From assembly GCA_020137815.1 (NCBI GenBank), contig CM035350.1, positions 62,001 through 126,000 on the forward strand: 64,000 nt of DNA. Reading direction: 5' to 3'. The notes below the pieces were generated by a model. It worked only from the letters and a program-made list of their open reading frames with translations, was not told where the DNA came from and ran no database searches. Of the stretch, positions 1-64,000 are shown piece after piece. Origin of the DNA: Hormiphora californensis. Taxonomy: Eukaryota > Animalia > Ctenophora. Every line of letters starts with the position of its first letter. The first letter of the stretch is position 1. The position numbers were made by a program, and so were the translations under genes.

Positions 1-3000
1 TCTCATGAGACACCCCTGTGACAAATTTGTCTGTGTTGTCTGCCTGATCAGTAGCTGCAATCCTGATAAGCTCCTCTATAATTGTGTCTGCATTGAACGT
101 CTCCTCCTCGTCCTCTCTGCGGGTTGGGGTGGACACAATGGTTTGTTGTCCCTCCATCACCTCCACCTCATCGGCTTCTTTGATTTTCCCTGGAGTTCTT
201 CCCGGCGTTATTAGACCTCTTATAACCTGTGTTAGGAGGTCAGGGGGAGGAGTATCGACAGTTGTTGGGTAATCTGGTTCTACTGCTGGTGTAATGCTTG
301 CCATGTTTCCATTCACTAGACGCATGAACATATCTGTAGGTATAATCACGTTATCTCCCTGAACCTCTATTAACTGTTGTCGGGGCTCAAAAACACACAC
401 TTCTTCTTGTTGAATACCAGTGCTATCAGACAATGTCCTAGCAACTTCTTCCGCTCTAAGTCTGTCCTGTTGATATTATCTTGGAAAGGGCATCAATGAT
501 ATCCGTGGATGCCTCAACTGGCATTTGGGTAGGGAGTGTATCATTGGTCACCTCAACTGGCATTTGGGTAGGGAGTGTATCATTGGTCACCTCAACTGGC
601 ATTTGGGTAGGGAGGTATATCGAATTCACGCTCCTCAATGTGTTCTTTTGATAGAGACATTATCTTAGAAAGTGCATCAATGATATCCCTAGATGCCTCA
701 ACTGGTGTTTGAGATAGAGGTACAGTATTGGGTTCCTCAACTGGTGTTTGAGATAGAGGTACAGTATTGGGTACCTCAACTGGTGTTTGAGATAGAGGTA
801 CAGTATTGGGTACCTCAACTGGTGTTTGAGATAGAGGTACAGTATTGGGTACCTCAACTGGTGTTTGAGATAGAGGTACAGTATTGGGTACCTCAACTGG
901 TGTTTGAGATAGAGGTACAGTATTGGGTACCTCAACTGGCTGCTCATCCAGTGAGCCTCCTTCCTCTATTTCCACATCAGACACGTTTGTGGTATTGACG
1001 TTACTATACTCCGTGTTATAACCAAGACCCGAATCAATTATTATGGAAGTTGTTACCATGGTAACATCAGGTTCCTCACAGCTATTCCTGTCGCTTGCTT
1101 GCTCAGTTCCTTTGATAGTTCCCACCTCTTTACACTCAGTGCTTAACTCCAAAGTTTCTTTCCCATAGCCAATGTCTTCCTGAGTTGTTGACGGATTTTC
1201 TAAACTCCCATACAATTCTAGGTCAGTCTCGTCCATGTTTTCCAAGACGAGTGGTTTCAGTGTTGCATTATTAGTGGTTTGTTTAGTTATCTCCTTTCCA
1301 GGTTTTTCAGGATGTTCAGAATCTAAACCTGTTGGAATGGAGGTGGGTTAGTTGGATGGAGGTGGGTTAGTTGGGATGGAGGTGGGTTAGTTGGGATGGA
1401 GGTGGGTTAGTTGGGATGGAGGTGGGTTAGTTGGGATGGAGGTGGGTTAGTTGGAATGGAGGTGGGTTAGTTGGGATGAGGTGGGTTAGTTGGGATGGAG
1501 GTGGGTTAGTTGGGATGGAGGTGCGTTAGTTGGATTCATGATTACACTGATATATGATATGTATAAGAAATACCTGGCGTTTTCTTTCTCTTAGATCCCA
1601 TCTTAACTCCAGGCTTAGATCGTTTTCTTACAACCACTGCAAAAAACTTCGGTTATCACAAACACTAATTTAGTGACTAAACATGTTCAGTCAAGCCACT
1701 TCCACAACCGTCAGCCAGAGGATATATTAAAAATATTGTTCCGACCCTGTAAATACTATATCCTATATTTTAACCTGAGTTATTTGCACCGTTGAGAGTC
1801 TCCAGACCATTCAGAATATTAGCTTCGCCAGCCACAGCCTGTCGACATGCTTCTTTACGTTTTATATGGGTTTTGAAGTTGTCTCTTCTTGTGAACGTCT
1901 GCTTACAGTTTTTACACCTAAATCTGAAAAACAGTATTTCATGCGGCCCTGATTTACCGGGCTTCTCGGTAGACGGGTTTCGGGGTGCACAATATGACAG
2001 GGCAATGCAAGCCAGCATATTAAAAATTTAAAGAATGTGTTAGTAAAATACAAGGATTGTTTCTATCCTGTGTGATAAATACTGATCCAGCAGGAATTCT
2101 CCCAACATAACAAAAATATCTCAGTGATGGGTGGGTCGATTTTGAGCGGCAAAAAGGCAAAATACTCAGAGAGCTATTCTCTACTACCTACAACAAACTT
2201 TTCCAATTCTGATCCGGTCCACTCTCACTTTAAGCTCTTTCAAATCAGCTATTATCCCCCAAATTTATAAAACCTTTACACACGCACGTGCACTCCCCAA
2301 CCCCCACCAACCATCCCTAACAACACGTCAATTTCCACGTGCAAACCCTAAAAACCCCCAAAAAACCAATTGTCTTGCAAGCATCTCTGCTTTATAATAT
2401 AGACTAGAGAGCCCAGGCAAAAGACCCAAAACTCCTCTCGCCCCCCTACTGGACTCCTTTACCCTATCGAATCCTCTCAATATCTATTGACTGCTCTCGT
2501 CCCACATTCTTCGCACCCTCCCTCCCCCGCCCCGGGCTATGTTGACCAACTCACACCATAACCCCCTTACAGCCAGTTGGAGTCCTACAAACAACCCCCC
2601 CCCCCCCCCCCCCCCCCCGGTATGTTCTCTCTCCCCCTCTCGTCTCTTTCCCTGTCCCCTCTCAATGGATAGTCTCCACTATCCCCTTCCTCTTATACCC
2701 TCTCACCCCATCATTCCACTCCCCCTTCTCTCTCTCTCTCTCTCTCTCTTCTCCTCTCTCTCCTCTCTTCCCCCTCTTTCTCTCTATCGTCGTCTCTTCA
2801 TATCGGGCTGGTGAATAAATGGAAGCTGGAATCAGGTGAATAAAGATCCGTTAGAACTGGAGCGTGATGTAGAGTATTAAAGCTGGGATACGAATTGGTA
2901 GAAAAGCTGTTGCATTCATCGGGGCCGCAGCAGTAGATGGCCAAACACACAAAAACGCCACCGGAACACGCAATACAACACCCAACAACATGCACGTGCA

Positions 3001-5845
3001 GGTTAACACTCTTGCCCACCATAATGGCAACTCCCCAAGCCCCACCAACCATCCCTAACAACACGTCAATTTTTTCCCTGCCCGGGTGAATGCCGAAGGC
3101 ATTCACCTGGATGCCTTTTTACTTTGTAAAAAGGCATAGCAGGGTTAGAATTCGAAAACGACATTTTGGTATACTAACTAATCGGTTAGAGGGACCATTT
3201 TGGTCACACTTTGTTGCGAGGGGCAACGGCGTGTTTGTAGCAACAAGAGCCGCGCACACAGTACGAGCTGCTCCTTCATAAACCCTTCATTGGCACGTTT
3301 TCAGGAAATGGGTGGTGCGCAATGTGGCGGCGTGGCGCGCAATTTAGTGCTATAAAACACAAGGATTTGCTCTATACTGTTTTGGTGATATATAAATGAT
3401 CGGGATTTGTGTTCCCGCAATTGCTGCTACAGCGGATCTGGTGATTTCCTTTCTTCATAGATTCACATGGCAGGGAAATTCAGCATTATGTTAGAACATA
3501 ATGCAATTAATCTTGTTCACATTCAAACCCCCTCTCCCCTCCTCCCCCAAGTTTTGTCTTGCAAGGTTCTCTGCTTTATAATATAGATTTCTGGTAAAAT
3601 GGAGACTCTAATAATTGCAGGGGGTGTTGGTAATAGCGAATTATGTACCTCTGTTTGTTGTGGGTGGTGTCGTGTGTGTAAAGATGGCGAATAAGAAGGT
3701 CACGTCTCGTAAACCTCGTATTACAAACTTCACAGGCGTGCTCTCGTTCAGTTCTATGAGTCGCTAAGTGTGCCCGGAGGTGAGAGGTCTTGTAAAAAGA
3801 TTTGTCACATGATGGACATACATGCGATACAGAGAGTCCTGAAGAAAAGTGAGATATTATAAAAAGAATATAGCTGTTGTGTTTACTCCGTTGGCGTTGT
3901 TTGTTGAATTCCTGCACACATCAAATATCCGTTACAAACCTGGTATATCATGTTGTCTCCCAATGCAGCTTATGCAGGGACATGGCCCAGGATCACTAGA
4001 TAATGGTGCTATTATCACTTTAGGAGGGTCTTTCTTTGGGGGTGATACCTCCTCCCCTTGGGTGACCTGCGTTTTAGCCATTTTCTGCTCCTTTATATAC
4101 TTTGATGCGGCACGCTTACAGGTGCGTAATGCATATGTATGCTGTGTACCCTCTTCTTTCATTGCTAGGACAGTCTCTGCAAGGATAACCCGGGCCTCTG
4201 TTAAACTGAGGGGAGGATCCGCTGCCTTGATCGACCTTAACTTCATCTTTATCTGCTGCGATATATCATAAGTTTAAACTATTGTGACATTATTGAGAAA
4301 ACTAGCAAACAAACAAATTAGTAACATCAATTTCTATTAGCAACGTAACCAAACAAGAAGTGCAGTTGTAGAAGAAGCATTGAATCAGAGTACATCTGTT
4401 AGAACCCCCAGGGCTCTACAATTAGTCTGTAAAGAGAGAGGGAAGGAGAGAGAGAGAGAGTCAAGTGTAGAGTGTGCCTCCACTACAGTGCCCATGATAC
4501 TTCTTGTGCCGCAATAAATGGGTATAAAACAATATGGTGTAGTACTATGTCAGAGAAAGATGCTCCATATTATTGACCATTTCATCACAAATCACCTCTC
4601 TATCTCTCCTACTCTATCCTCTTCTCTCTCGCCGTATCTCTATCTATATAGCTCTTATCGTCTCTCTCTCTATCTCTCTGTTCTTTATATGCGGTTGTGT
4701 TAGTGTGTGCAATGGTTGAATGAGATTCAATTGTGGGAACAATTAGTCGTATAATACAAATAGAATTGACGAGAAACTGATTGTAAATTGAACGGTATAA
4801 AATATATTACACTATCATAATACTCGCACTAAGTTTGTAGGTCCCAACAATTAATTTTATTGTTTTGATTTATGGTAGATACCTATAGTCGACATTTCAC
4901 CATTCACCAATCGTATTCTAACTGTTAATTTACCAGCCGCTCAAAAACACCCATGTTTCCTCTCGCCATTTCTTCCTGCTGTTTTTCTGATTCCTCTATT
5001 ATGTCTGACAGGTCGAGTATGTAGGTCTTGACCTTCTTCAGCTGGTCATCAATTCCAAGAACTTCCTAGTTATAGTGAATTAATTAGGGCTCAATACAAT
5101 AATTAGGGGAAGTTAGCTAAATAGGGCCGAGACTAGGGAAATCAAGCTAATTTTTCACTAATTGGTCCATATGAGTCCCTAGAATCACCAAAAACAAGGT
5201 AAAATACTATTTGTGTTCTTGCTGTTTGTGTCCTTGTTGGTAACTTGACGCAATCTTTGACTTGTTAGAAGACAGGGCTGGCTCCAGGGGGGTGATGCAC
5301 CCCCCCCCCCCCAAAGACTGCCTGAGACCGTTTGGATTGGGAAACCACCCCAAAAATACAAAATTTTCAGTAAAATTTTTGATCGATCACGACCGAATTT
5401 AAATCACCTAGTGAATATATGTGAGAGAGAATATGAGTGAGAAGTATGATGTGACGAGGAGAGAGAGAGATTGTAGCATTATAAATCTGAAAAGTAGGAC
5501 GTCACAAATGATTAAAAACCTACCATTTGCTTGATTTAGTTTAAAAAAATTTTGGGCCCCCCCACAAAACCCCCCCCCCTGGGCGGAGCTACCTACGCGC
5601 CCTTCGGGCGTGAATGCTACTATTAGGGAACAGTGGCCTTCGGCCACTGCACCCCGCCAGAAATATCGGGCTGGAACCAGCCCTGTTAGAAGATTACTCA
5701 CCAATGTAATTACGCATGGGGTGCATTTCTAATTAAAGTTTTACCCCAAAAGTTTTTAGTTATACTCTAAAATTGACAAATGGCTTACTTTAGGCTGGAT
5801 ACCACGCTGCCTGTAAATCTGAATGTACACGTTTTCTGTGGCCAT
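1..5845 (-). CDS. Multi-exon C2H2 zinc-finger protein with long acidic/repetitive C-terminal exon
   Basis: Manually spliced GT-AG exons in consistent phase: 5845-5789 (MATENVYIQ), ~5066-4935, ~4253-3940, ~3837-3648 (two C2H2 fingers CPSCDKSF..HLATH, CEVCNTRF..HLYTH), ~1923-1775 (CKNCKQTFTRRDNFKTH), ~1636-1574, then ~1329 downward into ORF 592-1245. Two apparent frameshifts near 620 and 460. Confidence 0.8.
697..940. repeat. Coding 42-bp tandem repeat (PVEVPNTVPLSQT-type unit); related 39-bp repeat at ~512-612
   Basis: About 6 near-identical copies of cctcaactggtgtttgagatagaggtacagtattgggta, read directly. Confidence 0.95.
1335..1535. repeat. Intronic 20-bp minisatellite (ggaggtgggttagttgggat)n
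   Basis: About 10 tandem copies next to the acceptor at ~1330. Confidence 0.95.
5273..5685. mobile_element. Non-autonomous hAT-type MITE in intron 1 of the zinc-finger gene
   Basis: TIRs cagggctggctccag / ctggaaccagccctg; perfect 8-bp TSD ttagaaga at 5265-5272 and 5686-5693. Confidence 0.9.
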
Positions 5846-7052
5846 CTTTATCCGTCCCAACAGCAAAACATTTCTAGCAGCTGTGTTCTGAATGTGGGTC
5901 CACAAGCTCTCCCATTTTTGAGCTGTAGATGACGTAGTTTCTTTTTTCCACTGAAAAGGGTTTTTCGTTAACGTAAAGTCGGATTTTTTGAAGTTGTCAC
6001 CCCAAAATGACCGTGCATGTGAAATTTTTCAATTTTGGCGCACACACCACACGTTAACAAGTGATGTGACACGCAAAAAAAACATCCGCGCAACGAGAAA
6101 GGCAGGGGGAACCAGAATGCCCGACGAGGATTACTTCCAGAATAACAGATCCGAGGAGAATTTAGACCAGGTCGGACCGTGATTTACCGCAACCCAGATT
6201 TACCGGAAAGGATTGTGTAGCCAGAGTCGCCATGTATTCCAGAACGAAAGGCCGGGCGAAATCCCGGCCACCAAAGGGGAGTGGGAGGGGTTTATATTTA
6301 TATAAGCAAAGGGATTTGATGTTGGATTATAGAAAACTTTGGCGCGGAAGGAAAAATCTGTTGGTTTGTTATAGGTAGTGGGGGCGAATCTCTGGGGGGG
6401 TATATATGTTAGTAAGACAAAATTTTCAGCCGCTGTATATTGCACTTTCAAAAAAATCCAGGACGCACGGAATAAGAATAGCGATAGCAACCGGCACCCA
6501 TTCTTGTATACTCCCAGTCCACGTATTGCCTATGCATTTTTGAGAAGGAGAAAGAAAGAGAGGGAGACTGCAAAAAAATAGGAAAATGCTTAGACATTAA
6601 GACACGACTAATGTGTCGCCATTGAGTACGGGGTACCCTTCGTTGTGGGGGGAAGGGAAGTAGATCCCGCAAGAATCCACCGACAACAATTGGCCTCATA
6701 GAACACAACTGGTTGTTGGTTGTTTCAAATCCAGCATAAGGTGCAACATGTTCAATTCCGGGTTTACTTTTTACCTGTGTTTGGCCGGTCCACGGGTGCG
6801 AGAAGACCAAAAAGAATACAAGACTCTTGTGCAGTATAGATATCATAAGCGGTGCCCCAAAAGGGAAGTTTTGTTAAAATTGATAAAGAAGTATAGCGAA
6901 ACAACAATTCTATAATAAACATTGGCAGTTTTGTGATCAAACTCGAGTTTATTTATTGAGTGATATTAGGATTACAACGGTATTCTAGGGATATGTTCTT
7001 AGAGTTGATAACGATAACCAAAGCAGTTGCTTATGGTAACCAAGACAGGTTG

Positions 7053-8505
7053 TCATGAGGATACCCTAGTTGGTTCCAAAGCCGCCTCTTTTTGGCCTTG
7101 GTCGTATTTATACTGCACTCTATCCAAATCTTCCTTGATCTCTAGGCTTTTTTTCTTGTTGTTTTCGAAAAAGACTAGCTGGCCTTTATCTACGTCATTC
7201 TGGTGTTTTAGATCTTTAAACCTCTTCAACAACTCGTCAATTGCTTTAATTTGCCTGAAAAAAAGATTTTTTTAAAGCTGAGCTTTTGAACTTATGGATT
7301 TTTTGAAAAGTTTGTAAAAAGGTAAAACAATTATGAATATAAAATCGATTAGAAAGAGGCAAACCGTTTTTGACCAAAAATCTCATCGAATTTCTGTTTA
7401 ACTTTGGTCCCTTCAGCTAAAGGCCACAAACTCTCTTCTTGATGACAGAAAATGACATTATTAAGAACGCTCTTGCTAACGCCCATCATCCGAACCATTT
7501 CCTTGTCGAGATCTGCACACCTCATACTGATGCTCTGAACCTGCAATAATTCCACAATTAAGGCACTTATACAGAGTCTTTGGAGGAAAGAAGGTACAAC
7601 ATCTCAAATATTATGCCCATCACCAATTGGTGCTATCTAGTTTGCTATGTGCCTATTTTTACCAGAAATGGTCGCATGACCTTTACTAGGTTGTCGGCTC
7701 AGCCCCGTAGTTTATAGGGGGATGGGTTGAGCTGAGTTTAGTTTATTTCCGGGTTGGGAGCCTTGCCAGGCCCCGAATCTATACCTTGCCAGGCCCCGAA
7801 TCTATACCTGCCCATTTTCCTTTCTCTTGATGGCCCCATCCAGTGTTTTGGTAGTAGTTTGGACTTGTTTTTGAGTAGTTAGTAATGTTCTCGAGACAAG
7901 CGCATCTTGGTTCATTGTGTCAACCACTTCCAACTTTACTACACCTCGAACCTGGTCAAGATAAGGTTAATGTCTTTGATATCACTGCGCTGACAAGCAC
8001 AAAGGTGACTAACCCCCTCCCCCCCCCCCCCCAGCTGTGCATGTCAGACAGTAGTTTAGTTTTTAGCCAAAAATGGCAGTTATAATCTCACCTCATGCTC
8101 ATCTGCAATTTTCGGACTGTGCACGAAGAATCCCTTGTTTCCAGTTGGGGTGTCTCCAGTACAGGCAAACTTCAAACATTCAATAATCGTTGTCTTTCCA
8201 CTCCCGTTGTCTCCTGAAAAATTAGTTGGCATTATGTACTGTATAAACCAAAGAAGGTTAATAAACACCCGCCCGCTAAAAAAAGCAAGTTGTATAATGT
8301 ATACTACCCGCCCTGCTTCGAAGATCGGGCAGCATATTAAATCTGGTTCCGTTTGTACGGGATACTAACCAACAATTATCGTCACAGGTACAGCAAAGGT
8401 CATGTTGACAGGTCTAGTGGGACCGTAACTCCTTATTCCTCGTATTTCCAGCCTTTTAACACGTGACATAGTCCGTTTGAGCTCCATGTTAGGTGTTTTA
8501 GACAT
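7053..8505 (-). CDS. RAD50: RAD50 N-terminal ATPase half only (~259 aa, 5 exons)
   Basis: Exons 8505-8370, 8213-8092, 7951-7808, 7540-7365 and 7254-7053 splice in frame: [10 protein letters not shown], Walker [47 protein letters not shown]. Stop TGA at 7055-7053. Confidence 0.88.
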
Positions 8506-8567
8506 TGCTTAAATTGAGATGTCCAACATAACAAGAATTATTGCATTATGCCAAGAACTAACATAAA

Positions 8568-8908
8568 TTAGTTGGCTGGAAAGGTGACCACTTTTGTTGT
8601 CAAACTGACACCTTTGCCCTCTTCGGGTTTTTTCATCATTATCTTTCCCTCTCTGATCACTATGATTTCTCTCTCTATATATCTCTCTATATCTCTCTAT
8701 ATCTCTCTATATCTGTTATCTGAGGAAATTGCTATATTGGAACTCTTGAAGTCGGTGCAGGATGTGAGAATTTCAGGTTTGATGTTGCTTTCCACCTCAA
8801 TTTGTTCTGTCTTCAGCAGGGCAGGGATATCAAACTTTTCATCTGATTTCGTGACATTTTCAGTTACACTTCCTGATGAACGATTCCCACGTTTTCTTTT
8901 AGCCATAC
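8568..8908 (-). other. Possible short exon/ORF of unknown function (MAKRKRGNRSS...), broken by an AG/AT microsatellite
   Basis: ORF 8697-8906 with NLS-like start after an AG; no recognisable domain. Confidence 0.3.
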
Positions 8909-9088
8909 CTTGATGGGAGAAAGAGAGGTTTTAAGATGTTATCAATCAGTAAAGAAAGTGTTCACCAAAGCAACGACCATCACAAGGGGTTTGAAGGATA
9001 AAAATATTTTAATCAAATAGCAGTGGACCCCAAATAAGGTGGGTTGCAGCTGATAGCTGCTGTGTTCCTCACGTTTTCCGGAGTTGTA

Positions 9089-9715
9089 CAGGGTGTTCAT
9101 TTTGGATCTTTACAAGCGTTGGGCTTCACCCAGAAAAAAGTTGACAAGATTAGGTCATGAAACTTCATACTTGGACTATTCTATACCCTCATTCAAGGTT
9201 CCTGGGGGTTTTGGAGCTTTAGGACCCTGGGAAGTGTGTTTTTGGCATCAAAACTACCAGAATGAATTTTTTGCTGGTGCTGAGACTTTGCTAAAATGTT
9301 TTTTGGGTATTTTCTATGTCAATCCTAAAGTTTCATACAGATTGGATGTGTTTTTCAGACTCAAAATTTCGTAAAAAGTGGCTGGAAAGACTCAATTTTA
9401 GCCGTTTTTGAGCTGTTTTCGAGCCTTTCCAGCCACTTTTATCGACATTTTGAGTCCGAAAAACACATCCAATCTCTATGAAACTGTAGGATTGACATAA
9501 AAAATACCCAAAAAACATTTTAGCAAAGTCTCAGCACCAGCAAAAAATTCCTTCTGGTAGTTTTGATGCCAAAAGCACACTTCCCGGGGTGCTAGAGCTC
9601 CAAAACCTTGAATGAGGGTATAGAATGGTCCAAGTATGAAGTCTCATGACCTGATCTTGTCAACTTTTTTCTGGGTGAAGGCCAACGCTTGTAAAGATCC
9701 AAAATGAACACCCAG
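9089..9715. mobile_element. Foldback MITE, Tc1/mariner-like termini
   Basis: Near-complete palindrome: ta|cagggtgttcatttggatctttacaagcgtt ... aacgcttgtaaagatccaaaatgaacaccc-agta. Confidence 0.85.
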
Positions 9716-10302
9716 TATCAGACATTCAGAACGAGTAATTTTCAAAACAAAAATTAAACGTTTCGGCAGAATGCCCTCTCAGTCTTCAGTACAATACTGG
9801 TGAAAATGTGTTTGACATATTTATAGCTCACGATCCTCCTACTATGAAACTATCAATTAGCGGTTGCAGTCTCGCCCGAAATGTGAGAACAGGTGGGATC
9901 ATATTCTGATTACTTGCAGTATGGTAGCTGCGGTCTAGTTGGTAATCAGAATATGAACCCGTTTGTTTGGCACTCATTCAGACGTGGCCGTTCCCGCTGA
10001 ATTGCTATATTCTCTCTCAAAAACGTGTCCAGACAATCTCTCCCTCGGTCTAAAATTCTAAAGTCATAATTCCCCAAATAATTTAAACAATGTATCTCAG
10101 AAACAGAGTATGAATACCAGCTGCTATACAACATGCACGGGACACTAATTTCAAAATTGTCAAGAGTTAATTTTGGATCGCAGAACAAGAAACCTCATGA
10201 AAATTTCTATTTGAAGCATGTGTAAAAGTTTTCCCACAGTGAGAACATGCAAATGGTTTCTCGCCAGTGTGTGTCTTCATATGTGCCTTCAATCACAGAC
10301 AA

Positions 10303-10855
10303 TCACAGACTCCTTCTTTGCTTCTTGCACCGATCTGGAGTCTTTTTATGTTTGTTGAGGTCAGAAGATGTTGTGAATGCATTCCCACATTTATCACATA
10401 TGAAAGATTTAATTCGACGATGTTTGTAATTTTCATGGTTGGTCAAATCACATTTTATTAAATGACATCGAACAATCACCACACTGGAACTCTTTTGCTG
10501 GGTGTGCAGTTTTAATGTGCTCGTCCAACTCTGCTTTAGGTAATCTGAGTCCACAATGTTTAACATGGCACCGAGATACATTAGTGTGACACACCATTTT
10601 GTGTGTTTGCAAGTTATCCTTGAGGCCAAAGCTTTTTTCACACTCCTCACACAAGTGTGTGCTTTGATACCACTGTGGACCAGATCGTGGCGAGTAAGAT
10701 GTGAAGCTTTCTCAAAAGCCATGTGACAGACATCACAGAAGTGTTTTCTATCAGGATGGTCGTCTTGAATGTGCTGATACAAGTCCTTCTCAGATGACTT
10801 CCAAACTGCACACCGCCTGATTTTACACTGGAATTGCCCTGGAAGTGCAGTATCC
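10303..10855 (-). pseudogene. C2H2 zinc-finger array exon with two compensating frameshifts
   Basis: Fingers CDVCHMAF..HDLVH and CDKCGNAF..HKK are in ORF 10303-10782. Fingers CEECEKSF, CHVKHC..HIKTAH and CGDCSMSF are in the other frame (ORF 10448-10654). Acceptor at ~10855. Confidence 0.75.
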
Positions 10856-10988
10856 TGAAATTAGAAAGTTGATTAGATACACGTTTCATACCCACCAAAA
10901 AACAACATGACTTTTAACTAGACCAAAAAACAAAAGAAATGTGTTTGGAACACCAGTGGCCTTTTGTCGATACTTGACGCTGCGGGAA

Positions 10989-13900
10989 ATGATTCGTGTC
11001 ATGTATCCAAATAAACCATGGGCGGAAAAGAGACCAAATTACCCTCCCCTAACGGGATGGAATGGTAGTGATGTGGTGCTGAACTGAGCTTCGCTCTTCT
11101 TGGCGCCATATCACTGCAAGCCCGATCAGTCAACCTCCGCGTCGGTCCATCCTGGAAACGTACTCTGCGTGTGTGGTCCGGTTTTTTGCTCGCGGTTGGG
11201 TGGTCTTTGGCCTTGTTATGGGTGGTCGTGTTCCTGGTTCCGGCCGGGATGGGCTCTCTGTCTTGGCGGGGACTGGGGTGCGGTCGTCTTGGGCGGGGTC
11301 GGGGTCTTCCCTGTCCGTCGGGCGGGGGATCGGGCTGTGTGCGTGTTGTGCGGCTAATGACTGCGGACGTGAGCTGCTTTCTCCCATTAAGGGGGTAAAT
11401 TAAACGCCAGAGAACTAGCCTCGCTCAATATTGGCAACCGAGGGCCTCTGCCTTGTAGGCATGCCTGTTGACCCGGCAGCTGTAGCCTTTAAGACAGCCC
11501 TTCAGTCCAACATACCATTGGTAGGACGGAGGTTACCTTCTCTCGCAAAAAATAGGGGTTATTCCCCTGGGGAACCTCTGCCCAAATTTTTGCCACATAC
11601 TACCTTTGCAATATCTCGCAAATTAAAAATCAAATATTCCACTGTACGGACTACTATACTGCTGGAAAACCTACTACAGGCTACCCAAACTAAACCAAAG
11701 AAGTGTTAGTTTTTGATTCCGAAAATATGCCTAAATTCAAATTTCTCTCTCAGTCCTAGATGTCCTTGCAAACACAGCAAATAATATATGTACTCCAATC
11801 TGCTTCAGATTGAGAGATAAGGATATGTGATCCGTAAAGCCTACTCACAGGAGGGTGCGAAGATACTTTTATAGAGCTAAATACATCACCCGAGTATCCG
11901 ATAATGGATAAAGCAATGATCATCCTTATCGTAGTCCCGTAAATAGGAAGATGAACTAATCAAATAACACCACAAGCCACTACGCGATATCAACCACCGA
12001 GATTGTAGTTTAAATTAAGGCCTAGCGGCCTCCTAATCGCATTTAACAAATACACTAATAATGACAGGCTAGACAACCACTCGGCACATATCTCCCCCTA
12101 TAGCAACCTACATGACACTGTTTTCGTAAGCCCCGCAACAGTTGAGTACCACTTCTACTACTCCTCCTCGCACCAGTCCACATGGTACGCAAACCACTGT
12201 GTACCACCGCGAGTGACCCAGACACAATTGGCACTCCGGCCGGTGACCTAGTCACAATTGGAACACCGCCAGTGATCCAGTCGCAATTGGAACCCCGCCA
12301 GTGACCCAGTCGAAATTAGCACCCTCGCCAGTGACCCAGTCACAGTTGGCACCCCTGTCACACATGACACATTAGACAAACTATAATCCCCCTAACAACC
12401 TACATGACACTGTTTCTGAAGACCAGCAACTACTACTCCTACTACTCCTCCTCACACCAGCTCACATGGTATGCAAAACATTGTATACTACCGCCATTGA
12501 CCCGGTCACCGCCAGTGACCCGGTCATTTTTGGCACCCCCGCCAGTGACCCAGTCACAATTGGCAACCCGCCAGTGACCTAGTCACAATTGGCACCCCCG
12601 CCAGTGACCTAGTCACAATTGGCAACCTAACCTCGCATGGCAAAATGTAGCCTAGACAATTGCAATCTCCCCGCCAAAATCTATGATCTGAAGAGTATTC
12701 ACGAATACGAAGGGGAAATACTTATGGTGTTAATATGATCGATGAGAGCCCGTGACCACCGGGCAGGTCGAGGTCAACAGGACCACCTACGACCAGACAA
12801 CTCTGGAGACATTAGAAAACGCAAAGAGCCTCCTCTGGAAGCTGATACTTAGCAAATGCTTGCCAGTTTGAATCAATTTAATGCTACCGCTATTGGAAAA
12901 TAGTAGTCCGGACTCCCAGGCCGTAGGCAGATCTGTCATACTAAGGGTACCGACCCAAAGCCTGAGATGTGTAAGATACGTTGTCAGCGACACTGTAGTC
13001 CGCCACGGTGAACCATCGTTACATCGTATCCGGCAACCCACCTACCTCTACAGTTGCTTGCAACAGTAGTAACCAGAGACCAGTCACTCGGACAGGTAAA
13101 TTCCGCCACTGTCCATGTAATAGACAGGCGTCGACTTCCTTCGTATGCAATACCTTTCTTGCGGTGCCAAACAGGGCCGGGGGGAACTCAGCGGGCAGCG
13201 TGGAGGGGGGAGTAAGATCCCCTATCCCCTCTGCGCGGTCTGCTGGGCGAACCCAGGCTCGACCTGGAGAACACCGACACGTGACCTTTTTGTGTGGGGA
13301 CATGTGGCGAGAGGTGAATTCCTAGGGACCGGCTGTTCGGTCTTACAGGACAGCTAAGTGGGTCGGAATGTTGGGAGGTGCTAAACACACACACACACAC
13401 ACACCCTCCCCTAACAGTGATTCGTGTCACATATCCAACTAGACTATATAATGCATAGGCGGTAGATAGACGGAAGTAGAGAGGTGAGAGTGAGAGATCA
13501 GAATCATGGACGACTAATCAAGTATGGTATCACTTATCATAATATTATCCTCTAATGAAAGGCAGTAACCTATAATTTCACCTAATCGGTCCCGATACGT
13601 GATTACTGATTTTCTACCGCTATTCGCCAATAGTCTTTATTGTATTGATCCACGATTTAGTAGAGCGGAATCACACACGATACTATGATAGGTGAGCAAA
13701 GTGGTTGGGTGGTTCACCTGTCATTGTGCTCATGCTACACGCTCAATCAATGGATCTACCCTACCTCATTAGACCAACACTCTCAGTAGTATTATAGTTA
13801 CTGACTACCTCTACTGAATCGTGGATCGATACGGAAATACTAAGGGAGTATATTATATATCGGTAGAGAATCACGTATCGGGACCAATGAGGTTTCATTG

Positions 13901-14245
13901 TCAATTGGTAACCGCTTTTCATTAGTGGATACCATCGTACGTGATATCACACTCCTTTTATTTAGTTGTCCATGATTCTGATCTTCACTCTCCGTCAGTT
14001 CTCATCTTGGTCTCTTTATTGCCTATAGTCTAGTTGGATACGTGACACGAATCACTATTAGGGGAGGGTAATTTGGTCTCTTTTCCGTCCATGGTTCATT
14101 TGGATACATGACACGAATCATTTTAATTGGGGGAGGGTGATTCAGTCTCTCTACCGCCTATGGTAGAGACCGATACGTGAAACGAAACACTATTAGGGGA
14201 GGACGATTCGGTGTATGTGCCGCTTTAGTCTAGTTGGATACGTGA
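10989..14245. mobile_element. Foldback-like element with inverted ends, internal minisatellite and long palindrome
   Basis: 10989-11052 is an inverted repeat of 14058-14121. 13404-14070 is an imperfect palindrome. ~70-bp tandem units at 14020-14245. Confidence 0.6.
12210..12630. repeat. ~31-bp minisatellite (ccagtgacccagtcacaattggcaccccg) in two duplicated blocks
   Basis: Read directly; ~12100-12360 is duplicated at ~12395-12630. Confidence 0.85.
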
Positions 14246-14294
14246 TCCATTGCAGCCTTTTTTGCAGCCTTTTATTGCAGCCTTTTATTGTGGG

Positions 14295-16030
14295 GTAAAA
14301 ATGGGGTTAGAGAAGGGAGAAACGAAGGGTTTTTTGTGAAGAACACTAACTAAGTCCTATCGTCTAAGCGAGTTAAAACAAATAACTTGCCATTTTGATC
14401 GTAATTAACAGTGACAGATAGAGCAGATTGCGTAAATCGATTCCAGTCATCAGTTCCATCAGTTGTAGCCACTCGACAGAAAATGTGGCCTGTGAATCTT
14501 TCCCAAAATTAATGGTCGTCGTCCCGAAATATTCCGACTTGATGCCCCCTGCAGCCTGCATGCATGAAAATTAACCATCAGTTGATAAAGTATTATTGAA
14601 TGAGTTTTACATTTAATTCCATTTACAAAACTAACCCACCTTATACGAGACTTTCCCAGAAATACTTGTGCTGAGTACTTGAGTAACATGTTTGGAGTAG
14701 TTCTTGGTAAACTGAGCCAGTTCCACTCCAGAAGGTTTGGATACCTCGTCTCTCTCATCGAGGTCTATTCGTGGTCAAAGAATCAATAGGAGGTTGCTCA
14801 ATTATATACCTAATCAATTCGTCAACCACTGACTCCTGGCGTAAGGGAGGACTTAGCGGCACCTGCCTGCATTTCAGTTCAGAATACCAATAGGCAGCAA
14901 ACTCATCCTTACTGCCATCTTTGGTAAATCGCCAGTCACTACTGTCTTCGTCGCTGCTGAAACAATTACAACATTATGAATGGACACAGGACAGCATCTC
15001 AAATATGATATTATTCCATAAAAGATTTCTATCTTACCTATTTTCATGTGACGTGCTGTTATAGACTGGTGTACTTTTAGGCCGTTTTCTACTATACACC
15101 TTCTGGAAGAAAAAATACTGTCATAAATAACATATTTAACATTTAACTCCTTCTTGTTTAACATACTTGAGTAACATGTTTGGAGTAGTTTTTAGTAAAT
15201 TGAGCCAGTTCCACTCCACCGGAACATCCGCCAGATCCCCTCCTCCTCCTCCTCCTCCTCCCCCACCAGCCGGTACTAACTGATAGCTTGTTGTTGCTGC
15301 ACCGCTCTTCCTCGGTGTGGAACAATCGAATCCTGATTGCTGTTCCTCCAAAGGAGGTAAGTCTTGGTGGATTTTGGAAATCTGCTCACGTTTTGGAGAG
15401 GATTCAGGCGTGGCAAAAGGGTCCTTGGATGCGGGTTCGCTTAGGTCTTGATAAACTCTTGAAACCGCAGCCGTCATACATGTTTTGTATAGCCTAGATC
15501 GAGACAACGAGTTTAAGACCCATGCCGCGGCCGTAAAAATGGGGTTAGAGAAGGGAGAAACGAAGGGGTTTGTTTGTGAAGAACACTAACTAAGTCCTAT
15601 CGTCTAAGCGAGTTAAAACAAATAACTTGCCATTTTGGTCGTAGTTAACAGTGACAGTTAGAGCAGATTTCTGTAAATCAATTCCAGTCATCAGTTCCAT
15701 CATTTTTAGCCACTCAACAGAAAATGTGGCTTGTATATCTTTCCCAAAATGAATGGTTGTCGTCCCGACATAGTCCGACTTGACACTCCCTGCAGCCTGC
15801 ATGCATGAAAATCAACCGTCAGTTGATAAAGTCAATTCAAATGAGTTTTGGGTTGTATTAACTAACATTTAATTCCATTTACAAAACTAACCCACCTTAT
15901 ATGAAACTTTCCCAGAAATCTTTGTGCTGTAAGGTACTTGATGCTGTTGAGTCACATGTTTGGAGTAGTTCTTAGTGAACTGGGCCAGCTCCACTCCCGA
16001 GGGTTTGCATACCTCGTCTCTCTGATCGAG
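14295..16030 (-). pseudogene. Tandemly duplicated fragments of an unknown small gene family (EWNWL..TTPNMLLKY and ..TTTIxFGKD..FSVEWL..MELMTGIDL exons)
   Basis: 14295-14760 matches 15535-16030. A third EWNWL..TTPNMLLKY copy lies in ORF 15136-15507. GT-AG intron preserved between the two exons. Confidence 0.55.
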
Positions 16031-16446
16031 AGGATCTATCTCATCGATAGAACAATCAGAATCTGAAAAGTTATTGTTTAATGGATCATGACCCTTTCTG
16101 CGGTATGGAGCAGTGTTTAAATAATTTATGGGGACCCACTATGGGAACCCCTTTTTATTGTATAAAACAGTTTTACAAAAGGTTTACAAATATGTATTAA
16201 TATAATGAGTTTAACCCTTTACTTCCAATTTAACAAATGCTAATTTTTCACTGCAGTGGCTAGTAGTGGCTCGGTAGTTAGATCGTCTATTTTTGACATC
16301 TTTCTAAATAGGAAGATATGAAAGAAAAGAGGTTAAATTGGGGTTGGTAGGGAGCCTTTATCTATGGGGTATGTGGGAAATTATTTGGAATACGCTTCAA
16401 AAATGATACAACTCGTCTCTTATTTCAAATAAAAATAATTTGTTAC

Positions 16447-18345
16447 TTAGGTAAACGAGAACACATTTCCATTTAAAATGATAAACTTAGGAACACACGC
16501 GGGATCAACTATTATTTTCTTCTTTCCGGAGATATAGCAATAGAGACCAATTTCCAGTTTAGGTGTACAGCGTTCTTCTACAGTTAGTAGCTCTAAGAAT
16601 TTTCCAGTCAGTTTTTTACAATAGTAAAGATCTATATGTTTCAGATTCTTCAGATGAGAAATAATAAACGCTAGCTCACTGTTCAAGATGTCACAGTTGT
16701 ACAGAGTGAGGCTTGTCAAGGATTTACAGAATGAAAGATGGGCGATGTTCCTTCCATTTGCAAAGATTTTGAGGTTCCGAACTCTTGACATGAGACGAAA
16801 TGCGTCGATACCTGGATTATATAAACCAGAGCACATGTACCGCAAATCGAGGTTGTGAATCTTTGGGCACATCTGCATTATTTCAGGAAGACATCTTTTC
16901 GTAGAAATTGAGAAACGACTACAAGATAATTCCTGCAGATTCGGCATTCGAGCAAGAAGACTCAATAATTGTGATGATAAGTCGGGATCTGGCATGCCAA
17001 ACTTTCTATGCAGCGACAAATGGGTTAGTTTAGGGAACACTGACAGTTGATGAAACTTGCTGATCTTCAGAAAATCACAGGGAAGCGTCAGCTGCTCCAG
17101 AGAATCACTAAAAGCAAGCAGAATCTTTAATATCGTTTCGTTCTCAACTTTGGGGAAGAATCCCTCGAAAGTTATCCGCTCGATAGGAATTCCTTGTAGC
17201 GTTTCAACGATAGACTCCCCTGTTACATTTTTACATCGATGAAGACTTAATCTTCTTAGGTTAGGCATTCTGGATAGCAAACTTTCCAACAATTTCTCGT
17301 CCAAGTTTTGACATTCCCGAAGTTCAAGATTCTCCAGGTTGTTGAAATGTGGTAACGGAGTAGAGTCGACCAGAAACGATCCCCTAAGACTTAACCGCTC
17401 CAATGTTCCTGGGACACCTCCGAGGATTTTGTTAATTTCAACTGTAGGTAGATGCCTTCCAGTGAAATAATCCTTCATGCCAAAGAGGTTCAAGGAAAGT
17501 TCACGAAGAGGAAGTTTCTTCAAAATACTGGAAAACTTTTCCACTGAATAGAAATCCGTGTCTCCTAAAAGAAGATTTTGAAGAAAGGTCTGGTTTGAAA
17601 TGATTTCACAAATTGGATCCTCGGCACCGTGCTGATTTCGGTCGTTGTTTATATCAAGACTTTCGAGTGTACTCGGCAGGTAAACAGCGGCAGCATGTGC
17701 AAAAGCTATGGACAATGTTTTACACTCCAAACGCAGTGACTTAACATTCGGTACTTTGTTTAGAGCCGCTAAGTTATCCATTGAAACTTCGCATTGTACG
17801 TCCTCCACAATTCCATTAAAGGTTTGTAAAGCTTCGACAATGTTCTTTTCCGAACAAGTAATGGATTTCCATGAGTTTTTGTAAAATATCGGTTGTGTTT
17901 GCGTGGATTTTGCAGGTGTGAATTCTATCGATCGAACCGACCGCAGAGCGTCTCTGGACAGGTTGTACCATAGCTTGCAGACCTTGTTACATTTCAGCAA
18001 CTCAAGAGGGTCTAGGAAAGTAAAAATTTGAAGAATCACTTCATTTGGTAGCTGATGAAGACTCGGTTCTCCCTCAACCATCCTTTCCATCGTGAACTCT
18101 GCATATAGTAGAGACTTTGCTTGATCGTCAACACCGGAAGCACTTTTGGATTTTCGTGAACGCAACAATACCGTTGACAGTTCAGACCAAGTTCTGGAAA
18201 CAGCACGACAGTTCAGGAGATCAGGTGAGTCCAAATAGCGAAAAATGAACAGGAGAACTTCGCCGGGTAGATAATTGAAGGGAGACTTGTTCAATCGAGG
18301 TCTTTTACTGAGTGGCTCGGTATTTTCTTCATCATCTTTTGACAT
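16447..18345 (-). CDS. Intronless double F-box + leucine-rich-repeat protein (FBXL-like), 632 aa
   Basis: Two F-box motifs (LPGEVLLFIFRYLD..CRAVSRTW; LPNEVILQIFTFLD..CNKVCKLW), then LxxLxL..C LRRs (NLENLELRECQNL, NLRRLSLHRCKNVT). Confidence 0.92.
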   Translation of the reverse strand: MSKDDEENTEPLSKRPRLNKSPFNYLPGEVLLFIFRYLDSPDLLNCRAVSRTWSELSTVLLRSRKSKSASGVDDQAKSLLYAEFTMERMVEGEPSLHQLPNEVILQIFTFLDPLELLKCNKVCKLWYNLSRDALRSVRSIEFTPAKSTQTQPIFYKNSWKSITCSEKNIVEALQTFNGIVEDVQCEVSMDNLAALNKVPNVKSLRLECKTLSIAFAHAAAVYLPSTLESLDINNDRNQHGAEDPICEIISNQTFLQNLLLGDTDFYSVEKFSSILKKLPLRELSLNLFGMKDYFTGRHLPTVEINKILGGVPGTLERLSLRGSFLVDSTPLPHFNNLENLELRECQNLDEKLLESLLSRMPNLRRLSLHRCKNVTGESIVETLQGIPIERITFEGFFPKVENETILKILLAFSDSLEQLTLPCDFLKISKFHQLSVFPKLTHLSLHRKFGMPDPDLSSQLLSLLARMPNLQELSCSRFSISTKRCLPEIMQMCPKIHNLDLRYMCSGLYNPGIDAFRLMSRVRNLKIFANGRNIAHLSFCKSLTSLTLYNCDILNSELAFIISHLKNLKHIDLYYCKKLTGKFLELLTVEERCTPKLEIGLYCYISGKKKIIVDPACVPKFIILNGNVFSFT

Positions 18346-19538
18346 GCTCTAAAGAGGGAAATAAAACTTGAGGTGAGGAGTGTAGGGTGTTGGATTTAAA
18401 AATCAATTTTTTGTACCTCATCTTACTAGATGGAATTTTTAACGCTGATTCCGAATCTGTCAAAATTTTTGATCTACGAGCATGTCTTCAGGTGTAACCG
18501 TGCTCCTAAATGAACTTGACTGTGCGCTGCGTTCCATTGCTAACACTATGATACACTATCACGTGATCATGTCACGTGCTCTCTCCCCAACCCAATTAGT
18601 AGTGCTCGCGATCTTACACACGAGCGCGTCACTTGAGACCTGTGGAAACATCTCTCTCCAGCTGTAGGCTGTAGGTGAGAGATGTTTTTAACTTTCTATC
18701 CGAAATTCCGAGATTAAGGAACGTATTAATTTGAAGGGAATATGAGAATATGAAAGGCCAAGAATTTTAGAACAGAAAACAGACGCATCATGAAACTTCA
18801 TAGAAGCTAAATAGTATGTTTCCGGCTGAACATTTGTGGATATATATCTCAGATATAAAATACAATGGTCCTGTGTAGAATAAAATTACTTGAACATTGG
18901 TCTGCACCCTAGAAGTTAAACTTGCTATTTCATCTCAATATGATCAGTCAGTGGTCATAACTTCACATATTCCAAATACAAATTGTCCTAAACACCTGCA
19001 GCAAGTTCCATTTTGCGTCGAAGGTTCCGTGCTCCTAACTTTCCTGGGTTGGCGTCTCGATGTCGCTTGATAGTGAGTGCTGTGTTGACTTGCCGCATAT
19101 GTCCAGAAACTCGGCCAACAGCTTTGGACGTCAATGCCACATTTCGCTCAACGTGTTGGGAATGGCATGGAACTGTAGTTATCAACGGAAGGGCGGTGTA
19201 CTGCTCCAAATCTTCACCTAAAGAAATGTTAATTGTTAAATTAGATCTGATATAACACCTCTCAACATTAATTTTTGACTATTTTATTGAGATTTTAAGC
19301 AGATGTCGAGTTACCTTTAACTATAGGGGGTTCTTGAACCAGGCATACTTCACCGGTGTCCGAAATGAACGTCCATTGGCCAGAGAACTCGGGACGGTCC
19401 TGTAAGAGTGTAAATATTAGGTTTTCCGTAAATTTAGTTATGTTATTACATAAAACATATATGTATTATGTATTAGAGCGGCGACAAACCTTTCTTAGAA
19501 CTGTAATTTCAAGGAGTGAAGTGGCATTGAAGTTTAGT

Positions 19539-21764
19539 GGGGGGGGCCAACGCTCATTTTTTATATATTTTTATATATTTTATATACCTTTTTTTTGGAA
19601 AAAAAAAACATAATTTTTTATATATACAGTCGGACCCCGATTTAACGGCCCCCGATTTAGCGGCACCCCGATTTAACGGCAGGATAAATTTCCCCCAAAA
19701 TTTTTTGAACTTTTTTTTGAAATTTTTTGAATTTTATTTTTGAAGATTTTTTTGAAAAACCACGTCCAAATCGTGTTTGGAAGCGGTGCATCTTATTGCA
19801 TGTCTTGCCGGTAATTAGACGGTTCGAAACGAACAGATATGTGATCCCCATGAGGCCCATCGAATCGCAATTTTGACGCTTGTTAAACTGGCCTCATGGG
19901 GATCACGTATCGGTTCGTTTCGAACCGTCTAATTAGCGACAGGACGTGCGATAAGATGCACTGATTCGAAACACGATTCGGACGTGGTTGATATACCTTT
20001 GAAAAATTTTCATAACTTTTTTTGCAAAATTTTACAGAATGATTGTCAATGCTTTGATCGGTGCTCCCCATGAATTTTCAGAGAAAAAATATATTTTGAA
20101 ATTCAAATTCTTCCTCACCCCGCTTAAAGTGCCCCGATTCGGCATGGTTTGTTTGTTTGTTTGTTTGTCACTAAACCATGGGATACGCTCAGCAAACCTC
20201 CATACCAACCCGGGTATGTGGTAACTATGGCGCTGAGTCCCTTTCTCTCCCCTGGGAGAGAAAGAGACTCATGGTTTAAATTTCTGGAACATTTGAGAGG
20301 ATCTTGGTCCGTTAAGTAACGTTTTGCCTTTGAGAGGGTCTTGGTCGGGTAGGTAACATTTTGCCTTTGAGAGGGTCTTGGTCTTGAAAATAGGTAACGG
20401 TTTGCATTTGAGAGGGTCTTGGTCGGGTAGGTAACGTTTTGCCTTTGAGAGGGTCTTGGTCTGGTTTGATTTTTTCCCTGCCCGGGTGATTGCCGAAGGC
20501 AATCACCCGGGATGATGTTTTTAGCACGCACGTGCTAAAAAGATCATTCAGGGTTTAGAAATCAGCAGATCGTGGAGTTAACTAAAATGTCCGTCTGTCC
20601 ACCGTTACCGGCGCCGCGCACATAACAACGCTCTTTGAATGAGTCAGTCGTCCGCAAAGTTATCCCACAACGGACATGGTATCACGTATCGCTTCGTCTA
20701 ATTAGCAGCAAGACATGCGATAAGATGCAGTGATTCGATAAACGATTCGGACGTGGTTGATATAGAAACCTTAGAAAATTTTTATAACTTATTTTGAAAT
20801 TATCTTGAAATTACTTTCTTTTTCTAATCAGAAATGATCATGTAATCAATACATGGACATTGCATTTAACACTTAGAGGTGTTTTAGTATAGCATTTTGG
20901 ACAAAAATAGGGTTTTATGGGCCAAATATGCTCTACCCCGATTTAACGGACACCCCGATTTAACGGACAAAACCCTTTCCCCCGAGGGTGCCGTTAAATC
21001 GGGGTCCGACTGTATATAAAATATATAAAAATATATAAAAATACATATGAATATATAAAAATATATAAAAATATATATAAAGTATATAAAAATATATAAA
21101 AAATTGTGCCGAAAGTGTGAAAACAGAAAGCTGTTTTTCGCCATAGCGGGATCAAATATCATTCAATTGATCTCAAACTTGGTCAGCATCTTCATCTAGA
21201 TAATCCTGATGATTTTCCGTCATCAATGTGACGTTTGTAACATCGTGACGTCGCGTCAATAACGTCATGACGTCAAAATGACGTCAAAAATGATTCGTTT
21301 TTTTAGTTTCGCGATCCCAACCTCTCTTCACCAGTTCTAGTACATCTGCACGGATCAACATACAAAAAATGATTGAAATCACACCAAAACTGGTAGATAT
21401 TATTAGGCCGGAACCTCTCTTCACCAGTTCTACTTTTGACAGTGCATAATTCACTTTTGAACACATTCTCAATTATGTAAAACAGCTATCACCCTCTCAA
21501 ACACTTAAATTAACTCTATGAAACATATTCAAGTGAACAATAGATGGAAATAATCCCCTTTTTTGAAAGTAAAAGGGGTGAAAAAAGGGTTTATTTTATA
21601 TATTTTTATATATTTTTATATATTATTTATATAACTTTATATATTTTTATATATTTTTATATATTTTTATATATTTTTATATATTTTTATATATTTTTAT
21701 ATATATATAAAAAATTCCAAAATTAAGGAAATATATAAAAAATTCGTTGGCCCCCCCCCCCCCC
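19539..21764. mobile_element. Non-autonomous TIR element (G-run GCCAACG ends) inserted in a transposase exon
   Basis: Ends gggggggccaacg / cgttggccccc; 8-bp TSD agtttagt at 19531-19538 and 21765-21772. Superfamily not assignable. Confidence 0.85.
19627..21012. mobile_element. Tc1/mariner (pogo-like) MITE, CAGTCGGACCCCGATT TIRs, containing further inserts
   Basis: ta|cagtcggaccccgatt ... aatcggggtccgactg|ta. Confidence 0.88.
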
Positions 21765-24700
21765 AGTTTAGTTTAGGCTTATTAAACCTCCTATTATGAA
21801 CTGGAAATGTTCTGAGATCCTTAATTATCGATATGGCCTGTTGCCGGATTTCAATATCTTCGTGAGCTGTAGATAAATACAGTTATTAGATTTGTTTATA
21901 ACACGAACAATAAGGATTGAGGATCATTTCTATATACACCTTAATATTATGATGAACTACTGCAATTTCTTACCCAGCATTCCTATCAATATATTAGTTG
22001 GGTGCCCGAAGTAGGGGTTATTCTGTAAGGATTTTTGTACGGCCTTCATTTGGTTGTTATTCCGGATACCTCTAGCTAAGTCTAGGGCCTTTAAAAGGTG
22101 GGCGGATCCTTCTTCTATTCTCCACTTGTACATTACTCCGGAAAACATCTGCAGCAAAAGAAAGCAATGTAATAATAGCATATAAAGTTCGCAGTATTAA
22201 TTAATTAATATTTAAAGTAGTAGTAGCTGTAGTAGTGGCAAAGGAACTATAATCTTACCTTGGCATAGTAGCCAACAACGAACGTTGCAAGATCCCGAGC
22301 TGCTGTATAGTCCGGGTCCGACTTATCCATGGTGATGTACAACCGGATCAGTCTAGTTCCGAGGTTCATCCACCGGGCTGTGTGAACCACGCCTATCGCT
22401 TGTTTTCCTAAACTCGCTGGGAAATCTAGGGCATCTGCAGTAGGTAGAAGGTTGTGTTATTTTAGGGCCGGTTCGCCAGATGGAGAGATAGAGAGGTGAG
22501 AGAGAGGGAGATACATTGAGTGAGTGAAGGAGTGAGATTACAAACCTTGTGTGACATAGTGGCACATTTTCAGTAATTTCTGTGCATCTTGATTTAATGT
22601 TTTCAAGACCACATCTGGCATCAGTGGGAAGTCCACTGCTATCGGTTCAAAATCCCTCCGAACAGGAATTCCATGCAGCTGATGTTGAGCATCATTGCAT
22701 ATCCTCTTACCAACAGTTCCAGGGTAAGAATCCGGGCCATCTGCTGGTTTGTCCAGTAGTTCAAAAACTGCCCTACAATTAAAGAAAAACATTGTTATAA
22801 ACAAATCAGAATTATCGATCTGACATATTGATTTAGGTAAAACTGTAAATCTGTTCACTGCGAAACTTAGTGAAAAATGAAGCAATTTACCTTGGATTCA
22901 GCTCAAACTGATGTAGCAAACAAACTGACCACTGTAGCTGCTTCTTTCCAACCGATGTCTGGAGCTCGGTCATGAAACCTTTGTGAATACCTACAGAGAG
23001 GAGTGAGGTATTAATTCAGCACTGACGTTGGTGGGATCCGATTAATTTAAATAATCAGAATATGGAAACTAGTACTAACCTGTGTTAACAGAGGTTCCAT
23101 CACCACCAACTACTCTTACGTTCGACAGATCCAATCCAAGACTCTCCAAATAGTTAGCCAGCTCTATCGCAATTTTTCTACCTGCATAATGGAGTTGAGT
23201 TAACTTCAAATACGAACTGTGCAACTGTATTAAATCAAAACAAACATATACATAGTTAAAACTAATTTGTAAAATGTGTTAGTCTAGAAAAGGAATGTAA
23301 CCTACCAGTAATGCTCTCTTCCTTTTCTAATCTCTTCTGAGCCTCGGTTGCTTTCCCTCTTTTCTTTTTACTGATCTTTTTCTTCAGTGGTGCTCTCTTG
23401 TATTGGCCGGCTTGGGTACTGCCCATCCACAGTATAACCTCTCTACGTTCCCCTTGTCATCCCCAGCATACACTACTACCGTAACATGCGTCTCTGGTGT
23501 ATGTTCTATACGCCCTCTATTATCCTCTTTATTAAGTACAGCTGTTCTCCTATCTTCCTTGCAGTCAGCAAAAATACCTAAATATTGTTGTCTTATTACC
23601 GGCAAGAACGATACAAGCTCATAGTGCTATAATAAAGCCGAATCAAACTAGAACTAGCATTCCCCCACCTGCAGTAGTTTCACTTACCATAAACTTGTTT
23701 TCCTGCTAGTGACTTCACTGCTCCTGTACTTGCGAACTCCATGGCACGCCTCATCTTGTCCGATGTAATAACTTCGTAGTACGGATCTCCGTTAGCTTGG
23801 GCATCCGTCCTGCGGAGTTCTGTGCAGAATTGGGCCGCGTTCTCAGGACTATTTTCAAATCTTAAAGCTACTTCGGCAACCTTAGCATAATATTTGTAGT
23901 TATGTTTAGGAATTCTAAATAAACGTCGCTTAGTAGTTGGTGTGTAAGATTTATTGTCAAGTCTGTCATTGTCACTGTCACTGTCACTGTCACTACTATC
24001 CTGATCAGAGAGATAAATATAATCAGCGTCGCAGGCAGGTTCATTATCACGGTCATCAACAATATCTGCCACCTTGATAATTGCAATTGGAAAGGGTGGT
24101 TATGACTATGAGTGTATACTATATCAGATGTACTAATAAACTAAGAATTCATGATGATAATGTACAACTTACATCGCTAACATATGATCGAACAGGTCGA
24201 ACAGGTCTGAGTCGACTCAGTCGGGTGCTCGTAGGTGCATTATCATTCTCAACTGCTTTGGTGGAACCGGAGGCAAGCTGGTCTTCTTCCTTTATAGCAA
24301 GAAAATGTGCGAGGACGTTCCGAGAAGTTAAAGCAATGTGGGGCTGGTTAATATCGATTTTAGCAGAGCCAATAAACTCGTTGAGGGATCCAAAAGTCAT
24401 CGAGATAGTCAAGCGAATAATGATATCATGATACGAGTTGGGAAAAGGTAGTCTCTTTCTCAAAACACGTGATTTGTCACGTGTTTTAAGACAATCCCGG
24501 CTCAAAGCGGTCGGGATTGGGAACATCCTACTCGATCTACTGATTGAGATTTACTAACTAGGTACTTCCTCTTTCAGATCTCTTCCTGTTGCTCGGACCA
24601 CACTTTAAGTCCAGGTCTTGTTTCAGGAAACACCGCTAAATTAGTAGCCTGCTCTTGCATTTGGATCAATGGAACCAGTGTCTGTATATCTTTTCAGAAT

Positions 24701-25569
24701 TCCAATATAATATTTCCAATCTCTCTCCCTCTCTCAGGGTTTAACCATTCCATTTCTCTCTGGGTGACGCGCTCGTGTGTAAGATCGCGAGCACTACTAA
24801 TTGGGTTGGGGGAGAGAGCACGTGACATGATCACGTGACAGTGTATCATAGTGTCAGCAGTGGAACGCAGCGCACAGTCAAGTTCATTTAGGAGCACGGT
24901 TACACCTGAAGACATGCTCGTAGATCAAAAATTTTGACAGATTCGGAATCAGCGTTAAAAATTCCATCTAGTAAGATGAGGTACAAAAAATTGATTTTTA
25001 AATCCAACACCCTAGAGGAGTGAAATCAAAATGGGACTTTCATCATCATTATCATCATCAATAAACATTTAATATCCCGCTTTATAGCATATTGGTAAGA
25101 TTAGAGGTGAGGAGTGAAATCAAAATGGGACTTTGTCAAAGTCACTTTGACCAATACCAACAGTCCAATGGTCATCCCTTGGTTTTTTTAAGTCTATTCC
25201 TTTTTGTCAGATTACGCGGCTGGCTCGCGGAGCGTCGTGCGAAGCGAGGGTTACGAAAATAATTGAAGGGATAATTGTCGTCTATTCTTCGTCTCTTATA
25301 ATGGGGCGGCATGGTTATTGGTTGTTTCCTCTCTTATACTACTGCATGCTCTAAATAGGGAGATATAAATTTATTAGAAGATACGTGGGTGTTTTTAGGT
25401 AACACTTCCAGGTGGAAGATAAATACCAAATATTCGCCAAAGACAACGAACATTTAAAATTTAAATATATGTAGTGTAAAACGAGTCATTTTGGTTCAAA
25501 AAGGTATAAATTTGTTTGTTGAACATGTAATTCTTATACAACTAAAACAATAACATTTATATTTATTTG

Positions 25570-27501
25570 TTATTTTGAAAAGGAGATGCTATAACTGCCA
25601 TCTAAAATGATAAATTTGGGAACACACTTGGGATCGACAGTTATTTTGTTTTCGGAAAATCGACTATCATATTTAATGTGCAGTTTAGGATTACAACGTT
25701 CTTTCACAGAAACTAGTTCGAGAAATATTCCAGTTATTTTATTACAATTACTGATACAAAGTTCCTTCAGTTTCTCCAAATGATTAATGATAAATGCTAG
25801 CTCACTGTCCTGGATGTCTGATCGCGATAGTGTAAGGCTCGTCAAGGATTTACAAAATGACAGAGAAACAATGTTCCTTCCACTCGCAGAGATTTTGAGT
25901 TTTCGAACTCTTGACATCAGACGAAACGCATCGTTGCCTGGATTATCATTGTCTGTACCAGGGCAAATGAGCTCAATATCCATACGGTGAATCTTTGGGC
26001 ACATCTCCATTATTTCTGGCAGACATCTTTTCATAGAAAACCGGAAACCACTACAAGACAACTCCTTTAGATTTGGCGTTCGAGCTAAAAGAGTCAAAAA
26101 CTTCGAGGACAAGTCGGGATCACTCCTTATAAAGACATCCCATACAGACAATCGGGTCAACTTAGGAAAATCTGGAAGTCGGTGGAGATTTTCGTTAATT
26201 AGAAACGTGAAGGGAATCGTCAGTTGTTCCAGAGTCTTGCTAAAAGAAAGCAGGATTTCCATTATCGTCTGGCTGTCAACTTTTCTGCAATTGTCAGTGA
26301 AAGATATCCACTCGATAGGATTTCCGTACAGCATTTTAGCAATTGACTTTCCTGTCATATTTGCACAGCCGTGAAAGCCAAATAACGCAAGTTTGGGCAT
26401 TCTGGACAGCAAGTATCCTAAAGATTTTTCCTCCAGACTCTCACATTCCAAGATGTCAAGATACTTCAAGTTTTTGAAATATGGTAAAGGATTAGGGCCG
26501 ATCAGGAAAGATCCTCTGATGAATAACCGCTCCAATGTTTCTGACACATTGCCAAAGATTTTGTTCAATACCAAAGGTGATTTTCTTCGGTAAGGTAAGG
26601 GTAATAACTTTCCATCGAAATTTTTTAGAGGAGAAAGGTTTAGGTAAAGTTCACGAAGTGGATGTTTCTTTAAACTGCTGGCAAGACAGTCCTCTGAGTT
26701 GAAATTTGCATCTCCTAATTCGAGCTTCTGAAGGAATGGCTGGTTTGAAATGATTTGGCAAAACCGATCCTCGGCACAATTTTGGTTCCAAAGGTTGTTT
26801 ATATCAAGACTCTCGAGTGTTCTGGGCAAGTAAACAGCTGCAGCGTGTGCCAAAGCTATGGACATTGTACGACACCGCAAGCGCAGCGACTTCAAATGTG
26901 TTATCGTGTTTAGAGCCATTAAGTTCTCCATCGAAATGTCGCATTCAACGTCATCGACAACTTCTTTAAAGGTGTTAAGAGCCTCCTCTATAACCTCATC
27001 TTCACAAGTGATGGTTTTACAAAAATTATTGTAACGTATCGGTGGAGAGATGGCTTCATCAGATACGAATCGAAATCGAACCGACCGCAGAGCGTCTCTG
27101 GACAGGTTGAACCATAGCTTGCAGACCTTGCTACATTTCAGCAACTCAAGAGGGTCAAGAAAGGTAAAAATGTGAAGAATAACTTCGTCTGGTAGCTGAT
27201 GAAGACTCGATTCTCCCTTAACCATCCTTTCTGTCGTGAACTCTGCAAATCGATGTTTACTCTGTTGAGACTCTGCTTGGTCGTCGACACTGGAAGCAGT
27301 CCTGGATTTCCGTGAAAGCAACAATGCTAATAACAGTTCAGACCAAGTTCTGGAAACAGCACGACAGTTCAGGAGATCAGGTAAGTCCAGATAGCGAAAA
27401 ATGAACAGGAGAACTTCGCCGGGTAGATAATTGAAGGGAGACTTGTTCAATCGAGGCCTTTTACTGAGTGGCTCGGTATTTTCTTCATCATCTTTTGACA
27501 T
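25570..27501 (-). CDS. Intronless double F-box + LRR protein, paralog 2, 643 aa
   Basis: Same architecture as 16447-18345; N-terminus nearly identical, LRR region diverged. Confidence 0.92.
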   Translation of the reverse strand: MSKDDEENTEPLSKRPRLNKSPFNYLPGEVLLFIFRYLDLPDLLNCRAVSRTWSELLLALLLSRKSRTASSVDDQAESQQSKHRFAEFTTERMVKGESSLHQLPDEVILHIFTFLDPLELLKCSKVCKLWFNLSRDALRSVRFRFVSDEAISPPIRYNNFCKTITCEDEVIEEALNTFKEVVDDVECDISMENLMALNTITHLKSLRLRCRTMSIALAHAAAVYLPRTLESLDINNLWNQNCAEDRFCQIISNQPFLQKLELGDANFNSEDCLASSLKKHPLRELYLNLSPLKNFDGKLLPLPYRRKSPLVLNKIFGNVSETLERLFIRGSFLIGPNPLPYFKNLKYLDILECESLEEKSLGYLLSRMPKLALFGFHGCANMTGKSIAKMLYGNPIEWISFTDNCRKVDSQTIMEILLSFSKTLEQLTIPFTFLINENLHRLPDFPKLTRLSVWDVFIRSDPDLSSKFLTLLARTPNLKELSCSGFRFSMKRCLPEIMEMCPKIHRMDIELICPGTDNDNPGNDAFRLMSRVRKLKISASGRNIVSLSFCKSLTSLTLSRSDIQDSELAFIINHLEKLKELCISNCNKITGIFLELVSVKERCNPKLHIKYDSRFSENKITVDPKCVPKFIILDGSYSISFSK

Positions 27502-27572
27502 GCTCTAAAGAGGGAAATAAAACTTGAGGTGAGGAATGAAATCAAAATGGGACTTTGTATGTAAATGTAATA

Positions 27573-27744
27573 CAGTCGGACCCCGATTTAGGGCCCCCCG
27601 ATTTAGTGGCACCCCGATTTAGGGACAGGATTTTTTCCCCCCGATATAGGAAATTAACCTTATTTGACCCCGATTTAGTGGACACCCCGATTTAGTGGAC
27701 AAGAGCCTTTCCCCCGAGGGTGTCCCTAAATCGGGGTCCGACTG
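27573..27744. mobile_element. Short pogo-like MITE (same family as 19627-21012)
   Basis: TIR cagtcggaccccgattta, TA flanks. Confidence 0.9.
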
Positions 27745-27779
27745 TATATCGTTTTATTAAAACTCTATATTTGTAAATT

Positions 27780-27831
27780 TAGTCCAAAAACCAATCAAAT
27801 ATCTATCTCTCTCTCTCTCTCTCTCTCACAC

Positions 27832-27898
<67 letters not shown>

Positions 27899-28460
27899 CT
27901 CTCTCACTGTTTCTTTCACAATATCTTCCTTTTTTCTCTCTCCTCTTATTTATCTCTCTGTCTTTCTTGATTATATCTCACCCTTTCTATCCTAATTTAC
28001 TTTGCCTTTATCTCTCTCGATATCCATCATTTATGACAGTTATAGCCTAAAGGTGTTACCTCCGTGACACCACATGGGCCCGGGCATCCAAACTAATTTA
28101 TTTAATTGGTTTTTGGACTAAATTTCTGTTCTTTTTGGCGTAAAATAGAAAAAGCTATTTTTTCGGAACTTTTCCTGATTTCTGCATATTTTCGAATTTG
28201 AATAATTCATAAATATGCGAATAACGACTAAACGGTGAGAGATACGACTTTTTGTCAGGGGGACGACCCCCCATAAATCGACTATTCTTCGCTGGAATAT
28301 GTCCATGAAAACGTTCTAGGACCATCCGAAGTGGAAATATTAAGAATATGCATTAAATCATGAATCGGTGCATAAATATGCAAATAACGGCTTAACGGTG
28401 CGAGATGAAGATTTTTTTCCCGAGTAAGACCCCCCATAAATTACTATTTTGCGTCGAAAT
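27780..28460. repeat. Dispersed repeat with (CT)n, duplicated at ~36620-37290
   Basis: Near-identical sequence from the CT microsatellite through gcctaaaggtgttacc..ggact and into the ~162-bp units. Confidence 0.8.
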
Positions 28461-30798
28461 ATGTCCATGAGAACGTTCTAAAACTAGTTAATACCAATAT
28501 ATTCATTAAATTTTACATAATTTATGCATAATTTATGACTTCCCATACTCAAATCAAGATTTTATATAGCCTATTACACGTAGAATAGTCGATTTATGGG
28601 GGGTCTTCCCCGGGACAAAAAGCTCTAAATCCAGCCGTTTTCGCTCTAAGTGTTTTGCAAAAAGGTGGTGCGTATGTATCAGAGTAAGCGTTTGGGACCC
28701 CCTCGTAACTATTGAACGGAACCATCGATCCACTTGAAATTTTGAAGACTAATAGATATCATTGAGGTTGCTTTACATACAAAATTTCAGCTCTTAGCTT
28801 GTCGGGAACATGGTTTAATAAGCGCTCAAAAAGGGCGATAGTCGCATCCGTATGGTATACTGCCGAAGTGAAAATATTGAAAATATGCATAAAATCATGA
28901 ATAGGTGCGTAAATATGCAAATGACGGCTTAACGATGCGAGATAGAGATTTTTTGTCCCGAGTAAGACCCCCCATATCAATAAGCTCAACTTCATCATCC
29001 AAGGCATCGAAATCCATAACATTTTCACTGTCTTTATCATGGTACTTCCTGAACAATTTTTCCCAGCCGTGTTCCCTAATTTCTGGCTTTCTCTCTTTTA
29101 TGTTGATCTCACATTTTAAGCCTTTTGATGCCTGCAAACACGGTGTACCCTCGAACAATCTTTTGATCGCCCAAGTTTTCCAGGGCCATTAATACCCTAT
29201 AATTCCAGTATTCTATCGCTCTTGTCTGAGCTTCATTTAAGTTCTCCCAATACCTCCGCTCAGCTCTTATCAAATCGCCTTGTTCTTCCTCCCACGTCCT
29301 TGCTATCACCGGTATATATTCCATTCTAGCTATGCAATTATTTAGTTAGTGTGTGTTTGTTGGGGGGGTTCAACCTAAAAATTTCCATTTCCATTTGCCA
29401 AAATCCGGGTATCGATGGAAATTTTTAGAATTTTTTAGAAATTTTTAGAAGTTTTTAGTACTAAAAATTTCCAAAAATTTCTAAAAATTTCCAAAAATTT
29501 CCATCAATTTCCAAAAATTTCCAAAAATTTCCAAAAATTTCCATTGACCAAGAAAAGAAAAACTAACAAAAACATGAAAATATACAAACACAGTTGTCGC
29601 AGAACTGGTTACTTTTCCTTACCTCTTGTGAGCACTGAGCATCAATAAATCATTTAATAATAGGTCAAAAACATCGAGATCATATATTGTTTGGCAATCC
29701 GTACAATTTCTTCAGAAATCATAGATTCATTGGCCAACTAAGGCCAACTAAGGGCGTCTCGAAAACTTATTGAAAAGTAAGTTACCAAATAGCACAAGAT
29801 ACCTTACATTCCTTCGGACGGAATGCCTAATACCGTAGTAGATCGGGTTTCTTAGCATACAAAATAGAAACTTTAAACTCTTTTTTAAGCTAGATCACTG
29901 TAGATCATGGATGTAGCTTGTATAACTAACTTACTGTCGAAAACATGCAAAGATTACCTGTCATTAGCTTACAATTGGGTTACCGAAAAACTTCTAAAAA
30001 CTTCTAAAAATTTCTAAAAATTTCCATTTACTTTGTTACCTTCCGTTTGGTCCCAGTTTGAGACGAACCAGACATCGTACGACCTTAAACCAAGCGGCAT
30101 TCGACAGATAATTGTCTCGTGCATGTACCCATCTGGGTGGCGACTCTCCACCTTACCTATGACGCGCGCAATGACGTCACGAGTGACGTCATTGCGCGAG
30201 ACCGACTAACTTTTTTCAAACGCCTCTAGCACCCTGAAGACGTGTTCCGATTTCTGATTTGACGAAAAATCGTTACCGGCAAATCGTCTGAACTTTCAGA
30301 TACTATATAGCGAATTTTCGTAGCTTATCATTTTGAGCCCTTAAATCGCGTCGGAAGTCAAAAATTTGACGAAAAATTCAGCAAATTGAACGTTTTTCGA
30401 ATAAAAACTCCCTTTCCTGACCACTGTGGTCAATGAAACTTTACAAGCTCCTTTGGGGTATTGATTAAAAATATATCGTGATGCAATTACGTCGTTACGA
30501 CGTCACTAATTACGTCAAATGACGTCATTATGACGTCTAAAATACGATTTTCACAGAAATACGTCTCGTTTCTCATATAACGCATCATTTCGACAATATT
30601 ACATCATGAAATAATGTCATGCTGCGATTAGAAACCAAAAAGGGACCTAAATTAAGCCAAAACTAATTGAAATTAGTTGGCGGGAAAGGTGACCCACTTA
30701 CACCTTTGCCTGCTGCCGGGATCAGGGATTTAAGAGTTGAATATAATGGAATAAGACAGTGAAAGAGAGTGTGATAGAGTGAGAGAGAGGGAGAGAGA

Positions 30799-30876
<78 letters not shown>

Positions 30877-31050
30877 CTGGCTTGGCTGGCTGGCTGGAAA
30901 ATTTAATGGTGGACAATACAGCAATGAAAAATAAATAAATATTAAACATACTGAGTCCCGCCCCGTGCGAAGAGATCGATACTCGTAAAGATTGACATAT
31001 AAAACAGGAAGATGATCTCCACAAGCTTGTGGGGCAAAATTTGGTGAGTT

Positions 31051-32019
31051 CTAGATGCACTCTATTACACCTTTTCTCAAAATATACTTTCTCTCTGGGT
31101 GCTCGTGTCTCAGTTCGTTAAGAGTTTTAATGGATTTCCTCCTTTCAACCCTCTCTTCAAAACTCCTGTCAGGCTCGATATAAACACGGCTATAACTGCC
31201 AGACTTTCTCAACTCACGCGCCTTCCTCAAAAGAACAAGGAGACTGTCTCTAGACTGCAATGTCACTTTAACAGGCCTAACCTTACCCTCAACTTTTGAT
31301 CCCAACCTGATACAGCTGTCCAGAAGTGGCTTCTCATTCAGTTCCTCTAACAAAGACGTAACCGTGGCATCCACAGTACCTCCAGCAGGTTCCTCGGGCA
31401 GCCCAAAAATCATCAGATTCTTGGAGCGGTCCTCTTGGTCAGCTCTTGGGACTGATGCTTTACTGACAGCTTTCTGAATTTTCATCGGAGCAAGTGCAGC
31501 ACTACAGTTCTGCGTCAAGATAGCTGAGTAGCTCTTCAGGTCACTCTGTACAGTCTTCGTCAAAGCTGCAGACTCCACATTTCGAATTTCATCTTTCAGC
31601 TGGATAACTTGATCTTGAAGATCAATTATCCTTCGGTGGGTATCAGCCAGCTCCTTCTGTAGGCTGTTCCTCTCGTCCTCCCCATCAACACTGGAAGTTG
31701 ACGGTCTCCTACTCCCCAGGGGGAATGCAAGATCAAAAAGTAGATTGCATGACTCCGCCAGAAAATACGCAAGATTATTCTTCATGTACTTCCTCCCATT
31801 AAAGAATTCAATACTGATATCAGGAACAGGCATTCCTCTACTTATCAGATCGTGCAGCTCATCTGGAGTATACTTATTCATTGAACCAGGCGATGTGTTG
31901 TCACGAATCATGTTATACAACTTTGTAACTTTGTCAGGGGCAGGGTCTTGGGGATTCCACTTCATCATGATGTAACGGTGATCCTCGAACGGTGAGACAG
32001 TTGCAAGCAGAGATAACAA
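31051..32019 (-). CDS. LINE ORF1-like protein (coiled coil + RRM/CTD), no ORF2
   Basis: Coiled coil, then DRSKNLMIFGLPEE, RLGSKVEGKVRPVKVTL, VYIEPDRSFEER, typical of L2/CR1-clade ORF1. Stop is followed by non-coding DNA. Confidence 0.8.
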   Translation of the reverse strand: MLSLLATVSPFEDHRYIMMKWNPQDPAPDKVTKLYNMIRDNTSPGSMNKYTPDELHDLISRGMPVPDISIEFFNGRKYMKNNLAYFLAESCNLLFDLAFPLGSRRPSTSSVDGEDERNSLQKELADTHRRIIDLQDQVIQLKDEIRNVESAALTKTVQSDLKSYSAILTQNCSAALAPMKIQKAVSKASVPRADQEDRSKNLMIFGLPEEPAGGTVDATVTSLLEELNEKPLLDSCIRLGSKVEGKVRPVKVTLQSRDSLLVLLRKARELRKSGSYSRVYIEPDRSFEERVERRKSIKTLNELRHEHPERKYILRKGVIECI

Positions 32020-32062
32020 TCAGAGCGATAAAAATCATTCGCAGCAACAGCAATGTGATCTG

Positions 32063-32099
<37 letters not shown>

Positions 32100-33101
32100 A
32101 GAGAATGAGAGAGGGAGAGATAGGGACAGGGAGACAGGGAGGAGAGAGAGAGGGATAGAACGAACAAGAATAAGTTACCCTCGAAAAATATGAGATTGAG
32201 ATACCGAGGGATAGAATGAGAGTTTGTGGTGATACCCGGCAGGAGCAAAAGATGTAAGTGGGTCACCTTTCCCGCCAACTAATTTCAATTAGTTTTGGCT
32301 TAATAGTTATCAATTAATTATACCAAAACTAATTGAAATTAGTAGGCCGGAAAGGTTGCCCTATGATCTGAGCTACCTTTGCCACCGTAACATTCACGGG
32401 GTACAGACAGGGTATAACAGATGCTTCTTCTATCTTCAAAAGGGAATGTACTGGTGCCAAAGGTAGCTCATTCGGAAAAGCAAACATGATTGATTCAGAT
32501 AAAGATTCGAGAAAATTTTCTCGGTTGGTACAGTAGACTGTGGTACCTGGGACCACTTCTTGCTCTGGGTAGGTAGATATGATGTAAAAATAGTATCGGG
32601 CGAGGGGGGTTTGATGGGGAATACCCGTCACACTCACCGGGGTTTCGTGGAGAGGGCCAGCCGGGACCACAGCAGATGGAACAAAGAAATGAAAATGAAA
32701 ATGAACTTCAACATTTATAATAGAGTCATATAAGTGACTCTACCCGCTCTCACACTATAGACATATGCAAACAAGTCATACATATCCTACAAGGCTGAGA
32801 GGCTTAGATCAGGGGGCCAACAGGCAAGAGATATTGGACTGGGTATGATTCTCGACCCTCAAGGTGGTTTCCGAGGGCAAATGGTGCGAGCCGAGTATAA
32901 AGGGAGGCGGAGAGACGTATCCCTTTGGCCTATGCTACAGTTGATTAGATACACGTTTCATACCCACCAATTATTATTATTATTATTATTATATCTAAAA
33001 TGTATACATTACATATACTGCCCCTTTTTTGTGGGCAAAACGGATAGCCATTAATAAGTCCCATTAGAAGTCTCTTCAGTGCACATGTCACTGATTAGAA
33101 G

Positions 33102-34127
33102 TCAGCCACATTTAATTACCCCCCTGCTAACCCAATATCGTCCATTCGGATTGTCTCGCCTCAGTCCTTTCACTGTATCAACGAGAGTTTTCCGTTCTCG
33201 CTGTTCCTCCGGTGTTAGGTCGGGGGAAAGAAACACCGAGGAAAATTTCTCTGAATCCCGGAGCTGCTTTGCTTTCCTGAGAAGCTGCAACAAGGTTTCC
33301 CTCCTTTCAAGGGTAACGATTACTGGTCTTGGTCGGTTATCAGTCTTTTCGCCGACTCGCTTTGTGGAAGTTATGACTGGTTTTTCATTCAGCTCTGTAA
33401 AAATATCTCGAACTTCATGCTCAGTGGTTCTTGCAGTAGTTTCTGGTAGCCCAAACAAAACCAAATTCAGCTTTCGATCAGGAGTTGCTTCTTCTGTTGT
33501 ACCGCCTGTGGGAAGGGGCACTGACGCTTTCTTCCATGCTGCTTGGAGGCGGGATGGTGCAATAGCCGCTGAGCAGTTCTGGACAAGTACTTTGGAGTAG
33601 CCCTGCAATTGCTTCTGAACAGACTCCGACACCGAATTGAGTTTCTGACCTTGTACTTCAATCAAACTTTTTTGTGCTTCAATCAGCTTCTCTTGTAACT
33701 CAATCCTTGATACCCGATGTTTATCAACCTCTTCCTTGAATGAGCCAAGCTCTTTTTGTACCTCCTTGAGTTTCCGATTACACTCCTCTAGTTCCCGACG
33801 TTCTTTCATACGGGCAGTTTCATCGTTATTTTTCATACATTGTCCAGCTTCCCTCGCTATCAGAAGAATATGACGGCAGAGTTTCTTGGTGAAGGCCATG
33901 AACTGATCTCCATCATAATTTCTTGGAGCGTAGTCTACTGGCAGTGATCGACTGGAATCCAAGAATAACATTCGCAGCTTTTCATCCACCTGATAGTGAC
34001 TCGGTTTGGTTCCATTCCTGATTAACAAAACGTCTCTTACTGCATAACGAAGTAGTTCCATCACCGAGGGATCAACACATTTCAGTGGATCGGCATCTGC
34101 ATCAGAGGTCTTGAGTTTCTCCGTCAT
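33102..34127 (-). CDS. LINE ORF1-like protein, 341 aa
   Basis: Coiled coil, DRKLNLVLFGLPE, RVGEKTDNRPRPVIVTL, VFLSPDLTPEEQRERK. Homologous to 31051-32019 (shared QNCSAAxAP). Confidence 0.85.
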   Translation of the reverse strand: MTEKLKTSDADADPLKCVDPSVMELLRYAVRDVLLIRNGTKPSHYQVDEKLRMLFLDSSRSLPVDYAPRNYDGDQFMAFTKKLCRHILLIAREAGQCMKNNDETARMKERRELEECNRKLKEVQKELGSFKEEVDKHRVSRIELQEKLIEAQKSLIEVQGQKLNSVSESVQKQLQGYSKVLVQNCSAAIAPSRLQAAWKKASVPLPTGGTTEEATPDRKLNLVLFGLPETTARTTEHEVRDIFTELNEKPVITSTKRVGEKTDNRPRPVIVTLERRETLLQLLRKAKQLRDSEKFSSVFLSPDLTPEEQRERKTLVDTVKGLRRDNPNGRYWVSRGVIKCG

Positions 34128-34174
34128 AACTTCTGCCTGCCCCTACGGGCGGTCTCAACATCCTGAGGACATAT

Positions 34175-34207
34175 CTCAAATTAATTTGTTTAAAGTAGTG
34201 TTGAAAA
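34175..34207 (-). other. Genomic copy of spliced-leader exon (5'-truncated)
   Basis: Minus strand TTTTCAACACTACTTTAAACAAATTAATTTGAG, followed by AT rather than a GT donor. Matches my recollection of the ctenophore SL; second copy at 59097-59140. Confidence 0.8.
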
Positions 34208-34228
34208 CAACATGAATTAAAGAGTTTA

Positions 34229-35945
34229 ACGGCCAGCGTTAAAATCTGGGTGTTTTGGGAGTGCTGACAAACGGTTTTTTAGGGTTAGGGCTAAAGTAGG
34301 ATTAGGGTTAGGGTTGGGGTTTGGGTTGGGGTTAGGCCTTGACATTCCCTACCAGAAAATTCACTAACCCCAACACCGATTGGCATCACTTTCCAGCAGC
34401 CGAAGAGAAGCTGCCGAAGAGAGAAAGGGGGTAACCGTATGAAGAGTTAATCGCGATGAGTCTCATTCACATTGGGTTCGATCATTTGCCCCCGGTGTTG
34501 GGGTTAGTAATAAACTTTGAATCAGCTAAAACGGTTGAGTGGTTTGGCGGTAAGAGCCATTTTAGTGAATCAACTTTTTTGGCAGCGCGCGGCGTCGCAA
34601 TGCATCGCGTTTTTGTCTTTTTTTGGCGCCCTTCTGCAAATGTGAGGGCGCGGCAGAGAAAAGACGGAAACACGATGTCACACCAGATAGAACTAGTAGG
34701 AGACACTAAAGTCGGATTTTTTGAAACTGTCATCCCCCTGAAATAGCAAAATAAACCGGATTTATGGTCATTTGCGAAATTTGAAAATACCCAGGGGGTG
34801 ACAGTTTCAAAAAATCCGATATTACACCCCAAACGGGCGCGATTATAATCTGGGTGCCTTGCAGCCTGTTTACAGGTGCGCGCTACCAAAAGAGTATACT
34901 TAGACCGACTTTTTTCAAACGGCTATGCCATGGAACCACATGGCCGATTTGAGTAAACTAAACAGTATCAGTTAGAGAATCGATAACCCTAACCGATAAC
35001 CACAAACCAAACCCTAACCAGACCCTGTCTGGCGCTGCGACCCACCTGAGCGCAAATTGGGGTCTGGCGCCGCCAGACAGACCAGACCCTAACGGATAGC
35101 CCTAACCCGTCGCGCGCGCCAAAACTACGAATTGTTAGCAATGAAAGGCACCCAGATTTTAACGTTTTCCACCCCAAACTACTAAAGTACACCCCAAACT
35201 ACTATGTCCCTCACTCGGGTTTTGTGAAATTTCCCACGGTCATAACTCCACTCCCTGATGAGATAGAGACTTGAAATTTGTTGTGTACGAAGAACTCGAT
35301 ATGATCTCCCTACAAAACAAATTTCAAGTCTCTATCTTATCAGGGGGTGGAGCTATGGCCGTCTAAAATCCGGTCGCGCGCAGCAAGGGACATAGTAGTT
35401 TGGGAGGACCTTTAGCGTGGTACGCGCAAAAAAATGCGCGCCACATACCTAAAATAACAGGTGTGTAGCGCGCATTTTTTTGCGTGTACCACGCTAGTGT
35501 CTCCTACTAAACGGGGGGGAAACGTTAAAATCTGGGACGCCGTTACGATCTGGGTGTTTGGTGGCCTGTTTACAGGTGCGCGCTGCCAAAAAAGTTGATT
35601 CACTAAAATGACTCTAACCGCCAAACCACTCAACCGTTTTGGCTATTTCAAAGTTTATCTGGAAGGAAATGTCAAGGCCTAACCCCAACCCAAACCCCAG
35701 CCCTAACCCTAACCCCACTTTAGCCATAACCCTAAAAAACCGTTTGTCAGCACTCACGAAACACCCAGATTTTAACGCTGGCCTAAAATCTGGGTGCCTT
35801 CCATTCATCGATTTTGGCAGTCGAGACGGGTTAGGGCTGTTGTTAGGGTCGGGTTAGGGGTTTGTTTGGGGTTATCGGTTAGGGCTATCGATTCTTTATC
35901 AGATACCGTTTAGTATCTCAAATCGGCCATGTGGTTGCACGGCTA
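34229..35945. mobile_element. Nested foldback/MITE cluster with degenerate (GGGTTA)n cores
   Basis: 34229-34350 is inverted at 35670-35785; 34520-34590 at 35578-35645; 34935-35160 at 35787-35940. The inner MITE at ~35190-35410 recurs at ~60425-60715. Confidence 0.7.
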
Positions 35946-35969
35946 TAGGGATCCCTAAAAAACTGTCCA

Positions 35970-36142
35970 GAAGGCTAAGGTTTGGGCTCCTTAACTGCTT
36001 TTCTCTGCGGAACAAAGCAATCGATATCCTGGAACTTGCAGTAGATGAAGACTTAGATGCTTTTGCACTAACAGAAACATGGATGAAAAAGGACGATGGT
36101 GCTCTCTGTGCTCTTTTCAAAGAAGCAGGTTTCAATCTTCAT
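35970..36142 (+). mobile_element. L2-type LINE APE endonuclease N-terminal fragment
   Basis: Manual translation RFGLLNCFSLRNKAIDILELAVDEDLDAFALTETWMK (N-x-x-S-L and TETW motifs). Confidence 0.8.
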
Positions 36143-36144
36143 AA

Positions 36145-36360
36145 ATCGAAACGAAACGAAACGAAAAAAAATGAGAAAAAATAAACGAAACGAAACGAAA
36201 AAATTTTGACCAAAAATAAACGAAACGAACCGAAACGAAAAAATTTTGACCAAAAATAACCGAAACGAAACGAAATCAAATAACCAAACCGAAACGAAAC
36301 GAAACAAACCGAACGAAACGAACCGAATTTTAAAACCGAACCGAACTGAACCGAAACATT
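36145..36360. repeat. (CGAAA)n-rich repeat; related segment at ~39515-39590
   Basis: Read directly. Confidence 0.85.
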
Positions 36361-36664
36361 TTGACCGACTGCCAGCTGCAGACTTGCACCAAGTCTGCTG
36401 CAGACTTGCCTGAAGACGTGACCATTATATATATAATATCGTTGTCTATCTTGTTAATTATTGCCAAGTTAGACTGTTATATAAAATAAAAGAGTTTGTA
36501 CAAAATTAAGTCCAAAAACCAATTAAATAAATTAGTTTGGATGCCCGGGCCCATGTGGTGTCACGGGGGTAACACCTTTAGGCTACTGCCATAATTAACG
36601 GCATATCTCGTTAATTTTTAATTGTTATCCTTCAATCTTTCTATCTCTATCTATCGCTCTCTCA

Positions 36665-36741
<77 letters not shown>

Positions 36742-37029
36742 ACTGTTTCTTTCACTATATCTCTTTTTTTCTCTCTCCTCTTATTTATCTCTCCGTCTTT
36801 CTTGATTATATCTCACTCTTTCTATCCTAATTTCTTTTGCCTTTATCTCTCTCGATATCCATTATTTATGACAGTAGCCTAAAGGTGTTACCCCCGTGAC
36901 ACCACATGGGCCCGGGCATCCAAACTAATTTATTTAATTGGTTTTTGGACTTAATTTCTGTTCTTTTTGGTGTTAAATAGAAAAAGCTATTTTTTCTGAT
37001 TTCTGCATATTTTCGAACTTGAATAGTTC

Positions 37030-37605
37030 ATAAATATGCGAATAACGACTAAACGGTGAGAGATACGACTTTTTGTCAGGGGGACGACCCCCATAAATCG
37101 ACTATTCTGCGCCGGAATATGTCCATGAAAACGTTCTAGGACCAGCCGAAGTGGAAATATTAAGAATATGCATTAAATCATGAATCGGTGCATAAATATG
37201 CAAATAACGGCTTAACGGTGCCAGATAGAGATTTTTGTCCCGAGTAAGACCCCCCATAAATCGACTATTTTGCGTCGAAATATGTCCACGAAAACGTTCT
37301 AGGATCAGCCGAAGTGGAAATATTAAGAATATGCATTAAATCATGAATCGGTGCATAAATATGCAAATAACGGCTTAACGGTGCGAGATACGACTTTTTG
37401 TCCGGGGGACGACCCCCCATAAATCGACTATTTTGCGTCGAAATATGTCCATGAAAACGTTCTAGGACCAGCCGAAGTGAAAATATTGAAAATATGCATA
37501 AAATCGTGAATAGGTGCATAAATATGCAAATAACGGCTTAGCGGTGCGAGATAGAGATTTTTGTCCCGAGTAAGACCCCCCATAAATCGATGATTCCGCG
37601 TCGAA
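37030..37605. repeat. ~162-bp tandem repeat, ~3.5 copies
   Basis: Anchor cccataaatcgac(t) recurs at ~37091, 37253, 37416 and 37580. Confidence 0.85.
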
Positions 37606-38191
37606 TGAGACCGGTTTCAAGATTCTATGACCTTCGAGTCGTGTCAAATCGCGACCATGGTTTAAATGAATATTTAATGACTAATTATTGAATAATTAAT
37701 GAACTATGGCGATTTCGAAGTTCTCACACAGCTATTACCGAGCGCAATGATGTAAGGAACCACTGTTCTAAACGGCAAGTCTCTACTATTTGTGGTTTAG
37801 GAGAACACTCAAAGATAAAAAAGCGTCCTCCTCCCCTCCCCTCCCCTCCCCTCCCCTCCCCCTCCTTACATTTTTGCATTTTGGGACCCCTCTGGCAAAT
37901 TTTTACCTTACATCCGATCGTTCTGAAAATTTGCATGCCTCTTCTCCTATATGAGGGCCCTCAGAGTACAAAATTTCAGCTCTCTACTTCATCTGGAACA
38001 TGCTTTTTTAAAGCATCAAAAACCCCGAAATCTGCAATGGTATATAGTAGCACTGGCAGGTTTTCACGCGCTTGTGTGTAGAAGTGTTGCGTGTGCTCTC
38101 TCTTTTGTTTTTTGAGTTAGAGGGTATTTCTAAGGTGGGGGCTCTGCCCCCACACCCCCCTTTTCGGCCCGGGGCACTTGCCAGTGCTATG

Positions 38192-38610
38192 ACAACTGCA
38201 GACAATGATGTTATTTTATATTGATTATTGAGCTGTGAGGTACTTACTACCTTAGCTGATCTTGTTAATTATTGCCAAGTTAGACTGTTATAAAAAATAA
38301 ATGAGTTTGTACAAAACAACTGCAGACAATGATGTTTTTTTATATTGATTATTGAGCTGTGAGGTACTTACTACCTTAGCTGATCTTGTTAATTATTGCC
38401 AAGTTAGACTGTTATATAAAATAAAAGAGTTTGTACAAAACAACTGCAGACAATGATTTTATTTTATATTGATTATTGAGCTGTGAGGTACTTACTACCT
38501 TAGCTGATCTTGTTAATTATTGCCAAGTTAGACTGTTATATAAAATAAAAGAGTTTGTACAAAACAACTGCAGACAATGATGTTATTTTATATTGATTAT
38601 TGAGCTGTGA
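38192..38610. repeat. ~123-bp tandem repeat, ~3.5 copies
   Basis: acaactgcagacaatgat... recurs at ~38192, 38316, 38440 and 38564. Confidence 0.9.
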
Positions 38611-38669
38611 GCACTTGAATCAGTACTTTGATAATTGATACCTGCCTGCCGCCTGGAAAATAATTTCGG

Positions 38670-39373
38670 TATTATCTCCTACAGACTGGACTTCAAAGCC
38701 TGTCTAATCGCTTATAAGATAGTCTATGGAATGGCACCAGGTTACCTCCAGGAAATGGTTCCTCTTGATAAAAGCTGGGGAGTCTCCAGGACAACAAGGA
38801 TGACTAGTGTTATTGATCCTTACAGATTAAAACACCCCAAGATGACCAGTATCAACGCCAATTCTAAATTGAGACGTAGGAGACTATCAGTATTTCTGCC
38901 TGCTATTTGGAATGAGCTACCCCTCGAGTTAAGGTCGATCCCCAACGTTGATACCTTTAAAGCTCGCCTGAAAACACATCTCTTCGTTGGTGCATTTGGA
39001 GTGGGTGATGGGGAACCCATGGCTGAGTTGTAATGTTTGTTGTAGTTGTGGGGTCTGCGGGCAATCAGTGTCATCCTCTCTCTAGTCATGTTATTAAATC
39101 ACTATCTGGTATCCTTTTTTGAGCAGGTGTGAGTATAGCGTGTTTAAAATTATATCTACAGGTTTATGGGACCAGTTATTCCCCCAGTTTGATAAGTCCA
39201 GTTAATTTGGTTTTCCATATATTGTCTTTTTCAACCAGAATTGTTCGTGTGCGATATTTTTACTCTAGGATATACCGCTCTGATGACTCGTCGGAACATC
39301 GCCAATATTTTGACATGTTTCCGTCGGGTATGGGCGGTATATAAGCGCGGAATATTATTATTATTATTATTAT
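38670..39373 (+). mobile_element. L2 LINE 3' end (ORF2 C-terminus, 3' UTR, (TAT)n tail)
   Basis: YRLDFKACLIAYKIVYGMAPGYL..PAIWNELPLELRSIPNVDTFKARLKTHLF; tail attattattatt at ~39352-39373. Confidence 0.88.
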
Positions 39374-39787
39374 CTTTCTCTGTTGGGTCTCTGATCTGTT
39401 GGCTTCTCTCTGATGGATTCTTTCTGTTGGAGAGACCTTGTTTTGTTCAACCCCTTTTTATTTTATTTACTGCAAATGGCAGTCTAGCTTGGCAAATCTA
39501 AGATATAGTCCAACCAAACTGAATTTTGAAACTGAACAGAATTTTAAAAACCAAACCGAAACGAAACGAATTTTAAAAACCGAAACGAACCGGATCTCCA
39601 ACTCCTTCAAACCCCGACCTGCTGGCATCTCCATCAAACCTAGATCCCCCAAACCTGTTTCCTAATTCTCTTCAGCTCGGATCAACTCTTCTCCCTTCCC
39701 GTGGATCACCTCCCCCATCCCCTCCTCTCGGATCGCATCTTCCTTCTCGGATCTCATCCCTTCCTCTCCTCTCCCCTCCCCGGATCC

Positions 39788-40366
39788 CGGTGTGCGGACT
39801 CTAGTGCTACACTCTAAGTCTACAGTGGACTCTATATTTAAATTTAGATTTAGATAAAGAGTCCAAATAAGTCTAAACTCTAGGAGGACTCTTTATCTAA
39901 AAAGTCTACACAGGGCGGACTCTTTATCTAAAAAGTCTAAACAAAGTGGACTCTATATCTACATAAATCTAAATTAGATATAGAGTCCGCCTTTCGCCGC
40001 GAACTCGAGATTTCGGCCGTTAGGCCGGAAACGAGAGTTTGCTCTACCCCTATACTAATTTAGAAGTGTTAGGGCCGTTATTTGGGTTCGAGGTTAGGGT
40101 TAGTGTTAGGGTTAGGTTTTGGGTTGGGTTAGGATTTTAGACATAGAGTCCGGGTTGGAGGATTTGGCGCCAAAATGTACTAGAGGACTCTATATCTAAA
40201 AATTCTACACAGGGCGGACTCTTTATCTAAAAAGTCTACACAGGGAGGACTCTTTATCTAAACTTTTTTTCAAAATCTAACTGTAGATAAAGAGTCCGTT
40301 TTTAGATATAGAGTCCGCCTTGGATTTAGATAAAGAGTCCGTTAGCACTAGAGTCCGCCCACCCCG
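39788..40366. mobile_element. MITE with ggactct..atcta subterminal repeats
   Basis: Ends gcggactctagtgcta / tagcactagagtccgc, flanked by ggatcc on both sides. A decayed relative lies at ~41620-41950. Confidence 0.7.
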
Positions 40367-40499
40367 GATCCCATATCCTCTTCTCCACTACATAAACAAG
40401 GGAAGTAATTTTGATATCTCCTTCTGGTGATCAACACACACAAACACCCTCTGTACAACAGTTTAATGGGGAATCTCACACATACACGGGCAGAACTCG

Positions 40500-40665
40500 G
40501 TTAAGGAGATATTAATTAGTATTCTGAATAATGAGTTCAGAGCGAGAATTAAAATAGGGAAGAAAATCGAAAAATACTGGGTTTGACCGGGAATTGAACC
40601 AGGGACCTCCAGAGAGAGAGAGAGAGACATGCTCGGAGCTATAAACCACTAAGCTACCAAACCCT
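40500..40665 (-). mobile_element. tRNA-derived SINE head
   Basis: Minus strand GGTAGCTTAGTGGT (A box) ... GGTTCAATTCCC (B box), with a CT microsatellite in between. Flanked by ~90-bp direct repeats at 40398-40485 and 40731-40823. Confidence 0.65.
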
Positions 40666-41184
40666 ATGTACTGATCGCATTTCATCGCTCTATATTCAAG
40701 CTCCTGCCCTTAACTAGACACCATGTGATAAAGGGAAGTAATTTTGATATCTCCTTCTGGTGATCAACACACACACACACACGCCTTCTGTACAACAGTT
40801 TAATTGAGAATCTCACACATACATTCTCGCTCTGAACTCATTATTCAGACTACATAAACACTTTCATTTTCATTGTTGTTATAGCTGAAGACGTCTGACA
40901 TCAGTCGAGATCAGTCGAAAGCTCCTTTTCTTAATTGAATATTAGTACTGCAAAATCGTTGTTTCTCTTTAATTGATTCAAAATTGTCTGAAAAATCGTT
41001 CTATCACTGTCCCACAGCTGTATCTCAAACGGTGCTAGAGCTCACAAAAAAGTCCAAATTTTTAGTTGACACACACTGATACACCAGGTTCCAAATCGAT
41101 TTCTAGTATTGTTAAATTTCATACTCAATTCTACTTATATAAATATAGGTTCTTTTCATTAGTGCAGTATAGTCTGGTATACCA

Positions 41185-42216
41185 ATGACAGATAAACGAA
41201 AAAGTGTTGGCTTTGCGAATAATGGAAAGGATGCTAGGAGGAGGACGCTCATCATACAATCACCTAAGAAACGAGGTACCTAGTTATCAGTATTCACAAA
41301 GCTCAACTAATTAAAGCAAACATTTTTGCATATTTAAAGGAGCTAAACTGTTGATTATTCTATAGTTAATGACTATTAGTTATAACTTATACGCGATAGT
41401 TTGTACATGGTTTATCCACAACATATCTACCAATGTTGTTGACATCTTTTAGAAGCGATATTGGACGATTCTCTACTTATTGAAAATGAGGATGCAGTCG
41501 AAAAGAAGAAAAACAGGAAATCTCTCGTTCTTACGGTATGTAGTTACTCCTTACTTCAGTCTCTACAGTCACCTATAACCCACTGCAAAAGGCGTACTGT
41601 GTGTTTAATGTAGTTTTATGTAGACATAGAGGCCAGCTTGTTTAGACTTTTTAGATAAGAGTCCGCTCTGTGTTGACTTTTTAGACAAAGAGTTCAGAGT
41701 CCTCCTAGAGTTTAGACTTATTTGGACTCTTAATCTAAACAAGAGTCCACTGTAGAATGTAGTACAGTCGGACCCCGATTTAGGGACACCCTCGGGGGAA
41801 GGCTATTGTCCACTAAATCGGGGTGTCCATTAAATCGGGGTCAAATAAGGTTAATTTCCTATATCGGGGAAAAAAATCCTGTCCCTAAATCGGGGTGCCA
41901 CTAAATCGGGGGCCCCTAAATCGGGGTCCGACTGTACTATAAAGTACGCACACCCCATAACCCCTAGTGTAAATAATGATAATATTTTCCTCTTCAGAGT
42001 TTCAATAGCAAGACACCAAGTTTGCTGTCTTCCCCCCGGAGTACTATGAAACCCCTGTCTACTGCACCACGCCTCGACTCAGACCAGCTGCAGCAGCACT
42101 ATTCAGACTGCATCAAACTCAGCACAGAGAACAAGATAAATGCCAAAAATGCGTTTGGACTTCATTTATTGGAGTACATCGAAACCATTATCAGCGAAAA
42201 GAGTGACAATTTCCAG
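41185..42216 (+). CDS. NCAPH: Condensin I kleisin subunit H (barren/Cnd2), exons 1-3 only
   Basis: Exons 41185-41275, 41453-41535 and 41998-42216 splice in frame; HYSDCIKLSTENKINAKNAFGLHLLEY..NFQ is the conserved Cnd2 N-terminus. Confidence 0.9.
41765..41934. mobile_element. pogo-like MITE in NCAPH intron 2
   Basis: Reverse-orientation copy of 27573-27744 with TA flanks. Confidence 0.9.
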
Positions 42217-42417
42217 GTAAAGAAATAAGAATTACCGATGATTTGTTATTTAATGTCGTAGGAGTCATAACTTCATTGTACCGTTCTCTCACAATCCCAC
42301 GTGCCACGTGACGATGCCAAGTCTTTTTGATGGACTAGTTGAGATGGCAATGGTCGTGGACACCAGAAGTGAAAGGAACCTTGTCCGAATTCTGGACAAA
42401 GTGGCCTACGTGCAGGC

Positions 42418-45400
42418 TTGATAAAACTTGATAAAACTTGATTGAATAAATAAACTTGATTCCAGGAATGTAAACGGTGTCAGTTTTTCAAGCATCCCCC
42501 TTTAAACTCGAACCTCCCAAAAAACCAGTCATGATAGAATGTTGTTCGGGTAGATAACCTTCAACAGGTGGATTGTCAGGGAAGTGGTCCAGCAACGGGC
42601 CCAGCAGGAGCTTGAACGTATTCCAGGTCACTGCTGTATAACTCTTTCGGCAATGTGTCCATAGCCGAGCGGCCCTTACAGAAAAGAGTGGAAGTATTTT
42701 GTGAGAATGACTTTCTGTGTCCACTGTAAAGAGTAGTGGTTACTTCGGGCTCGGATGCCGAGCCGTTGATGATGGTAAACCGGGTAGTAGGCTGTAGGGG
42801 GCAACCGTAGGAGTTTCCACAGTTTATATTCGATATTCGCTCCATCCGTCGTGAATGAAATCAGTCTAAGTTTCAGCTTTCCCCATAGTCAAGTGTGCCA
42901 TGTCTTCGATCCGCGGGAAAACGTCTCTGGATACTATCCAGCGCATGGGATGTCACCAATCTGGTAGGGGCGCCATAAAGGTGAGCAGGATTATAACTTT
43001 ACAACTTATTAGTTGGACTGTAGAAGTTGTCAGACTAGTGGTACTGACCTATATTTAAAGCTCTCAGTGCCAGGCGGCATCCTTGTGCTTCTGATGAGAT
43101 CTCATGGACATGTCTGTCCAAGAGCCATTGTTTGTTTAGAGTGAGCAGGTACTTTCACGTATCCGTTGGGCTCGTATTTTCATTTCCACTGGAGTTCACA
43201 TATGAAGCTTAAGGTCATGGGGAAAGGGGCAGTTCTTGAGAAGGATGTTCTGTCAGAGTAGTAGTGAATAACCTCAAAATTGTCCTCATGAAGTGTCAAC
43301 AGTTGGCTGCAGACCCACTCCACCACACGTGGAGAGCCTCTTGAATTCTGCTCCTGATTCTTCCGATCGCCCTCTTTTGGAGCTTGGTATCATCGCAAAA
43401 GGTTATGATTTTGCTGTGGAGTAATGGCCTTTGGAGATCAGAACGTAGCTGATTAAAGAGGATTGGTCCGAGACCGGTCCCTGAGGGACCCACTTTTGAC
43501 CAGCTCGAAGTTCGATTTTTCACCGTCAACGTAAAGGTTTTGGTACGACCAGAAGGAAGTACTTTTATCCAATTAAGTACTTTCCTTGATGCCTAGCTTT
43601 TCCAGCTTGGCAAGAAGATAGATGGTTGACCACGGTCAAGGCTTTGGAATAGTCCAAAAAATGATTACATCGACTTCGTTCCCGCTGTTTAGCTATCGAA
43701 AGAGTCCGTCCATGTATCAAGGAACGTGTGAGGCCAGCTTCGTTGATTCCTAAACCCCCCGGTGTGGCTATCTGGTAGAAGATTTTACTTTCAAGGGTGA
43801 TCCACCAACTTGTGTCGACAACTCGTTTTCAAATGTTTTTAGCAAGTTAGAAGTCCGTGAACAGGCGGTAGTTAAACAGCAAGAGTTTTGTCACCACGCT
43901 TGAAGATTGGTGTGAGTACTGCTTTTTCTGTTTGGGGGTGATTCCTCTTCGAAGGACCGCTCCCAAAGAAGAAAGAAAGAGTGGTACCAAAGCAAGAGTG
44001 CTTTACAAAGCACTGAGAAGTTAGCCGGGATGTCACCATCTGGTCCAGGCAGAAGCAGGATCAAGTTCCTGAGAGGTCCTTAATGCATCAGACGTAAATG
44101 GGAAATCCTCCAAAATCCGCCACGGCTATCCTCAACCCAAGAAAGACTTTTCAGCAGTTCCACCGTTGGATCACTGTGAAAGCAGGCAGAGAGTACTGTT
44201 TTTGCAGGAGTTTTCGTCCCTGCTGTGCGATTTTTCAGTGTGTCTTGTCTCTCCCGTGATCTTAGTGGCCGCCCAAATCCACACACGTTTGAGGAGGGGC
44301 AAATGTTTCGATTAACTCCAACCGAGTAAGGCACTCCGTCCCTGTTTTCTCTTTGATTTAGTTCGTTTGTACATGCCCAGGAAAAAGAAACATATCGGGG
44401 TTTCTCACCTCATTTCCCTTGATCGTCTGAGCCAATGGTCGTGTTGTTTTTGTATCTGTCCGTCTCATTTCGACTTGATAATATCCTCCATATGCGTTCT
44501 GTCGTCTATCGTCCTCAAGTGCTTGTGAGTTCGTCTGGAGTTTCTCAGCTTTGAGATGTTTAACCCCCGTTGACAGAAGACATTGCTCCAAGTTTGCTTT
44601 TACTTCGGCCTTCTCCTTCTCAGTGGTTCCAGGGGGCCTGAAATTTCTCCGCTGAAGTCTATGACGCGCCGGCCGCTGTGCTTGCATGGTGATTTGCAGA
44701 AAGTTAGATTGAAAAGTTCTTTTCTTTGCATTTGTCACCAACAGGGTCTCCAGAATCTTCACATAATGTCTGCAGTTTGTCCAATCAACAGAAGCAATGT
44801 CACATTCATTTTCTTCAAATTGGCTTTGTGAATGGTCCAACCCTCGAAAAACTCATGTTCGGGTCCCACTTTTTGATGGTGTCTACTGTTTCATAAGTGG
44901 TTTATCACCAGGGTAAGTCAAACATTCTGTGTTCAGAATGATCTTGTCTCTTCAGGTGTCCACAAAGTGATACGTATTGGGTGAGTTGGTCATTATACAT
45001 CAAGAGGTATTACTTCTTCTGGTTGGTTGTCTACGACCTGAGTTAGAAAAATTTTCCTCAATGAAGAGGTCACAAGTGCGTTGATATGATAAGCCGCCTA
45101 TGTTAGCAGCAGCTGACGGCAGGGTTATTCTTTCCAGGTGAAAACGGCAAGTTAGACGCCATGGATAAAATTTCAGGGCTCCCTTTCACTTGGGACAGGG
45201 ATCGATTTATCTGGAGATCATATAACTGTGATGAAGACTGGTCAGAGTGAACCGGGGGGACGGTAGACAGATGACAAACACAGTTTCGACTTACTAAAAA
45301 GCCACTAACAGACGGCATTCCCGGTCAATGAATGGTAGGCGTAGTGATGGGATGTCTCACGAAGTACAAAAAACAACCTCCTCCTTTCCGGTCAGGACGG

Positions 45401-46750
45401 TAAGAACGGAAGGTGCGTATCCTTGCAATTTTATTGGGCATCTGGCAATTAGTTTTTCAACCAGGACTCCGTTATTGCACGGCAACTGTTCGGCGGGGAG
45501 TTGGGTTGTTTAACAAAAAACAGCCTCGATGAAAAGGGAGTTCCACCGAAGTGTGCCCCTGCAGCCGTGGAAATACTTCTCCCATTCGTAGGATTAATAT
45601 TTGAGAGGGAAGATTTTGGCCTGTCGGGAGTTGTACGAAGTATCCTGGAGTGAGGGGTGGTACTGGAGGTAGGGTGTACTGCCACCGGCGGTGGCTTGTA
45701 GTGGTGGGCAGCTGGTTGTGCAGCATTTGATTCGTCTGGGGTGGGGCCAAGCTGGGAGGAGAATTCTCCATTCTTGTCCGCGCCTCAGTGACTCTCTCTT
45801 GCTTCCTTGAACTCCTTCAAGACAATGCTCAGAAAAACCGGATGTAGAGGTTCCCGGGTTTTGCTGCGAAACTGGTACGCACAATGGTGAAGCCGCTACT
45901 AGAGTGAGTTGTTCCTCCTGAACTCTCTCTTCTCGGTTCAGTGGTGGGGGTGTTAGGTGCCGTGTTGTCCTAATCAAACTTTCCTGACGGTCTTTCCTCT
46001 CCGGGTTTTCCTTTTCCCCGGGTGTACCCTTAGGTGGAGATGCGGCAATTCAGGGTTTAAGCATGTCGTCCTTCAATTCTCCGCTGGGACTGTGAGCCCT
46101 CAATAGTTTGGTGGGTGGAGTTTAGAGCACTTTGAACCCGACTTAGACTTCTACAGCCATGGCGGGAATGAGATCCTACAGTCTAAATTTCTGCAAACCT
46201 TTCGTGGAGAAAACGGCAGGTTTCCCCATTTCACTCTTTTCTAACGGATATCCCGTGTCTGCAGAGCCTTCTGCCAGGAATGCACAAGGGACCTTAGCTG
46301 ATCCCTGCTTGAGGCCCTCGCCAGTACAGTTCTTCAGTAAGTATGGGGTGATAATCTCTCAAACTGGCACTACACGGGATTCATCTTCCCGGAAAAAAAA
46401 AATAAACAGGTATCCTCGACCATTAGATCAGGACTACCATTTCGGACAGGAGCGGCAGGTCCAGTTAAAATCCCGTCAGTGGCTGAGTGATGGTGTACAG
46501 GGTGGGGGAGAAGATTGGAGGAAGATTTTGGCCACGCCTTCACAAGTCGTGGCCTCCCTGAAAAACAGGCCCCTTATATTGCGGGGTGGTGCATGAGGGG
46601 GTGCGCATGAGGGGGCGCAGCGCATTCCAACTGGACAAGGACCAACCTGTTTTGTTAGGAGCCAAACCAGTATTTGAATTATACCCACCACCGCCAATTT
46701 TCCTTCAGGCGAACCTAAAGAGGTAAGAATCTCCCGTCGCCCCTCCCCTC
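42418..46750 (-). mobile_element. Near full-length CR1/L2-group LINE, heavily frameshifted
   Basis: RT motifs GTGLGPILF and FCDDTKL (43296-43529); C-terminus FSVRAARLW..FKLLL..FPDNPPVEGY; (ATCAAGTTTT)n tail at ~42418-42445; endonuclease- and ORF1-like remnants at 45000-46700. Confidence 0.8.
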
Positions 46751-48499
46751 ACTCTTTCCTTAAATTTTTTGTTAGATGCTTACTTATTATGTGGATGCGC
46801 TTTACTAGTTCAACCAACGGCGCCCCAGATACGCACAGGCTAGATGAAATGTCACATCACCAACTTCATGGGCATCACCCATGATCCGGTATTAGATTCA
46901 CGCTATAATACTCCTACCACGCCACAGCCCATTACTATTGGCCACCGTTCATTTCTCTAAGAGTCTCCTTATGGGCTGTCTCGCTGTCTTAACACCCCTG
47001 TGCGCCCGATTCGCATGGTCTGTTATTGACTTGCTTGCTGGGACCATATGATCTTTTGCCTATAGCACAGCTTTCGGTGTGATATGACTCTATACGATTG
47101 TCTGTGTGGACGGCTCTGGATTGGCCTGTGTTTCATGCCAGCTGTTACATTAAACTTCCCCGTTCGGTTAGTGTGCTTATTTACATAGAGGTCCACAGTG
47201 GGTGTACATCACCCCTTATGTATACCCTACATACAGTCCAAGCATCACTATTATATTTGGCTTATGTTTACTCCACTTTGTCGCCTAAATCACACATATC
47301 AAGTCAGCGCCGGGTCCCGACCCCGTTATATCTGCACCTAGAATGTCTGTGCTTCCCCATGGACGATGCTAGTTCCTAGCCTCGGACTTTTTACTCTCGT
47401 CATTGTCGCTCAACGTATCGAACTTAGACCCTCAGGCCCCTGTCCTCTGACCAATGCTGGTCCCCTCACACACACCTGCAACAAACATCCACCACTCATA
47501 TCACCACGGCAAAACCCCGATACCACACTCACGCCCCCAGCTTTTCGTGCGGTTCTTTTGACTATTATTGTTGCTACTTTTTTTCAAGGTGAATCACCGT
47601 TCGGTTGTACGCGCCGGGACTTGGTGACCCCGTCATGACTCCGGCCGCGTCACTACACTCTTTGCGTGCGGCACACGACACGTTCCTAGCGCCACTGCCA
47701 GCCCGTTGCATTCCGGCGTGAGCTCCTCCTGTGTACATTACTCTGTTACATTCATGCCAAAAGTGGGTGGGATTTACTGCTACCTTCTCCAATCTTAACG
47801 CACCACGAGGCCCGAACTTTACACATACCCTGTACCTGCGCACCACGTGAACCGGGGAACGCGTTATCAAGGAGAGTGGCTGGAGAGCAGCTGGCATCAT
47901 TGATGGTTGAAGAGTGTAACGTAGGACAGTGTTGTTAAATGATGTGGTTTGACCCCTTTGCTTCAATGGCAATTTGAACAGTAGTATAATGGTATTTTAG
48001 CCCTTTTTAATCCAAATTTTTGGTCATATTTCCGCTAGAAAATTTAATTCTTAAATATGTAATAAAAGTGTTTACGTTTTTAGAATTTTTTTTTTTCAAA
48101 ACAAAATTTTTTTTTCAATTTTTGTTTGAAATTCGCCTGAAATGCATCTGATCTGATCCCGCTATCGGGGCCCAGACGTTTGCCCTAAGACATTCCTTGT
48201 CCTGTAAATGTTGTTTGAAAGTGCTTTGCCTTATCCCGAGCTGGTACGGGGCCAGCAGCGTTTGCCATAATGTTGTATACAGCTCCGGAAACGTCAGGAC
48301 ACCGCAGCTATCAGACTGCAACCACCTTAACCACCACGGGACGGTGCCCCCCAGCCCAGTCTTGGGACTGGCTCAACAACTTTTAGTGTTGCCTAAAAAA
48401 AATCCTTTCCAAATGGCAAACAGGTTTGAAAAAGAGCAAAGATATCCCTGCTTTTTGTTAGACGCTTCTTTCTAAAACTTCACTTTCTCTCCCCTTGTA

Positions 48500-50800
48500 G
48501 ACTCGTTTCATGATGAACCACCTGCCAAACCCGTTGCTCGAGCTACGGAAAGCTATTCGAGGATCTTCGAGTCTGATGGACCAAGAGTCCAAACCTCTGG
48601 ACTTTTCAAATCATCAGAAAGTTACTTAACACATTTTGTCGACTAAACGTGCAAGTCTTAGAGGATGATTCAGAACCTAAAAGACTCCCTTCCCTACTCA
48701 ATTCCCATCCTGATTCCGCTAGAGACCTTCACTCCCCCTGTTTATTAACAGCTTCTTAAAATTTTGGTCGAAGAGTGTTGATTGATTGCGTGATGGAAAT
48801 TTAATGGAATGAATGACTACCAGGTTCTTGTCGTCATCAAACCAATAGTTCCTGCCCTTCAGCCTGTACCTACAATCCTTGAGGTTTATTAACAGTCACA
48901 AATGTTCGACGTTTCTTTACAACACCGTTCAGAAAATTTTCTGTTCCGCTCTCAGACTGTTCAAGAAGTGATTTCACATATGAATCAAAGAGGTCCATTA
49001 AGAAAACTCTGCTAAAAAACGATAGGATAAATCCTTTGAGTTGGCGAAAAGTAGTAACTTTGGATATGAATCTGCGAAACGGGAAGGAATTTGTGTGGCC
49101 TTGCTTTAAACTCTGTTGCTGAGTTCAACTCTAAATCTCCATTGCTTGATGGTGACATCTTGTTAAGGTAGTTTCCAGACGGTGCTCAGCTATATTGACG
49201 GAGACATAATTTTTGGGGGAAGTTGGAAGAAACTCTTGGTGATTTGGGGAGGAATGATGTACTATATCCCCAGTAACTCGCCAACTCTACACGTTCTCAA
49301 GCAAATAACAGCATATTGTACAATTGCTGAAGGCGAAGAGAGCCAATGTTCTTCGTCAGCGTCCTCTAAAAAAGAGTAGTGCTGAAAACGGATAATTGAT
49401 GTTCATCAAGGCATAACGAACATTCACCGGAAGGATTGTCCATAGCCAAACATTTACCGGGCCCGGTCTCTTTCTATCGAACACCGGTGATGGCGCCATT
49501 CCTGGGGCGAATGCTTCGACGTGACGCCTCTTACGCCTTGAGAGAGGAAAAAAAGTGTGGTTCTAAGGAATCCCAGAGAAAACGACTCATGAGGTGATCA
49601 TCAAATCCTAAGACTCCTTCGCGAGTGAGTTGTGACACTGATTCAATCAGTCAGGAATGGTAGCCAAGTTTACGCGAATGTCATTGGCTTGTGCTAGGAC
49701 ACTATTCTTGTTTTCTGAACTGAACGATCAAATCACTCTTGTCATGGATTTGTTCGCAAAGTATGGAACCTGGGTCCGCAAAATTTTAACCAATCGTATC
49801 AAACAACATCCGAGTCTTGGGTATTTATTCAGCTCCATCGTACTTGGCAACTTTAGCACCCACCAGTGCTAAAAGGTGTTGGTACTTCGACGAGATTTGC
49901 AATATTTAAGAAGAGATCTTGATTCAGGAAATTTGGGAATTTGGCGTTGTAAGAACACGTCGTAAAGAGGCAATCTCTCAATGGCTCCATCTTGTGACAC
50001 ATCCCCCCGACGATATGCTGCTGAGAACCTTTCCGAATTCTTTCTGGCAAAAATCAGTTATCTATTATTGTGGTGCTGGTATTTCCATACTAATCCAATT
50101 AACAGAAGAAGGTTCTAATCATTAGGTCATTTGTCTGTGAACTCATGATCTGCATGAGACAGAACCTCCAGAGCTACTTCTGACTATCTCTCTGTCTGTC
50201 GCGTAGTTTCCAGAGTGCAACAGACAGAATTTTGGGCAACAATATGGAAGAAGAAAGATTAACCACTTACTTCTTCAATTCCGCATTTACAAGTGGAGAG
50301 GGGATGGTGAGAATCCTTGGAATAGAAGGGGCACCAGGGGTGAGGTGGAGGTTACCGAACCGATCTGTCATTTCCCATTCGAAAAGCATTTTGGCTTAAG
50401 TTTGAGGAAGGCGAACCGAAACTATAACGCTTCCATCTCAGCCCTCAGTCGCATCTTGGAGGCCACAGCTGATTCTGGTAGGGTGGAAAAGGTGGAAAGG
50501 TGCTGGACGAGTGCCACTCTGAAAGAGGTCCTGGAGTGGTGTTGTCCGGGGCAACACCATGTACCAGGTTGACGGAGTGTTCAAATATCTTGTGCAGGCC
50601 GATGAGTCAGGGGGACAATCAGTCTAAAGATTCTAAGCGTTCCGAGGATTGGTCATTAGTTTGCGTATTCGGGATAAGCTCAGCCGGTGTTGATGTTGGG
50701 TATCTGACAGATTCTCTTCTCTGTTGAAACCCCTAATCTGCCACCGGGAACCATAATACTCGCATAACTGAAACTGATTCAACATTAAGGACACTGGTTA
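48500..50800 (+). pseudogene. Intronless LRR-like/BTB family gene, copy 1 (many indels)
   Basis: Colinear with copies 2 and 3 throughout; starts MxEPxAKR after a pyrimidine tract + AG. Confidence 0.55.
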
Positions 50801-51984
50801 TGACTATTGCCGAACATTATCAGTTATTTTTGGGCCAACAACAGTATATGAGGGGTGGTGCGTTCACCATACGTTGGTACCAGATATTCTCGCCCAGTAG
50901 AACGTCATTTAGCGGATCCCAAATTTTGTAAATCGTGGACAATTAGGATGATTCGAGCCAAGTGAGGTACAGTGAACTGAATAGTGAACTTGACGACCCA
51001 GTCCTTCTGGTGACAGTGCGAGGCGTCCAAGTCCTTTGTATGATATTGGTAGTACTTATAAATGCGACGTCTTGGATGGAATTGTGACCCACGGGAGCTC
51101 TATACTGAATTATTTTTACTACAGGATAGTTTTTATCATTATGTATACTACTCTTTTATATCCCCTGCCGCGTGGATGGATAGCACCCACCCAGATTTTA
51201 GCACGTGTTTAAATATATACCTCTAGATTAATTGGAAATAGTAACTCGAGCATTACCCGCGAGTGGTGGTTGTTGCAGCTAATTTGTCAGATTCCGCATC
51301 CATACTAAACTACCCTACTTAAATTGTCGAGAACGTTGAGCCGTGCAACGATCTCGTGTATCCTAGCAGATGATTCATTACGTGATGCAGTGGCAGCCCT
51401 AACGAGCCGTCACGAGCGCACCGTCGAGGACGGGCTCAACGTTCTCATAAACGCCGTTTAAGGTCTCGCATTTTTACTAGGGGTTGTTGCACCGTGGTTA
51501 GTCCTCATATATGATAGTGATCAACAATATCATAGAATGTAGAACTCCTATATATTATGTAGTAACTTACTTAGTATACCTAGAGACCAAACAGCGGCTA
51601 ACTTTAGCGCACCAATCTCACGTTTCAATGCCATGAATGCGGTCAGATTACCGTCATGTGTGACAAGCTGGACGGGAACATGAAATGAGTAGGGAAATAC
51701 AGCACTTTGATCATATGTGCAAATAACTGTTTTCCGTTTTTGTCACAATAAGGCGTGTTATTTTTCAATCAATCCACCTGTACTGGTTTTCTATTTCACT
51801 AGTCGGATAATCCTAGTAGTAATTGCAGGACCTCAAACCCCCATGACATTCGCACCTTATTTCCAAACCCACTACCATGAGTGTATAACCCCCACCTTCT
51901 ACTCCCCTGAAGTAGATTGTAGACTACGCCCTGAATCTGACAGTCGACACATTCTAAAGTCACTTTCTTTCTCCCCCCTTGATA

Positions 51985-54230
51985 GGAAGCGTTTCATGAG
52001 AACCACTGCCAACGCCGTGCGTCGAGACATCGAAAAGCTATTGCGAAGATCTTCGGTAGGCCAACTGGCCCAAGAGTCCAAACTCTGGAACACAAATCAT
52101 TCAAAAAGTCTTTCACGAATTTTTTCGACTATACTGACAACATCTTTGGAGTGATAAGGGTCTAAAAGAATCTCTTTCCCTTACTCATTTCCCATCATGA
52201 TGCGTTTTCAGAAGAACCTCCTCCCCCTGTTAACAACAACCTTTTAAGGATTTTGGTTGGATGAAGCCTTAGATGAATAAATATATTTTGGGTGAATAGT
52301 GAGTGAATGCAATCGTCGTTGTACACAACATTTTGCCACTCCAGCTGTTCCGTTCATCCTTGAGGTTTCTTAACGCCGTTAACGGTACTAGTGGATTTTA
52401 TGTTCAGCTCTCACCGTTCAAAAAGGTTTGCACTATCTTGAATTAAAGATGTCTAAGAAAAACTCTGCCTAAAAAAACGATAGACTGAATCTTTATTGAG
52501 TTGCGAAAGTTTTGCAAACTACGTGGTAGGTTTTCAACGGAAGGGACGAATTTGTGCCCCTGCTAATTTCTGTCTATCCGAGTTAACCTTAAAAACCACT
52601 CTACATGCTGGATCGTAACATCTGGCTTTCAGATTACCACAAGGTGCGTCAGCTGTTATTAACATAAGAGGTTATTCATCAGTGGGGAAATTGAGAGGAA
52701 AACTCTTGGTTGTTTTGGTGAGGGAAATATGTATACTTATCTCCAGAAAGTAGCCGAACTCTACCATACTAGTATACCTTGGCGGGGATGCCAAAATGAC
52801 CTTGTACAAAACTGCGGAAGCCGAGAAGAAACAAAGCCTTCGCCAAGCGTGTCTTCAATGAGGAAGTGCTGATAAGATATCTGACAAGGTATTGTAAAGC
52901 GGTTGGTAACATCAACCGGAAGGGGATGACCATAGCCGAAGAGATTTACCATCTCTGTCTTCTTTTTAATCGGACCCCGTGAACCTATGGAGAACTGGGT
53001 GTAGCTTCACGTGATGCCTCTAATCTTCATGAGAGAAGGGAAAACTAAGGGTGTCCTAACGGACATCCCAGAAGAAACTCTAAGGGAAGTGATCATAAAT
53101 TGTCTAAAGAGCTCTCGCGACTTGGTTGTGGAACATGATCCAATCAGTCAAGTGGAAGGGTAGCCAAGTTAACGCAAAATGTCATTGGCTGGCTGAGGAC
53201 ACAGATCGTTGCTGTTTCCGATTGAAGATCATATCACTCTTGTTATGGACGTTGGCGAAGTATGGAACACTGTTCACCAGAAAAATATTCGGGTCTTAGC
53301 CCAAAACATGTTTACTACTTGGCAGAATTTCAACGCACTCGTTATTGAAAGTATTGGTATTCAGAGATATACAAGTTAGAACACGGAAGCTTGCTGGTCA
53401 ATAGTGTATTGGATTTGGCGACTTTTCGTACGGAGGGACGTTTCTCATTGTGCCTCCCACTTCGGAACATCCCCGACCGATTAGTGGTAAACTCTCCGAA
53501 TTAGTCTGCAAAAAGCATTCGTGAATCGTCTAATCATCCTCTGGAAATTCATGGTTCATTCTGTCTGTGAATCACTGATCTGCATGGACTTATCCTCAGA
53601 ACTAACTTTCTCCGACTATTTCCTCGTCGTTGTACGGTATTCCAGAGTGTGTATAGCGAGTTTGGGTTTTCCAAGTGGAAAAAATAGCTCTTCATCTTAC
53701 ATCCTTCTAGAGATACAAGTGGAAGGGATGGTGAATCCTTGGAGAGGAAGGGGCACCAGGGTGTGGAGGTTACCGAGACCAAGATCTTGTCATCTCACCA
53801 TGCTGAAAAAGCATGCTTGCTTCAAGTTTTGAGGAACGGTGAACCCTACGCATGACCGTGTCCCTCACCCCTCAGCGCATCTTGGAGGCCCTCAAGCTGA
53901 TTCTGGGTTGAGGAATGGAAAGGGTGGTTGAAGAACTGCACAACGAAACGAGGTCCTGGGAGTGGATGTTGCCGTGGCAAACCATGTACCAGGTTGACGG
54001 AGAGTGTTCAAATACCTTTGGGAGGCGATGAGTAGGGACAATCAGTCTTAAAGAGTCTAAGCGTCCGATGATTGGTTTGGTTGAGTTTCGAATTCGGACG
54101 AAAGCATCCATTCGTGGTTGATGTTTGGTATCTGACAGATTTGTCCTTGTTGAAAACCCTAAATCGGCCACTCGGACCTAATCTTCTTCTGCAATAACTC
54201 TGAACGATCAAGCCATTAAAGGACACTGAC
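51985..54230 (+). pseudogene. Intronless LRR-like/BTB family gene, copy 2 (many indels)
   Basis: Shared anchors ccactgccaa, cccatc(c/a)tgat, atcactcttgt(c/t)atgga, aagcatgcttgcttcaagttttgaggaa. Confidence 0.55.
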
Positions 54231-54779
54231 AACTATCCTGGTCACAATAGTCAGTTATTATTGCCGACAGCAACAGAGGACCCCTCTCTGTTCCAAATAT
54301 TTTCACAAATTAAAGTCATTAAATATTTGATGGTAAACAATATGATTATGGGAGAGTGATAAAGTAAGATAGTACTCGATTAAGAAATTTTAGGCATTTT
54401 ATTATTAATAAGTAAAACTTTTTTCAAACTTCAAAGGCCGTCCTTGTCGACACTTATATATTTATAATTACGCAAACTGTGTGTTGTCAATTGATATACA
54501 TACTGTAACATGGAAAAAATTCCCAACTCAGACCTATTCAAACCACCTATCACGAAATCCATTCTTGGAAACGTAACTAAATACAGTGCCCGCACTTCCT
54601 GGTATAACCAGGTTTTTAAGCATTATTTGTCTCAGATAGAACACACATCCTGGTTAAAATCCTGTGTAAATCGAAAGGTTCCGGCTGCATTCCCTAAGGT
54701 TTTCTAAACTCATTTAAATCCCCCTAAACTATTTCTGCTCACGCTCTCTCTATCTATCTCCCTTTAAGACGTTCAATTC

Positions 54780-56940
54780 ATGACAGAGCACCCCCAAGCT
54801 CAAGCTTATGCACGACGACGATTGTGAGATCTACGTTGCCTGCTGGTGAAAGAGTGCCAGGACTTCTGGGATTACAAGCGATAGAGAAATCCTCAATGAA
54901 ATTTCTCGACTTTTACGGCATAGCTTGGAAGAAAGAGTTTGTAGGTGCTCAAAAGTTCCCTTCAGATACTCATTCCCATCCTGATTTCTTGCGCGAGTAA
55001 CCTTCCCCCGCCTGTATTTACAGCCTCTTAAAATTTTGAATGTGCTGGCACACACTGAGTGTAACGACTATATCGATCTTCGTCGTCGACAATTTCAACA
55101 CATACCACAGGGCTACCTCCCATCCTAAAGTTTTGAACAAACAACGTCATATAGTATCAAGTCAAGGTTCCACTATTTGCCGTTCAGAAGGTTAAATTAT
55201 CTGGACTCACGAGCGTTGGCTAAGAACACTCTCGACTAAAAAGATAAACTGATCTTACGGAGGGGCTAGATGATGAGAGGTTTTCGCTGTAGGGGAGGAT
55301 ACATTGAAGCATTTTTGACCTGGTCTGGTTAACTCTGTTGGCCGAGTTAAACGCTGACACCATGTTTGGAAGGTGCATATCTAAAAATTACTAAACAAAC
55401 GTTCATAGTTCTTTAAGCAGCATAAAAATATGTCTGACGAGTGGTCTCGTTGAAAAGTAAAAGAAACTTTGTGATTTGGTGGAGGAGATATGGTGTTTGT
55501 GTCCAAGATAATCTAGCTAAACTGTTCGTAGTGCCGATGACGGTGATGCCAAAATGGGTGTTATACACAACCGTGAAGAAAGTAGAAACAAAGCCTTCAT
55601 CACCGTTCTCAATCTAAATGGGTTGTGATGATAGATGGTGTATTGTTATTGAGGCATGTCGAAACATAACCGGATAGGGACTGCCCATCGCTGAAGTAAT
55701 TTACCTCGCACTGTCTGCTTTGATATCTACACCCCGTGATTGTCGGACAACCTGGGCGAAAACTTCTACGTGATGCCTCTAATCTTCCTGGAGAGGGGAA
55801 ACTAGGTGTCTGATGGAATCCCAAAGAAACAACTTCACGAAGTTATCATACATTTCTAGAAGTCCTCGCGACTTGGATTGGGACCGGTTCTGACTATAAT
55901 TCCTCTGAAAAAAGTGAAGGAAGTTGCAGCGACAGTAACAAACGAGTTAATAGGCTCTGTGAGGAACAGTGTTCCGTATCTCTAAATAAAGATCACATCA
56001 CTCTTGTCATGGACCTGTTGTCAATGCGGTACCGGGTCAACCGCGTTTGGAGATTTATAACTCTGGCCAATCTTACCATTGGTTACTCAAACACAATCCC
56101 CTGATTAGCGGGCTTTAGTTCTTTGCCATATCACAAACATACGGCAATCTCCGAACTGACCACATGAGTCTTTTGAACTTTTCTGCAATGGATGTTGGAC
56201 ATGTCACGTACTTCGGAGGAGATAAGTCCGTAAAATTCCCAGCAGAATATCTGGCGGAACTTCGATATGTTAATAGTTTTGCGGGATGGAATACTGAGGC
56301 AATGCTTCCTTCCGTCTGTAAGCATAGAGCTCAGAGAGTCTGATCCTCCGGAATTACTTCTTCGATTGTTCTCGTCTCGTCCGTTCCTTCATAGGGCGTA
56401 CAGACTAACTTGAGGAACCGAGAGAGGTTAGAATGAACCGCGAGAGGTTAAGAATGAACAAGGGAATGGATGGTGAGAATCCTGGAGGAGGAAGGGCCAC
56501 CAGGGGGTGGAGGTTAACAACAAGATCTGTATCTCCCATTCTGAAAAGCATGCTTGCTTCAAGTTTTGAGGAAGGTCGAACCCGAACTAACCGTTACCTC
56601 AGCCCCCTCAGACGTATTTGGAGGTCCCTAAGCTGGTTCTTGTGAGGGTGGGGAAAGGGTGCTAACGACCATTGCAAACCGAAGAGGTCTGGGAGTGGAT
56701 GTGCCGTGGGCTACAATGTACCAGTGTAGGACGGGCAGTGTTCAATACCTTGTAACGGTGATGTGTGAGAAGAAAAGATCTACGATGTCGATGAATGGAT
56801 GGTTGAGTTTGCGATAGGAGCAAACACCCTGCGTGGCTAATGTTGATCTGTGTGAGGTTTTCTCTCGTTGTGAACCATAAACTAACGCCTCAGACCTCAT
56901 CTCCGCAATAACTGATCTGTCACAGCTTAAATGACAAGGA
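54780..56940 (+). pseudogene. Intronless LRR-like/BTB family gene, copy 3 (many indels)
   Basis: SPILKSMLASSFEEGRTRT in ORF 56433-56645 is BTB-like; CRNITG at ~55655 is LRR-like. Confidence 0.55.
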
Positions 56941-57609
56941 GAACTACCTTGTTAACATTATTAGTTATTTTTGCAGTCAGCAGTGTTCGATTTGGGGTGA
57001 ACGGAGCTTTTCCCTAATCTGCGCCAACTCCCACTGACAGAATTTCAAGGGAAATACTTTGATCAGCCTAATTGATATTTTGGGGAAAGAGTGATGAAAG
57101 TGAAATAAGACTCTGAAGAGTAGAGGGGCTACTGGTATTTTTAAATTTTTACCAGATATCCAACACAATAGAGAACATCTTGTTTTTAAAACTAATTTTA
57201 TTTTATAAATTTTATATTCTTAGCCTGTATTGTCGTGTATGGAATTTTATTAATTCATTTTACAGCAGTACAATTGAGTTTTAATCAACCTAACTGCTAG
57301 AAGCACTAGCCAGCAAGCTCGACCCGCCAGTCGCCTACACAACCTGAACAAACCCCAAAAACACAGCCCACCCGTCCCGTGGCCGATTATGACCCCCAGA
57401 TGAAAAGTAAACAGCCTATCACTCGTGTAAATGTATTTACACGAGTTGATTATATATGCTGTACTGAATAAAATACACAACCCAGAACTCACTAAAACGA
57501 AATTCCGAAGTCAGTATCCTCCAGCCCATTATTATAGTCCTTTTCGCTATCACCGAACACCTTTTTATTACTCGCAAACCGTTTACAACTTCACTCTCTC
57601 TCTCCCCTT

Positions 57610-57870
57610 AGGACGTAAAATTATGACAGAGCCACTGCCAAGCGCCAAGCTCGATGCATCGAAGACGATTGTGAGGATCTACGTGCTGCTGGTGAAAGAG
57701 TCCAGACTTCGTGGGATTACAAGCGATAGAGAAAGTCCTCAATGAAATTTCTCGGAATTTATTAGCGAGCTTGGAAGAGGTTGAGGTGCTAAAACAGCTT
57801 CCACCTTCAGATACTCAATTCCCATCCTGATTTCTCGCAAGAACCTTCCCCCCTCGGTTAATCCCTACAC
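57610..57870 (+). pseudogene. Fourth, truncated copy of the LRR-like/BTB gene
   Basis: ccccttag|gacgtaaaattATGACAGAGCCACTGCCAAGCG matches the starts of copies 1-3; homology stops at ~57870. Confidence 0.6.
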
Positions 57871-59140
57871 AGGCCCTGGTGTGGCGTCCTCGTCACCATA
57901 CACGCACTACCTCCAACTTCCAGGTACTCTCAGCTGAGGGACAGAAACTCCTAGCATTTAATAGGCGAAAGTTGACAGGGCTGGGTTCCTGCTAGTCCCC
58001 AGGATTGTGGGTTTTCTCCCTGCTCCGTACTGCCGCGCAGAAACGACTTTAGTCCAAAAACTGGGTCATCACCGACTGTTATCTCGGCTTCAGAACTTCC
58101 AGTTTCATCTCCAAAAATCATGGGTCACCCTCTCGTCTGGCGGAGAACTTTTACAGCCGGTTCTGTCCCTGTTTCCTGGAGCTGCTTGGGCGTTTGAGTT
58201 AAAATCTTCCGCCCGGTCTCCAGCTGCCTGGGAGTGTGCTTTCCTGGTCGTCCTGGACGGTCGATCTCTCTCCCGCCTTCAACGATCCGTTTGTATGTAG
58301 AAGGTGATTCAGTGTGCACATTTATCATAGCATCTCCGTTTACCTCAGATCCCTTTGCATAGGGGAGGGTGGTAGAACTTACCGAACCACCTTTCACGCA
58401 TCCAAAGCGTTCGATGCCCATTATAGTTACAAAACCTCTGCAGAGTCTCGGGTGGAGTTTCGGACATGACCTCCCCTCTACTCTGGTTCCATTTCGTCAT
58501 AGCGGCACTTCCGGTTGAGAAAAGTGCTTACACGTTCTCTGGGGTCAGTTGCAGAGTTTTCCATCAATCTGGTTCGTCTTTTCTCATCATCGGGCTTATC
58601 TCTGGCGTTTCAAACACAACAGTGATGTCGGTTTAGGCTCATTTTCTCCAGCAAACGAGCAACCCACACTGAGCCTTACGGTTCCCCTTAATTGACTGCT
58701 GATTGAGTGGGGGCCCTTGTCCGCAAAGAAAACAAGATAAAGGGGGGTGTGGTACCAGTTTTAACCCTGTAATTTCACCACCACTTGACAGCCGATAGGA
58801 AACCAACCCCTTCAATACGTAGGACGATCTTATCCGCCAACTCCGTATTTTCTCGGCCTTTTCCATCCCGCCCGACAAGTAAACACGTTTAGAGCCTAAG
58901 ACCGGACCCAGTTCCTCCACCTATTCTTACTGCAATGGAGGCCACATTAACGGTATGATCGGCATGGTAGTTCGTAGGCCTCAATCATACCTTCCCCTGT
59001 GCTCCGCCAGCATTTTTCAGCTCCGCCAGTAACTCTTTGACGGTCGGTCATTGGTCATTTGGCTGCGTCTACAAGGGTTGAGGAGGGGTGCCGCTCCTCA
59101 CAATTAATTTGTTTAAAGTTAGTGTTGAAAAGTTTGAAGT
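57870..59140 (-). mobile_element. 5' part of a LINE-like element (Cys-rich ORF1 remnants) beginning with an SL exon
   Basis: SL-like 44-mer at 59140-59097. Downstream CFLCGQG and C..G..K-FYHP..C-like zinc-finger remnants, reconstructed across frameshifts. Confidence 0.55.
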
Positions 59141-59719
59141 TGTAGTTGCTTTTTCCATTTTCGTTTCATGTACAAATCTATCAACTTCTATCACAGGATA
59201 TCACATCACAAGTTGCCAAAAGGGATTTGAAGTCTTATCGTTCACACTATCATACTCTGTGCAAGACACAAATACACCATTTTCCAGACAAGCTCAAAAA
59301 CCTGATAAGACCTCATCTTTTCCATGACGGGCACACCTTTTGACCTTTCAAGTTTCCTATTGAGACTGGTGTAGTAATTTTTTATCGTTGAGATCTATGG
59401 CCTCTGTTGCGCTATATTTTGAGACTTTGTAATGATGCATTTGTGGATATCAGTGTTGGTTTATGGTTTTGATACTTATAACTATTATTAATTATATGTT
59501 GGCAGTTTATGCTGTTTTTTAATTAACTTATTAACTAGTATTTAATTATGACGACGAGGACTTCGGGAAGGACATTGATACGAGATGCGTTTAGAAGCGA
59601 GTTTTGATCGAAAGGACGCTTTAGTATTTGAAGTCGATCGAGATAACACTTTTCGCTCAAAAGCGATTTTTAAAGTTTAAATGTTATGTTATTGTTATTA
59701 TGTTCCTGATAAGATAAAG

Positions 59720-62700
59720 GGTAAGTCGGAAGAACCGGTCCGTTCTCTAGAGGCGCTCATGAGGTCTCATGAGTGTGTCATGAGTGATCATGAGGTGATC
59801 ATGAGCGAATCATGACGTTTTTAGGTGTTTCAACGTCTCATGAGCGCTCATGAGTGTATCATGAGTGTATCATGAGTGTCTCTGAGCGTTATGAGGTCTT
59901 CATGAGACCTTGCTCATGAGCGGCTCATGAGACTATGTCCATCCCATCTCTGTTCATGTCTCATGAGCGCTCATGAGACATTTGACCTATCATGTGCTCA
60001 TGAAGTGATCATGAGACATGTCTCATGAGACATATGTCTCATGAGACGTTAGGTTAATTGGGGGGTTAGGGTTGGGTAGGTTGGGCTTTCCTTTAGTTAG
60101 GGACCCGTAGAGGGTAGGGCTAGGTCCAAGCTATAATGGGTAACCTAACCTATCCCTATGGCGTCCCTAGCCCTAAAGGATAACCCTAACCCTAACCAAC
60201 TAACCCAACGTCTGAGACATAGTCTATGAGACCAGTCTCATGATACATGTCATGAGCCACATGTAGGTTCAAAACGTCTCATGAGCGCTCATGAGACGTG
60301 AAACACCTAAAAACGTCTCAGAGCGGTCATGATACACTCATGAATACACTCATGACACCTCATGATACACTCATGAGCGCCATGAGAGGACACGGACAGG
60401 GTTCTTACGACTTACCAGATAAAGTACACCCCAAAACTATGTCCTCACTCGGGTTTTGTAAAGGGGGACCTTAGAGACTTGAAATTTGGAGGGCGGAAGA
60501 ACTAAAGGTCCCCCAACTACTCTGTCCCTTGCTGCACGCAGACCGGATTTTTAGACGGCCATAGCTCCACCCCTTAAGATTAGAGACTTGAAATTGTTTT
60601 GTAGGAGATCATATCCGTTCTTTGTACAAACAAATTTCAAGTCTCTATCTCAGGGAGTGAGTATGATCGTGGGAAATTTCACAAAACCCGAGGGGGACTA
60701 GTAGTTTGGGGTGTTGTACTTAGCAAAGATCTTCGAACCTCCAAATTTCAAGTCTCTATCTATTCAGGAACCGATTTGGTAAGTCGAAGCAAACCTGTCC
60801 GTTCCTATCATGAGCGCTCATGAGTGATCATGAGTGGTCAGAGTGTATCAGAGGTATATGAGCGCTCATGAGACGTTTTTAGGTGTTTTCAATCGTCTCA
60901 TGGCCTCAGAGTGTATCATGCGTGAGTCATGAGGCTCATGAGCGCTCAGAGTGCTCATGAGACCTGCTCATGAGCGCTCATGAGACATATGTCTCATCCC
61001 ATCCTATGTTTCATGTCTCATGAGCGCTCATGAGACATTTTGACCTACAGTGCTCATGAGTGGTATATGAGACATGTCTCATGAGACATATGTCTCATGA
61101 GACGTAGGGTTAGGGGGTTTAGGGTTTGGGCTAGGGTTGGGCTTTCATAGGTCTAGGGACCCGTGAGGGTAGGGGCTAGGTCCAGCCTTATAATAATGGG
61201 TCACCCTAACCCTATCCTATGGGTGCCCTAGACCTAAGGATAACCCTAACCCTAACCCAACTCTAACCCCTACGTCTCATGAGACATATGTCTCATGAGA
61301 CATGTCTCATGATACACTCATGAGCACATGTAGGTCAAAAGAAGTCTCTGAGCGCTCATGAGACGTTGAAACACCTAAAAAACGTCTCATGATGCGGTCA
61401 TGATACACTCTGATACACTCATGACACACTCTGATACACTCATGAGCGCTCATGAGAGGAACGGACAGTTCCTTCCGATCTTACCAGATAAAGTACACCC
61501 CAAACTCATGTCCCTCACTCGGGTTTTGTAAAGGGGGGCCTTTAGAGACTTGAAATTTGGAGTTCGGAAGAACTTAAAGGTTCCCCCAAACTACTATGTC
61601 CCTTGCTGCACGCGACCGGATTTTAGACGGCCATAGCTCCACCCATGATAAGATAGACTGAAATTTGTTGTAGGGAGATCATATCGAGTTCTGGACAAAA
61701 ACTTCAGTCTCTCATCTCAATCAGGGAGTGGAGTATGATCGTGGGGAAATTTCACAAACCGAGTGAGGGACATAGTAGTTTGGGGTTTTTGTTACTTTAG
61801 CAAGATTCGTAACCTCCAAATTTCAGTCTCTATCTCTTCAGGAACGGCATTTGGTAAGTCGGAAGAACCTGTCCGTTCCTCTCATGGAGCGTCATGAGTG
61901 TTATCATGAGGGTCATGAGTGATCATGAGTGTATCATGAGCGTCATGGACGTTTTAGGTGTTTTTCAACGTCTCATGAGCGTCATGAGTGTATCATGAGT
62001 GTGTCATGAGTGTATCATGAGCGCTTATGAGTGCTCATGAGACCTTGCTCATGAGCGCTAATGAGCACATATGTACCTCACCCATCTCTGTTTGTCAATG
62101 TCTCATGAGCGCTCAGAAGTTTTGACCCTCATTGCTCTGGTGATCATGAGATCATCATGTCATCATGAGACCATGTATCATGAGACGTTGGGTTAGGGTA
62201 GTGGGGTTTACGGTTGGGCTAGGTTAGGGCTTCCTTAGGTCTAGGGACCCGTAGGAGGGTAGGGCTAGGTCAAAGTCTATGAGTCAACCCTAACCCTATC
62301 CCTATGAGTCCTAGATCTAAAGGATAACCTAACCCAGCCCAACCGTAAACCCAACCAACCCTAACCAACGTCTCTGAGACAATGTTCTGAGACAGTCTCA
62401 GATACACTCATGCAGCACATTAGGTCCAAAACGTCTAATGGACGCTATGAGACATTGAAACGAGATGGATGAGACTATGTCTCATGAGCCCTCATGAGCA
62501 GGTCTCATAGTCATCATGAGCGCTCATGATACACTCATGACACACTCATGATACACCATGAGCGCTCATGAGACGTTGAAACACCTAAAAAACGTACTCA
62601 TGAGCGCTTACATGATACACTCATGAACACTCATGACACACTCATGATACACTTATGAGCGCTATGAGAGGAACGGAAAGGTTCTTCCGACTTCCCCGGA
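59720..62700. repeat. Three tandem ~1.07-kb units: TCATGA-rich foldback MITE plus a second MITE as spacer
   Basis: Each unit bounded by gtaagtcggaagaacc..ggttcttccgacttac (~59721-60416, 60779-61485, 61853-62695). Spacers match 35190-35410. Confidence 0.85.
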
Positions 62701-63006
62701 TTTATGGTCATTACGAAATTTGAAATACTACCCAGGGGGTGACAGTTCAAAAAAAATCCGACTTTTATAATGTCGAATTTTTTATTTAAGCGACACGGCC
62801 GCGCGCACTCCATTAGGTTAATTGGTCATAAAACCGAGTTCCTGATAAGATAAAGAATTGATCCTGGTTGCGTTGGAAAGATAAATTTTTTTCCCCGCCC
62901 GGGTGAATGCCGAAGTAAAAAGGCATAGGGGTTTAGAATTCGACAAGTTTACATACTAGTGAGGTGTCACGGTCACAAAAGTGGCTGTAACACACTCAGT
63001 TGCGAG

Positions 63007-63890
63007 GTACTCATTATTCAGCATAACATAAACACTTTCATTTTCATTGTTGTTATAGCTGAAGACGTCTGACATAGATCAGTCGAAAGCTCCTTCTTAA
63101 TTGAATATTAGTACTGCAAAATCGTTGTTTCTCTTAATTGATTCAAAATTGTCTGAAAAATCGTTCTTCACTGCCCACAGCTGTATCTCAAACGGTGCTA
63201 GAGCTCCAAAAAAGTCCAAATTTTTAGTTGACACACACTGATACACCAGTTCAATGATCAGTATTGTTAAATTTCATACTCATTCTACTATATATAAATA
63301 TAGGTTCTTTTCATTAGTGCAGATGTCTGGTATAACAAAGACAGAAACGAAAAAGTGTGGCTTTGCGAATAATGGAAAGGTGCTAGGAGGAGGACGCTCA
63401 TCATCAATCACCTAAGAAACGAGGTACCTAGTTTTAGATTCCAAAGCTAACTATTAAAGCAAAAATTTTGCATATTTAAAGGAGCTGCTGATTAGTCTAT
63501 AGTTGATAACTATTAGTTATACGCCATAGTTTCTACATGGTTTATCCACAACATATCTACCAATGTTGTTGACATCTTTTAGAAGCGATATTGGACGATT
63601 CTCTACTTATTGAAATGAGGAGCAGTCGAAAAGAAGAAAAACAGGAAATCTCGTTCTTACGGTATGTAGTTATCACTTTTTCTTCTCTCTCTACAGTCAC
63701 TATAACCCACTGCAAAGGGCGTAGTTGTTTAATGTAGTTTTATGTAGACATAGAGGCCAGCTTGTTTAGACTTTTAGATAAGAGTCCGCTCTGTGTTGAC
63801 TTTTTAGATAGTCGCCTGCTTTTAGACAAAGAGTTCAGAGTCCTCCTAGAGTTTAGACTTATTCGGAATCTAAACAAGAGTCCATTGTAA
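63007..63890 (+). other. NCAPH: Indel-rich duplicate of 40835-41760 (NCAPH promoter and exons 1-2)
   Basis: Colinear sequence with scattered single-base losses; the ATG reads acaaagaca; no MITE at the 41765-equivalent position. Confidence 0.85.
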
Positions 63891-64000
63891 AATTTTGAGA
63901 TAATATAATTCTTTAGGTAGCACTGCTTGTACAACTTATAACACCCCCCTTAAGCCCAGTGATGGTTCGGGCTACAAGTGTTACACAGTGAAGCGTCTAT

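What the first reader, a model, noticed from the sequence alone, without database searches (positions are those of the whole stretch)
32971..34207. Spliced-leader-capped, ORF1-only retroelement: a retrotransposed trans-spliced mRNA
Seen in sequence (minus strand): TTTTCAACACTACTTTAAACAAATTAATTTGAG, a 47-nt leader, an intact 341-aa LINE-ORF1-like ORF, a ~110-nt 3' UTR and a (TAA)n tail, with no ORF2. Known, from recollection: this matches the 3' part of the ctenophore SL exon added by trans-splicing. It is not followed by GT, so it is not an SL RNA gene. Inference: a non-autonomous 'half-LINE' whose RNA acquires the host SL (cap, translation boost) and is then copied by a LINE RT, fixing the SL in DNA. 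It could be a promoter-less family that relies on read-through plus trans-splicing, or an ORF1 decoy interfering with LINE RNPs.
Basis: partly seen in the sequence, partly recalled or inferred. Interest (0 to 1): 0.88.

Follow-up and report, generated by a model that had tools for sequence, protein, structure and literature searches.

The report
Spliced-leader-headed, ORF1-only comb-jelly retroelements
A comb-jelly jumping gene that encodes only a LINE-type RNA-binding protein begins with the host's spliced-leader mRNA sequence, and related families begin with either of two such leaders, so these elements likely copy themselves from trans-spliced RNA with a borrowed reverse transcriptase and may get a fresh front end from the host each cycle.

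Summary
Observation confirmed and extended. The 33-mer equals the 3' 33 of 44 nt of the published Hormiphora spliced leader (SL1). The 341-aa ORF folds like human L1 ORF1p, and no ORF2 follows. It is a family, not a one-off. Contig depth suggests roughly 11-23 near-identical copies. Of 112 relatives, none lies on a contig of 3.5 kb or more (median 1.36 kb). The conserved half is under purifying selection. Four other records from three further ORF1 lineages also start with a leader: SL1 (L001) or a second, SL-like leader, SL2 (L002, P0116, P0246). SL2 also joins this element at the same base as SL1 in 2 of 4 runs, and leader type does not follow the ORF1 tree. Best reading: HAL1/HeT-A-like non-autonomous LINE derivatives copied from trans-spliced RNA. 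Not shown: the partner LINE, the promoter, and whether the genomic leader's own AG is the acceptor. ORF1-only LINEs and SL-tagged retrocopies are each published; I found no paper on the combination or on ctenophores. The scan noted SL-capped LINEs (dinoflagellates) and an ORF1-only element in SL genes (sea squirt) on other DNA.

The parts
34175..34207 (-). Spliced-leader exon SL1, 5'-truncated (positions 12-44 of the 44-nt published leader); its only AG is the last two bases
34128..34174 (-). 47-nt 5' UTR with two upstream ATGs (a 5-codon uORF and an out-of-frame uORF over the start); the site where SL1 or SL2 joins
33102..34127 (-). Intact ORF1, 341 aa: variable N-terminal helices, long coiled coil (about 73-188), RRM and CTD (about 217-340); L1-ORF1p-like (type II)
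32993..33101 (-). 3' UTR, about 109 nt, with a 5-bp hairpin at 33037-33019 just upstream of the tail (predicted; whole UTR folds no better than shuffles, z -1.0)
32971..32992 (-). (TAA)n tandem tail, about 7 units; no target-site duplication longer than 5 nt

Best explanation
This is a young copy of a multi-copy, ORF1-only retroelement family that carries the host's spliced leader at its front and is likely copied from trans-spliced RNA by a borrowed LINE reverse transcriptase. Step 1 (inferred): a copy is transcribed, probably by read-through, since flanks differ between copies and no promoter is known. Step 2 (inferred from junctions): the spliceosome joins a capped leader, SL1 or SL2, at one fixed base of the 5' UTR. 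Step 3 (inferred): ORF1p is made and coats the RNA; selection on the RRM-CTD half says the source copies need it. Step 4 (inferred): an APE-RT ORF2 of an autonomous L2/CR1-group LINE primes at the hairpin and tail and copies up to near the cap, which leaves a leader with a ragged 5' end and a fixed 3' junction in DNA. Which AG is the acceptor is open: the terminal AG of the genomic leader itself (about 0.45 of this reading) or an unseen leader-less source copy (about 0.4).
For: Exact SL match. ORF1 fold: the 10 best PDB hits are human L1 ORF1p, best E 6e-6. Multi-copy: in run X6 a 99-nt contig identical to the ORF start has depth 8,659, against 560-808 for variant contigs and 370-757 for contigs in the downstream flank; in X2 the element assembles at depth 6 while the flank bin 32835-32961 has none. 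ORF1-only: one X2 contig runs 33002-33571 without a difference, from ORF into the tail, at the same depth as the ORF 5' half; 0 of 112 relatives lie on contigs of 3.5 kb or more, against 10 of 16 ORF2 records. Other SL heads: L001 starts with 26 nt of SL1, 56 nt before its ORF1; L002 has 8 nt, then SL2, ORF1, UTR and a (GTATTT)n tail; P0116 (a Pleurobrachia bachei gene model) and P0246 read through two different flanks into SL2 and a third ORF1 family. Same junction, two leaders: a loose end behind 34179 in X6 and X1 completes the last 14 nt of SL2. Leader type does not follow the tree: L001 (SL1) sits with L002 (SL2) in a 98/96 clade apart from both this element and the P0105 family. 5' ends of the leaders differ between copies. 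Selection: 9 of 11 listed variants in codons 165-333 are synonymous (P 7e-5 at 23% expected); L001 against L002 C-terminal half dN 0.25, dS 2.36. Intact APE-RT ORF2s 91-93% identical to a LINE fragment of the window exist.
Against: No genome was held, so copies, junctions and flanks were not counted directly; the tool warns that depth is no copy number. The SL2 junction rests on one contig in each of two runs with 9 loose letters; 19 loose ends were not shown. The junction contigs have only 13-22 letters on the leader side, below the tool's 31-letter rule for bridging. Whether L001, L002, X1 and X3 are DNA or RNA is not on record. SL2 is not shown to be a host SL RNA: its status is inferred from shared ends with SL1 and its position. 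No abundant LINE shares the 3' UTR at 85% identity (3' UTR depth is no higher than ORF depth in 4 of 4 runs). The leader ends in GAG, a disfavoured 3' splice site in most animals (recalled). The neighbouring ORF1-only element B has no leader. The variants were a best-supported subset (40 of 234 rows shown) and come largely from one sister subfamily.
Confidence: 0.74

Rival explanations
1. Source copies sit in SL RNA genes by site-specific insertion at the exon end and are co-transcribed from the SL promoter, so the leader is added by transcription, not by splicing; dispersed copies such as this one are spill-over.
For: It would also give SL1 and SL2 at one junction. SL-gene-targeting retrotransposons are known (NeSL, SLACS/CRE; recalled, search listing only), and an earlier scan note reports an ORF1-only element in sea-squirt SL genes (not checked).
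Against: This copy has a truncated leader, no GT intron behind the tail, and a 3' flank at low-copy depth (757 in X6). P0116 and P0246 have unrelated flanks. A further degenerate SL1 copy without GT lies at 59138-59097, so dispersed leader copies are common here. Four lineages with different 5' UTRs would all need the same exact target.
Confidence: 0.12
2. The leaders were captured in the past (by trans-splicing or template switching) and are now inherited as ordinary DNA; read-through transcripts are copied without fresh splicing.
For: L002 and the P0105 family share SL2 plus the start of the 5' UTR, which shows some vertical inheritance of 5' ends. GAG is a weak acceptor (recalled).
Against: The leader is identical to the present host SL while ORF1 N-termini are 17-37% identical. 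One subfamily has both leaders at one base. Leader type is scattered on the tree. Without renewal, 5' truncation would erode the head.
Confidence: 0.08
3. A host-domesticated ORF1 gene or decoy (L1TD1-like) whose ordinary trans-spliced mRNA yields processed pseudogenes and which restrains LINE particles.
For: Intact frame, purifying selection, expression in an RNA run (X8 covers 33100-33785), fast-changing N-terminus.
Against: Many subfamilies at 46-100% identity, each on element-sized contigs with tandem-repeat tails; no leader-less source seen at the junction (partial list). PMC5786205 expects such ORF1s to help their own transposition.
Confidence: 0.05
4. A one-off retrocopy, or the 5' half of a full LINE cut short at an A-rich site.
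For: No target-site duplication; partner LINE not identified.
Against: Copy depth, the shared 3' end in X2 and X1, the identical protein on 6 contigs of at most 1,499 nt (P0014), and contig lengths.
Confidence: 0.01

Closest known systems
ORF1-present non-autonomous LINEs: HAL1 (L1 clade), HeT-A (Jockey), Ag-Sponge (CR1) (PMC5786205, passages)
   Same: One ORF1-type protein, no RT, LINE-like 3' end, multi-copy, mobilised in trans.
   Different: Those keep the 5' part of their parent LINE; here the 5' end is a host spliced leader, two leader types alternate, and the parent LINE is unidentified.
DinoSL-tagged retrogenes, 'mRNA recycling' in dinoflagellates (PMC6050394, PMC3229502, passages)
   Same: A trans-spliced leader is fixed in DNA by retroposition, and a new leader can be spliced at an AG of the old one.
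   Different: There the AG is internal, so truncated relics pile up in tandem on host genes. Here the only AG of the genomic fragment is terminal, so re-splicing would replace the leader exactly; the substrate is a selfish ORF1-only element in an animal.
SL exons merged to transposable elements in flatworms (PMC12582326: 597 loci; PMC5832876: 6 loci) and SL-bearing TE transcripts in Hydra (PMC12220107: about 30% of TE reads) (passages)
   Same: TE RNAs receive the SL, and partial leaders occur in DNA at LINE/LTR loci.
   Different: Reported in passing, with assembly artefact left open in one paper; no family defined by an SL head, no ORF1-only anatomy, no alternative leaders at one junction.
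Type II ORF1 (coiled coil-RRM-CTD; PDB 2yko) of L1, L2 and CR1 clades (PMC4120745, passages)
   Same: Same domain order and best structural hits.
   Different: No Pfam PF02994 hit, no PHD finger; clade cannot be set without an RT.
SL-gene-targeting retrotransposons NeSL, SLACS/CRE/CZAR (recalled; search listing only)
   Same: Retroelement next to SL exon sequence.
   Different: Those are autonomous RLE elements inside SL genes; this copy has no RT and no SL intron behind it.

Membership tests
ORF1-present non-autonomous LINE (HAL1/HeT-A/Ag-Sponge kind) | Encodes a LINE ORF1 protein | tested here: met
   Coiled coil-RRM-CTD model; 10 best PDB hits are human L1 ORF1p
ORF1-present non-autonomous LINE (HAL1/HeT-A/Ag-Sponge kind) | No ORF2 (endonuclease-RT) | tested here: met
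   ORF runs into UTR and tail in the window and in X2; 0 of 112 relatives on contigs of 3.5 kb or more; the only protein over 400 aa among the best 150 hits is a gene model fused to host PSF3
ORF1-present non-autonomous LINE (HAL1/HeT-A/Ag-Sponge kind) | Multi-copy and dispersed, with a common 3' end | tested here: met
   Indirect: depth ratio about 11-23; different flanks shown only for the sister P0105 family
ORF1-present non-autonomous LINE (HAL1/HeT-A/Ag-Sponge kind) | 3' end shared with an autonomous partner LINE | tested here: inconclusive
   Hairpin plus an 11-nt motif (1 mismatch) shared with an L2-like 3' end at 39332, but the motif also occurs once at 8327 and the tail triplet differs
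ORF1-present non-autonomous LINE (HAL1/HeT-A/Ag-Sponge kind) | ORF1 under purifying selection | tested here: met
   9 of 11 listed variants synonymous; dN/dS about 0.11 for L001 against L002 C-terminal half; other pairs saturated
HAL1 proper | Derived from an L1-clade element, poly(A) tail and TSD, L1 5' promoter | tested here: not met
   Tandem (TAA)n tail, no TSD over 5 nt, SL head; HAL1 hallmarks recalled
SL-tagged retrocopy | Leader exon in DNA, joined at its 3' end to a non-intron sequence | tested here: met
   33 of 33 nt match, followed by AT
SL-tagged retrocopy | The RNA is trans-spliced at that junction | tested here: inconclusive
   Two leaders at one base in 2 of 4 runs, but contigs only, library type not on record
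SL RNA gene | Full exon followed by a GT donor and intron | tested here: not met
   Truncated exon, followed by AT; no Rfam SL hit, though Rfam may lack a ctenophore model
SL-gene-targeting element | SL gene sequence on both sides of the insertion | tested here: not met
   For this copy only: low-copy 3' flank, no intron; other copies not testable without a genome

The most novel reading that the evidence does not exclude
Ctenophore ORF1-only retroelements have replaced their promoter and 5' end with a self-renewing host module: each genomic copy's leader ends in the only AG available, so read-through transcripts are re-trans-spliced at exactly that base, restoring a full capped leader (SL1 or SL2) every cycle. 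This would remove the 5'-truncation penalty of target-primed reverse transcription, let almost any insertion in transcribed DNA act as a source, and explain a radiation of many such families and part of the 718 leader copies in the Hormiphora genome.
Probability: 0.33. Interest if true: 0.82.

Novelty: new variant of a known kind. Interest (0 to 1): 0.63.

Why it matters
It would be a worked animal case of a retroelement family whose 5' end is supplied by the host's trans-splicing machinery, where flatworm and Hydra papers have only passing observations. Two leaders at one junction make the mechanism directly testable with existing long-read cDNA and genome data. It suggests that many of the 718 leader copies counted in Hormiphora are retroelement heads, not SL RNA genes, and it points to a second ctenophore leader class. 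It also adds an early-branching-animal example of why non-autonomous LINEs keep ORF1.

Tried and rejected
No genome of the window was held. Scans for the leader found 0 matches in viral contigs and genome contigs, and the ORF had no relative in viral contigs. Pfam gave no ORF1 family hit; a PDB sequence search gave only coiled-coil matches. TSD search: nothing over 5 nt. BLASTN of the 3' UTR against the window found no second copy. 3' UTR folding is not better than shuffles for this element (z -1.0) or L002 (z 0.3). The 5' flank 34210-34230 had no cover in 4 of 4 runs; a hole proves nothing, so polymorphism is not claimed. N-terminal variants were 9 of 9 non-synonymous, not significant (P 0.09), so positive selection is not claimed. 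P0104 looked like an ORF1-ORF2 fusion but is ORF1 joined to host PSF3. The consensus of loose ends before 34175 did not show a GT intron (agreement 0.43-0.69), so the SL RNA gene was not recovered. The bacterial promoter scan is not applicable. Cluster P0091 (32% identity to element B) lies on contigs up to 545 kb and was left out of the length count, as were all 83 rows (the other 68 rows are at most 2,192 nt) and 2 rows without length. No formal one-clade test was run. Derelle et al. 2010 and the Hormiphora supplements could not be read; either may already list SL2.

Full report
1. Observation. The minus strand 34207-32971 holds a 33-nt AT-rich head, a 47-nt 5' UTR, a 341-codon ORF (34127-33102), about 109 nt of 3' UTR and a (TAA)7 tail. 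The head equals positions 12-44 of the 44-nt Hormiphora californensis leader given in PMC8527503 (passages read), which also reports 718 genomic copies and the leader on 56% of Iso-Seq reads. The head is followed by AT. The missing 5' part of the leader appears behind 34207 in contigs of X6, X3 and X1, so the full leader exists in this organism and this copy is 5'-truncated. Named relatives come from Pleurobrachia bachei gene models, so the window is most likely a pleurobrachiid ctenophore; the species was not determined.

2. The protein. Pfam gives nothing above cut-off. An AlphaFold model on 11 sequences (mean pLDDT 74.6, pTM 0.32) shows a long helix (73-188) followed by an RRM and a C-terminal domain. 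The 10 best Foldseek hits in PDB are human L1 ORF1p, best E 6.4e-6. This is the type II ORF1 found in L1, L2 and CR1 clades (PMC4120745, passages). The clade cannot be set without an RT.

3. A family, and ORF1-only. The homolog search gave 13 clusters, 12 of them at 46-100% identity on contigs of 1.1-1.5 kb. Across 112 cluster members with a length (2 rows without length dropped) the median contig is 1,357 nt, 3 reach 2 kb and none reaches 3.5 kb. As a control, ORF2 relatives of an L2-like fragment in the window lie on contigs of median 4,055 nt, 10 of 16 at 3.5 kb or more. That control is biased, since a long protein needs a long contig, but it shows that full LINEs do assemble in such data. 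The window's exact protein is on 6 contigs of at most 1,499 nt. In X2 one contig spans 33002-33571 with no difference at depth 5.97, and the ORF 5' half has 6.35, while the adjoining flank bin has none. In X6 a 99-nt contig identical to the ORF start has depth 8,659, variant contigs 560-808, and downstream-flank contigs 370 and 757: roughly 11-23 copies, with the tool's warning that depth is no copy number. A sister subfamily about 87-90% identical is also present. Of the 40 variant rows shown (194 not shown), 11 fall in the ORF and 9 are synonymous (P 7e-5). L001 against L002 gives dN 0.25 and dS 2.36 in the C-terminal half; pairs with this element are saturated.

4. Leaders on other lineages. 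The metagenome scan returned 2 loci. L001 begins with the last 26 nt of the same leader, then 56 nt of UTR and an ORF1 51% identical in the C-terminal half. L002 begins with 8 nt, then a 43-nt leader (SL2) that shares its start and its last five bases with SL1, a 20-nt UTR, ORF1, a 3' UTR with a similar hairpin and a (GTATTT)n tail. Among 381 stored proteins, 2 read through a leader: P0116 and P0246 both translate SL2 in front of a third ORF1 family, after 108 and 25 residues of unrelated upstream sequence. Upstream sequence means SL2 is in DNA there, at two different sites. The leaders start at different points in each copy, while the 3' junction is always the leader's end. On a 31-sequence ML tree, L001 (SL1) lies with L002 (SL2) in a 98/96 clade that excludes both this element's clade (99/99) and the P0105 family (100/99), so leader type has changed more than once; no formal clade test was run.

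5. Two leaders at one junction. On the stretch 33960-34230, one contig each in X6 and X1 leaves the window behind 34179 with 9 letters that, with the 5 shared letters, equal the last 14 nt of SL2. In X1 the stem 34136-34179 has depth 764 and the SL1 branch 34150-34196 has 318; in X3, the same sample, the contig 34136-34187 runs unbranched into SL1 at 1,364; X2 lists no contig across the junction. No loose end suggesting a leader-less upstream was listed, but 19 loose ends were hidden, and these contigs fall short of the tool's 31-letter bridging rule. Leader-to-element depth is about 50 in X6 and X2 and about 500-600 in X1 and X3, which suggests that X1 and X3 are cDNA; this is my inference. 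The RNA run X8 covers the 3' two-thirds of the ORF but DNA in that library is not excluded.

6. Mechanism. Shown: leader in DNA at an exact exon end, ORF1 fold, no ORF2, multiple lineages, two leader types. Inferred: transcription by read-through, spliceosomal trans-splicing at the fixed junction, ORF1p binding, and copying by an APE-RT LINE. Intact such ORF2s exist, and an L2-like 3' end at 38635-39373 has a like arrangement of hairpin, 11-nt motif and triplet tail, but its triplet is ATT, not AAT, and the motif also occurs once elsewhere in the window; the partner is therefore unidentified. Both genomic leader fragments have a single AG, at the very end. In dinoflagellates a new leader is spliced at an AG of the old one (PMC3229502, passages). 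Here the same reaction would replace the head exactly. Against this, GAG is a weak acceptor (recalled), and a single leader-less source copy is not excluded.

7. Literature. ORF1-only non-autonomous LINEs are known (HAL1, HeT-A, Ag-Sponge; PMC5786205, passages). SL-tagged retrocopies are known in dinoflagellates (PMC6050394, passages). Partial leaders at TE loci are noted in flatworms (PMC12582326, PMC5832876, passages), and about 30% of Hydra TE reads carry a leader (PMC12220107, passages). PMC7986045, PMC3795323, PMC4494074, PMC4558846 and PMC9911081 (passages) added nothing on this. Ten full-text searches (listings seen, only the top 30 of 228 and 25 of 177) showed no paper on SL-headed ORF1-only elements or on ctenophore cases, and the search for an SL2 17-mer found 0 papers. 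Subscription papers are mostly absent from the library, Derelle et al. 2010 and the Hormiphora supplements could not be read, and Repbase was not searchable. Earlier scan notes on other genomes describe SL-capped autonomous LINEs in dinoflagellates and an ORF1-only element inside sea-squirt SL genes; I did not check them, and the latter prompted the first rival.

8. Verdict. Real, multi-copy, and richer than first reported. A new variant of a known kind: both ingredients are published, the combination, the swappable leaders and the possible self-renewing head were not found in print. Interest 0.63.

Noticed in passing
window 31968-31051 (-), element about 32067-30880: Second intact ORF1-only element (305 aa, 35% identical) with no leader. 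It sits in the middle of a (CT)n tract inside a 70-nt-TIR element (30651-30720 / 32235-32304), so a long pyrimidine tract ending in CAG lies directly before its 5' UTR and could serve as a trans-splice acceptor. Relatives are also on 1.0-1.4 kb contigs.
   Followed up: partly
window 59138-59097 (-): Degenerate, nearly full-length SL1 copy with two 1-nt insertions, not followed by GT; the sequence behind it has no Pfam hit. Probably an old leader-tagged retrocopy.
   Followed up: partly
L002 9-51: A second ctenophore leader-like sequence (SL2), not found in the searchable papers; may be in Derelle et al. 2010, which could not be read.
   Followed up: partly
window 38635-39373 (+): 5'-truncated L2-like LINE 3' end with (ATT)7 tail; intact relatives 91-93% identical with endonuclease and RT domains exist.
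   Followed up: partly
window about 46100-42417 (-): Decayed CR1-like LINE with a weak RT hit (E 0.009) and a 10-nt tandem tail; clade label is my recall.
   Followed up: no
window 34231-35783: High-copy TIR element with telomere-like TTAGGG repeats, ending 23 nt upstream of the leader; a possible source of read-through transcription.
   Followed up: no
window 34174-34128 (-) and L001 27-82: Both SL1-headed 5' UTRs hold a 4-5 codon uORF right after the leader and a similar GCCC/GGGC hairpin.
   Followed up: no
window 18345-16447 and 27501-25570 (-): Two intronless paralogous F-box/LRR genes (632 and 643 aa) in a tandem duplication about 9.1 kb apart.
   Followed up: no
window 40579-40663 (-): tRNA-like match just above the Rfam threshold; possibly a SINE head.
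   Followed up: no

Follow-up and report, generated by a model that had tools for sequence, protein, structure and literature searches.

The spliced-leader copy and the element downstream of it

The window analyzed here, a 64-kb stretch of Hormiphora californensis DNA, contains near its right end a sequence resembling a spliced leader (SL), and the question that it raises is whether this sequence belongs to an SL RNA gene, to a retrocopied host mRNA, or to a transposable element. As the reference we used the 43-nt SL exon of the SL RNA gene in metagenome locus L022. Alignment to this exon revealed that the minus strand from 59138 to 59097 corresponds to SL nucleotides 4–43 with two 1-nt insertions and no mismatches; it is thus a genomic copy of the ctenophore SL exon, and it forms the 5′ end of an element. 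The copy agrees with the SL given for H. californensis in the excerpted text of PMC8527503, and the same SL core heads 23 host cDNAs among metagenome loci. Only one other copy was present in the window, at 34175–34207 on the minus strand, where nucleotides 11–43 are preserved exactly. The first-pass annotation had described the sequence at 59097 as the one at 34175–34207 with two 1-nt insertions and a 5′ extension, and the alignment of both copies to the L022 exon bears this out. The 44 letters that it had quoted (59097–59140) are indeed found on the minus strand, but the first two (59140–59139) mismatch the SL and belong to the flank. The two copies aligned with a local score of 58, compared with maxima of 22–34 in 20 simulated 64-kb sequences, and for the SL-core pattern 100 shuffles gave an expectation of 0 matches.

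The copy is followed by GAGCGG and not by GT. It did not show the identity of an SL RNA gene, as the GT donor is absent and the L022 unit matches nothing beyond the exon; searches of the window and of L022 against Rfam returned no match to an SL. The missing GT had already been recorded in the annotation, but it is a weak test, because GT does follow the SL in two of 10 SL-headed metagenome elements (L015 and L021).

Downstream on the minus strand, a short 5′ UTR (59059–59096) with a pyrimidine-rich stretch ending in TAG leads to the first ATG at 59058 and to a frameshifted LINE ORF1 (58117–59058) of a family designated B, which is also represented by the SL-headed metagenome locus L020. A frameshift-tolerant alignment of this ORF1 with that of L020 scored 161 (54 of 138 residues identical, four frameshifts and one stop), whereas four shuffles scored 32–45 and four unrelated LINE proteins 32–36; the tblastn E value against L020 was 4e-5. 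A family-B profile built from the L020 ORF1 and 13 homologues matched two frames at E values of about 1e-6, with a score of 223 over 58855–58117 (profile positions 78–362). Its N-terminal 160 positions scored 56, the highest value among 38 control stretches being 37, while its first 75 positions, covering the first ~200 nt of the ORF, stayed at control level and were not independently alignable. Since profile position 78 falls at 58855, the ORF is expected to begin at a distance of about 10 nt from the end of the SL; the first ATG lies 38 nt away. Pfam gave nothing significant on three single frames of 57899–59100 or on the family-B ORF1s, whose sole atlas lead (0.89) was to a cluster with 10% zf-CCCH. 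We take the motifs of this ORF1 to be a PHD-like Cys cluster followed by CCCH-type fingers. The annotation had held the Cys-rich stretches after the SL to be unrelated to the ORF at 33102 near the other SL copy; in agreement with this, the family-B profile scored the region, and a profile of family C, to which the 33102 ORF belongs, did not.

ORF1 is followed at 57905–57964 (minus strand) by what are probably the first ~20 codons of an ORF2 APE endonuclease, in which 11 of 20 residues match L020 ORF2. This match is weak alone (tblastn E 0.39) and stands in the expected order and place. L020 ORF2 carries an Exo_endo_phos endonuclease domain and is 87% identical to P0017, a 973-aa protein containing endonuclease and reverse transcriptase (RT); L020 thus has the SL–ORF1–endonuclease layout that the 59097 element probably shares, and the full RT exists in that family. 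RT is absent from the 59097 copy, which is broken at ~57,860, where a deletion or a mis-join has occurred: at 57853–57904 the LINE adjoins a truncated copy (57591–57852) of a ~3.2-kb tandem unit. Three to four copies of this unit, 67–83% alike, occupy ~48400–57852, the last one cut by the LINE, and their single frames had no Pfam match. The 3′ end of this copy, where a tail would lie, is missing; a (TAA)n tail is found in the 34175 element and in locus L032. We presume family B to be CR1-like, an assignment that follows its C-terminal motifs.

The 59097 element is thus a 3′-broken LINE, probably of the APE type, headed by the SL. A processed retrocopy of a trans-spliced host zinc-finger gene might also be headed by an SL, such SL-tagged host retrocopies being common in dinoflagellates according to excerpts of PMC12014239, and no Pfam family names the ORF; the chance of this is nevertheless minute, because an endonuclease–RT ORF follows ORF1 in the relatives and a putative endonuclease start follows it here. 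The downstream sequence is accordingly a LINE, as the annotation had proposed, and not a host gene retrocopy.

We also examined the sequence quality of this part of the window. The differences between repeat copies beyond ~40 kb were mostly 1-nt indels, gaps outnumbering mismatches by 17 to 5 in ~213 nt at 60.5 kb, by 13 to 7 at 61.6 kb and by 40 to 19 at 63 kb; three repeat pairs left of 38 kb had 1–5 gaps and 3–32 mismatches. The longest stop-free frame per 8 kb fell from 346–644 aa at 16–40 kb to 123–164 aa beyond. The region ~40000–64000 is therefore indel-rich, like an unpolished long-read consensus, and coding frames are broken there. Two insertions in 42 nt fit this indel rate, and so those in the SL, like the frameshifts of the ORF, are probably read errors and no guide to the age of the 59097 copy. 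The Cys-rich ORF1-like stretches reported by the annotation were confirmed by the profile match, but its word "remnants" may overstate their decay in so indel-rich a region. An array of long palindromic CATGAG-rich repeats lies at 59720–62700, together with a ~230-bp palindromic repeat that also occurs at 35182–35415.

These features invite the suspicion of an assembly or read chimera, in which an SL copy and a LINE fragment foreign to it were fused within an error-rich stretch: the right ~24 kb is indel-rich, the 3′ end of the element breaks against the truncated tandem unit, and 59096–58856 is not independently alignable. However, the same SL–ORF1 join is found in the independent relative L020, the position of the profile match sets the ORF start close to the SL end, with the first ATG 38 nt away, and the pattern holds at 34175 and at 10 other loci irrespective of the 59097 copy. 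We therefore regard a chimera as very improbable.

Leader-headed elements elsewhere in the window and in other ctenophore DNA

Using the exact 29-nt SL core as the query, we found 34 matching metagenome loci, which represent other ctenophore DNA and not the window's genome. They comprised 23 host cDNAs, one SL RNA/5S gene repeat and 10 SL-headed LINE-type elements. In the host cDNAs the SL stands at the contig end before host coding sequence, with a host-gene Pfam family in 20 of the 23. The gene repeat, L022, contains an SL RNA gene (the exon followed by GTAAG) in a 778-bp tandem unit in which it alternates with 5S rRNA (263–381, 693–735, 1041–1159 and 1471–1513). Nine of the 10 loci in the two assemblies without host cDNA were SL-headed elements and the tenth was the SL gene, with no host retrocopy. 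Neither SL-core nor protein-led scans of viral contigs and genome contigs yielded any locus.

The 10 SL-headed loci fall into four ORF1 types with no cross-match among them: family A with a zinc-knuckle ORF1 (L003, L007, L008, L015, L021 and L034), family B (L020), family C (L016 and L032) and a fourth, PHD-like type (L031), the last being ORF1-like by a weak atlas lead alone (0.91). An endonuclease was visible in seven of the 10, and RT was reached in four. The RTs of families A and B are 23–28% identical and were split at 100/100 in an 8-row tree without named references; we take family A to be L2-like by C-terminal motifs. SL-headed retroelements had been proposed for at least two families, which proved an understatement, as four unrelated ORF1 types and two RT groups are involved (with the 34175 element being ORF1-only and not a whole LINE). 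Because the loci were chosen by the exact SL core, diverged or SL-less heads are excluded from the sample, and the survey therefore tells what SL copies head and not what share of LINEs carries the SL. Four of the 10 loci had less than 20 nt of non-SL flank, and no family was present in two copies with different flanks. In L020, 364 nt precede the SL core and the contig begins with GTAAG, and the other four loci of its assembly are host cDNAs; this contig could be an unspliced read-through transcript or DNA.

The second SL copy in the window heads an element of family C. Its open frame (33102–34142, minus strand) is an intact ORF1 with a coiled coil, an RRM and a CTD, and the predicted model of the protein (mean pLDDT 70) folds like human LINE-1 ORF1p, which accounted for the top 10 Foldseek hits (E 2e-6 to 1e-4); a PDB sequence search did not place the family, although the fold search did. 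The 3′ UTR (32970–33101, minus strand) contains a small hairpin near 33040–33020 and a (TAA)n tail near 32992–32970, an arrangement common to L032. In both the hairpin and tail come next after ORF1, and the 34175 element contains no ORF2. All 11 homologues of the 33102 ORF were on contigs of 1.1–1.5 kb, as would fit a family made of ORF1 alone. Both the 34175 element and L032 are non-autonomous, SL-headed, ORF1-only elements; no target-site duplication was seen by eye at either. They presumably resemble HAL1-type ORF1-only elements, in which an L1-ORF1p-like protein alone is followed by a tail, but they differ from these in their SL head and (TAA)n tail. A GCCC-N-GGGC hairpin was noticed in the 5′ UTR of four of the 12 SL-headed elements (34175, L016, L031 and L032), one of which has an unrelated ORF1, and in none of the 23 host cDNAs; a similar hairpin lies in the 3′ UTR of both ORF1-only elements (33040–33020 in the window, and in L032).

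Two of the four ORF1-bearing elements in the window lack the SL. One is a near full-length, frameshifted CR1-like LINE at ~42530–47100 on the minus strand (~42.5–47.1 kb), with a CCCH ORF1 (46286–45909), an endonuclease and an RT extending to ~42530; the best SL score in 46.2–48.5 kb was 21, and a real SL scored below 30 in 0–7.5% of error simulations. The other is an intact family-C ORF1 at 31051–32019 (minus strand), between inverted repeats (30651–30724 and 32230–32304) with (CT)n arms; ahead of it, within the region 30651–32356, runs a long tract of pyrimidines that ends in CAG. Either element could be 5′-truncated. The annotation had called SL-headed retroelements a recurrent strategy of this genome. 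Recurrence is supported by the two elements in the window and, from other ctenophore DNA, by the 10 metagenome elements, but the habit is not universal, given the two window elements that are without the SL.

Some further features of the window were recorded. A 3′ fragment of a family-A-like LINE lies at 38674–38970 (plus strand; 15 of 16 residues match L007), an isolated endonuclease-start fragment at 35978–36160 (plus strand), and a weak tRNA-like match at 40579–40663 (minus strand; Rfam, 33.5 bits). Ahead of the ATG, at a distance of three bases, each of two single-frame F-box/LRR paralogues (16447–18348 and 25570–27504, minus strand) has a pyrimidine tract with TAG, a probable host trans-splice acceptor.

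Boundaries of the heads and the origin of the leader

We next compared the boundaries of the 12 heads, namely those of the 10 metagenome elements and the two in the window. All 12 end exactly at the splice donor and keep 33–43 of the 43 nt, with the element 5′ UTR and ORF1 directly after; 11 lack 1–10 nt of the SL 5′ end. In the 10 metagenome loci, the 14 nt located 5′ of the search pattern, which were not subject to selection, follow the SL gene as far as one break. SL-gene upstream or intron sequence was found at none of the 12 heads. Their 5′ flanks did not match the SL gene unit and shared one 12-nt match at most among each other, and the two visible 3′ flanks are not SL intron. At p<0.05, no decayed tandem SL relic was detected after any of the 12 heads, as against one among the 23 host cDNAs, and a second SL upstream of the head was present in none of the six loci with enough flank.

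Heads consisting of the exon only, with no SL-gene flank, are what reverse transcription should produce from a capped RNA that had been trans-spliced; insertion into an SL gene would not be expected to produce them. Elements that insert into SL genes, the CRE/SLACS/CZAR and NeSL groups, do exist (described in the available portions of PMC3636483 and PMC4640811), and the tandem SL/5S array would offer them a target, the SL being in that case target DNA and not part of the element. Their involvement here has a negligible probability, however: no head enters SL-gene upstream DNA, the 5′ flanks are unlike the SL gene unit, the two visible 3′ flanks are not SL intron, and the endonuclease is not restriction-like but of the APE type, ahead of RT in an element with two ORFs. 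We consider it likely that 59097–59138 is the SL head of a broken APE-type LINE, which belongs to one of several unrelated SL-headed ctenophore families and was copied from trans-spliced RNA.

The proposed route would comprise four steps. An inserted copy would be transcribed, probably by read-through from host or neighboring promoters; the spliceosome would trans-splice a fresh capped SL onto the element RNA; the element RT would copy this RNA by target-primed reverse transcription and run off near the cap, losing 0–10 nt; and the DNA copy of the SL would then be the likeliest acceptor for the next round. That trans-splicing followed by reverse transcription has taken place at least once in each lineage is very probable. 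Whether the fourth step operates, with re-splicing in each cycle at the copy's own AG, is on the sequence evidence an evenly balanced matter.

Several findings count in favor of such renewal. AG occurs in the SL only at nucleotides 1–2 and 42–43, so re-splicing at the last AG of the copy would regenerate an identical 5′ end and leave no tandem relic; none was found. Without repair, the loss of 1–10 nt of the SL 5′ end seen in 11 of 12 heads should ratchet, which favors renewal each cycle. In family A the SL is conserved in the 14 unselected nt while the ORF1s (31–61% identical) and the UTRs (35–81%) have diverged, and the SL–UTR join is fixed: L003, L008 and L034 share its exact position, and those of L015, L021 and L007 lie no more than about 3 nt away. 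On the other side, GAG is a rare 3′ splice site, and the GAG at the end of the SL lacks a pyrimidine tract, unlike the tract–TAG acceptors of two host genes in the window. Each of the 10 UTRs contains 1–7 downstream YAGs, whose use would erode the 5′ end, and this therefore also counts against renewal. Over the 30 nt after the SL, the pyrimidine fraction was 0.59 in LINE heads versus 0.48 in host cDNAs (p 0.008), but p was 0.35 over 60 nt, and we draw nothing firm from this excess. TTTCAG or TTTTAG, a strong acceptor-like word whose use would likewise erode the 5′ end, stands directly after the SL in three of the 10 heads (L016, L020 and L032), from two ORF1 families.

The SL could instead have been captured only once, if the ancestor of each family was trans-spliced a single time and the SL was thereafter inherited as DNA, with transcription from an internal promoter and selection for an SL-like 5′ end. 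A fixed join would then need no GAG acceptor, the family-A UTRs of 145–215 nt between SL and ATG leave room for a promoter, the GCCC-N-GGGC hairpin is present in 4 of 12 heads as against 0 of 23 host cDNAs, and the excerpted text of PMC12014239 has the TTTT box of the SL proposed as a promoter in dinoflagellates. Nevertheless, we judge this history unlikely: unless repaired, the 5′ losses in 11 of the 12 copies should accumulate, the SL has stayed the same next to UTRs that diverged by 19–65%, several independent captures would be required, and families B–D have only 35–48 nt between the SL and the ATG.

Known systems and the meaning of leader-headed LINEs

A close precedent for copying from trans-spliced RNA is in dinoflagellates, in which SL-tagged retrocopies of host genes with tandem relics (DinoRL) have been reported (PMC12014239, excerpted text). 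There, too, an SL-capped RNA is reverse-transcribed, the SL exon heads the DNA copy, and this copy can be trans-spliced again; the ctenophore elements, as processed copies, likewise begin with an SL encoded in DNA. The two differ in that DinoRL copies derive from host mRNA and acquire tandem relics through an internal AG (same excerpts), whereas the ctenophore DNA copies found are LINE-type elements, apart from the SL gene itself; AG is absent from the interior of the ctenophore leader, and relics were found at 0 of 12 heads. In Hydra, about 30% of the Iso-Seq reads from transposable elements carry an SL (excerpts of PMC12220107), so that there as well, in a non-bilaterian animal, the host's trans-splicing machinery acts on transposon RNAs; the available sections of that paper treat transposable elements in bulk at the RNA level and say nothing of LINE families whose DNA begins with the SL. 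The CRE/SLACS/CZAR elements of trypanosomatids and the NeSL elements of nematodes are also non-LTR retrotransposons that adjoin an SL exon in DNA, but they belong to the R2 group, have a restriction-like endonuclease and insert into SL genes (portions of PMC3636483 and PMC4640811), while the ctenophore elements have an APE, occupy unrelated sites and lack SL-gene flanks. Elements of the CR1 group (the CR1 and L2 clades) share with the ctenophore elements two ORFs, an APE followed by RT, a varied ORF1, a 3′ hairpin, a short-repeat tail and no clear target duplication; the difference is that the 5′ end of the ctenophore element is the host SL, and the likeness to these clades is one of motifs. 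In the literature searched, outside which lie Repbase, the Hormiphora supplements and Derelle et al. 2010, we found no animal LINE families described as beginning, in DNA, with an SL, and the parts of PMC7986045, PMC12460157 and PMC4558846 that were available contained nothing on SL-headed LINEs.

In the excerpts of PMC8527503, the H. californensis leader is on 56% of Iso-Seq reads and has 718 genomic copies, the corresponding motif in Mnemiopsis has 491, and the copies are treated as spliced-leader loci that attract read mapping, without a statement in those excerpts of what they head. These copies represent the same SL, dispersed in hundreds, and the present analysis predicts that many of them are LINE 5′ ends. 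A tentative extension, to which we give somewhat less credence than to its opposite, is that much of the ctenophore LINE complement (CR1-like, L2-like and ORF1-only dependants) may be promoterless, with the SL exon serving as a self-renewing acceptor that makes read-through RNA capped and exactly full-length, and that most dispersed SL copies may be LINE heads and not SL genes.

The 59097 copy itself is a poor specimen, and its value lies in the pattern and in the prediction on the dispersed SL copies. Several ctenophore LINE families having the SL as their common 5′ end would constitute a variant, in an animal, of the known retroposition of SL-capped RNA. LINEs must rebuild their 5′ end after each reverse transcription, and the known answers to this need are internal promoters or self-cleaving ribozymes; if the proposed route is true, host trans-splicing would be a further answer, reached in an animal by several families at once. 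Heads of LINEs would account for many of the dispersed leader copies in the two ctenophore genomes, 718 and 491 in number. Such copies would not be SL genes and can mislead first-exon annotation, and the SL would provide a simple tag for finding full-length ctenophore LINEs.
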